Source: Actinomycetota bacterium (GTDB lineage Bacteria > Actinomycetota > Acidimicrobiia > Acidimicrobiales > SZUA-35). From it: DNA of 31,321 nt. Below are positions 1-31,321 of the stretch, one piece after another (position 1 is the stretch's first letter; the number at the start of each line of letters is the position of its first letter). The stretch is taken from NCBI GenBank assembly GCA_027730885.1, contig JAQCHM010000001.1, positions 1 through 31,321 on the forward strand, in the 5' to 3' direction. A program made the position numbers and the translations under genes. The notes under the pieces were generated by a model, which was given only the letters and a program-made list of their open reading frames with translations, was not told the origin of the DNA and made no database searches.

Positions 1-62
1 GGGGCTTGCAGAATCTCGCAGAATGCCTTAGCGCTAGGAAAAACGTGTGGCGACGCGGAGGG

Positions 63-809
63 CTACGGGCGCTCTCTGGGCGGGCCGGCTTGGGTGAATC
101 GGGTGCCCTCGGGGTCGTTGGCCCACGCGGCAGGTTGCTCCCAGGCATCGTCGTAGACGAGTTCTTGGAGGGGGCGACGGCGTACGGGGCCGTGGTTGCC
201 TTGGGGTTTGCCGAGGGGGATCGTGGCCGCGATGGTGACCTCTTCGGGTATGCCGATGAGTTGGCGGAGTTCGTTCTCCACCATGCGATGCCAGCCGGTC
301 ATCACCCCCCCGTAGCCCAAGGCCCGCGCCGCGAGCAGCAGGTTCTGACACGCGGGGAAGATCGAGGCGCCGTCCTGGAAGGCGCGGTGACGTCCGCGGA
401 TGCAGCCGAGGACCACGACGGGGGTCTGCTCGAAATGGTCGACGAAGTGTTGCATCGCCCGGGCCGTACGCGCCTTGGGGCTGTTCTCGGCGGCTCCGCT
501 CCCCTGGTCGTAACCGTCGTCGCTCCGCTTCTCCGACCAGCCTTTGCGGAAGGCTTCGCCCAGCAACGCCTTGGCCTGCAGCGCGATGGGTCCGTCACGC
601 AGCACCACAAAGCGGAAGTTCTGCCGGTTCGAGCCGGTGGGGGCGCGGGTCGCCGAGAAGAGCATCGTCGCCAGGTCCTCGTCGAGAATCGGGTCGGACG
701 TGTAGCGGCGGATGGAACGGGTGGTGGCCAAGCCCTCGAGCAGGGGAAGCGGAGGAGGCGGAGCGAACTCGGTCGGCTCCTCCTTGGGCGACGCGGTGTC
801 GTGAATCAC
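63..809 (-). CDS. Nitroreductase-family (FMN-dependent) oxidoreductase
   Basis: Motifs RSIRRYTSDPI, RAPTGSNRQNFRFVV, NLLLAARALGYGG and IPLGKP. The GTG at 809 is the preferred start and overlaps the TGA of the upstream ORF (GTGA); the ORF track extends to TTG at 833. Confidence 0.9.
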   Translation of the reverse strand: MIHDTASPKEEPTEFAPPPPLPLLEGLATTRSIRRYTSDPILDEDLATMLFSATRAPTGSNRQNFRFVVLRDGPIALQAKALLGEAFRKGWSEKRSDDGYDQGSGAAENSPKARTARAMQHFVDHFEQTPVVVLGCIRGRHRAFQDGASIFPACQNLLLAARALGYGGVMTGWHRMVENELRQLIGIPEEVTIAATIPLGKPQGNHGPVRRRPLQELVYDDAWEQPAAWANDPEGTRFTQAGPPRERP

Positions 810-1108
810 CGGGACACGATCGCACGGATGCAAGGAAGGGACCAGCCAGCATTCCAGGCAACCAGTAGCGTCAGCCGATGCTCGCTCGCCGGGACCGACG
901 GGGTCACCTCGCCGCCGTCCCCGGGGCTCAACCAGGCCAAGGGTCGGAATTCGGCCATTGCCACCAGGACGGCGAAACAGACGAAGACGAACGGGTGATC
1001 GCCCAAGTAGGCGTCTGCGGGTGTGTGAAGCGCCATCGAGACCAAGAGCGCGAGAGCAGACCCGATTACAGCTATGAGGTAAAGGGGAAAGCTGAGACGC
1101 TTGGTCAT
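806..1108 (-). CDS. 100-aa membrane protein resembling the N-terminal transmembrane sensor region of actinobacterial c-di-GMP enzymes; probably truncated
   Basis: ATG at 1108; two clear hydrophobic helices (LYLIAVIGSALALLVSMAL, FVFVCFAVLVAMAEF), then the loop AEFRPLAWLSPGDGGEVTPS. The sequence after about 890 loses the pattern. Confidence 0.55.
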   Translation of the reverse strand: MTKRLSFPLYLIAVIGSALALLVSMALHTPADAYLGDHPFVFVCFAVLVAMAEFRPLAWLSPGDGGEVTPSVPASEHRLTLLVAWNAGWSLPCIRAIVSR

Positions 1109-1202
1109 TCTTTGGTCTGGTAATTGTTCGTGGCGGCGCGGCCGCCCGACGATGGTCAGCGAGATGGCCGTGTAGTTACTGTCGGCACTTCTCGCTGGTT
1201 CC

Positions 1203-1239
1203 TAACGAAATCGACACCCGATGTTTCCATCGGGTGTCG
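1203..1239 (-). terminator. 12-bp perfect stem with GAAA tetraloop; putative terminator or attenuator
   Basis: CGACACCCGATG (1212-1223) / CATCGGGTGTCG (1228-1239); the loop reads GAAA on the minus strand and is followed by ATTTCGTT. Confidence 0.7.
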
Positions 1240-1286
1240 CGTCTGCCGATCGAGTCGGCGAGGGGGAGTTCCCTAGAAGGGAGGGT

Positions 1287-1382
1287 TCACCACTTCAGGG
1301 GCGCACCGAGGGAAGCGACGAGGCCGGCGAGGGTGACGACTGCGGTGGTGGCGTTGACGGTGAACTTGGTCTTGAAGGTCAT
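1287..1382 (-). CDS. 31-aa peptide MTFKTKFTVNATTAVVTLAGLVASLGAPLKW (absent from the ORF track)
   Basis: Read by hand: AAAGGAACCCATC-ATG...AAG TGG TGA. Paralogous to 1464-1562. Confidence 0.85.
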   Translation of the reverse strand: MTFKTKFTVNATTAVVTLAGLVASLGAPLKW

Positions 1383-1463
1383 GATGGGTTCCTTTGTTGT
1401 TTCGATTGTTTGGGCTGCGTTAGACGAACTGAAGGGGGCTGGGCAGGCTGTGCGTGTGGTCAA

Positions 1464-1562
1464 TTACCACTTGCGGGGGGCGCCGAGTGACGCCACCGCG
1501 AGCATCAAACTGGCGACTGCCGTGGCGGTCCTGCCGTAGCTGAGGTTCCGAACTCGATTCAT
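1464..1562 (-). CDS. 32-aa peptide MNRVRNLSYGRTATAVASLMLAVASLGAPRKW
   Basis: RBS AAGGAG-TCCAC-ATG; ends AAG TGG TAA; C-terminal 10 residues are 9/10 identical to 1287-1382. Confidence 0.85.
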   Translation of the reverse strand: MNRVRNLSYGRTATAVASLMLAVASLGAPRKW

Positions 1563-1682
1563 GTGGACTCCTTGTCGTGATGGTTGCTTTGCCGCTGGCC
1601 AATGCATCGACGACAACCCTCTCGAGCTAAATAGGTTCATCGACTCTCCACGGCTGAGCACGCTCACCCAACGCGGCCGCGC

Positions 1683-1718
1683 CGGCACTCGCCCGATCGT
1701 CGGAGCCACCGAGTGCCG
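1683..1718. terminator. GC-rich stem-loop downstream of the 2OG oxygenase
   Basis: CGGCACTCG (1683-1691) / CGAGTGCCG (1710-1718) with an inner CCGA/TCGG stem; no U tract. Confidence 0.4.
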
Positions 1719-1736
1719 CCCAACGATCTTCGATGG

Positions 1737-2366
1737 TCAGGCCGACCGGAACCATCCGGCGATGCTGTACCGAGAGCGCTGCGCGGGGAGCACCTCGTGG
1801 GGTACCTCCTCGCTCAGGAAGACGACCAGGCGACCGTAGATCGGGGCAACCGTTCTGCTACCTTGCGCGTCGGGCTCTGACGCCGACGGTGCGTAGAGAA
1901 CCAGCGCGCCGCCGTCGTCGCTCGCCCACGCCCGGTTGAGGTAGAGCACGGTCGAGACTCGCCGGCTCGCCCCGCCGCGGAAGGCATCGCGGTGTCGCTG
2001 GTAAAAACTGCCGGCTGGGTACCAGGCGAGATGGCACTCGTACTCGAACAGCCCGAGGAACAGCGTCCGGTTGAGCTCGTTGCGCAGCGACTCGATCCAG
2101 TCGAAGTACGAGCGGGTGATCGCATCGTCGGGATCGAGCCAGAGAATGCGGTCGTTTCGCAACGATTCGTGGAGGCGGTCGTTTCCCCGGCCAACGCCGC
2201 CGAAGGCGAAGTCATCGATGGGCTGTCGCCGAGCTCGAGACCAGAGAGCATCGACGAGCTCGGGTGGCAGGGCCTCGTCGACCACCGCCACACCGTGGTC
2301 CGCGAGGCTATCGATGACCTGCGCCGCCACCTCGGCCGAGATCCGGGCCACCCCCCCTGTCGTCAC
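1737..2366 (-). CDS. 2OG-Fe(II) oxygenase, SM-20/EGLN prolyl-hydroxylase-like
   Basis: FYQRHRDAF (HxD), VLYLN, GGAL, VPHEV (distal His), RYSIAGWF (2OG-binding Arg). Start uncertain (GTG 2366 or 2351). Confidence 0.88.
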   Translation of the reverse strand: MTTGGVARISAEVAAQVIDSLADHGVAVVDEALPPELVDALWSRARRQPIDDFAFGGVGRGNDRLHESLRNDRILWLDPDDAITRSYFDWIESLRNELNRTLFLGLFEYECHLAWYPAGSFYQRHRDAFRGGASRRVSTVLYLNRAWASDDGGALVLYAPSASEPDAQGSRTVAPIYGRLVVFLSEEVPHEVLPAQRSRYSIAGWFRSA

Positions 2367-2535
2367 GTCGGGAGCGTACCCAGCGCCTCGGTCAGCTCGA
2401 CCGGTCACGAGTGGCCGAGTCACCGACCACCAGCTCGCCGAGCAGCGGTCGATCCGTTCGACGGACAGGGCGGCCGTCTGATAGCACGGGCAGGCACACA
2501 TTCCGTCACCCGGTGACACGTCGAGGAGGACCGCC

Positions 2536-2856
2536 ATGCTGTTCGAGCTACGCCAGTACCGCTGCCACGAGGGCCAGCGCGACAATTGGGTTCGCTACAT
2601 GGAGGAGGTCATCATCCCGTTCCAGGTGAGCAAGGGAATGGTGATTGCCGGCAGCTTCACCGGCGAGGACGAGGACAACCTGTACATCTGGATCCGCCGG
2701 TTTGCCTCCGAGGAGGAGCGGGCGGCCCTGTACAAGGCCGTCTACAAGAGCGACACCTGGGTCAACGACATCTCCCCCAAGATCCCCGAGATGCTGGACC
2801 GGGAACAGATCAAGGTCACCCGGCTCATCCCCACTGCCAAGTCGATCATCAGCTGA
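2536..2856 (+). CDS. NIPSNAP family protein
   Basis: N-terminal LFELRQY, YIWIRRF; 106 aa; RBS GAGGAGGA. Confidence 0.85.
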   Translation: MLFELRQYRCHEGQRDNWVRYMEEVIIPFQVSKGMVIAGSFTGEDEDNLYIWIRRFASEEERAALYKAVYKSDTWVNDISPKIPEMLDREQIKVTRLIPTAKSIIS

Positions 2857-2929
2857 CCCAACGTTCCGGGCGGCGGGACGCGCTCCGATGGCGTCGACTC
2901 CCCCGGCGACCTATCGTCCGGCGATGACC

Positions 2930-3630
2930 TTTGGCACCCGATTCCAATCGCCAAGACCACCGTGTAGCAGATCCTCACCGACAACGGCATCGAACCATCC
3001 CCGAACCGATCCGAGGTGACCTGGACCGAGTTCCTGCACTCCCAAGCAGCGGTCGCGTGCGACTTCTTCACCGTCGACACCGCGTTCCTACGCCGCTACT
3101 ACGTCCTGTTCTTCATCAACGTCAACACCCGCGAAGTGTTCTACGCCGGCCTCACCGCCAACCCCACCGGCGCCTGGACCACCCAAGCAGCCCACAACCT
3201 CTTCCTGCGCCACGGCGAACAACTCGACACTGCTCGGGCACTGGTCCGCGACCGCGGAAGCCAATTCGTTGACTCGTTCGACGAGATCTTCCGGACCGAA
3301 GGCTTCAAGATCCTCCAAACGCCCGTCCGGACCGCGGTCGCCAACACCTTCGCAGAGCGCTGGATCGGATCGATCCGCCGAGAACTCCTCGACCGCACCA
3401 TCATCTGGAACCGCCGCCAGCTCGAACGACTCGTCGGCGACTACATCGAACACTACAACCAGCATCGGCCACACCAATCCCTCGGCCAGCGCCCGCCAAC
3501 ACCGGACCACGGTCCACCCGAGGCTCCGCCAGCGACCGTCACCGTGCTGCGCACCAGCCGATGCGACGGCCTCATCCACGAATACCGAAACGCCGCCTAA
3601 CCAGCCACGACCGACTTTCCGGGCGGCACA
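2930..3630 (+). mobile_element. 5'-truncated DDE (rve) integrase/transposase remnant, pseudogene
   Basis: ACDFFTVDT, LVRDRG, AERWIGSIRRELLD and HYNQHRPHQSL; in-frame TAG at 2965-2967 in IAKTTV*QIL; no N-terminal HTH; stop at 3600; possible terminal ACA at 3628-3630. Confidence 0.85.
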
Positions 3631-3967
3631 GGCCATGGCGGAATGAGGCCTGGGCCAGTTCGCCTGCATCGTCTGTGAGGTTGCCGCCCATGATGCCGGC
3701 GGCGAGTCCCCCGAACATCTTGAGGCACTCGCCGATGGTGTCGAGCTGTTCCTGCACTCGGAGGAACTCGGCAGCCATACTCCGCAACAGCATCGTCCGG
3801 ATCTCTTCGGGGGTGCCGAACTCGGCGAAGGCGTCGGTCTCGTTGTAGCCGAACGCCTGGGCGAGGATGAGTGCCCGCTGGTCCTCAAGGTCGGGAAGCT
3901 CGTTCGAGAGGGTGTCGGTATCGTCGACGCCCTTGGCCTGGTCGTCGTCGTGCATCGCGGCGGTCAT
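3572..3967 (-). CDS. Hypothetical acidic helical protein; C-terminus runs into the integrase remnant and may be truncated
   Basis: ATG at 3967 overlaps the upstream TGA (ATGA), preceded by GAGGTGG; no recognised motif. Confidence 0.6.
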   Translation of the reverse strand: MTAAMHDDDQAKGVDDTDTLSNELPDLEDQRALILAQAFGYNETDAFAEFGTPEEIRTMLLRSMAAEFLRVQEQLDTIGECLKMFGGLAAGIMGGNLTDDAGELAQASFRHGLCRPESRSWLVRRRFGIRG

Positions 3968-4389
3968 GCCGCCACCTCGGCCCGTGCTGGTTCCACGACA
4001 TCGCCGAAGAAAGGGTCGGGCATGGCCTGGAAGAACAGCTCGGCGACGATTCCGGTCAAGCAGTTGAAGAGTTCCCCGAGACTCTCCTCGCTGCCCCACT
4101 CGAGCTGGCAGTTCCGACGCAGATGCACCCACAAGGAGAGAATGGCGTTTGACACCTGGTCTCGGATAACGGTGCTCGCCTGGTACTCGAGACGCTGGCC
4201 GACGTACGTGTGAATGTCTTCAGGGCCACCGCCGTGGCGGCTCTGGAAATGCCACCCATCCTCGGCGACCCTGCGGAAGACCTCGTCTATCGCAGCGCCG
4301 GCCCGTAGGCCCACTTCGTTGACTTGCTGCTCAATCTCCAAACCGAGGGTGACGGATCGGGGATGGTCGGTGGTCTGATCAATGGTCAT
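3964..4389 (-). CDS. Hypothetical protein (141 aa)
   Basis: RBS GGAGAAGTCC-ATG at 4389; coupled to the next ORF by ATGA. Confidence 0.65.
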   Translation of the reverse strand: MTIDQTTDHPRSVTLGLEIEQQVNEVGLRAGAAIDEVFRRVAEDGWHFQSRHGGGPEDIHTYVGQRLEYQASTVIRDQVSNAILSLWVHLRRNCQLEWGSEESLGELFNCLTGIVAELFFQAMPDPFFGDVVEPARAEVAA

Positions 4390-4457
4390 GGACTTCTCCG
4401 GTGCTGTTGGCGTCCGGATTGGCGTCTCAGACTCATCGACCACCTGGCCCCAGGGCC

Positions 4458-4480
4458 TCCGCAGGTCGTTTACCTGCGGA
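4458..4480. repeat. Inverted repeat immediately 3' of tRNA-Pro
   Basis: TCCGCAGGT (4458-4466) / ACCTGCGGA (4472-4480), 5-nt loop. Confidence 0.7.
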
Positions 4481-4485
4481 AACTC

Positions 4486-4563
4486 TGGTCGGGCTGGGGA
4501 GATTCGAACTCCCGACCTCTTGACCCCCAGTCAAGCGCGCTAACCAAACTGCGCCACAGCCCG
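4486..4563 (-). tRNA. tRNA-Pro (anticodon GGG), CCA encoded
   Basis: Acceptor CGGGCTG/CAGCCCG, anticodon arm CTTGA-CTGGGGG-TCAAG, T arm GGGAG-TTCGAAT-CTCCC. Confidence 0.97.
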
Positions 4564-4621
4564 TGGCGGCACGAGCGTACCTGCATGGGCGGCCGTTCCC
4601 TGTCCCCCGTTAGCGGGATAA

Positions 4622-4840
4622 TCAGAACTTCTGAACGAGCCAGATGATGCCCTCGATCAAGCGCCATCCGAGGTACAGAACGAGCGCTGCGACCATCACC
4701 CAGAAGTGCCAAGGGGCCTTGGCCGTCGGCGGATTCTTGAGATCCGCCACGTCGACCTTGGCGTCGCACGCAGCGCAGGTGCCGCTGGTGGTCAACGCCG
4801 TCGGCGCTCGGTACTCGTCGCAGGTGTCGCACCAAGGCAT
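4622..4840 (-). CDS. 72-aa protein with CxxC...CxxC zinc-ribbon-like N-terminus and a C-terminal TM helix
   Basis: WCDTC...CAAC, then PWHFWVMVAALVLYLGWRLIEG; TAGGCT -10 box 7 nt upstream of the ATG. Confidence 0.75.
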   Translation of the reverse strand: MPWCDTCDEYRAPTALTTSGTCAACDAKVDVADLKNPPTAKAPWHFWVMVAALVLYLGWRLIEGIIWLVQKF

Positions 4841-4864
4841 CGTTCGAAGCCTATGCGGGCGGTT

Positions 4865-5403
4865 TCAGCTCCAAACGCCGAAGCCCAGTCCGGCGCCGGT
4901 TCCCGCCGGCGTCCTGTATCCCGGGACGTAGTCGATTAGTTCGAAGCGTCGATCGGAAAGCATGGCCGCGGTGACCAACCAGTTCTTCACCTCGGAGGTG
5001 CCCGCGACGAAGGTCGACTCGGGAATGGCAACGACGGCATCGAGGTCGCCGGCCTCCAGTGCTGCGAGCACCCGCCGATCGAACTCCTCGAGCACGATGA
5101 AGTGGCTCAGGCCTCCAGAAGCGACGACCCCGATTCGAGTGTCGGCATCGAAACTGTCGACGGCGGATCGAAGCATCCGCCCGAAGTCACGACAACGAGC
5201 GGCGCGGGGCTGCGTCGGCGGGTTGTACGTGTTGACCATGATGGGCACGATCGGGACATCACCCAGAAGCCGCCGAAGCGGGAACCCGAAGGCATGACCC
5301 ATGCCCAACTCGGGCCGCGGCAACGATTCGCTTGCCGCAACGTCGAAGCCGACCGACATCGCGGTGTCGATCAGGTGCTTCGCAAGGTCGACCGCCACCA
5401 GCG
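4865..5403 (-). pseudogene. C-terminal half of a LigB-family (class III) extradiol dioxygenase, fused in frame to the hemolysin III fragment
   Basis: GHAFGF, IVPIMVNTY, ASGGLSH, GTSEVKNW and YVPGYRTPAGTG; the N-terminal SH and D/N-H iron ligands are missing. Confidence 0.8.
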
Positions 5404-5728
5404 TGGTGGCCCCGGCAAGGTGCACGAAGATCATCGAATGGTCGAGACGACGCATCCAGAAGCGTGCGGTCGGGCTCTGCGCCAGGCGGTGGTAACAGGC
5501 GCTCGTCGTGAACATGAGGGTCCACGTGATGGCGTAGACCAGGGCGACGCCCGGTGAGCCGGCGGCGGTGGCCTTCGTCACCAGGTGGACACCGGCCGGC
5601 ACCGAGGCAATCGCAGCTACGTGGTGGAGGCGCCCTCGCAAGCGAGGCCGAGGGCCGTACACCGGATGAGTGAGAACATCGTGCAAACCGCCGAATTCGA
5701 ATCTTGAGTGGAGGATTAAGGCGGTCAT
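5404..5728 (-). pseudogene. N-terminal half of a hemolysin III (HlyIII/PAQR) membrane protein
   Basis: RPRLRGRLH, SACYHR and RRLDHSMIF; breaks off after AGATT, where TP and further TM helices are expected. Confidence 0.82.
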
Positions 5729-5809
5729 GAGGGTTACTCAACACCTGACCTCGGTCCCGGTGATCGGGGCGATCCCTACTCCTCTGGGGCCCGGTGGGGG
5801 ACGTGGGAC

Positions 5810-5815
5810 TAGGGT
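5810..5815 (+). promoter_or_regulatory. -10 box (TAGGGT) 6 nt before ATG 5822; putative leaderless mRNA
   Basis: TANNNT hexamer at leaderless spacing; no Shine-Dalgarno between box and start. Confidence 0.55.
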
Positions 5816-5821
5816 TCGGCC

Positions 5822-6709
5822 ATGGACTTCGCCGTCGGAAAGCTGTTCCACTTGGGCCATCTCGTCGAGGACCTGGAGGCCGTGGACCGTTGGTACGACG
5901 ACATCTTCGGGTGCGTTCGCTTCTACCACGGCTACGAGAAGGCGGCGCGCCGCACCGCGTCACTCCTGGTCATCAGCGACATGGTGATGGAACCGATCAT
6001 GCCCTCAGCTGCGCCCGAGGATGCCCAGTCACCGCTGGGCAAGTTCAAGACGCGATTCGGCAACCGGCTGCATTCCATCGCCTGGTACGTCGACGACATC
6101 GGCGCCTGCTCGGCCCACCTGGCCGACAATGGCATTCGACAGGTCGGGCTCACCGGCAAACCGGTCACCGACCCCCGTATCCAGGTGGCGGTGTGGACGC
6201 ACCCGAAGGACACCCGTGCACTGTGGGAGTTCTGCGAGCCGGGATTCGCGCGGGACCCGCGGCTCGACGCCGCATGGTCCGATGGGTTCTGGCGCAACGA
6301 GCATCCACTGCGGATCCAGCGGACGGCGTACATCAGCGTGGTGTTGAATGATCTTGCCGAGGCCCCGTCGCTCTACGGCCAAGCGCTCGGCGGCACGCTC
6401 CTTCATGAGGAGGAATCTGGCGGAGCTCGACGAGCCTTCTACGCGGTGGGCGAGGAGACCGTGATCCAGGCGATCCAACCAGTCCAACCCGGTACGGTCG
6501 AGGCCGATGATCTCAAGCGAAACGGCGAAGGGGTGCACGAGATCGTCTTCGCCACATCAGACCTCGGTGCTGCCGCCGCGTTCCTCGAGGCGAAGGGCCA
6601 GCGTCTCGAACGTCGGTCGGGCGACGCGTTCTGGATCAACATCGACGACTCGTTCGGCTTGAACGTCGGTTTCACCGACCGCAACATCCCGAACGACAAG
6701 CGAGGCTGA
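5822..6709 (+). CDS. Two-domain VOC/glyoxalase-family protein
   Basis: LFHLGHLVEDLE, LHSIAWYVDDI, GVHEIVFAT; repeated beta-alpha-beta-beta-beta pattern. Confidence 0.8.
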   Translation: MDFAVGKLFHLGHLVEDLEAVDRWYDDIFGCVRFYHGYEKAARRTASLLVISDMVMEPIMPSAAPEDAQSPLGKFKTRFGNRLHSIAWYVDDIGACSAHLADNGIRQVGLTGKPVTDPRIQVAVWTHPKDTRALWEFCEPGFARDPRLDAAWSDGFWRNEHPLRIQRTAYISVVLNDLAEAPSLYGQALGGTLLHEEESGGARRAFYAVGEETVIQAIQPVQPGTVEADDLKRNGEGVHEIVFATSDLGAAAAFLEAKGQRLERRSGDAFWINIDDSFGLNVGFTDRNIPNDKRG

Positions 6710-6717
6710 GACCCTGC

Positions 6718-7758
6718 TCAGCTGGCCGAGCCGGCGGCGAACTCGGCCTTCATCGGCTGCACGATGTACTCGGCGAACAGATCGAACGATCGCGTCGTCT
6801 CCTGGGCCGACAGGTCGCCCCAGGAGAAGCCGCCGACGAAGTAGTCGGTGCCGGCCTCGGCTTCGAACTGCTGGCAGTGCTCGAGCACGGTCGAAGGAGA
6901 GCCGACCACGACAGCCTGCACCGACTTCGCCAAATCGTAGTCTCCGCCGAGCGTCGGATCACCGGGAGGGAGCAAGCCGAAGCGGCGGAACAGACGAGTC
7001 AGATGTTCGGTATACGCGACCCATGCGCGGCGACCGATGGCATCGGCCTCGGCATCACTGTCGGCGACGAGAATCTTGCGTATCCCACCGATCATCGGTT
7101 CCGGCCCTGCGCAGGGCCCGTCGGGGTCGAACAGCTCGCGGTAGCGAGCGACCGCACCAGCGACGGCAGCCAGCGGACCGGCGGCCATCGTCCGTGCGCC
7201 CATGCGAGCGGCGGTGTCCAAGGTTCCCGGCCGCCACAACGGCGGATGCGGTCGTTGATAGGGACCGACCTCGAGCGGGACGTCCTCGAAGCGATGGAAC
7301 CGACCTTCGTAGCTGAACGAGTCCGATGTCGAGGCCATCGCACGGAGGATGATGTCGAGGGCTTCGTTGGTCTTCGCGACGGCCTCGTCGGCGTCCAGTC
7401 CCCACAGGATGTGCTCGGGCGGGCTGACTCCCTTTCCGAAGCCGATCTCGAGCCGGCCCTCGGACAGATGGTCGAGCATGCACAGCTCCTCGAACAACCG
7501 CAGCGGATGGTAGAAGGGCAGCAGGTGCACCAGGGAACCGATCCTGATGATCGAGGTGCGTTCGATGACCGCCGCGAGGAAGACGTTGATGCTCGGCGCT
7601 GCGTCGAGCGGAATCAGGTGGTGCTCGGATTTGTGCCAACCCCAGAAGCCGGCCTCTTCGGCCCTGACCGCCAGATTGATCCGATGACGGTACAGCTCGT
7701 TGAGCGGCACGCCGCCAGGATGTTCCAGCTGGTCGAACACACCGAACCTGAGCGACAT
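6718..7758 (-). CDS. LLM-class (bacterial luciferase-like) flavin-dependent monooxygenase
   Basis: AEEAGF..W..SEHH, EELCMLDHLSEGRLEIGFGKG and PYQRPHPPLW. Confidence 0.92.
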   Translation of the reverse strand: MSLRFGVFDQLEHPGGVPLNELYRHRINLAVRAEEAGFWGWHKSEHHLIPLDAAPSINVFLAAVIERTSIIRIGSLVHLLPFYHPLRLFEELCMLDHLSEGRLEIGFGKGVSPPEHILWGLDADEAVAKTNEALDIILRAMASTSDSFSYEGRFHRFEDVPLEVGPYQRPHPPLWRPGTLDTAARMGARTMAAGPLAAVAGAVARYRELFDPDGPCAGPEPMIGGIRKILVADSDAEADAIGRRAWVAYTEHLTRLFRRFGLLPPGDPTLGGDYDLAKSVQAVVVGSPSTVLEHCQQFEAEAGTDYFVGGFSWGDLSAQETTRSFDLFAEYIVQPMKAEFAAGSAS

Positions 7759-7803
7759 TGTGATCCTTCACTGATCGATCGACCTTGATGGGAGAATGCA
7801 AGC

Positions 7804-9057
7804 ATGACGGTGCCCCAGGTGACAGGTCCACTCGGTGAGCGCCCCGCGCCGGACGCCCCGGCCGCGCCCCTTGCCGGTGTTCGCGTGCTCGAGGTCGCCA
7901 ACATGATCGCCGCGCCGTCGATGGCGGCGTTGATGGCCGATCTCGGGGCGAGCGTGGTGAAGGTGGAGCCGTTGACCGGAGACATTCTCCGTAACGCGGT
8001 GATCGACGGCCCAGGCCCCGATCCTTACTTCGAACTCGACAATCGGGGCAAGCGGGGTATCGCGGTCGATCTCTCGACCGCTGAGGGCATTGCATTGGTG
8101 CATCGACTGGCGCAATCGGCCGACGTGTTGGTCACGAACCTCACCGCCGACCGTATGGCCAAGTATCGGCTGTCGGCCGACGACGTTGCGACCGTCGCCC
8201 CTCGATGCATCCATGCGTCGCTGTCGGGCTATGGAACGACGGGCGAGGACGCGGGGAGGCTGGCCTATGACATGACGGCGTTCTTCGCTCGGGGCGGCGT
8301 CCAGTCGCTCGTGAGCGAACCGGACGGCGCGCCACCGGCGTTCCGGCCGGGCCAAGGAGATCACACGTCGGCCCTCGCGTTGCTGGCGGCCACGCTCGCT
8401 GCGCTCCGGCTACGTGACACGACAGGCCACGTCGCTCCCGTCGAGGTGGCCCTCATGCAGGTTGCGACGTGGACGATCGCCAGCGACCTGTCGGTCACGC
8501 TGGTCTCTGGAACCGGTCCCCAACGCTGGCCCCGGGAAGAGTGGCCGTCACCCCTCACCTGTCGCTTCCGCTGCGCGGACGACTTGTGGATCGCCTTCTG
8601 TATGCCTGGCCCGAGAGATTTCTGGGAAGCGTTCGCCCGGTGCGTGGATCGCCCGGAGTGGGTCGACGACCCTCGTTTCGCCACACCGATCGCCCGGCGT
8701 GCCAACGCAGCAGACCTCATAGCGGCGTGCGACGACATCTTCGCGACGCGGTCCCGCGACCACTGGTCCGCACGGCTCGACGCCGCAGGCCTGACCTGGG
8801 GCCCCATTCAGACGGTCGAGTCCCTGGTCGACGATCCGACGCTCCACGAACTCGGCGGTCTTCACCTCATCGACGATCATCCATCGGGTCCCTTTCACAC
8901 CGTCGCCGCACCGTTCCATCTTCGCGGCGCCGACGTCACGGTCCGCGGCCGAGCGCCGGAGTTGGGCGAACACACTCGGGCCGTGCTGGCCGAGGCCGGA
9001 CTGACCGAAACCGAGATCGAGGAACTCGTCGAGGCGAGGGTGGTCGGGACCCTTTGA
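7804..9057 (+). CDS. Family III CoA-transferase (CaiB/BaiF)
   Basis: PLAGVRVLE, ADLGASVVKVEP, NRGKRGIAVDL, ADVLVTN, YDMTA and APELGEHT. Confidence 0.93.
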   Translation: MTVPQVTGPLGERPAPDAPAAPLAGVRVLEVANMIAAPSMAALMADLGASVVKVEPLTGDILRNAVIDGPGPDPYFELDNRGKRGIAVDLSTAEGIALVHRLAQSADVLVTNLTADRMAKYRLSADDVATVAPRCIHASLSGYGTTGEDAGRLAYDMTAFFARGGVQSLVSEPDGAPPAFRPGQGDHTSALALLAATLAALRLRDTTGHVAPVEVALMQVATWTIASDLSVTLVSGTGPQRWPREEWPSPLTCRFRCADDLWIAFCMPGPRDFWEAFARCVDRPEWVDDPRFATPIARRANAADLIAACDDIFATRSRDHWSARLDAAGLTWGPIQTVESLVDDPTLHELGGLHLIDDHPSGPFHTVAAPFHLRGADVTVRGRAPELGEHTRAVLAEAGLTETEIEELVEARVVGTL

Positions 9058-9076
9058 CCCCGATCGAGGCCGGGCG

Positions 9077-9082
9077 TAGCCT
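9077..9082 (+). promoter_or_regulatory. -10 box (TAGCCT) 6 nt before ATG 9089; putative leaderless mRNA
   Basis: TANNNT hexamer at leaderless spacing. Confidence 0.5.
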
Positions 9083-9088
9083 CGGCCC

Positions 9089-9967
9089 ATGGTGACCACA
9101 CCGACCTTCGCCCTCACGCCCCTCCCCGACGTCAGTTTCGGTGCCGTCGTTACGGACATCGATGTGCGCTCTCTCGACGACGTCTCGTGGGCCGCGTTGC
9201 ATGACGCGTGGATCGACTTCGGACTGCTCGTCTTCCCGGCCCAGCATCTGACCCGGGAGGAGCAGGACGCCTTCGCCCGCCGGTTCGGTGACCTCGAGTT
9301 CACGGCGGCCCCGATTTCCAACATCGGCAAGGACGGCACCATCCACCGCGAGGCTGACGACGACATCGTCAAGTCCATTCGCGGCAACGAGGGTTGGCAC
9401 CACGACAGCACCTACATGCCCCTCCAGGCCAAAGGGGCGGTGTTCTCGGCTGAGATCGTGCCGACCGAGGGCGCGGCAACTGGGTTCGCCGACATGCGGT
9501 ACGCGTACGACGTGCTCGACTCGTCGATCAAGGAACGAATCGCCGGCCTGTCCGCCCACCACTCGCTCTACTACAGCCAGGGCCGGGCCGGCTACCTACC
9601 CTCCAAGACCAACGAGAAGGGCAGCTATGACCTCTACGGCTATCACGACCTCGACGTTCCCCTGAGGCCGCTGGTCAAGGTTCATCCGGTCACCGGTCGG
9701 CCCAACCTCAACGTGGGCCGCCACGCCCACGAAATTCCGGGCTTGGACCCGGCCGAGTCGGAGGCGCTGATCGATTCTCTTAACGCCGGCGCGTGCGTCG
9801 AGGCCAACACGTACCACCACCAGTGGAACGTCGGCGACGCCGTGATCTGGGACAATCGTCGCCTGATGCACCGAGCGACGCCGTTCGACCTCTCTCAGCC
9901 CCGACGCATGTGGCACACCCGTATCGCCGGCGAGCGTCCGAGCGAGCTCGCGCTCAACCACCAGTGA
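9089..9967 (+). CDS. TauD/TfdA-family 2OG-Fe(II) dioxygenase, SdpA-like
   Basis: WHHDSTYMP, GAVFSAE, FADMR, PLRPLVKVHP, GRHAH, IWDNRRLMHRA and MWHTR, matching my recollection of SdpA. Confidence 0.9.
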   Translation: MVTTPTFALTPLPDVSFGAVVTDIDVRSLDDVSWAALHDAWIDFGLLVFPAQHLTREEQDAFARRFGDLEFTAAPISNIGKDGTIHREADDDIVKSIRGNEGWHHDSTYMPLQAKGAVFSAEIVPTEGAATGFADMRYAYDVLDSSIKERIAGLSAHHSLYYSQGRAGYLPSKTNEKGSYDLYGYHDLDVPLRPLVKVHPVTGRPNLNVGRHAHEIPGLDPAESEALIDSLNAGACVEANTYHHQWNVGDAVIWDNRRLMHRATPFDLSQPRRMWHTRIAGERPSELALNHQ

Positions 9968-9990
9968 GGCGAGGCCGCCGGGTCACGTCG

Positions 9991-12137
9991 TCAGTGCGAC
10001 GACTCGCCGGCGACCACCACGATGGTGGTCGTCCTGTTCTCGGCCAAGAGGAAGTGGGCGGTGTTGCCGAATCGAGGCGAGCCGCCGACCTGGCCGCGGC
10101 GCACCGCTGACAGCACGAGCAGATCGGCGTCGAGTTCCGTGACCGACTCGAGGATCGCGCCCCCTGCGCTTTCGGCGTGCCGGAGTTCGGTCGCGTGGTT
10201 GGCACCCAACTTGTCCGCTGTCGCTGCTGTCTCATCCAGGATCTGACGGCCGACCGAGGGCGGTCCGATGATGCTCGTGAGATCGGCGAGGGACGGCGAC
10301 GCGGCATTGGTATCGACGTACAACAGGTGGAGTCGGGTGCCGATGGCAGCGCCGAGATACGAGGCCACCTCGGCGCTTCCACGAGAGGTTGTCGACCCGG
10401 TGACCGGAACGATCGCCCGACCGAAGGCCCAGAGGAGCCGATCCTGGTGCCCTCGGCCGAGCCGAACGACCACCGCCGAGACCGACACCTGGCCGAGGAC
10501 GGCGTCTACGAACGGCGACACCACGCTGTCGGTCTCCCCGGTTGCCGACGCGCCCACGACCAGGGCCGAATAGCCAAGCCTGCACTCTTCCACCACTGCG
10601 CTGACGACGCCATCGGCCGCATCTGACGCCGCGAGCCGGAGATGGTCGACCTGCTTCCCGTGGAGGACGCCCTCGAACGGGCGGAGGTCGAGCTCTTGAT
10701 CCCCCACCGTCACCAACGTCACGCGCGCCCCGTCGGGCCACACGAGCCCGACGATCTGGGCCGCGAGCAGCGATGCGACACCACCGCGCGTCGGCAGGAG
10801 AAACCGGCCGGCGGTCACGATCGAGTTGGAGGCCAGGGCCTCCTCCTGGTCGAGACGCGCACGTTCCGCCGGCGTTCCCTCGAAGTTGACCAAAACGGCA
10901 CGAAGCAGTGGGGCGCCGCCATTGAGGTGGCCATCGCCATCAGGACCACGACCGCGTAGGAGGTCTGGTTCAGCACGCCCAGTGACAGCCCGAGCGCGGC
11001 GATCACGATCTCCAACGCGCCACGGGCATTGAGGCCGATGCCCAAGGAAGCGCCCTCACGGCCGGTGAGCGCCCCGAGGCGCGCGCCGGCGATTGCTCCG
11101 ACGAACTTCGACGCACTGGCGCCGGCCACCGCCAACGCGGCCCACAACAGGGTGTTGGCGTCGTCGAGCAGGCCAAGGTCCACCCGGAGCCTGGCTGTGG
11201 CGAAGAAGATGAGAGCGAAGACGGCCTACGTCATCGTCTCCACCGGCTTGATCAAGCCGTGTTCGGCGAAGCGCGACCTGCGATGATCACCCCCGGAACG
11301 AAGGCACCCAGCACGGCCTCCACGTGGAGCCATTGGGTGATCGCTCCGAAGGTCAAAGCCGTGACCACGACAACGATTGTCGCCTTCACGGGATCGTCAC
11401 CGGCCATGCGCACCCGCCGCAGGCTGAAGTCCACCAACTTCTGACCGACCGTGAACGCGGCGGCGAAGAACAGGACGACTCCACCGAGGGTCATGGCCAG
11501 TTGGTCGACCTCGATGCTGTCGGCCTGAGCGAGACCGGCAACGAGACCCAGGATGATCCAGCCCATGACGTCGTTGGCCATGCCGGCGGCGAGGGTGAGT
11601 TGGCCGACATTGCGGCGCATCAAGCCCATCTCGCCCAGAATTTTCGCGATGACCGGCAACGACGAGATGGAAAGGGCGGCGGCAATGAACAGGGCGAAGA
11701 CCAACCGGTCGGCGCCCTCCCCGACGAAGGTGGTGGGTATGACCCAACCCAGGCCGAATCCGACGCCGAGGGGCACCAACAACGAACCGGTGGACACCGT
11801 GGCCGCCGCTCGGCCCAGGCGACGGATGAGCCGAGGTCCGTCTCGAAACCTGTGGCTACGAGCAGCAGGATCACGCCGATCCAGCCCATCGTGAAGAGCA
11901 TGGCGGTCTGGGCATGGTCGTCGGGGAACAGCCACGCCGTGGCATCGGGCCACACCCGGCCGAGGAACGACGGCCCGAGCAGCAGACCAGCACCGAGCTC
12001 ACCGATGACGGCGGCCTGTCCGATCCTGCGCATGCACGAGCCCAGCACCCGAGCCACGACCAGGATGAGGAGGACGCTGGGAAGAACACGAGCAACTGAT
12101 GATCGTCAGGAGTGCGGAGCGAAACGACGCCGATCAA
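9991..12137 (-). pseudogene. CPA2 cation:proton antiporter with C-terminal universal-stress (USP) domains; 4 frameshifts and 1 nonsense codon
   Basis: RBS GAGGAGG and TTG at 12137. Segments HQLLVFF / VIGELGAGLLLGPS / ISSLPVIAKIL / EAVLGAF / GLNARGALEIVIA / USP (AIVPVTGS, FGNTAHFLL) lie in different frames, with shifts near 12080, 11835, 11275 and 10912; TAG at 11226-11228. Confidence 0.88.
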
Positions 12138-12148
12138 GTCAGTCCTCC

Positions 12149-13327
12149 TCATACCGCCTTGGGCGTCGCCAGCATGAGTACCGCGCCGACGAGCGCGACC
12201 GCGGCCATCGCACCGAAGCCCGCGCCGTAGCCCGACCAGTCGATGAGGGCGCCCGTCAGGTAACCGCCGAGGGGTGCCCCGATGTCGAAGAAGAGGTTGA
12301 ACGAGCCCATCGCCTGGCCTCGCTCGGCCGGTGGCGCGTCGTCGACCACCATGGCCAGGAGCGTCGGGAAGACGCCGGCGAATCCGCCGCCGAACACCAC
12401 CACTGCGACGAAGGCCGGGCCAGGCGAACGAAAGGTGGCCAGCAGCGCCAGACCAGTCGCGCAGGCCAGCGCACACGGAATGGCCACGGCGCGACGTCCC
12501 AGTCGGTCGGCCAGGCCTCCGGCGATGGACCGGGTGACCATGACCGATACCGAAAGGGCGAGGAAGAGCCCGCCTGAGCTGCTCATCCCGATGTTCGTGG
12601 CGTAGAGCGCGAGGAAGGTGCCGACCGCTGTCCATCCGACTCCGACGCAGAAGTAGACGCTGCCCGGCCGGACGGCCGCCGGGTGGAAGAAGCGGTCGCG
12701 CAGCCGCATGCGCGGGGCATTGGTGTGCTTCTGACGGGTTTCCGGAATGAAGAGGGCGAGCACGGCCCCGCCGAAGGTGCTCAGCGCCACCGCGGCTCAA
12801 ACCGCGTCGAAGCCACGCGTCGAGATGAGGAGTTCCGCCAACGCCGGCCCGGTCGCGAATCCCACGTAGAAGAACAGGCTGTAACGAGCGAGGTACGTTG
12901 CCCGCCGGTCGTTGGGGGCGACGTCGCTCACCGACGCTGACGCCGCCCCGTAGAACATCGCGCCGGCCAAGCCTTGGAGCAGGCGCAACACCAGGAGTTG
13001 AGGGACCGAGCGGGCAGCGAGGAGTCCCACACCCGACACCGCCGTCAGGAGGGGTCCGAGGATCAAGAAGAGGCGACGTCCATGGCGATCGATGAACTGG
13101 CCGGTCCATGGTCGACTGAGGAGGGCCGAGAGTGACGCCGCGGTCATGATCAGACCAGCGGTGCGTTTGGTCGTCCCGATCTCCTCGACCATGAGTCTCG
13201 GGAGTGATGGAAACAGAAGTCCTTGGGCCAGGAACGTCCCGAGTGCCGACAGACAGATGAGGCCGACGATGACCGCAGGTCGATCCCGACCGAACGAGGC
13301 AGTTGCGAACGGGGGGTTGTCACCCAC
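12149..13327 (-). pseudogene. MFS transporter interrupted by one in-frame TGA (12797-12799)
   Basis: GQFIDRHGRR and GGLADRLGRR motif-A copies in the two halves, both in the same frame; FDAV*AAVALS suggests TGG to TGA. Start uncertain. Confidence 0.85.
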
Positions 13328-13475
13328 GGGTAGCCACCTACCCCAGACCCTTCCACCTGTCGTCGACCCTGTCCATTTCCCGGATTGCATCGGCCACTTC
13401 GCCGAGAGGACCAAGGACAATGGTGCCATGGAACAGCGGATTCTGCGGTGGGACGGTTCGGGTAAGCCGCATGAG

Positions 13476-13928
13476 GTCAGCATCGTCGCTGCCCATGTTC
13501 GTGGGGTGCACCGACGCAGCGAGATCCTCGACTTGGATCACTACCTCGAAGTGCTCTGGCGCCGCCCCGGCGCGCTACCTGGCGCGACCGCGCTCGCCCA
13601 AGCCCGCGCCACGGGCCGGTTCCGGCCCGAGCACCAACAGTTCTGGGACCTTGCCCGCCGACGCAACGGCGATCAGGCCGGCACCCGCGCCCTCTGCGAC
13701 GTGTTGTTGCTGCACCGCCACCACCACAGCGATCACGTCATCGCCGGGATACGCGCCGTCCTGTCGATCGGCAACGTCGACCCCGCTGTGGTCGCGGTCG
13801 AGACCCGCCGGGCGATCGAGCACCTCCAACCCGCACCCGTTGTCGGGCCGATCGAACGCGTCCCCGACCTTTCCGTCTACGACCAGCTCCTCACCGCCCA
13901 ACCCAACCAGAAAGCCAACCCTGAATGA
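13476..13928 (+). pseudogene. istA: C-terminal fragment of IS21-family transposase IstA
   Basis: LDLDHYLEVL.R.PGALPGATALAQAR and GTRAL..VLLLHR; DDE core absent; ATGA overlap with istB. Confidence 0.82.
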
Positions 13929-14674
13929 CCACAACAACGACCATCACCGACACCGCTATCGCCGCCGACGCCTGCCGCCAACTCGCCCTCACCGGCCTCG
14001 CCCCAACACTCGACGAGCTCTGCACTGAGGCAATCCGCCGGCGGATCTCACACCCGAAGTTCCTCGCCGAGGCACTCCAGATCGAGCTCGACATCCGCCA
14101 CGAACGACGCCGCGCCCGGCGAGTCCACGAAGCACGCCTGCGACGGATCAAGACCCTCGACGAGTTCGACCTCGACGCCAACCCGAACATCACACCGTCA
14201 ACGATCGCGATGCTCCGCGACGGCACGTTCATCACCAACAACGAACCCGTCGTCCTCCTCGGCAACTCCGGCACCGGCAAAAGCCATCTGCTGATCGGCG
14301 CCTGCCTCGCCGCCGCCGAGAACGGTCTCAGGGTCCGCTACATCACCTGCGCCCAACTCGCCAACGAACGCGCCGAAGCCAACGACGACCACAAGCTGTC
14401 ACGCGTCGTTGCCCGCTACGGCCGCCACGACCTCCTCGCGATCGATGAACTCGGCTACGTCCGCTTGGACCAACACTCCGCCGAACTGCTCTTCCAGATC
14501 CTCACCGAACGAGAAGAACGAGCCGCCGTCGCAGTCGCCTCCAACGCCCCATTCAGCGAATGGTCAAAGACCTTCACCGACCCCCGCCTCGCCGCCGCGG
14601 TCGTCGACCGCATCACCTACCACGCCCACATCATCCAGACCGGCACTATCAGCTACAGGCTCAACAGCCGATAA
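13925..14674 (+). CDS. istB: IS21-family helper ATPase IstB
   Basis: Walker A GNSGTGKS, Walker B LLAIDELGY, ASNAPFSEW and AAVVDRIT. Confidence 0.95.
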   Translation: MTTTTTITDTAIAADACRQLALTGLAPTLDELCTEAIRRRISHPKFLAEALQIELDIRHERRRARRVHEARLRRIKTLDEFDLDANPNITPSTIAMLRDGTFITNNEPVVLLGNSGTGKSHLLIGACLAAAENGLRVRYITCAQLANERAEANDDHKLSRVVARYGRHDLLAIDELGYVRLDQHSAELLFQILTEREERAAVAVASNAPFSEWSKTFTDPRLAAAVVDRITYHAHIIQTGTISYRLNSR

Positions 14675-14689
14675 CATCCCCGACCAGAT

Positions 14690-14739
14690 GGGGCCAGATC
14701 AGCCCGTCGCCCCGGGGCCAGATCAAGCCGTCGAACTCA
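14690..14739 (+). mobile_element. IS21 right end: two subterminal direct repeats and terminal CA
   Basis: GGGGCCAGATCA at 14690-14701 and 14714-14725 (20-mers 18/20 identical, 24-bp period); ...GAACTCA ends at 14739. Confidence 0.75.
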
Positions 14740-14774
14740 GCCGGCGGGGCGGGTAGTCGGGCTGTTGAGCCTGG

Positions 14775-15380
14775 TCAGGCGAGATTTTGGCGGCCTTCGA
14801 TGGCACGTCCCAGCGTGAGTTCGTCGGCGTATTCGAGATCACCGCCCACCGGGAGTCCTGATGCAAGCCTTGTCACGGTAATTTCAAAAGGCTGCAATAT
14901 TTTCGAAGCGATGAAGGCAGCGGTGGTCTCGCCCTCGATGTTCGGGTTCATACAGAGGATGACTTCTGTGATGTCCTCGCTCGCCACTCGGCGGGCCAGT
15001 TCCCGTATCCGTAGCTGTTCGGGTCCGATTCCTTCCAGCATGTTGATGACACCCTGGAGCACGTGGTACCGACCCTTGAACGCTCCGGTCTTTTCGATCG
15101 CGGCAATGTCCTTGGGTTCTTCGACCACGCAGATGACACCTTCTTCACGCCGAGGGTCGGTGCAGATCTCGCACTGGCTCGCCTCGGCGATGTTGAAGCA
15201 GCGGTCGCAGAACGAGACCGTTTCCTTCATGACGATGATGGCGTCGGCCAAGCGTCGGGCGTCGACGACATCGGCCTTGAGCAGATGGAAGGCGATGCGC
15301 TGCGCGGACTTAGGGCCGATGCCAGGGAGGCGGCCCAGCTCGTCGATGAGAATCTCGACCGGTTTGGCGTAGGCGCTCAC
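14775..15380 (-). CDS. recR: Recombination mediator RecR
   Basis: [12 protein letters not shown]4 finger CDRC...CEIC, Toprim VVEEPKD and [12 protein letters not shown]. Confidence 0.98.
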
Positions 15381-15709
15381 TGGCCGCCGAGGAGCCCGCC
15401 GAGGTGGCCGAGGTCGATGCCGCCCAGACCCCCTTGCTGGAGTTCGATGACCCGCGCCCCCGCGTCTCTGAGCGCGGCGAGGACGAGATCCTCCAAGAGC
15501 TCGACATCGGACGGGTCGACCACGTCCGGGGCAATGGTGACCGAGCGGAACCGGCCGTCGCCGGTCATCTCGATGATGACCTTCCCCCCGCCGGACTGGC
15601 CCGCCACCGTCTGTTCGGCTTGGGCCGTTTGTGCCGCCATCATCTGCTCCTGCATGGCCTGGGCCTGTTGGAGTAGGGCGCTGAAATCGAGACCACCTTG
15701 GTCGGACAT
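15377..15709 (-). CDS. ybaB: YbaB/EbfC nucleoid-associated protein
   Basis: [14 protein letters not shown] and [11 protein letters not shown]; lies between dnaX and recR. Confidence 0.95.
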
Positions 15710-15734
15710 GGGTCCTCTCTTGCAGGTAGGGGGG

Positions 15735-17564
15735 TTAGTCGGGCGGGGGAGCGACGAGCGTGGAGCCGGGAAAGGCCCTGGTGAGCCGATCGATCCCTGT
15801 CGAGGCTACGTCGTCGGCGTTCTCGAGGTGGGCCACGTCGGAGGTGTCGATGTGCTCCTCCGGCAGCGACCTCGGGGCGGTCGTGGGCGTCGAGCCGCGA
15901 GGTGGCGGGGTCGATGCGTCGACGACGAGCTGCACCGTGAGCGGTCGGCCGAACCGTTGGTGGAGGGCACGCTCGAGTTCGGGGCGGACCTCTTCGCATC
16001 GTGGGATGACGTGTGCGTTGGGTACCGCGAAGGTCGCGACCCCTCCAATGACCGAGGTGAAGTGGCCGAGCCTGAACCGCGCCCGGACGCGCTGCTCGAG
16101 TTCGTCGAGGAATCCGCCGCTGAACGCGGCCGTCAGGTCGTCGATGGTGATAGGCGGTCCGTCGGGCGACGAGGCCGACGTGGCAACTGGCATCGGCGCC
16201 GGTGATGGGGCGGCGGGCGGTCCCGACGGCGCGGGCTGGGAACGAGCGGCACCGGGTCGTTGATCTAGGGGTTGATCGACGGGTTGATCGGACAGGGCTG
16301 ATCGTGCAGCGGACGCAGGACCGTTCCGTGCGGGAGCGGGCGAGGCCGCCGTTGGCCGGGGCGGGGGCGAGGCCGGTGTCGTCGGGACCGGGGGGATCGA
16401 TCCGGTCGCCTGCACGTTGACCGGCGCCGGGCTCGGCGAACCTTGGGTAGGCGAACCTTGGGTAAGGGTGGCGACTTGTTGTTCGAGTGCTTCGATGCGT
16501 TGCAGCAAGGCGGCGACGTCGTTGCCGTCCTTGCGGGCCAGGCGGAGCACCGTGACCTCGAGGGGCACACGGGGATCGGGGGCTTGGCGCATGTCGACCA
16601 AGGCCTGACCGAGGTGCTCGAGCGAACGGGTGATGGTGGCCGGTCCGAGTGAACCGGCAAGCTCGTTGGCCCTGGTGCGAGATGAGTCGTTCAAGTGGGC
16701 CAGCGGAGCACCCATGGCCGAGAGGAAGGCGTCGCGCAGCAGACTCAGCGTTTCCTCGCCGATCACCCGAGGCTCGCGGCCGGTCTCCATCGCTCGCTGA
16801 ATGGCGGTGAGCGCCGCGCCGGTGTCGCCGGCTCCGATGGCTCGAGCGAGGTCGAATCCGACATCAGAGGTGGAGGGAACGCCGCCGGCTGCAGCGACGA
16901 GATCCAGCGCGGAGAGGGTGTCGCGCGCCGAGCCGCCGCCCTGGCGCAGGGCATACTCGATGCCAGCCTCGTCGACGTCGAGTCCTGCATCGTCGATGAC
17001 CCACCGCACATGCTCAGCCAACTCGTCGCCGGGGAGCAGGTGGAACTCGAAGTGTTGGGTGCGGCTACGGATGGTGGGGACGACCTTGTGCGGCTCGGTG
17101 GTGGCCAGCACGAAGACCACGTGCGGCGGCGGTTCTTCGAGTGTCTTGAGCAGCGCGTTCTCTGCTCCCGAGGTGAGCATGTGCACCTCGTCGAGGATGT
17201 AGACCTTGGTCCGGCCGGGCGACCCGAGTGAGACCTTGGCGATCAGGTCTCTGATGTCATCGACCTTGTTGTTGGAGGCCGCGTCGAGTTCGTGCAAGTC
17301 GAAGCTGCGGCCGTGCTCGATGTCGACGCAGCTGGTGCAGGTGCCACACGGCTCGCCGGCGTCGAGATGTTCGCAGTTGAGGGCCTTGGCCAACACCCGG
17401 GCGGTACTGGTCTTTCCGGTGCCTCGGGGTCCGCTGAAGAGGTAGGCATGGCCGTATCGGCCCTCGGCCACAGCGGCCTTGAGCGCCTGGGTGACATGCG
17501 GTTGGCCTTTGATCTCGGCGAAGGTCTGTGACCGGTACCGGCGGTAAAGGGATCTGTAGGCCAC
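15735..17564 (-). CDS. dnaX: DNA polymerase III subunit gamma/tau
   Basis: LYRRYR, GPRGTGKTS, C..C zinc motif, LDEVHML, LLKTLEEPP and TIRSR; Pro/Ala-rich linker. Confidence 0.98.
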   Translation of the reverse strand: MAYRSLYRRYRSQTFAEIKGQPHVTQALKAAVAEGRYGHAYLFSGPRGTGKTSTARVLAKALNCEHLDAGEPCGTCTSCVDIEHGRSFDLHELDAASNNKVDDIRDLIAKVSLGSPGRTKVYILDEVHMLTSGAENALLKTLEEPPPHVVFVLATTEPHKVVPTIRSRTQHFEFHLLPGDELAEHVRWVIDDAGLDVDEAGIEYALRQGGGSARDTLSALDLVAAAGGVPSTSDVGFDLARAIGAGDTGAALTAIQRAMETGREPRVIGEETLSLLRDAFLSAMGAPLAHLNDSSRTRANELAGSLGPATITRSLEHLGQALVDMRQAPDPRVPLEVTVLRLARKDGNDVAALLQRIEALEQQVATLTQGSPTQGSPSPAPVNVQATGSIPPVPTTPASPPPRPTAASPAPARNGPASAARSALSDQPVDQPLDQRPGAARSQPAPSGPPAAPSPAPMPVATSASSPDGPPITIDDLTAAFSGGFLDELEQRVRARFRLGHFTSVIGGVATFAVPNAHVIPRCEEVRPELERALHQRFGRPLTVQLVVDASTPPPRGSTPTTAPRSLPEEHIDTSDVAHLENADDVASTGIDRLTRAFPGSTLVAPPPD

Positions 17565-17570
17565 GCCTCG

Positions 17571-17576
17571 ATCCTA
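17571..17576 (-). promoter_or_regulatory. -10 box (TAGGAT) 6 nt before the dnaX GTG; putative leaderless mRNA
   Basis: TAGGAT-CGAGGC-GTG on the minus strand. Confidence 0.6.
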
Positions 17577-17648
17577 CCGACGGGGTGTGACGACGTGCTT
17601 CGTCCGGCGATGGCCGGCCGGTAAAATCAGCGCCGCCTGTCCTCGCAA

Positions 17649-17754
17649 GTGGCGGCCAGACGGTCTGCGGCGCTCCGGGGGATCCGCTGAGAGCTGCTGC
17701 CTTCCGGCCCTGACTCGGTTCACGGTCTCCGGACGCACAGGGTCCGACCGCCAC
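17649..17754 (-). ncRNA. ffs: Bacterial small signal recognition particle RNA (4.5S)
   Basis: Helix-8 motif GTCAGGGCCGGAAGGCAGCAGC; closing stem GTGGCGG/CCGCCAC; canonical position upstream of dnaX. Confidence 0.93.
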
Positions 17755-17775
17755 CTGCCAGAACAGGCGACGAGG

Positions 17776-17788
17776 CGCTATCCTAGCG
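17776..17788. promoter_or_regulatory. Overlapping divergent -10 boxes between ffs and tRNA-Ser
   Basis: TATCCT (+, 17779-17784) and TAGGAT (-, 17785-17780) inside the inverted repeat CGCTA-TCC-TAGCG. Confidence 0.5.
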
Positions 17789-17823
17789 GGCGCAACGCCG
17801 ACCACTCACCCGTGATCGTCGAT

Positions 17824-17911
17824 GGAGGAGTGCGAGAGCGGCCGAATCGGCACGCTTGGAAAGCGTGTGAAGGGAGACCTTCCGTGGGTTCGAATCCCAC
17901 CTCCTCCGCCA
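17824..17911 (+). tRNA. tRNA-Ser (anticodon GGA), CCA encoded
   Basis: Acceptor GGAGGAG/CTCCTCC, anticodon arm CACGC-TTGGAAA-GCGTG, long variable arm, GGTTCGAATCC. Confidence 0.97.
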
Positions 17912-17937
17912 AGAGTCCGGAGCGCTCAGCGACCAAG

Positions 17938-19218
17938 TCAGCGGCCGGGGATGCCCACCGGTGCGCTGCGGCCGCCGGCACGCGCCTTGGCCACGACGTC
18001 TCGGAGCGTGAACGGAGCGTCGAGTTCCTCGGCGCTCGAGTTGGGCCCGAGCTCGCCAACACGAACGTATTCGCCGCGGTCGGCCGCGAGTCGGAAGTCG
18101 ACGGTGGCGCCGGCCGCATCGCCGATCCCACCCGACGCCCCGAAACCGTGTCCCTCGTTGGTCTGCGTGCCCGTCGTCGCCTGGAAACCCATGCGCTGCA
18201 GCAGCTTGGGACTGGCTCGGCGCAGCACCTCCGGTCGGACCGACAGCATCCAGTTCTCCTGTTGGCGCAGCCACGACTTCTGCATGCCGTTCAACATGAC
18301 GACTCGCGGTTCGGTGGTGTGGTTGATGCCTGTCCCGTGCAGCAGTCGGCCATCGGTCAGCACCATCGTGCCCGCGGCTGCGTCGACATTGATGGCCGGT
18401 GGCAGCTTGCCAACCGGCTTGCCGGCGCGCACCGCCTCGGACAGCACCAGATGGCTGCCGGGGATGACGAGCGTGCCACCGTTGCTCGCGTCGATGTCCG
18501 TGAGGGGGGTGAGGATGTTCACCGACATCGGCGATCGAGAGTCAGGAGCGATGCCTCCCTGATCCTGGTGCAGCGCCTGGGGCACACCGCCTTCGAGAGA
18601 AATGGCGGCGATCAGCGAGGTGCAGATCCAGCCGGGACCGAGGGCTTCGGTCACCAGCTGTTCGACCAGAGGTCCGCCTTGGACGACATCTGGGTGTTGT
18701 TCGATGAAGAGCTCGAAGCAGCGGCCCTTGTTGACGCAGCAATTGATGTTCTGCCCGCTCGGCGTCTTCTGCGCGATGCCGGCACGCCGTTCACCTTCGG
18801 CTTGATCCAGCACACGGCGGAGAAGCAGCGCTACCTGTTGCGGCGATACGGCGTCCAGAATCTTGCAGTAACCCCACTCGAGCATGTCCCGGCGTAGCTG
18901 TTCGATGTTCCTCGTGGGTTGCGGCAGGCCGCGGTCTTTCCAGTACGGGTGCTCGTCACCGATGGTGGTGTCGTAGTAGGAGCCTGCCTTGAAGTCCCAC
19001 TGGCCCCACTCCGCGCCCCGCTTCGGTGGCACGAAGTGGATCTCGGGATTGTTCTCCAGGAGCGAACCCATGGGTTCCTTGGAACCCACCTGTTCGTGAT
19101 ACATGCAGGTTCCCGGCGCCGACTTGGCCCGGATGTAGTCCTCGTCGAACTCGCGGATCGCACGCAACTCGGCTCCTCTCGGCTGTGCGCTGGTGAACGG
19201 CTGTCTTCTGCTGAACAC
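17938..19218 (-). CDS. PhyH (phytanoyl-CoA dioxygenase)-family 2OG-Fe(II) oxygenase with long N-terminal extension
   Basis: QALHQDQ (HxD), NGGTLVIPGSH, LLHGTGIN and PRVVM. Start uncertain (GTG 19218). Confidence 0.85.
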   Translation of the reverse strand: MFSRRQPFTSAQPRGAELRAIREFDEDYIRAKSAPGTCMYHEQVGSKEPMGSLLENNPEIHFVPPKRGAEWGQWDFKAGSYYDTTIGDEHPYWKDRGLPQPTRNIEQLRRDMLEWGYCKILDAVSPQQVALLLRRVLDQAEGERRAGIAQKTPSGQNINCCVNKGRCFELFIEQHPDVVQGGPLVEQLVTEALGPGWICTSLIAAISLEGGVPQALHQDQGGIAPDSRSPMSVNILTPLTDIDASNGGTLVIPGSHLVLSEAVRAGKPVGKLPPAINVDAAAGTMVLTDGRLLHGTGINHTTEPRVVMLNGMQKSWLRQQENWMLSVRPEVLRRASPKLLQRMGFQATTGTQTNEGHGFGASGGIGDAAGATVDFRLAADRGEYVRVGELGPNSSAEELDAPFTLRDVVAKARAGGRSAPVGIPGR

Positions 19219-19286
19219 AGTGCGCCGAAGTTAGCGCGCTCGACCGACGTGAGAGGCATCGCAGACTCGATGCGCTGCGCGTGGGC

Positions 19287-20570
19287 TCAGCGAATCAGGC
19301 GCACGGGCAGGACTCGCGGACCTCGGACCTGGCCGGTCGACCACCGAACGAGCGCAGGGTCGAGGAGCTCGAACTCGGGTAGGCGTTCCATCCAGGTTTC
19401 GATGGCGACGGAGACCTCGAGCCGGGCCAGATTCGAACCGAGGCAGCGGTGGATGCCCAGCCCGAAGGCGGTGTGGCGATTGACCTTGCGGTCGATGACG
19501 AACGTGTCGGCGTCTTCGAAGACCTCGGGGTCGCGGTTGGCCGCCGGGAACGGCAGCAGGACCCAGTTCCCCTCCTGGACCGGGCAGCCGCTCAGTTCGT
19601 GGTCGGTGGCCGCAATGCGGGCCATGGTCACCGGAGCGCAGAAGCGCAGGAACTCCTCGATGGCGAACGGTCGAACATCGGGATCCTCGATCCAGCGTCG
19701 ACGGTCGGCCGGGTTCTCGGCCAGGTGCCACAACGACGCCCCGATCGCCGACCACGTGGTGTCGATGCCGGCGATGAGGAGGAGGGCGATGGTTCCGCGC
19801 GCATGTTCGTCGAGCAGCGGCATGCCGTCGATGTCGACCGAGAGGAGGTAGTCGATCAGATCTCCGTCCTCGGGGGACCGGGGGTTGGCTCGGTGCTCGG
19901 CGACCTGAGTGTCGAGGTAGTAGTCGAGCGTCTCCTCGTGGGGCAACTCGCCCGCCTGGCCTGGGGCCTCGATCACCCGGTGGATGAACGTGCGGAATCG
20001 ACCCGCGTCGTGCTCGGGCAGTCCGAGCATGTTGGCGATGACCCGGACGGGAATGTTCTGGGCGTAGTCGATGGCCGCGTCCGCGATCGCCGTGTCCGTG
20101 GAGCTCGCGTTCTCGTCCGCCTTGGCCAACAAGTTGTCGATCAGCTCGTGACAGTAGGCCCGGGTCGATGCCTCCAGGGCGGCGATGGGCTTGGGCGCGA
20201 AGGGGGGAAGCAGCAGCCGCCGGGCGATGGCGTGGAACGGGGGGTCGGACGTGATCGGCGGCGCCGGACCCATCGGGGCGTCGACCTCGGGGCGGGGGCC
20301 AACGATCACGCCTTGCGAGGTGTAGTTGACGGTGTCGTGAGCGATGGCCTCGACGTCGGCGTGACGCACCGGAAGCCAGGTGCCTCCGAACCGCTGGGTG
20401 TGAGCGACTGGGCAGGCCTGACGAAGCTGCTCCCAGATCTCGGGTGCGGCCGCCGCGTAGTCGGGGTGCGTGTGATCGAAGTCGGTCTCCCAGTCGCGAA
20501 CGGGCAATGGTTCCTGGCCGGTCGGCAGGTCGATCGGTGCAGGTGTGGAGGAAGGTGGGCTCTGTGTCAT
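19287..20570 (-). CDS. Cytochrome P450
   Basis: I helix AGIDTT, EEFLR (ExxR), heme motif FGLGIHRCLG. Confidence 0.97.
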   Translation of the reverse strand: MTQSPPSSTPAPIDLPTGQEPLPVRDWETDFDHTHPDYAAAAPEIWEQLRQACPVAHTQRFGGTWLPVRHADVEAIAHDTVNYTSQGVIVGPRPEVDAPMGPAPPITSDPPFHAIARRLLLPPFAPKPIAALEASTRAYCHELIDNLLAKADENASSTDTAIADAAIDYAQNIPVRVIANMLGLPEHDAGRFRTFIHRVIEAPGQAGELPHEETLDYYLDTQVAEHRANPRSPEDGDLIDYLLSVDIDGMPLLDEHARGTIALLLIAGIDTTWSAIGASLWHLAENPADRRRWIEDPDVRPFAIEEFLRFCAPVTMARIAATDHELSGCPVQEGNWVLLPFPAANRDPEVFEDADTFVIDRKVNRHTAFGLGIHRCLGSNLARLEVSVAIETWMERLPEFELLDPALVRWSTGQVRGPRVLPVRLIR

Positions 20571-20634
20571 GATGCCTTACGTCGTAAAGTACCTGTCGGT
20601 AGCCTAGAACGGATCCTCGTGTGTGTCACGACTT

Positions 20635-20660
20635 CTCCCGCGGGTTTCGGCCCGCGGGAG
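20635..20660. repeat. 10-bp perfect hairpin with UUCG-type loop between divergent P450 and tadA
   Basis: CTCCCGCGGG-TTTCGG-CCCGCGGGAG. Confidence 0.6.
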
Positions 20661-20690
20661 TGGCTGGGATCGAGCCGCTACCCTGCGTCA

Positions 20691-21152
20691 ATGGCCGCTT
20701 CCCTCGAGACCGAAACCGAGTACATGTCTCTGGCGTTGCGCGAGGCCCGGACGGCGCTCGAGCACGGCGATGTCCCGGTCGGTGCACTAGTGGTGAAGGA
20801 CGGGGTCGTCATTGCCAGCCGCCACAACGAGCGTGAGCTCACCGGTGACCCGACGGCCCACGCCGAGGTTCTTGCCCTCCGCGACGCCGCGGCCGCCGTT
20901 GGGGGCTGGCGCCTCGACGGGTGCACCCTCGTGGTGACCCTCGAACCATGTGTCATGTGTGCCGGCGCGGCGCTGGCGGCCCGGGTCGATCGCATCGTCT
21001 ACGGCGCAGCCGATCTCTCGGCGGGTGCGGTATTCAGTCTCTACAACGTCTGTGATGACCCGCGGCTGAATCACCGGCTCGAGGTGACGGCAGGTGTCCA
21101 GGCGGGCGAGTGCGCCGAGCTGCTCACCGGCTTCTTCGCCGACAAGCGTTAG
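20691..21152 (+). CDS. tadA: tRNA adenosine(34) deaminase
   Basis: DVPVGAL, DPTAHAE, TLEPCVMC; TACCCT -10 box (20679-20684) 6 nt before the ATG; next to tRNA-Ser(CGA). Confidence 0.95.
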   Translation: MAASLETETEYMSLALREARTALEHGDVPVGALVVKDGVVIASRHNERELTGDPTAHAEVLALRDAAAAVGGWRLDGCTLVVTLEPCVMCAGAALAARVDRIVYGAADLSAGAVFSLYNVCDDPRLNHRLEVTAGVQAGECAELLTGFFADKR

Positions 21153-21174
21153 CCGGCCGCCCGACCGGCGGGAT

Positions 21175-21900
21175 TCACGAGCCGAGGTGCTTGAGCGCTT
21201 CGCGTCTGGTCAACCCACTGAGCCGGCTGCCTCGGGCCTCGACGAACGATCGGACCTCGTCGGGGGCGACCCGCGCGTACTGCCGAAGTGCCCAGCCCAG
21301 GGCCTTGCGGATGAAGAACTCGTTGTCGGCCGAGCGGCGATCGACGTAGCGGAACAAGCGTTCGCGGTCGGTCGCTCGTCCGTAGGACAGTTGGTGCAGG
21401 ATGGCCGTTCGGGCGATCCAGAAGTCGTCGTCGTCGATCCACTCGTCCATGGTGGACACCAGTGCAGGTTGGGCCAGGACCATCGGACCGACGGTCCACG
21501 CGGCCAACGAGTCGACGGTGTCCCACCAAGACTTGGCGCGTAGCAGTTGCTCGACTCGCGGAAGGTGTTCCTGGCGGAGCATCGTGCCGTCCCTTCGAGT
21601 CGCCGCGGCCCGGAGCATGTCGGTGGCCACGTACTGGAACTCGCGCTCGGGTTCGGCCCAGCAGGCTTCGGCGAAGTCGAGCAACGCGTCGACGGCCGCG
21701 TCCCCGGTCGCCGTCCTCGCCCAGGTGATGAACCGACGCTGCTCGTGGCGACGATCAGCCGCGGTAACTCCGAGGAAGGGCGCGATGTCCTTCATGTAGG
21801 CACGCATGGCGTCGACCTTGCTCGGGTCGGCTACCGCAGTGAGGGCGGCTCTCAGCCAAGCGAGATCGAGGGCATCGGTGTGGTCGGTCAATCGAGCCAT
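21175..21900 (-). CDS. DNA alkylation repair protein, AlkD-like HEAT-repeat family
   Basis: AMRAYMK, EREFQYVA, KSWWDTVDSL, WIARTAI and EFFIRKALGWALRQY. Confidence 0.9.
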   Translation of the reverse strand: MARLTDHTDALDLAWLRAALTAVADPSKVDAMRAYMKDIAPFLGVTAADRRHEQRRFITWARTATGDAAVDALLDFAEACWAEPEREFQYVATDMLRAAATRRDGTMLRQEHLPRVEQLLRAKSWWDTVDSLAAWTVGPMVLAQPALVSTMDEWIDDDDFWIARTAILHQLSYGRATDRERLFRYVDRRSADNEFFIRKALGWALRQYARVAPDEVRSFVEARGSRLSGLTRREALKHLGS

Positions 21901-21944
21901 CCAATTCGTCGGCGCGTGATGGTCACGACGCTAAGCTCGTCGAC

Positions 21945-22035
21945 GGAAGGTTGCCAGAGCGGACGAATGGGGCGGCCTCGAAAGCCGTTGAGGTGCTTCG
22001 CATCTCCGGGGGTTCGAATCCCCCACCTTCCGCCA
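21945..22035 (+). tRNA. tRNA-Ser (anticodon CGA), CCA encoded
   Basis: Acceptor GGAAGGT/ACCTTCC, anticodon loop CTCGAAA, long variable arm, GGTTCGAATCC; TAAGCT -10 box upstream. Confidence 0.96.
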
Positions 22036-22070
22036 AGTTCCGCTCCTCGAGCGGCATGGCGCAGCCGACC

Positions 22071-22931
22071 TCAGGAGTGCTGCGTGAGAAACTCGATGCT
22101 GATCGGGTTGTAGAGCTCACGCCGTTCGTGCTGAGGCCAGTGGCCACACGTGCCCATCAGCTCGAGTCGGGAGTTGGAGATCGCCTCGTTCATGGCGGTG
22201 GCCTCGGGGATCTCGCCAAAGGGGTTCTCGTTGCCCCACACCACAAGTGTCGGAGCCGCAATGCTGTTGAGCCGTTCGGTCGTCATCAGGTTGCGTTGCC
22301 GGATCTCCATGTTCTGCAGGCAGAGCAGGTTGTGGAGGTTCGCCACGAATTCCGGCGTGTGGTAGATGGCATGACGGATCTCCACCAGCTCCTGGCTGAC
22401 ATCCTTCTCGCCGTCGAACATCAAGAGATGGAGCCGCTGTCGTGTGAGGTCCATGTCGTCCTCGGTCACCGCCTTGGTCGTCGAGTTCTTGATTCGCTCC
22501 ATGACCTCGGGGTTCGCCTTCGTGCCACCGGCGGCGATCAGTTGCAGGCTCTTCACGCGCTCGGGGTGCTCGCTGGCGAGCCAGCCCGAAACCCATCCAC
22601 CAAGCGACTCTCCGACGAAGTGGGCCGACTCGATTCCCTGGGCATCGAGATAGGCTACGAGGTGCTCCACGTAGCGCGGGATCTCGTAGTTGTAGTCGGG
22701 CTTGTCTGTGTAGCCGTGGCCGAGCATGTCGATCGCATGACAGCGAAAGCCGGCCTCGGCATGAGGGGCGATGTTGCGGCTGAACGCCTCGAGGTGCCCG
22801 CTCGTCCCATGGAGGAAGATCACGTCCTGCCCCTCGGGCGGTCCGGCAACCAGTGCTCGAGTCCGTACGCCCCCGGCATCGACGAAGCCGAGGCAGAAGC
22901 CGATGCCGGTCAGGTCGGTCCAGATCGTCAC
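22071..22931 (-). CDS. Alpha/beta hydrolase, MhpC/BphD-like meta-cleavage product hydrolase
   Basis: FLHGTSG, DMLGHG, nucleophile GESLGG, LVVWG and CGHWPQHE; GTGA overlap with the upstream gene. Confidence 0.88.
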   Translation of the reverse strand: MTIWTDLTGIGFCLGFVDAGGVRTRALVAGPPEGQDVIFLHGTSGHLEAFSRNIAPHAEAGFRCHAIDMLGHGYTDKPDYNYEIPRYVEHLVAYLDAQGIESAHFVGESLGGWVSGWLASEHPERVKSLQLIAAGGTKANPEVMERIKNSTTKAVTEDDMDLTRQRLHLLMFDGEKDVSQELVEIRHAIYHTPEFVANLHNLLCLQNMEIRQRNLMTTERLNSIAAPTLVVWGNENPFGEIPEATAMNEAISNSRLELMGTCGHWPQHERRELYNPISIEFLTQHS

Positions 22932-23881
22932 CTTTGTGCTCCCTCAGGGTCGATGACGGCGACGGCCATGCCGGTCAGCCACTCGGGCATCGCCGAGTAG
23001 ACGATCCTCTCGCCCGGAGCGTCTCCCAGAGCGGCGGCCATCGCAAGCCACGCTCGAACCTCGTTGCCGCCGTTTCCGGCCGTTGCCACGAGGCGCTCTT
23101 GGTCGTAACGCCGTCCCAGGTCGTACAGACGGCCTTCTTCGAGCAGGTCGAGGAGTTCGGCATCGAAGTCGGAGTTGAGCTGAGGTCGGGCGCCCACCAC
23201 GATCGGTCGACGACGTTCCTCGAACTCCGCCCACTTTCCGCGCCCCTCCCGGAAGGTGTGCGCGAGGAACTCTTCGTCGTCGCCGACCGGGTTGCGCCAG
23301 TCGGGGAACGGGATCTGGTGCGACAAGCCACCCGTACCGATGACGGCCACTCGGCGCGGCGCGTCGAGATCTCCAACCGATGATCTGATCGCCTTGCCAA
23401 GCGCGATACAGCGCTGGAGCGACGGCAGCGGAGGTCCGAACGTGTTGATCACAATGGGCACGACGGGTACACCCTCGGGAACGATGTACTGGATCGCGTG
23501 GGTGATCCCGTGGTCGACCTGGAGGTCCGTGGAGAAAGCGACATCGATGTCGCGTTCGAGCAGTCCCTCGCACAAGCGGAGCGCCGCGCCAGGGTCAACG
23601 GCCTGCGGGCCGCTGGGCGTACCGTGCTCGCCTACCCCGATGACCTGGTCGACCCCGATGGTGAACGCCGGCATCATGTCGAGCCAGAAACCGCGGAAGT
23701 GGTTCGAGCCGATGATCACGACGAGGTCGGGTCCGGCCGCTGTGAGGCGCGCGCGGGCAGTTCCGAGACCGTCACGAAAGGCGTGCGCCCGTTCGAGGTG
23801 GTCGACCTGGTCCCAGCGGGTGTTCATCAACGTCGCGTGCGAGGCGCCCACCCCGAAGACGATGCGACTTCTCGTGTTCAT
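22928..23881 (-). CDS. Class III extradiol dioxygenase, MhpB (2,3-dihydroxyphenylpropionate 1,2-dioxygenase)-like
   Basis: GASHA, GSNHFRGF, VDHG, TGGLSH and GNGGNEVRAW; ATGA overlap with the upstream gene. Confidence 0.88.
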   Translation of the reverse strand: MNTRSRIVFGVGASHATLMNTRWDQVDHLERAHAFRDGLGTARARLTAAGPDLVVIIGSNHFRGFWLDMMPAFTIGVDQVIGVGEHGTPSGPQAVDPGAALRLCEGLLERDIDVAFSTDLQVDHGITHAIQYIVPEGVPVVPIVINTFGPPLPSLQRCIALGKAIRSSVGDLDAPRRVAVIGTGGLSHQIPFPDWRNPVGDDEEFLAHTFREGRGKWAEFEERRRPIVVGARPQLNSDFDAELLDLLEEGRLYDLGRRYDQERLVATAGNGGNEVRAWLAMAAALGDAPGERIVYSAMPEWLTGMAVAVIDPEGAQR

Positions 23882-25152
23882 GCGTTCACGCCACACAGAT
23901 CAACGGCGATGCGGATGAGAAGACGGGTCAGACGTTGCATGTCGTCGACGTCCACCGCGTTCATGCCGAGTTGGAAGTCGACGGTCAACTTGTCCGGCGA
24001 CACCTTGGGAAGCCCCACTCGGGCCGTCGGTACCCCGAGGGCACGCAGGATGTTCGCGTCGGTAGCGCCGGATGTGCCACGGATCGGAGCGTGCTCGGCG
24101 TTGTTCAGTTGCTCCCAACATCGGATGGACGATCGGATCACGTCAGCATCGGGGCTCGTGGTCGTGCCGGGGATGACGAGCGTCTGGCGAACCTCGACGC
24201 TTGCGCCGATCTCGTTCGCCAGCTCCTCGACCTTGGCGCGGAACGCTGCCGCAGCCTCCTGACCTGTGGTCCTCGGACTGAGCCTCAGGTCGACCCAGAA
24301 CTTGCAACTCGCGGTGGTGAACGCCGGCATGTGCGGCCACCCACCCTGAATGGCAGCCACCACACCCTGGGGCTCGACGAGGCCGGAACGATGCTCTTCT
24401 GCCCATTCGGGGAACCACCGCTCCAGCCCAGCGACGATGTGGCCCGCGTCGGCGATGGCGTTTCGGTAGGGCAGCAAGTGGCGGCTCCCCACGTAGGTGT
24501 GGGTGCCGCCGACCTCGACTTCGAACCAGGTGAGGCCGACCTCTTCCCAGGAAATCGCCCAACCAGTCTTGGCGATCACGGCACAGTCGGGCCGAAGGAG
24601 GTCGACGAGCCGGCCACAGCCTTGACCATGTCCGTCGGGCAGGTCTGGCCGGCGGCGGTTGGTCGGCATTCCGCCTCCACCGAAGCCGATCAACAGATCA
24701 CCGACGAGGGGCGCGTTGCTCGCCGAGAGAGCTTCGGCCGCGGCCAAGACGCATGCGCCGTGGGCCTTGGGATTCTGGGCGCCAAGACCGATCACGAGCC
24801 CGGCGCGGACCTCGGCCGACGGCACCATGTCGTCGCGCAGTTCGGGTCCCGCCCACGGCAGGTCATCCTCGACGTGGCCGACAGTGACGGTGTCGATGGG
24901 GGCGTACAACAACAGCGCTGGCCCGCCACCCGAACCCGTCAGCCTGCCGTGCGCGTTTGTCATGTCCGCGACGACTGGCTGCACCTGCCCGGAAAGGCCG
25001 ACAGCCGTCATCTCAGCGGCCAACCTCTCGGCCAACGCGAGCTCGTCTCCCGTCGGAGAAGGTATTGATACCATGGTCGAGCACAGCTCGATCAATCGAT
25101 CGCGCGAAACCAACGCCTCGGCGTCGGCGACGACCGACGCAGCATCAGGCAT
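23878..25152 (-). CDS. M20/ArgE/DapE-fold protein with degenerate metal site
   Basis: Fold markers SIPSPTGDE, NAHGRL, LLL...IDTV, IGLGA..PK, IQGG and SGATDAN; canonical His/Asp/Glu ligands are replaced. Confidence 0.82.
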   Translation of the reverse strand: MPDAASVVADAEALVSRDRLIELCSTMVSIPSPTGDELALAERLAAEMTAVGLSGQVQPVVADMTNAHGRLTGSGGGPALLLYAPIDTVTVGHVEDDLPWAGPELRDDMVPSAEVRAGLVIGLGAQNPKAHGACVLAAAEALSASNAPLVGDLLIGFGGGGMPTNRRRPDLPDGHGQGCGRLVDLLRPDCAVIAKTGWAISWEEVGLTWFEVEVGGTHTYVGSRHLLPYRNAIADAGHIVAGLERWFPEWAEEHRSGLVEPQGVVAAIQGGWPHMPAFTTASCKFWVDLRLSPRTTGQEAAAAFRAKVEELANEIGASVEVRQTLVIPGTTTSPDADVIRSSIRCWEQLNNAEHAPIRGTSGATDANILRALGVPTARVGLPKVSPDKLTVDFQLGMNAVDVDDMQRLTRLLIRIAVDLCGVNA

Positions 25153-25264
25153 CCGGCGTACCGACCCACGTACCGGTGAATTTCGTCAAGAGGTGCACCA
25201 GGTAGGTACGCCCGGCGTAGGCGCCGGCTGCGAGTACGAGCAGCGCGAGTGGTCTCCTCATCAT
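25145..25264 (-). CDS. 39-aa hydrophobic peptide MMRRPLALLVLAAGAYAGRTYLVHLLTKFTGTWVGTPDA
   Basis: Fills the gap between the hydrolase stop (25272) and the M20 start; ATGCCTGA overlap with the next gene. Confidence 0.6.
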   Translation of the reverse strand: MMRRPLALLVLAAGAYAGRTYLVHLLTKFTGTWVGTPDA

Positions 25265-25271
25265 GTTGCTG

Positions 25272-26138
25272 TCACCGTTCTGTCTGTTCGAGGAAGCCAC
25301 GGACGACCGAATGGAAGTGCTGAGGCCGCTCCTCTTGGAGATGGTGCGACGCCTTGTCCATGACATAGAGCTGACCGCGATCGACCATCCGCGCCAGCAT
25401 CAATGGGTAGTCGGGGGTGAGGAAGTCGTCGTACATCCCCCAGGCGAAGAGCACCGGACACCTGATCTGTCCCAGCTCCTTGGTCATGTCCTGCCACTCA
25501 CCTCGAGGGCTGTCGGATCGGGCTGCGAGTTCGACTTCCTCCCTGTCGATCGACTGCTCGAAACGCATCGTCACGGTGTCGTCGGGAATCTCGTCGGCGT
25601 CGTACCACTCGAGGTCGGCCATCAGCTCGCGCATCTTCTCCCACGTCGGGCCGTCCGGTCCCCCGAAGTACCGATCCCGCGCCTTGCGGCCGCGCCGCGC
25701 TCCGTCGGGCAGCGGTGCAAGCGGCCCGTAGAAGACCGGCATCGATCCGGTGACGACGAGCGACCGGGTTCGATCGGGGAAGTTGGCTGCAAGGTTCAGC
25801 GCAATGGTGCCGCCCCAGCTGTTGCACACGAAGTCGGCCCGTTCGATGCCAAGGGCGTCCATGAGGTCGCAGATCGTCTTCGCATGGAAGTCCCACATCG
25901 GACCGGTGATCGTGCACTTCTCGGACTTGCCGTACTGCAACAGATCGACGAGGTAACAGGCACGTTCCGCAGCGAACAGCGGGGCAACAGGTCCGAAATC
26001 GCTCCACGCGGTGCAGCCGGGGCCGCCGCCATGCAGGAAGAATGTCGGTGGACCCTCGCCCATTTCGATCACGTGGTAGGCCAAACCCTTGGCGTCGACC
26101 ATGCGACCGACTGGTGCCGGTTGAATGACGTGCGGCAT
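25272..26138 (-). CDS. Alpha/beta hydrolase, BphD/CarC/OxoH-like
   Basis: FLHGGGPG, nucleophile CNSWGG, LFAWGMYD and ASHHLQEE; TGATG overlap with the Rieske gene. Confidence 0.88.
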   Translation of the reverse strand: MPHVIQPAPVGRMVDAKGLAYHVIEMGEGPPTFFLHGGGPGCTAWSDFGPVAPLFAAERACYLVDLLQYGKSEKCTITGPMWDFHAKTICDLMDALGIERADFVCNSWGGTIALNLAANFPDRTRSLVVTGSMPVFYGPLAPLPDGARRGRKARDRYFGGPDGPTWEKMRELMADLEWYDADEIPDDTVTMRFEQSIDREEVELAARSDSPRGEWQDMTKELGQIRCPVLFAWGMYDDFLTPDYPLMLARMVDRGQLYVMDKASHHLQEERPQHFHSVVRGFLEQTER

Positions 26139-27436
26139 CAGCGATCCACCCCCGGCGAGTTACTCGCATCGGTGACTGAGTTGCCCGGAGATACGTAGCC
26201 GTCGTCGAAGGGGTTGCCTTCCTCGATCATCCGCCGCCACTCGAGCAACGAGATGTCCGGTCGGTACAGCCGCTCGGGTGGCGCATCGGTGGCTTCGACC
26301 ATCCAGCCGTCCTGTCCGGAGAACTGTCCGTGGAACAGCCAGCGAATTCCGCCGAGGTACTTGGCAAAGAATCCTGCTTTGGCCAGGCCTTTCTTGAACT
26401 GGACCATCACGCCCACGTACTTGGTCTTGCCGTCCTCGATCGGAACGTAGAACTCGTAGTGGATGAATTGGGGATACGCGATGCGGAGGACGCCGGGCAT
26501 GCTGAGCGACGCAAACCCGGGGAGATCCTGGCTGACGATGTAGGGATCGTTCTTCTTCGCCCCACCGGTGTTGCCGAGCATCTTGCCCTGCTGTTGCCTC
26601 GGCTTCTTCTTCCACCAGCGGTAGTTCGTCCAGGTTCCCAGTCCGGGGAATTCGGCGTCCCAATGACGTTCGTCTTCGATCCGGTAGATCCACCGGCCGT
26701 GCCGTTCGATGTGCACCACATTCCAGGTGGGCATGGTCTTGAAGGTCCGCCAGTAGGACCTTCGGTGAAGGAACTTCGCATGGCCCTCGTCGAACCCGTT
26801 CTCGGCGTAGAGCCGCCAGTCGCCGTTGCGATCCTCGATCCGGCCGCCGACGGCGTACTTGGGTGGGTTGCGGAGTTCCTCGGGGAGTTGATCGCTGAGT
26901 GGGTGTGGGTCGCGGTCGCCGATGAATACCCAGACCAGACCGACGGCTTCAGCGACGGGAAAGATCTGGACACTGACCTTGCCGCACATCGGTGAGTCGG
27001 GGCCGTCGGTGATGACGGCGACCAATTCCCCGGTGCTGAGGTCGAAGGTCCACGCGTGGTAGGGGCAGGTGACCGTGCTTGGGAACTCCTCGGTGCCCAT
27101 GGACAACGGCACACCTCGGTGGGGGCAGCGGTCGTGCAGGCCATGGGCGACCCCATCGGCGTCGCGTTGGAGCATGAGGTCCTCGCCGCACACCCGGACG
27201 GCGACTGGTTTCCGGCGGAGCTCTGCCGACCAGAACACCGGGTACCAGTAGTTGCGCAGGCCGTTGGCCGCCGCGTCGTACTCGGGCCACGAACTCCAGT
27301 CGGCACGTCCGGTCGCTTTCTTGGCTGCGTCTCCGCGTTTGCGGCTCGCCATCACCGCGGCCAGGCGGTCAGCAGAGTCAGTGCCAATGGCAACCGTCGT
27401 CTCACTCGTCGTCTCGGTGTCGTCGATCGTCATCAT
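26138..27436 (-). CDS. Rieske non-heme iron oxygenase, CarAa/OxoO (carbazole / 2-oxoquinoline) type
   Basis: GLRNYWYPV, Rieske CPH...CPYH, WRLYAENGFDEGHAKFLH (mononuclear Fe His pair) and a distal Asp in GQDGW. Confidence 0.9.
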   Translation of the reverse strand: MMTIDDTETTSETTVAIGTDSADRLAAVMASRKRGDAAKKATGRADWSSWPEYDAAANGLRNYWYPVFWSAELRRKPVAVRVCGEDLMLQRDADGVAHGLHDRCPHRGVPLSMGTEEFPSTVTCPYHAWTFDLSTGELVAVITDGPDSPMCGKVSVQIFPVAEAVGLVWVFIGDRDPHPLSDQLPEELRNPPKYAVGGRIEDRNGDWRLYAENGFDEGHAKFLHRRSYWRTFKTMPTWNVVHIERHGRWIYRIEDERHWDAEFPGLGTWTNYRWWKKKPRQQQGKMLGNTGGAKKNDPYIVSQDLPGFASLSMPGVLRIAYPQFIHYEFYVPIEDGKTKYVGVMVQFKKGLAKAGFFAKYLGGIRWLFHGQFSGQDGWMVEATDAPPERLYRPDISLLEWRRMIEEGNPFDDGYVSPGNSVTDASNSPGVDR

Positions 27437-27460
27437 GACCTCTTGTCGTGGTCAGGTTGG

Positions 27461-28615
27461 CTAGATGTAGCCGCGCTCGGGTTCGCGGCCGAAGAAGACT
27501 GCACCGGCATTCTTGAGCGTCATCTCGCCCATGAACGCGTGTTGGGTGGGCAGGTGGACGTCGCGAAAGCAGCGCGACAAGTGGTTCGAGTTCTCCGCAG
27601 CGGCCATGCCGGAAACGCTGTACGCGGCATCGACGACGGCGGCGCACTCACGGGTCACATGGGTACAGGAGAGCCGCATCATGTTGCGGGTCTCGATGTC
27701 GAGCTCTTGGCCCTTGACGAGTTTGTCCCATGCCGTGTCGATGGAGTCGTAGAAGAACAGCCGGGCGCTTCGGAGTCGAGCCTCGGCCTTGGCCATTTCG
27801 ATCTGGATGTATTCGCGGTCGCCGATGTTGGGGGCGCCGGTCGCCGACAGGGCGCCATCAGGCTTGCCCGCTGACCGCACGATGTTCATTGCCTCTCGTG
27901 CAACGCCGATCGAAGTCACGGCCAGGACTTGGGCCGCGATCGTGATGGTTGGATAACGGAAGAAGGGGCCATCCGGCGTCAGCGGAGCACCTCGAACGAA
28001 CGTCCATTCCGGATCGACCAGCACATCCTCGACGACGATGTCGAAGCTTCCGGTTCCGGCCATGCCGTGCATGTCCCAGGATCCGGTATCGATCTGCACC
28101 TGGGATGCCGGCATCACCGCCATGCGTGGCAGCGCTCCCTCTTCGTTCGGGACGATTCCAACGCCGATGCGGTCAGCGGAGGTGCAGCCGCTCGCCCAAC
28201 GCCAACGACCGTTGAGCAAGTACTTGCCGTCGACGACCTCGGCCTTTTGCAACGGGAACATCGCGCCGGCGAATACGGCATCGGGATCGCTCCACGTCTC
28301 GTGCACCGATTCGAGCGGAAGGCCGCCGAGATAGGCCTCGCAGACGCCAAAGCTGGCAACCCATCCGGCCGAGCCGTCGGCCTCCGAGATTGCCTCGATC
28401 GCAACGAGGAACTCCGTCGGCGACCGCTCGCCTCCACCAAAGGCCCGCGGCACGAAGGCGCGGTAGATCCCGATCTCACGGAATCGATCGATGATGTCGG
28501 CCGAGACGAAGTGCTGGTCGGCAAACTCCGAACGACGAGCCCGGATGTCGGCGAGCAGAGCGTCGAAGGCGGCCGCGCCGCCCCAAAGTTCCTTGTCGAG
28601 TTTTGGACCGCTCAT
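27461..28615 (-). CDS. Acyl-CoA-dehydrogenase-fold flavin-dependent monooxygenase, IacA/HsaA-like
   Basis: ERSPTEF, ADGSAGWVASFG, GRWRWASGC, GMAGTGS and RCFRDVH; ATG at 28615 with RBS GAAGGGA. Confidence 0.88.
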   Translation of the reverse strand: MSGPKLDKELWGGAAAFDALLADIRARRSEFADQHFVSADIIDRFREIGIYRAFVPRAFGGGERSPTEFLVAIEAISEADGSAGWVASFGVCEAYLGGLPLESVHETWSDPDAVFAGAMFPLQKAEVVDGKYLLNGRWRWASGCTSADRIGVGIVPNEEGALPRMAVMPASQVQIDTGSWDMHGMAGTGSFDIVVEDVLVDPEWTFVRGAPLTPDGPFFRYPTITIAAQVLAVTSIGVAREAMNIVRSAGKPDGALSATGAPNIGDREYIQIEMAKAEARLRSARLFFYDSIDTAWDKLVKGQELDIETRNMMRLSCTHVTRECAAVVDAAYSVSGMAAAENSNHLSRCFRDVHLPTQHAFMGEMTLKNAGAVFFGREPERGYI

Positions 28616-28694
28616 CGTGTCCCTTCTGTTCGCGCCCCCTGCGCTTTGATTCTGTCGACATCCTCCCTGGCCCTGACAGCCAATGCCACCCTGT

Positions 28695-28713
28695 CGGTTC
28701 GCTGAGCGAACCG
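28695..28713. promoter_or_regulatory. Perfect palindrome; candidate IclR (PcaR-type) operator
   Basis: CGGTTCGCT-G-AGCGAACCG, between the IclR stop and the operon start. Confidence 0.65.
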
Positions 28714-28740
28714 CGATGTGGGCGCAGGTGAGCGGCGCTG

Positions 28741-29514
28741 TCACACTGGCATCGACGCGCCGAGGCGCCGGCTGAGCCCAGCGGCGGCAAGTCGCACGAG
28801 CGGCGTCAGCGCGGTGGCATCGAGTTCGTCGATACCGCCGGTCACCGAAATCGCGCCGACGAGCTGATTGCCCAGCTCGAACACCGGTGCACCAACCGAC
28901 ATCAACCCCGCAAACACTTCGCCGATCTCGGTTGCCACGCCATCGAGTCGAACCTGGTCGAGCAGTCGTCGTAGCTCGTCGCCTTCCCCTACTGATCGCG
29001 CGGTGCGTTGGGTCAGCCCCGCCGCGACGACCTGCTCGAACAGTTCGGCGGGTCCGAATGCCAGGAGGCACCGTCCGGTGGCCGTGCAGTGCAGAGGTAG
29101 TCGCGACGCGACCGAGGATGGGACTTCTCGCGTCGACCGTCCTGGAAGTCGCTCGACGTACATCACGTCGAGCCCATCGAGCACAGCGAGGTGCACGGTC
29201 TGGCCGCTTGCGACCGACAGATCCTCGAGAAAGTGGAGAGCGGCGTCGCGCAGCAATCGACGGGCGGGGACGCGGCTGCCGAGTTCGAACAAGAGGGAGC
29301 CCAGCCGAAATGCGTCACCGGCGCGCTGGACGACGCCCCAGGCCACGAGCTCGCCGCACAAGCGATGGACGGTTGCTTTCGACAGGTCGGTTCGTCGTGC
29401 GAGCTCGGACAGGCCCAGCACCCCGCCTGATTCGGCGAGCGCGTTCAGGATCAGGCGGACCTTGCCAATCACGGTGTGGGGTGCCGGTGGTTTCACCGGA
29501 CGGGCACCAGCCAT
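28741..29514 (-). CDS. IclR-family transcriptional regulator
   Basis: HTH GLSELARRTDLSKATVHRL, LPLHCTATGR and SVGAPVF...GAISV. Confidence 0.93.
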   Translation of the reverse strand: MAGARPVKPPAPHTVIGKVRLILNALAESGGVLGLSELARRTDLSKATVHRLCGELVAWGVVQRAGDAFRLGSLLFELGSRVPARRLLRDAALHFLEDLSVASGQTVHLAVLDGLDVMYVERLPGRSTREVPSSVASRLPLHCTATGRCLLAFGPAELFEQVVAAGLTQRTARSVGEGDELRRLLDQVRLDGVATEIGEVFAGLMSVGAPVFELGNQLVGAISVTGGIDELDATALTPLVRLAAAGLSRRLGASMPV

Positions 29515-29629
29515 CACAACGGCACCCTTGCCTCTCGATCGGCCACCATTGCCGTCCGAATCTACCGGCTTCGACCCCACCGGACTTACCGGTACCGTTG
29601 GCCCTACGACGACAAGGAGCGTGGGGACG

Positions 29630-31288
29630 ATGGCACAAGCCGGGGTAGCAGTAGTGGAGGAAGCGGCTGAGGTCGCGAACGTGGAACGACACGATGTGGT
29701 GGTTGTCGGCGCAGGCGTGTCCGGGATCTACCAGATCAAGCGACTGGCCGACCTCGGTGTCGATGCCGTGCTCCTCGAAGGTGACGACGACCTGGGCGGC
29801 ACCTGGTACCGGAACCGCTACCCCGGGGCTCGCTTCGACTCCGAGAGCTACACGTACGGGTACTCCTTCTCCAAGGAGCTGCTCGACGAATGGCACTGGA
29901 AGGAGAGGTTCTCGGCCCAGCCGGAGAACCTGAGGTACCTGAACTACGTGGCCGACAAGTTCGAGCTCCGTCGGCACATGCGGTTCAATTCCCGGGTCGA
30001 GCGGATGACCTGGAACGAGGCCGAGCGGACGTGGCGCGTCGACCTCCAGGGCGGTGGCGCCTATGTCGCTCGGTTCGTCATCACCAGTCTCGGACCCCTG
30101 TCGATGCCGACGTTCCCCAGCTACCCGGGCATGGACGAGTTCGAAGGCGAGTCGTTCCACACCTATTGGTGGCCCAAGGAGTCCGTCGCGCTGGAAGGGC
30201 GTCGGATCGGCGTCATCGGCACCGGGGCCACGGGCATCCAGGTCATCAGCGAGATCGCCGACAAGGTCGGCCAGCTCACGGTCTTCCAGCGTCGCCCCAA
30301 CTGGAGCACTCCGCTGAACAACGCTGCCATCTCCGACGAGGAGATGGCAGCGATTCGGGCCCGCTACGACGAGATCTTCGCCAACTGCGCCAAGTCCCCC
30401 GGTGGGTTCGAGCACGTTCCGGACCGCCGCGGCTTCTGGAGCCTGACGGCCGAGGAACGACGTCAAACCTGGGACGAGCTCTACGACCAGCCTGGATTCG
30501 CCATCCTCTCGGCCAACTTCCTGGAGATCTTCTTCGATGAGGCGGCCAACAACGAGATGTCCGAGTACATCGCCGACCGCATCCGCCGGCGAGTGAATGA
30601 CCCAGTCGTCGCCGAGAAGCTCATCCCCAAGGATCACGGGTTCGGCATGCAGCGTCTGCCGCTCGAGACCCGCTACTTCGAGGCCTACAACCGCGACAAC
30701 GTGAAGCTCGTCAGCCTGGCCGAGACCCCGATCGAACGGTTCATGCCCACCGGGATCCAGACCACCGACGCCGCCTACGAACTCGACGTCATCGTGTACG
30801 CCACAGGATTCGACGCCATCACCGGCGGTTACGACCGCATCGAGATCGTCGGAGTCGACGGCCAGAAGCTGGCGGAGAAGTGGCGCGACAGCCCGAGCAC
30901 CTACCTCGGAGTCCTCTCCCACGGCTTCCCGAATCTGTTCATGGTGGCAGGACCCCAGAGCGTCTCGGGTTCGACCAACTTCCCTCGAGCCATCGAGACC
31001 GGCGTCGACTGGCTCACCGGCCTGCTGCAACACGTCATGAACGACGACTGCACCCGAGTCGAAGCCGAGCCCGACGCCGAGGAAGGTTGGGTCGGTGAAG
31101 TCGTGTCGGCCCACGAGCGCATGTTGTTCCGACGCAGCAAGGGATGGTTCACCGGCTACAACTCCAATGTTGCCGGTCACCAGGAAGGCCACGTCCGCTA
31201 TCAGGCCTTCTTCGGCGGTGCGCCCAAGTACACCAAGACGATCGCCGGCATCGCCGCCGACGGCTACCGCGGCATCGATCTCCGCTAA
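29630..31288 (+). CDS. Type I Baeyer-Villiger monooxygenase
   Basis: GAGVSG, GGTWYRNRYPGARFD, fingerprint FEGESFHTYWW, GTGATG and VYATGF; RBS AAGGAG. Confidence 0.95.
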   Translation: MAQAGVAVVEEAAEVANVERHDVVVVGAGVSGIYQIKRLADLGVDAVLLEGDDDLGGTWYRNRYPGARFDSESYTYGYSFSKELLDEWHWKERFSAQPENLRYLNYVADKFELRRHMRFNSRVERMTWNEAERTWRVDLQGGGAYVARFVITSLGPLSMPTFPSYPGMDEFEGESFHTYWWPKESVALEGRRIGVIGTGATGIQVISEIADKVGQLTVFQRRPNWSTPLNNAAISDEEMAAIRARYDEIFANCAKSPGGFEHVPDRRGFWSLTAEERRQTWDELYDQPGFAILSANFLEIFFDEAANNEMSEYIADRIRRRVNDPVVAEKLIPKDHGFGMQRLPLETRYFEAYNRDNVKLVSLAETPIERFMPTGIQTTDAAYELDVIVYATGFDAITGGYDRIEIVGVDGQKLAEKWRDSPSTYLGVLSHGFPNLFMVAGPQSVSGSTNFPRAIETGVDWLTGLLQHVMNDDCTRVEAEPDAEEGWVGEVVSAHERMLFRRSKGWFTGYNSNVAGHQEGHVRYQAFFGGAPKYTKTIAGIAADGYRGIDLR

Positions 31289-31321
31289 CCCCGCACTGTT
31301 CTGCCGGATGGGCGCGTCGGA

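What the first reader, a model, noticed from the sequence alone, without database searches (positions are those of the whole stretch)
1287..1562. Tandem unannotated micropeptides sharing a C-terminal VASLGAP(R/L)KW motif: candidate peptide signals
Seen: two 31/32-aa ORFs, each with a strong RBS (AAGGAG, AAAGGA), a basic N-terminus, a hydrophobic core (TAVxxL conserved) and 9/10 identical last residues. In those 10 codons there are 5 synonymous third-position differences, one amino-acid change (R/L) and different stop codons (TAA/TGA), which indicates purifying selection on the peptide rather than on the DNA. The ORF track misses one copy and gives the other a spurious extension. Established: Gram-positive pheromones (streptococcal SHP/ComS, staphylococcal AgrD) are short precursors encoded beside their receptor, with the active moiety released after export. 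Inference: this is a signalling or regulatory peptide pair for the neighbouring membrane protein, and I do not recognise it as a named family.
Basis: partly seen in the sequence, partly recalled or inferred. Interest (0 to 1): 0.85.

Follow-up and report, generated by a model that had tools for sequence, protein, structure and literature searches.

The report
Tandem micro-proteins of MASE9 sensor module
Two real, unannotated 31- and 32-codon genes encode tiny one-helix membrane proteins of an undescribed family that, in relatives, always sits just upstream of a membrane sensor (MASE9 domain) whose signal is unknown; in this genome a 3.35-kb deletion has removed that sensor.

Summary
Two minus-strand sORFs (1464-1562, 32 aa; 1287-1382, 31 aa) have Shine-Dalgarno sites, a basic N-terminus, one hydrophobic helix and a shared C-terminal LGAPxKW. 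They are under purifying selection: dN/dS is 0.08 against a same-genus MAG.

They belong to an unnamed family of 28-41-aa proteins in Acidimicrobiia and at least two further groups of families outside that class in Actinomycetota. The tail is G-A-[P/G/D]-x-K-W, with x hypervariable.

In 42 of 44 evaluable loci the next gene on the same strand encodes a MASE9-like polytopic sensor. It is fused to GGDEF-EAL in Acidimicrobiia and to histidine kinase in other lineages, so the micro-protein tracks the membrane domain, not the output. DUF5317, a five-helix membrane protein with two invariant aspartates and no structural relative, is a frequent third neighbour.

The likeliest role is a membrane-resident partner or ligand of the MASE9 sensor. 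An Agr-like processed signal is not excluded and not shown.

In this window a 3.35-kb deletion removed most of the sensor and DUF5317, leaving the sORFs orphaned. Nearly identical estuary strains keep the sensor.

No paper found describes the module. This scan has noted micro-protein/MASE9/DUF5317 modules of this kind on other genomes.

The parts
1464..1562 (-). sORF-B: a 32-aa micro-protein gene with a basic N-terminus, one TM helix and the tail LGAPRKW; stop TAA
   Evidence: 97% identical in G003, with 5 synonymous and 1 non-synonymous codon differences. Profile E 3e-14 in the representative library.
1568..1573 (-). Shine-Dalgarno AAGGAG of sORF-B, 5 nt before the ATG
   Evidence: A purine-rich site (AGGAG) is kept in G003.
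1287..1382 (-). sORF-A: a 31-aa paralogous micro-protein gene with the tail LGAPLKW; stop TGA
   Evidence: 6 synonymous and 2 non-synonymous codon differences against G003. The single copies in same-family genomes G022 and G006 look A-like by eye.
1390..1395 (-). Shine-Dalgarno AAAGGA of sORF-A, 7 nt before the ATG
   Evidence: Conserved in G003.
1212..1239 (-). Terminator-like hairpin after sORF-A: 12-bp stem, GAAA loop, tail ATTTCGTT. It lies between the sORFs and the sensor gene.
   Evidence: The stem is kept in G003 through an A-to-G change that gives a G-U pair. The 186-nt spacer folds with z = -5.4.
806..1108 (-). Remnant of the MASE9-like GGDEF-EAL sensor gene. The first ~67-74 codons (about 887-1108) are homologous to the 677-aa G003 protein; the rest of the 100-aa ORF is out-of-context sequence.
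   Evidence: (77% identity over residues 1-74).
902..909 (.). Deletion junction. Relative to G003 about 3.35 kb is missing: the sensor from about codon 69 on, the DUF5317 gene and about 1 kb more.
   Evidence: window 1298-902 matches L023 6922-7320, then window 907-882 matches L023 10675-10700 and window 887-62 matches L023 10808-11625.: a contig from run X1 spans the junction, while contigs from estuary runs X2 and X3 leave the window at 902 and continue with the intact sensor sequence.

Best explanation
The two sORFs encode bitopic micro-proteins: N-terminus in the cytoplasm, one transmembrane helix, and a short outer tail G-A-P-x-K-W. They belong to an undescribed family. The micro-protein most likely acts inside the membrane of the producing cell as the dedicated partner of the MASE9-like polytopic sensor domain encoded just downstream. 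It could be a co-sensor, a regulator or the ligand. It thereby sets the activity of whatever output that sensor carries: c-di-GMP synthesis and breakdown (GGDEF-EAL) in Acidimicrobiia, histidine-kinase signalling in other Actinomycetota. DUF5317, a five-helix membrane protein with two invariant aspartates that should face outwards, is a frequent third member and may bind, present or trim the micro-protein's outer tail. Shown here: the genes are real and selected as protein; synteny with MASE9-like sensors holds across output types; the pair was duplicated as a unit; DUF5317 is linked. Inferred: the topology, physical binding and the direction of regulation. In this window the module is broken. 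A 3.35-kb deletion removed most of the sensor and DUF5317, so the two intact sORFs are orphans, probably recent ones.
For: 1. Coding and selection. dN/dS is 0.08 against G003, and about 0.12-0.29 (mean dN / mean dS) within three other subfamilies. RBS and start codons are conserved, while the spacer carries indels.
2. The family. There are 14 clusters of 28-34 aa in 1.84 billion representatives. Whole-genome hits came from Acidimicrobiales, from other orders of the class, and from three families outside the class. In a 51-sequence alignment G is 50/51, A 51/51, K 47/51 and W 51/51. The x position has 3.08 bits of entropy. Net charge is +2.9 over the first 10 residues and +1.3 over the last 8.
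3. Synteny. A MASE9-like sensor lies downstream on the same strand in 42 of 44 evaluable loci. The distance from the sORF stop to the start of the MASE9 match is 38-349 nt in the loci measured.
4. Output-independent pairing. The sensor carries GGDEF-EAL in Acidimicrobiia, but HisKA-HATPase_c or GAF-HisKA in families f120, f115 and f148.
5. Co-duplication. Genomes of f19 and f53 each hold a P-type (LGAPRKW) and a D-type (LGADRQW) micro-protein. Their sensors form two separate clades (92/86 and 100/99 support), and each clade contains both families.
6. Specificity. In five genomes the sORF precedes 10 of the 13 closest MASE9-like paralogues and none of the 12 distant ones.
7. DUF5317. It is adjacent in about 30 loci, either downstream of the sensor or divergent from the sORF, at Pfam E 1e-22 to 1e-29. 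Its invariant residues include LGD and SxGD.
8. Literature. MASE9 has no known ligand, and its describers proposed ligand binding within the membrane (Galperin and Chou, bioRxiv 10.1101/2021.11.05.467447).
Against: There is no direct evidence of translation, membrane insertion or binding. The complex prediction gave no verdict and counts neither way. Two weaker family hits (G655, G646) have no sensor nearby. The f120 kinase loci have no DUF5317 within 6 kb, so the trio is not obligatory. The signal-peptide-like build and the hypervariable tail residue fit a processed signal equally well. In this genus a terminator-like hairpin separates the sORFs from the sensor gene, which would also suit a cis-regulatory role. 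The Pfam MASE9 matches are weak (18-31 bits against a cut-off of 24.3), so 'MASE9-like' is the safe term.
Confidence: 0.55

Rival explanations
1. Agr-like peptide signalling. The micro-protein is a precursor that DUF5317 (acting as a new intramembrane aspartyl peptidase) cleaves near the conserved V-A-x-L-G-A site. A fragment is released, with export helped in some loci by a fused MFS transporter. The MASE9 sensor of the same or neighbouring cells then senses it, and the hypervariable x residue sets specificity.
For: The build is signal-peptide-like: a basic n-region, an h-region and a small-residue motif before P/G/D. The x position is hypervariable between invariant neighbours, and the two window copies differ there, R versus L. 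DUF5317 has two invariant aspartates 18 residues apart in LGD and SxGD motifs. The positive-inside rule (my inference) places both on the outer face. In D-type loci DUF5317 is fused to, or runs into, an MFS transporter. Peptide type tracks sensor clade.
Against: DUF5317 has no detectable relation to any protease by sequence or by fold: Foldseek best E is 1.1, and VIA best Z is 7.6 on helical hairpins only. Cleavage at the motif would free only 4-8 residues. Kinase-type loci lack an adjacent DUF5317. There is no AgrB, no ABC exporter with a peptidase domain and no conserved cysteine. No data on secretion exist.
Confidence: 0.2
2. Cis-acting leader peptide. Translation of the sORF, perhaps with ribosome pausing at the conserved G-A-P-x-K-W-stop, controls transcription termination or translation initiation of the sensor gene. 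The peptide itself has no function in trans.
For: The C-terminal motif next to the stop codon is the best-conserved part. The spacing is short or overlapping in many loci. In this genus a terminator-like hairpin and a strongly structured spacer (z = -5.4) lie between sORF-A and the sensor gene.
Against: Hydrophobicity and the small-residue pattern of a TM helix are conserved along the whole peptide across classes. An arrest peptide would not need that. One to five extra residues after W are tolerated. Distance to the sensor varies from overlap to about 350 nt, and one locus has an intervening ORF about 850 nt long. G646 keeps an sORF beside DUF5317 with no sensor. No Rfam element is present and the leader upstream of sORF-B is unstructured.
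Confidence: 0.1
3. RiPP precursors modified by the 2OG-Fe(II) oxygenase encoded directly upstream (1737-2585, minus strand).
For: The oxygenase lies next to the sORFs in both G000 and G003. It has a very weak NCBIfam similarity to the cyclophane-peptide oxygenase YhhC: E 0.035, 13.8 bits against a cut-off of 150.
Against: The oxygenase occurs beside the sORFs only in this genus. A tblastn of it against every locus fetched up to that point hit none outside G000 and G003. The YhhC score is far below its cut-off. There is no leader/core architecture and no protease or exporter.
Confidence: 0.03
4. Small hydrophobic type I toxins, or chance ORFs in GC-rich DNA.
For: The ORFs are short, hydrophobic and tandemly duplicated, as type I toxin genes such as ldr and ibs are (from my own knowledge).
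Against: Purifying selection, a motif conserved across classes and fixed synteny with one sensor family argue against both. No antisense RNA feature was seen.
Confidence: 0.02

Closest known systems
MgrB-PhoQ, SafA-PhoQ and MzrA-EnvZ: small bitopic membrane proteins that regulate sensor kinases (for example PMC8404706, and the review PMC12648545, found)
   Same: A protein of about 30-50 residues with one TM helix and a short conserved extracytoplasmic part, proposed to act on a membrane sensor within the same cell.
   Different: There is no sequence relation. Here the partner is a polytopic MASE9-like domain with no periplasmic sensor domain. The micro-protein gene is fixed directly upstream of the sensor gene and is co-duplicated with it. 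Outputs include c-di-GMP enzymes. Binding is not shown.
Staphylococcal Agr system (AgrD precursor, AgrB membrane peptidase, AgrC polytopic histidine-kinase receptor)
   Same: A gene trio of small peptide, polytopic membrane protein and polytopic membrane receptor. The peptide has a polymorphic residue or region that tracks receptor clades.
   Different: There is no AgrB homologue, no thiolactone cysteine and no HPK10 kinase. DUF5317 has no detectable protease fold. The peptide is essentially one TM helix. Secretion is not shown.
MASE9-containing signalling proteins (Galperin and Chou, bioRxiv 10.1101/2021.11.05.467447; T. maritima TM1467, S. venezuelae HdgA)
   Same: The downstream genes carry a MASE9-like membrane domain of about 8 TM segments joined to GGDEF-EAL or histidine-kinase modules. 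The paper states that the signal is unknown and proposes ligand binding within the membrane.
   Different: The paper describes no partner micro-protein and no DUF5317 link. The Pfam matches here are borderline (E 1e-3 to 3e-7).
Lipoprotein signal peptides and LspA (signal peptidase II)
   Same: The peptide has an n-region and h-region followed by L-G-A, which resembles a lipobox without its cysteine. DUF5317 has two invariant aspartates spaced about as in LspA.
   Different: There is no cysteine after the L-G-A motif. DUF5317 does not match Peptidase_A8. No LspA structure appeared among the matches listed by the two fold searches.

Membership tests
Micro-protein / MASE9 sensor / DUF5317 module (undescribed in papers; noted repeatedly by this scan) | ORF of about 25-40 codons with a basic N-terminus, one hydrophobic helix and a conserved short C-terminal motif | tested here: met
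Micro-protein / MASE9 sensor / DUF5317 module (undescribed in papers; noted repeatedly by this scan) | Located directly upstream of a MASE9-type membrane sensor gene, on the same strand | tested here: met
   In the window only the first ~67-74 codons of the sensor remain. The orthologous locus in G003 has the full 677-aa MASE9-GGDEF-EAL gene. Overall 42 of 44 evaluable loci meet this.
Micro-protein / MASE9 sensor / DUF5317 module (undescribed in papers; noted repeatedly by this scan) | A DUF5317 (PF17248) gene adjacent | tested here: not met
   No DUF5317 in the window; it was lost with the deletion. It is present right after the sensor gene in G003 and adjacent in about 30 other loci. It is absent within 6 kb in the f120 kinase loci.
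AgrD-type autoinducing peptide precursors | An adjacent AgrB-family membrane peptidase and a conserved cysteine (or serine) that forms the thiolactone ring | tested here: not met
   Pfam scans of the neighbours gave no AgrB. No conserved cysteine in the 51-sequence alignment.
RRNPP / Rgg-SHP / ComRS short pheromones | An adjacent cytoplasmic TPR-type receptor-regulator (Rgg, ComR, PlcR) | tested here: not met
   The neighbours are a 2OG oxygenase, the sensor remnant and a nitroreductase. In relatives they are the MASE9 sensor and DUF5317.
MgrB-like small-protein regulators of membrane sensors (a functional class, not a homology family) | Physical binding to the sensor's membrane or periplasmic part, and modulation of its output | not testable with these tools
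   The complex prediction of the MASE9 domain with the micro-protein returned 'no answer', which is no evidence either way.
Ribosome-arrest or leader peptides (TnaC, SecM, MifM) | A conserved arrest motif at a fixed position relative to the stop or pause site, coupled to an RNA switch that controls the downstream gene | tested here: inconclusive
   The motif lies next to the stop, but 1-5 extra residues are tolerated. The distance to the sensor is variable. A terminator-like hairpin was found only in this genus; other spacers were not folded.
Bacterial lipoprotein signal peptides | A lipobox ending in an invariant cysteine | tested here: not met
   The position after L-G-A is P, G, D, N or S, never C.

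The most novel reading that the evidence does not exclude
The micro-protein is the long-missing signal of MASE9 sensors. Together with DUF5317 acting as a new kind of intramembrane peptidase, it would form a three-part peptide signalling system: precursor, processing protein and polytopic receptor. Such a system would be Agr-like in logic but unrelated in sequence. It would wire cell-cell or envelope-state information straight into c-di-GMP turnover or two-component signalling in Actinomycetota and, according to earlier unchecked notes of this scan, in other phyla. The tandem R-type and L-type copies in this genus would then be two specificity variants.
Probability: 0.2. Interest if true: 0.9.

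Novelty: new variant of a known kind. Interest (0 to 1): 0.62.

Why it matters
MASE9 is a widespread membrane sensor domain on c-di-GMP enzymes and histidine kinases, and no signal or partner is known for it. Here a roughly 30-residue membrane protein is inherited with the domain, duplicated with it, and stays with it whatever output module follows. That makes it a concrete and cheap-to-test candidate for the partner or ligand. DUF5317 is a second candidate, a family that no paper in the searched library mentions. It would add a case of small-protein control to c-di-GMP signalling, and it shows how many such genes are invisible to annotation: every member found is unnamed or 'hypothetical'. 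For this genome in particular, a natural deletion removed the sensor and DUF5317 but left the sORFs, while near-identical strains keep the sensor. That is a ready-made comparison.

Tried and rejected
1. Complex prediction. MASE9 domain of G003 (239 aa, 28-row alignment) with sORF-B (51-row alignment) scored 0.11 against a mark of 0.32. The verdict was 'no answer', and I do not use it for or against binding.
2. Pfam and NCBIfam scans of the two peptides at E up to 10 gave no family. The ESM Atlas look-up returned only unnamed clusters of 32-34 aa, which is weak evidence.
3. DUF5317 as an LspA-like or other known protease. There was no Peptidase_A8 hit at E below 0.5 and no PDB sequence relative. 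Foldseek's best E was 1.1. The VIA-align wide search gave a best Z of 7.6 on two-helix pieces. Kinship is therefore not shown. Only the local two-aspartate layout resembles LspA, and that comparison rests on my memory of LspA motifs.
4. RiPP reading through the adjacent 2OG oxygenase. The neighbourhood is not conserved outside this genus.
5. The idea that the sORF is a split-off first helix of the sensor. The sensor domains have about 7-8 hydrophobic segments of their own, and no long ORF with the full motif was found.
6. Riboswitch or known RNA near the sORFs. Nothing real turned up; a bxd_5 hit at 21 bits is chance.
7. The search for related loci with the broad alignment failed because it had no conserved stretch. 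The narrow alignment worked and gave the taxon names.
8. No RNA runs hold the stretch, so there is no expression evidence.

Full report
**The observation**

The window carries two small ORFs on the minus strand.
- sORF-B is 1464-1562: 32 aa, stop TAA, with AAGGAG five nt before the ATG.
- sORF-A is 1287-1382: 31 aa, stop TGA, with AAAGGA seven nt before the ATG.

Both have a basic N-terminus, one 17-residue hydrophobic stretch (Kyte-Doolittle mean 1.7-1.8) and 9 of 10 identical last residues. The mechanical ORF list shows both only as longer forms with TTG or GTG starts. Those extensions cross indels in the alignment with a same-genus genome, so they are not conserved.

**Are they genes?**

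The window lies in a fragmented MAG: 482 contigs, 87% complete. A better assembly of the same genus, G003, is titled 'uncultured Acidimicrobiales bacterium'. It has both sORFs in the same order.

Between the two genomes the sORFs differ at 11 synonymous and 3 non-synonymous codons (dN 0.022, dS 0.288, ratio 0.08). The start codons and ribosome-binding sites are kept, and the spacer between the copies is poorly conserved. Three other subfamilies give mean dN over mean dS of about 0.12-0.29.

A profile of five members, searched against 1.84 billion representative proteins, returned 14 clusters. All are 28-34 aa long and align end to end. Every member looked up is unnamed or 'hypothetical protein'. 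Pfam and NCBIfam have no model for them.

**The family**

Whole-genome six-frame searches found members in several places:
- in several Acidimicrobiales families;
- in other orders of the class;
- in three families of other classes of the phylum, among them f120 in 12 of 21 genomes sampled and f115 in 5 of 26.

The distribution is patchy. About 3-5% of the sampled genomes have a member, and only one of the five other genomes of this genus does.

In a 51-sequence alignment the tail is G (50/51), A (51/51), then P, G or D, then x, then K (47/51), then W (51/51), followed by 0-5 further residues. The x position is among the most variable columns (3.08 bits). An arginine marks the inner end of the helix (42/51). 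Net charge is +2.9 at the N-terminus and +1.3 at the C-terminus. By the positive-inside rule this suggests N-in, C-out. That topology is an inference.

**Neighbourhood**

In G003 the gene after sORF-A is a 677-aa MASE9-GGDEF-EAL protein, followed by a DUF5317 gene.

I checked the gene downstream of the micro-protein in every locus with enough flank. A MASE9-like sensor follows on the same strand in:
- 18 of 18 further Acidimicrobiales loci;
- the window itself, as a remnant;
- 6 of 8 class-level loci, one of them with an intervening ORF;
- 17 of 17 phylum-level loci.

That makes 42 of 44. The two exceptions are the weakest family hits. One of them sits beside a DUF5317 gene without a sensor.

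The key result is that outside Acidimicrobiia the sensor's output is HisKA-HATPase_c, or GAF-HisKA, instead of GGDEF-EAL. The micro-protein therefore follows the membrane domain, not the output domain.

Genomes of families f19 and f53 carry two pairs each, one with tail LGAPRKW and one with LGADRQW. The sensors of the two types form separate clades (92/86 and 100/99 support), and each clade contains both families. So the pair was duplicated as a unit before those families split. Relatives share labels, so this shows co-inheritance and is not a statistical test of co-evolution.

In five genomes the sORF precedes 10 of the 13 closest MASE9-like paralogues and none of the 12 distant ones.

**A third component**

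A tblastn with the G003 DUF5317 protein hit about 30 of the loci. The gene lies either just after the sensor gene (f1, f63) or divergent from the micro-protein gene (f19, f53, f44, f89, f115, f148). Pfam confirms it at E 1e-22 to 1e-29. In D-type loci it runs into an MFS transporter.

The f120 kinase loci lack it within 6 kb, although those genomes have copies elsewhere.

DUF5317 has five helices (AlphaFold2 model, pLDDT 84). Its invariant residues include N-x-G-x-M-P, F-x-N-S, L-G-D and S-x-G-D. The two aspartates should face outwards by the positive-inside rule, which is again an inference. It has no sequence relative and no structural relative among solved structures. No paper in the searched library mentions it.

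**This window's locus is broken**

Window 1298-902 matches G003 up to codon ~69 of the sensor. The match then jumps about 3.35 kb to the nitroreductase region. The own genome holds no other copy of the orthologous sensor; the best other match is 42% identical.

A contig from run X1, probably the source sample, spans the junction without a difference. Contigs from an independent estuary study (X2 and X3, mostly 99% or more alike) leave the window at 902. They continue with sequence that encodes the next residues of the intact sensor as in G003. The deletion is therefore a strain-level allele. The two sORFs here are intact orphans.

A 12-bp terminator-like hairpin follows sORF-A and is kept in G003. 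The spacer is strongly structured (z = -5.4). The leader upstream of sORF-B is not. No Rfam element is present.

**Interpretation**

The best-supported reading is a membrane-resident micro-protein that is the dedicated partner of the MASE9-like sensor, as co-sensor, regulator or ligand. DUF5317 would be a frequent accessory. I put this at about 0.55.

This fits the only published statement on MASE9, which says its ligand is unknown and probably binds within the membrane. It resembles small-protein control of sensor kinases such as MgrB-PhoQ.

Three things fit an Agr-like logic: the signal-peptide-like build, the hypervariable x residue, and a neighbouring membrane protein with an aspartate pair that is sometimes fused to an exporter. 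But nothing shows cleavage or export, DUF5317 has no detectable protease kinship, and a released tail would be only 4-8 residues long.

The other rivals rank lower:
- A purely cis-acting leader peptide (about 0.1) is disfavoured by the conserved helix character, by tolerated C-terminal extensions and by the variable spacing.
- A RiPP role for the adjacent 2OG oxygenase is unlikely because that neighbour is genus-specific.

**Relation to earlier notes of this scan**

I found the DUF5317 link before looking it up. The notebook of the scan then showed that a 'micro-protein + MASE9 sensor + DUF5317' module of this kind has been reported on other genomes, with GGDEF-EAL, HD-GYP and kinase outputs. 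Those notes also say that DUF5317 has an LspA-like aspartate layout but a different fold. My own tests agree on the points I could check. The claims about other phyla and about HD-GYP partners I did not test.

**Novelty**

No paper found describes the family or the module. As a kind, small membrane proteins that act on sensors and peptide/receptor pairs are both known. I therefore rate it a new variant of a known kind. The value lies in giving MASE9 and DUF5317 testable partners.

Noticed in passing
window 902-909 (junction); compare L023:7321-10674: About 3.35 kb is deleted relative to the same-genus genome G003. The deletion removes most of the sensor gene, the DUF5317 gene and about 1 kb more. 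It is supported by a contig from run X1, while estuary runs X2 and X3 carry the undeleted allele.
   Followed up: yes
window 1474 (inside sORF-B, G-run 1475-1480 on the + strand): One low-depth contig of run X2 has an in-frame GGG insertion. It would add a proline codon inside the conserved tail (GAPPRKW). It could be a homopolymer error or a natural variant.
   Followed up: no
window 4865-5728, minus strand: One 287-aa ORF matches HlyIII with its N-terminal part (residues 27-112) and LigB dioxygenase with its C-terminal part (residues 111-281). This looks like a second rearrangement junction in the window.
   Followed up: partly
window 3016-3600, plus strand: A fragment of an rve-type integrase or transposase (rve_3, E 1e-14) lies between the sORF region and the tRNA gene at 4489-4563. 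Mobile-element activity could explain the rearrangements nearby.
   Followed up: no
L118 (G003:C6:306688-310374), sORF at L118:2308-2430 minus strand: The second module in G003 has a divergent 41-aa micro-protein that keeps G-A-P-x-K but replaces the W and adds 13 residues. It is followed by a MASE9-like sensor gene and DUF5317. The window's own genome has the matching sensor-DUF5317 pair at the start of contig C456, with the upstream part cut off.
   Followed up: partly
L054, L055, L057, L061 (D-type loci of G154, G128, G182, G116): Here DUF5317 is the N-terminal part of an ORF of 640-750 aa whose remainder is an MFS transporter (MFS_1 and, in two of the three ORFs scanned, MFS_3). It is either a true fusion or two tightly abutting genes.
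   Followed up: partly
control genomes: PF17248 (DUF5317) is also found in Thermotoga maritima and Thermus thermophilus. T. maritima TM1467 is the founding MASE9 protein, so the link may reach far beyond Actinomycetota.
   Followed up: no
window 17651-17749 and 4489-4563, minus strand: Signal recognition particle RNA (68 bits) and a tRNA gene, both ordinary.
   Followed up: no

Follow-up and report, generated by a model that had tools for sequence, protein, structure and literature searches.

Introduction

The proteobacterial oxo/qor operons belong to the '8-hydroxycoumarin' route for 2(1H)-quinolinone. XDH-family molybdenum hydroxylases are typical of N-heteroaromatic hydroxylation. In Proteobacteria, true OxoO orthologues are ~85% identical to Pseudomonas putida 86 OxoO, and an M20 relative sits within their qorMSL-oxoO-oxoR-...-mhpB/mhpC operons. 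In Cupriavidus necator C39, genes for an OxoR-type reductase, an M20 protein (35% identical to the one described below) and an amidase come after the OxoO orthologue (E 3e-259 to PDB 1z01), with an mhpB-D-F-E-C operon 3.8 kb away. Paraburkholderia has the order OxoO-OxoR-M20-amidase, and the operons of Sphingobium and Rhizorhabdus run qorM-S-L ... OxoO-OxoR-M20-ZnADH-cupin-amidase-LigB/hydrolase. An 8-hydroxycoumarin route with ammonium release has been described in a Rhodococcus, with genes not given (PMC9029321), and in P. putida 86 XenA reduces 8-hydroxycoumarin (PMC5519977).

The window, a stretch of 31,321 nucleotides from an aquatic member of the Acidimicrobiia, carries a cluster that is probably a divergent Acidimicrobiia (Ilumatobacter-like) counterpart of this route for 2(1H)-quinolinone-type benzo-fused lactams, as judged from sequence comparison. 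The cassette corresponds one-to-one with the operons around true OxoO orthologues, with identities of 39% for Hyd1, 44% for Hyd2, 35-40% for the M20-like protein, 33% for LigB and 27-32% for the Rieske protein.

Organization of the cluster

The cluster (22071-29514) consists of eight co-directional intact ORFs on the minus strand (Table 1), among which are all seven genes, and the IclR gene, listed by an earlier sequence-only reading. That reading also described mostly overlapping stop and start codons, and most junctions are indeed overlapping or nearly contiguous: TGATG at Rieske/Hyd1 (1 nt), ATGCCTGA at micro-ORF/M20 (8 nt), 19 nt at M20/LigB provided that the GTG at 23896 is the LigB start, and GTGA at LigB/Hyd2. 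Spacers of 7 nt and 24 nt separate Hyd1 from the micro-ORF and the ACAD-fold gene from the Rieske gene. No terminator-like sites occur on the minus strand within the cluster, which in its probable role would form one IclR-controlled transcription unit.

Table 1. Features of the cluster, in order of transcription.
Feature	Position	Strand	Remarks
IclR-family transcriptional regulator	28741..29514	-	257 aa; start ATG at 29514
IclR-to-ACAD spacer, 125 nt	28616..28740	-	presumed promoter/operator region
ACAD-fold (group D) two-component flavin monooxygenase, oxygenase subunit	27461..28615	-	384 aa; putative accessory 'front-end'/side-entry enzyme
Rieske non-haem iron oxygenase, alpha-only, CarAa/OxoO-type homotrimeric ring hydroxylase	26138..27436	-	432 aa
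Hyd1, alpha/beta hydrolase of the meta-cleavage-product hydrolase lineage, altered pocket	25272..26138	-	288 aa
Conserved micro-protein gene, translationally coupled to the M20 gene	25145..25264	-	39 aa
M20-fold protein, distinct subfamily without canonical M20 metal ligands	23878..25152	-	424 aa
LigB-type (class III) extradiol dioxygenase, MhpB-like	22928..23896	-	322 aa
Hyd2, meta-cleavage-product (C-C) hydrolase	22071..22931	-	286 aa

The regulator matches Pfam HTH_IclR (51.4 bits) and IclR_C (111.5 bits) above their cut-offs, and its top NCBIfam match, the PcaR/PcaU/PobR subfamily, lies below cut-off. The spacer downstream of its gene, a presumed operator region, lacks inverted repeats of at least 10 nt, sigma-70-like sites and Rfam matches.

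The cluster had also been likened to a complete pathway, which it is not: the window contains no ferredoxin or reductase gene that could serve the Rieske enzyme, no flavin reductase for the ACAD-fold monooxygenase and no mhpD/E/F-type lower pathway. No close ferredoxin or reductase partner was found in the window or in the 87%-complete MAG, whose molybdenum hydroxylases are only distant ones or ones on other contigs and whose best flavin reductase candidate lies on contig C286.

Conservation and neighbouring genes

The M20 gene occurs in 543 GTDB species, and neighbourhoods were counted at the best 80 M20 loci, with partners sought within 10 kb. M20 is present in 80/80 of these loci, which come from four phyla and include members of the Actinomycetota, Gamma- and Alphaproteobacteria and Bacteroidota. 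Streptomyces antibioticus DSM 40234 is among the isolates that bear the cassette. In this synteny search the core partners recur in 65-77 loci (Rieske 76, Hyd1 65, LigB 77, Hyd2 74), and IclR in 60. Since this gene set recurs throughout the 80 loci, the arrangement is far beyond chance, and the conserved core comprises Rieske, Hyd1, the micro-ORF, M20, LigB, Hyd2 and usually IclR.

The flavin monooxygenase, one of the seven genes of the earlier reading, proves to be accessory rather than a core step, with orthologues (61-77% identical) at only 6/80 related loci; a flavin reductase gene comes next in two of them. It matches Pfam Acyl-CoA_dh_2 (83 bits), reaches 157.7 against a cut-off of 450 for NCBIfam HsaA, and has Rv3094c (3e-44), HsaA (1e-33) and C2-HpaH (8e-24) as its closest solved structures. 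Most likely it would serve as an entry enzyme that converts a mono-hydroxyphenyl acid or related phenol to a catechol.

Other adjoining genes in relatives include ferredoxin plus reductase (45 of the best 80 loci), Zn-ADH (46), a third hydrolase (40) and mhpD/E/F-like genes (15-21). XDH-family molybdenum hydroxylase genes lie near the cassette at eight loci, directly upstream of the Rieske gene at L015, L017, L019 and L022, and in several Acidimicrobiia they immediately precede the cassette. In many loci of Streptomyces and Actinomadura the neighbourhood also holds genes for a CoA ligase, a CoA transferase, an enoyl-CoA hydratase and MaoC-type hydratases, for which a simple quinolinone route has no need.

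These CoA enzymes, together with the two front ends (molybdenum hydroxylase at eight loci, ACAD-type monooxygenase at six plus the window), speak for a different natural substrate under the same logic of hydroxylation, hetero-ring opening, nitrogen loss and meta-cleavage. It would be another benzo-fused N-heterocycle, such as an oxindole or indole derivative, a substituted or 4-hydroxy-2-quinolone alkaloid, a 3,4-dihydro-2-quinolinone, or a quinoxalinone- or benzoxazolinone-type lactam, and the side chain that cleavage leaves behind would be handled as a CoA thioester. The aquatic and soil hosts, where natural alkaloids are likelier than coal-tar quinoline, and the low identity of the Rieske protein to OxoO point the same way. 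A precedent exists in a Nocardioides, whose lumichrome pathway opens a ring of a benzo-diazine with a xanthine-oxidase-plus-Rieske system (PMC12746152), but the Lum proteins come from different families (an alpha/beta Rieske enzyme, another dioxygenase and other hydrolases). Moreover, all examined proteobacterial counterparts centre on an OxoO orthologue, often with a qorMSL-ordered hydroxylase, LigB is closest to MhpB, and the nearby mhpD/E/F-like genes imply release of unsubstituted 2-hydroxypentadienoate. On balance, such a substrate appears unlikely.

Candidate enzymes of ring hydroxylation and ring cleavage

Placement of the Rieske protein in the CarAa/OxoO group, as originally suggested, is upheld. 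Its Pfam matches are Rieske (66 bits) and PF11723 (53 bits, above its cut-off), and its best solved relatives are the CarAa proteins of three species (6e-46 to 4e-37) and OxoO (5e-31), with no KshA structure among them at E <= 0.001. A tree that includes five other Rieske paralogues from the genome places it with CarAa/OxoO and apart from them. Across 72 cassette orthologues, neither the CxH...CxxH motif nor the His/His/Asp iron ligands vary. The protein aligns over its full length with true OxoO orthologues, yet CarAa and OxoO (~40% identical, E 1e-90) are much nearer each other than either is to it. Because its identity to OxoO is only 27-32%, its regiochemistry and substrate may differ.

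The LigB dioxygenase (Pfam LigB, 118.7 bits) has as its best solved relative the MhpB structure 8k04 (7e-37), a 2,3-dihydroxyphenylpropionate/2,3-dihydroxycinnamate 1,2-dioxygenase deposited as taking both substrates. It shares 32% identity with E. coli MhpB and 29% with CarBb, scores below the NCBIfam MhpB models (187 versus 286), and retains the MhpB residues H10, H53, D114, H115, H179 and E271, as do the 78 LigB orthologues. Catalytic residues are likewise intact in the Rieske protein and in both hydrolases.

Hyd1 aligns over its full length with BphD, MhpC and HsaD and keeps Ser-Asp-His and Arg188; its substitutions Asn49->Asp, Phe173->Glu and Trp264->His show no variation among 43 orthologues. 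In Pseudomonas sp. AN-1, the hydrolase directly after the OxoO orthologue matches Hyd1 (1.5e-63) and has the His-His and Cys261->Ala signature in common with it. This order is consistent with the oxoO-oxoH arrangement that the earlier reading gave for P. putida 86. We propose Hyd1 as the lactam (C-N) hydrolase; its lineage is one of C-C hydrolases, this amide hydrolysis is conjectural, and AN-1 also encodes amidases. The best solved relatives of Hyd2 are CumD, BphD, HsaD and CarC. It retains Ser, His, Arg188, Cys261 and Trp264, carries Asn109->Glu, and has Asn in the Asp235 column with an adjacent Glu; its counterpart in the Rhizorhabdus qor-oxo operon (4e-87) adjoins LigB.

By E-value, the best solved Rieske relatives are CarAa proteins, notably that of Nocardioides aromaticivorans (6e-46), which is a point for a carbazole-type pathway. 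There, a diaryl-amine or 2-aminobiphenyl-like compound would undergo angular dioxygenation by the Rieske enzyme, the roles of CarB and CarC would fall to LigB and one hydrolase, and the M20 protein would deaminate or deacylate the resulting anthranilate-type product. The Rieske-then-hydrolase order, which we take to resemble that of actinobacterial car clusters, and the equal distance of Hyd2 from CarC and MhpC (29% each) fit this idea. LigB, in contrast, is nearer MhpB (5e-42) than CarBb (1e-31), a CarBa-like subunit gene is not present, and a single ring-cleavage enzyme is accompanied by two conserved hydrolases. Counterparts of the M20 subfamily and of both hydrolases occur within oxoO operons, the pCAR1 car region holds no M20 gene, and molybdenum hydroxylase front ends would be senseless for carbazole. 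A pathway of this kind is very improbable, and of the quinolinone-, indole- and carbazole-like substrates first offered, the quinolinone type is favoured and carbazole is the weakest.

The M20-like protein and the micro-protein

The M20-like protein falls just below the Pfam Peptidase_M20 cut-off (23.6 versus 24.6 bits), and its best solved relative is the 5-nitroanthranilate aminohydrolase NaaA (4e-19), also its top Swiss-Prot match. Foldseek with its AF2 model (pLDDT 90.8) places NaaA first (TM 0.83-0.84, E 8e-33), above all other M20 enzymes. We propose by analogy that it may be a hydrolytic aryl-amine deaminase. NaaA, however, keeps the HxD-motif His, whereas the M20-like protein lacks this His and the other canonical ligands, and the NaaA substrate is nitro-activated while the proposed substrate has no nitro group.

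The absence of canonical metal ligands would also fit a nitrogen-free pathway for coumarin/melilotate-type phenylpropanoids or a steroid-like phenol, with the M20 protein as a dead scaffold or unrelated hydrolase. Further points for it are the top NCBIfam matches, all below cut-offs, to the steroid enzymes HsaA and HsaD and to MhpB, the CoA-dependent side-chain enzymes that often adjoin the cassette, and the Zn-ADH-type reductase and hydrolase with which 7-hydroxycoumarin degradation begins in Pseudomonas mandelii (PMC7913881). Yet the M20 family shows strong purifying selection (mean column identity 60%; 54 invariant positions in common with the oxo-linked clade), is never missing from the 80 loci examined, and has relatives placed between oxoOR and the amidase in quinoline operons. 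The molybdenum hydroxylase neighbours and the lack of KshA similarity likewise make this pathway improbable.

A micro-ORF of 29-50 aa occupies the same position in at least 75/80 loci across the four phyla. Its two sequence types align in register about one invariant Thr, codon differences are commonest at position 3, and roughly half of the codons that differ are synonymous. It stays beside the M20 gene where that gene is apart from the remaining cassette (L055, L058, L074). The micro-protein has no match in Pfam or NCBIfam, and the micro-ORF is not present in proteobacterial oxo-linked operons.

Proposed pathway

The substrates and reactions that we infer for the cassette would run in five steps. 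The alpha-only Rieske enzyme, with ferredoxin and reductase encoded elsewhere, would hydroxylate the benzene ring beside the heterocyclic nitrogen, in line with the C8 hydroxylation by OxoO. Hyd1, through its Asp/Glu/His pocket, would then open the lactam to a 2-amino-3-hydroxy-cinnamate-type acid. The M20-like protein, probably with the micro-protein, would swap the aromatic amino group for a hydroxyl and free ammonium in the manner of NaaA, yielding 2,3-dihydroxycinnamate in equilibrium with 8-hydroxycoumarin. Catechol cleavage by the MhpB-like dioxygenase would follow, and Hyd2 would hydrolyse the ring-fission product to 2-hydroxypentadienoate and fumarate or succinate.

The N-heteroaromatic interpretation of the sequence-only reading is supported in part: a quinolinone-type compound is the probable substrate, and the hydrolase and M20 protein are candidates for lactam opening and nitrogen loss ahead of MhpB/MhpC-type cleavage. 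This idea is considerably strengthened by the M20 subfamily inside oxoO operons, the Hyd1 and Hyd2 counterparts, the molybdenum hydroxylase neighbours and NaaA as the nearest structure. The cassette offers candidate enzymes for the unassigned step of the quinoline route, in which the nitrogen ring would be opened and the nitrogen released as ammonia.

Organization of the gene cluster

The cassette lies on a complete 31.3-kb contig (C200) of a 3.39-Mb metagenome-assembled genome (MAG) that is 87% complete, and it consists of eight intact ORFs that run in one direction on the minus strand, from 29514 to 22071. The Rieske and Hyd1 genes meet at TGATG, the micro-ORF and the M20 gene at ATGCCTGA, and the LigB and Hyd2 genes at GTGA; the M20 and LigB genes overlap by 19 nt, a 7-nt spacer separates Hyd1 from the micro-ORF, and a 24-nt spacer separates the ACAD-fold gene from the Rieske gene. 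The IclR gene alone is set apart, by 125 nt from the ACAD-fold gene. The sequence-only reading had described this gene set with its overlapping junctions, and the eight intact ORFs and the junctions read from the sequence agree with it in all particulars.

Genes of the cassette and its immediate flanks
Feature	Position	Strand	Remarks
FMO/Baeyer-Villiger-type flavin monooxygenase	29603-31288	+	divergent from IclR, reaching nearly to contig end
IclR regulator	28741-29514	-	257 aa, intact ORF
ACAD-fold flavin monooxygenase	27461-28615	-	384 aa, intact ORF
Rieske oxygenase	26138-27436	-	432 aa, intact ORF
Alpha/beta hydrolase Hyd1	25272-26138	-	288 aa, intact ORF
Micro-ORF	25145-25264	-	39 aa, intact ORF
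M20-like protein	23878-25152	-	424 aa, intact ORF
LigB-type dioxygenase	22928-23896	-	322 aa, intact ORF
Alpha/beta hydrolase Hyd2	22071-22931	-	286 aa, intact ORF
tRNA-Ser(CGA)	21945-22035	+	convergent with cluster, 36 nt past Hyd2 stop (ARAGORN)

The regulator carries the N-terminal HTH_IclR and the C-terminal IclR effector Pfam domains, both above their cut-offs. Within the cluster, no terminator-like site was found on the minus strand, nor was a sigma-70-like promoter. The IclR-ACAD spacer yielded no inverted repeat; the start of IclR has a weak one of 10 nt. An Rfam scan of positions 21000-31321 at the gathering threshold returned no match, the tRNA-Ser region included. At its 3' end the operon is bounded by the tRNA-Ser(CGA) gene, which could serve as an integration site for the cluster.

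The contig carries further oxygenase genes. The divergent FMO/Baeyer-Villiger-type gene belongs to a set of about 16 paralogues in the 3.4-Mb MAG and is not a recurring cassette neighbour in other genomes. Downstream of a DNA-alkylation-repair gene (21175-21900) lie a cytochrome P450 (19287-20570) and a PhyH-family dioxygenase (17938-19218), both on the minus strand, and the region 5822-9967 encodes a family III CoA-transferase together with a TauD-type oxygenase, a luciferase-like monooxygenase and a glyoxalase-fold protein. An IS21-type IstB ATPase gene (13925-14674, plus strand) adjoins an apparently truncated MFS transporter ORF (12149-12790, 213 aa), which suggests disruption by an insertion sequence. 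Sequencing runs containing the stretch are labelled aquatic metagenome and probably include the source sample, and estuary and marine runs contain only small parts of it; no RNA runs containing it were among the runs listed.

The Rieske oxygenase belongs to the CarAa/OxoO group

The Rieske protein combines a Rieske domain with the start of a "homotrimeric ring hydroxylase" catalytic domain. With 53.4 bits, the match to Pfam model PF11723 clears the cut-off of 24.4, although its best stretch covers only the first 58 profile positions. Its solved relatives are, best first, the CarAa proteins of Nocardioides (6e-46), Sphingomonas (6e-41) and Pseudomonas (4e-37), followed by OxoO (5e-31), the 2-oxo-1,2-dihydroquinoline 8-monooxygenase of P. 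putida 86; at E <= 0.001, KshA is not among them. The CxH...CxxH cluster motif and the 2-His-1-carboxylate iron ligands are invariant in 72 cassette orthologues, in columns shared with CarAa of pCAR1. A maximum-likelihood tree that also held five further Rieske paralogues from the genome separates these from a group (100/100) of the cassette Rieske proteins, CarAa and OxoO, with no resolved order of branching within that group. Its proposed membership in the CarAa/OxoO group, and not with KshA, is thus upheld by the tree, the top solved relatives and the PF11723 score.

The cassette Rieske is 27-32% identical to four OxoO orthologues, compared with 74-86% among the proteobacterial orthologues of P. 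putida 86 OxoO. We therefore do not claim orthology with OxoO and treat the cassette Rieske as a distinct clade. The same distance speaks for an alternative in which the natural substrate is a related lactam or alkaloid, and the hosts, which are aquatic and soil bacteria, point the same way. We consider this alternative unlikely while giving it some weight, and prefer a quinolinone-type route, in which the counterparts of the cassette enzymes in quinoline operons find a place.

The cluster contains no gene for a small (beta) Rieske subunit, and a search of the 87%-complete MAG turned up no close ferredoxin or reductase to partner the oxygenase. All cassette genes are single-copy there, and subunits resembling the quinoline molybdenum hydroxylase Qor occur only on another contig, C178 (L 36%, M 39%, S 61% identity). 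The earlier description of the operon as resembling a complete pathway is not supported: the window lacks redox partners for the Rieske and ACAD-fold enzymes and an mhpD/E/F-type lower pathway. The MAG encodes at least 12 molybdenum hydroxylase large-subunit paralogues. On contig C235 (95-4566; loci L003 and L094), an XDH-family large subunit lies 1.5 kb from another Rieske gene; the former is 40% identical to the cassette-linked large subunit and the latter 36% to the N-terminal half of the cassette Rieske. This is a possible second N-heterocycle locus of the MAG.

The cassette recurs as a module in diverse bacteria

A pattern scan of one genome per species shows that the M20-like protein is encoded by 543 species. 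Neighbours were counted within 10 kb in the best 80 loci of this set, some of which end at contig ends. Rieske (76/80), Hyd1 (65/80), LigB (77/80), Hyd2 (74/80) and IclR (60/80) genes recur around it, so the synteny search for the whole cassette recovers the same gene set, in variable order. The hosts include Acidimicrobiia, Streptomyces, Actinomadura, Nonomuraea, Rhodococcus, Nocardia, several Gammaproteobacteria, Croceicoccus and one Saprospiraceae. The nearest relatives of the cluster are uncultured Ilumatobacter/Acidimicrobiales MAGs; identity to one compared locus, L011, is 89% for Rieske, 88% for Hyd1, 72% for M20, 75% for LigB and 82% for Hyd2. Split matches occur for M20 in an Acidimicrobiales MAG (L069:10001-11276, in pieces 10001-10885 and 10938-11276) and for Rieske in Actinomadura sp. 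9N407 (L070:4113-5199, two pieces), possibly as frameshifts, pseudogenes or assembly errors.

Recurring neighbours provide functions that are missing from the window. Of the 80 loci, 46 have a zinc-dependent alcohol dehydrogenase (Zn-ADH) near the cassette and 45 a Pyr_redox_2 reductase with a small 4Fe-4S-type ferredoxin; a third alpha/beta hydrolase accompanies it in 40 loci, mhpD/E/F-like genes in 15-21 and an NMT1-type ABC transporter in 29. Many actinomycete loci, among them L034, L053, L027 and L068, also place a two-domain family III CoA-transferase (about 780 aa) and an AMP-ligase beside the cassette, and an enoyl-CoA hydratase, an SDR and a MaoC-like hydratase pair likewise recur there in Streptomyces, Actinomadura and Rhodococcus. 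These CoA-dependent genes are not accounted for by a plain quinolinone route.

Two front ends can be distinguished. In the first, an XDH-family molybdenum hydroxylase sits directly upstream of the Rieske gene (L015, L017, L019, L022) and nearby in eight loci in all. The second is the ACAD-fold monooxygenase, present in six loci and the window, twice with a flavin reductase, whose gene follows the ACAD-fold orthologue in L044 and L056 and is absent from the window. Because it occurs in just these loci, the monooxygenase is an accessory and not a core step, contrary to its earlier inclusion in the core pathway. The protein has the ACAD fold and the C-terminal Acyl-CoA_dh_2 domain of group D two-component flavin monooxygenases (HsaA, C2-HpaH), and scores 157.7 with the HsaA equivalog model against a cut-off of 450. 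A steroid (Hsa/Ksh) reading was rejected, as the NCBIfam scores for HsaA and HsaD fall far under their cut-offs and there is no similarity to KshA.

Counterparts in proteobacterial qor-oxo operons

A tblastn search of a plasmid collection with the M20 sequence gave a single matching record, in Cupriavidus necator C39 (35% identity). Two genes upstream of this M20 gene lies a true OxoO orthologue (E 3e-259, about 85% to PDB 1z01), in the order OxoO, OxoR-type reductase, M20, amidase, and an mhpB-D-F-E-C operon stands 3.8 kb off, whose MhpB and MhpC share 54% and 68% identity, respectively, with the E. coli enzymes. Homologues of the C. necator M20 are common in Cupriavidus, Paraburkholderia, Pseudomonas and sphingomonads. 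Paraburkholderia hiiakae carries OxoO-OxoR-M20-amidase, and Sphingobium sp. EM0848 and Rhizorhabdus histidinilytica carry qorM-S-L and coxG followed by OxoO-OxoR-M20-ZnADH-cupin-amidase-LigB/hydrolase/SDR. In Pseudomonas sp. AN-1, an alpha/beta hydrolase and an amidase come after OxoO; farther along are OxoR-M20-...-amidase and genes for an extradiol dioxygenase and another hydrolase. The AN-1 hydrolase after OxoO is 39% identical to Hyd1 (1.5e-63) compared with 29% to MhpC and has the His-His and Ala signature of Hyd1; the Rhizorhabdus hydrolase is 44% identical to Hyd2 (4e-87).

Taken together, the M20, Hyd1, Hyd2, LigB and Rieske matches give every cassette enzyme a counterpart in operons around a 2-oxoquinoline 8-monooxygenase validated by both biochemistry and structure. 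The enzyme types correspond one for one (alpha-only Rieske, Hyd1-like hydrolase, M20 at 35-40%, MhpB-like LigB, Hyd2-like hydrolase), and some members of both groups have a molybdenum hydroxylase upstream. The two groups nevertheless display several distinctions. Cassette relatives have a Pyr_redox_2 reductase and a 4Fe-4S-type ferredoxin as redox partners and an IclR regulator, whereas qor-oxo operons use an OxoR-type fused reductase and a MarR- or AraC-type regulator. The proteobacterial operons usually include a cupin and an amidase-signature enzyme, both of which are rare around the cassette (amidase 3/80 loci), while the micro-protein and a set of His/Cys invariants in M20 are cassette-specific. 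Orthology between the cassette-linked Zn-ADH and that of the proteobacterial operons was rejected, at 31% identity or less over partial alignments.

The qor-oxo loci share a conserved uncharacterised block between oxoOR and the mhpB/mhpC-type genes (L102:1401-17197, L105:2266-17085, L093/L099 in C. necator C39, L103, L104). It consists of the M20-like protein, Zn-ADH, a small cupin and the amidase-signature enzyme. The Pseudomonas sp. AN-1 locus further encodes a styrene-monooxygenase-like protein, accompanied by a flavin reductase, and has an Asp/Glu-racemase-like gene.

An M20-fold protein related to 5-nitroanthranilate aminohydrolase

The M20 protein is among the best-conserved proteins of the cassette (60% mean column identity) and has an M20-type fold, although the canonical metal and catalytic residues are gone. 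Its score with PF01546, 23.6 bits, falls under the cut-off of 24.6. At the classical M20 metal and catalytic positions (HxD, bridging D, EE, E, H) it invariantly reads YAPID, NPK, GGGMP and IAK. The cassette and proteobacterial clades have 54 invariant positions in common, including YAPIDT, GLGxxNPK, GGMP, K195, E204, Y220, D288-x-R290, T-D365, R370 and R378. H131, C134, C179, H218, R224 and H225 are invariant in the cassette clade only, the clade with the micro-protein.

By sequence and by structural model (pLDDT 90.8), the nearest solved and the nearest reviewed relative is the 5-nitroanthranilate aminohydrolase NaaA, and Foldseek ranks it above every other M20 structure (TM 0.83-0.84, E 8e-33). 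NaaA hydrolytically replaces an aromatic amino group with a hydroxyl, which is the reaction needed in the route proposed below; its substrate is activated by a nitro group. We know of no micro-protein partner gene for NaaA. In NaaA (Bradyrhizobium sp.; PDB 5K8M-5K8P; Swiss-Prot D3WZ85), Asn-x-Lys replaces the bridging Asp, as in the cassette protein, but the two are only 23% identical. NaaA keeps the HxD histidine and is acidic at the "EE" and Glu positions, where the cassette M20 has Pro, Gly and Lys: the His of NaaA HLD becomes Pro, and GEID and AEAT align to GGGM and AKTG.

The M20 protein is probably a new enzyme subfamily. With its always-adjacent micro-protein, it may be a new hydrolytic aryl-amine (C-N) cleaving enzyme, a relative of NaaA lacking the canonical M20 metal site that would perform nucleophilic aromatic substitution on an amino-hydroxy-cinnamate without nitro activation. 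Its cousins in oxoO operons would then be the missing N-eliminating enzyme of the 8-hydroxycoumarin route. We advance this proposal tentatively, with confidence clearly short of even.

A conserved micro-protein precedes M20

In at least 75 of the 80 loci an ORF of 29-50 codons immediately precedes the M20 gene, and it stays beside that gene where M20 is away from the other genes (L055, L058, L074). Type 1, found in Acidimicrobiia, Gammaproteobacteria and Bacteroidota, ends in ...LVHLLTKxTGTWVGTP, and type 2, found in actinomycetes, in ...RTTMTQVHRINQ; both are in register around one invariant Thr. Substitutions concentrate at the third codon position, and roughly half of the codons that differ encode the same amino acid. 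The micro-ORF is a real gene, and its product is an unannotated component of a catabolic operon. Its N-terminal hydrophobic helix is not universal, which argues against a mere membrane anchor. A complex with M20 predicted from both alignments (score 0.00, partner pLDDT 34-36) weighs neither way on binding, so we infer a physical association from gene linkage.

Ring cleavage enzymes and comparison with known pathways

The LigB-type dioxygenase (PF02900, 118.7 bits) is nearest to MhpB (7e-37 to PDB 8k04), with 32% identity to E. coli MhpB and 29% to CarBb. All 78 orthologues keep the MhpB residues H10, H53, D114, H115, H179 and E271, and the best NCBIfam model, NF009909, scores 187.4 bits, under its cut-off of 286. 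By these comparisons the enzyme is MhpB-like and not a proven MhpB. Hyd1 and Hyd2 both align over their full length with meta-cleavage-product (MCP) hydrolases, both are atypical, and both miss every NCBIfam equivalog cut-off. In MhpC numbering, Hyd1 keeps the Ser-Asp-His triad and Arg188 with invariant Asn49->Asp, Phe173->Glu and Trp264->His, and Hyd2 keeps Ser, His, Arg188, Cys261 and Trp264 with Asn109->Glu and Asn in the Asp235 column. The C-C hydrolase family thus appears a better fit for Hyd2 than for Hyd1. A database search for a source name such as "OxoH" for the Hyd1-like hydrolase gave automatic annotations only.

The cassette shares several features with the E. coli mhp operon (mhpR-mhpABCDFE): an IclR-type regulator, a dioxygenase nearest MhpB with D114, H115 and H179 kept, an MCP hydrolase after it, and a flavin monooxygenase that could supply the catechol from a hydroxyphenyl acid. 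Hyd2 is 29% identical to MhpC, the monooxygenase is ACAD-fold and not MhpA-type, mhpD/E/F are missing from the window, and mhp has no counterpart of the Rieske, Hyd1, micro-protein or M20. We regard a pathway for a nitrogen-free aromatic compound as improbable.

A carbazole-type reading is more improbable still. The car operon of pCAR1 (carAa-carBaBb-carC) likewise has a LigB-type dioxygenase and an MCP hydrolase, and its CarAa belongs to the fold family of the cassette Rieske, with 39% identity over the N-terminal 180 residues. Yet the C-terminal catalytic half is barely alignable to CarAa (22%, E 4e-4), the CarBa subunit is absent from the cassette, LigB is nearer MhpB than CarBb, and the car operon has no M20 gene.

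The lumichrome (riboflavin) operon of Nocardioides simplex, also actinobacterial, follows the pathway logic that we propose for the cassette: a molybdenum hydroxylase yields a lactam, Rieske opening of the N-ring yields an amino-catechol, and extradiol cleavage and nitrogen loss follow (PMC12746152). Its enzymes come from other protein families: the Rieske enzyme is of the alpha/beta kind (LumCD), the dioxygenase (LumE) is of another type, and the hydrolases are cobalt-dependent and cupin proteins (PMC12746152). It has no M20 protein, MCP hydrolases or micro-protein. Lumichrome or riboflavin catabolism, considered for the nearby NMT1-type binding proteins and P450, was rejected for the cassette because the Lum enzymes belong to other families.

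A proposed route and the nitrogen-release step

The 8-hydroxycoumarin route has been known from metabolites for decades. As reported for a Rhodococcus, quinoline passes through 2-quinolinone, 8-hydroxy-2-quinolinone, 8-hydroxycoumarin (with release of NH4+) and 2,3-dihydroxyphenylpropionate to meta-cleavage (PMC9029321), and XenA is the 8-hydroxycoumarin reductase of P. putida 86 (PMC5519977). The accessible literature assigns genes only for Qor, OxoOR and XenA, and none for the conversion of 8-hydroxy-2-quinolinone to 8-hydroxycoumarin and ammonium (PMC9029321, PMC5519977, PMC11945285). In that accessible literature we found no paper characterising the cassette or assigning the N-eliminating step; subscription-journal work on the P. 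putida 86 cluster may mention the hydrolase or M20 ORFs.

We infer all reactions of the following route from sequence comparison. The Rieske oxygenase would hydroxylate next to the ring nitrogen. Hyd1, or an amidase in its place in most Proteobacteria, would then open the lactam, and M20 would hydrolytically replace the amino group to give 2,3-dihydroxycinnamate, in equilibrium with 8-hydroxycoumarin. This division of the two C-N cleavages is tentative, as the sequence does not fix whether Hyd1 or M20 takes which. LigB, whose nearest solved relative was deposited as an enzyme for both the cinnamate and the propionate forms, would cleave the catechol. Hyd2 would finally yield 2-hydroxypentadienoate and fumarate or succinate. 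Where a locus is fuller, a reduction and lactone-opening branch could come from the Zn-ADH and the third hydrolase. The ACAD-fold enzyme may admit a mono-hydroxyphenyl acid in an MhpA-like manner, as its relatives HsaA and C2-HpaH turn phenols into catechols; this is the least secure assignment.

Implications

Azaarenes such as quinoline pollute many environments, and alkaloids of the quinolone type are common among natural products. The comparison offers a candidate set for the nitrogen-release step, namely a Hyd1/"OxoH"-type hydrolase or amidase together with the distinctive M20-like protein. This set occurs both in operons with true OxoO and in an uncharacterised, widely distributed actinobacterial cassette, which 543 or more species carry, including many culturable Streptomyces. 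The micro-protein is an unannotated addition to such an operon. Should M20 prove to be the deaminase, hydrolytic aromatic amine substitution would have just two known enzyme family members, and M20 would work without the usual M20 metal ligands, which would be of interest for enzyme mechanism and biocatalysis.
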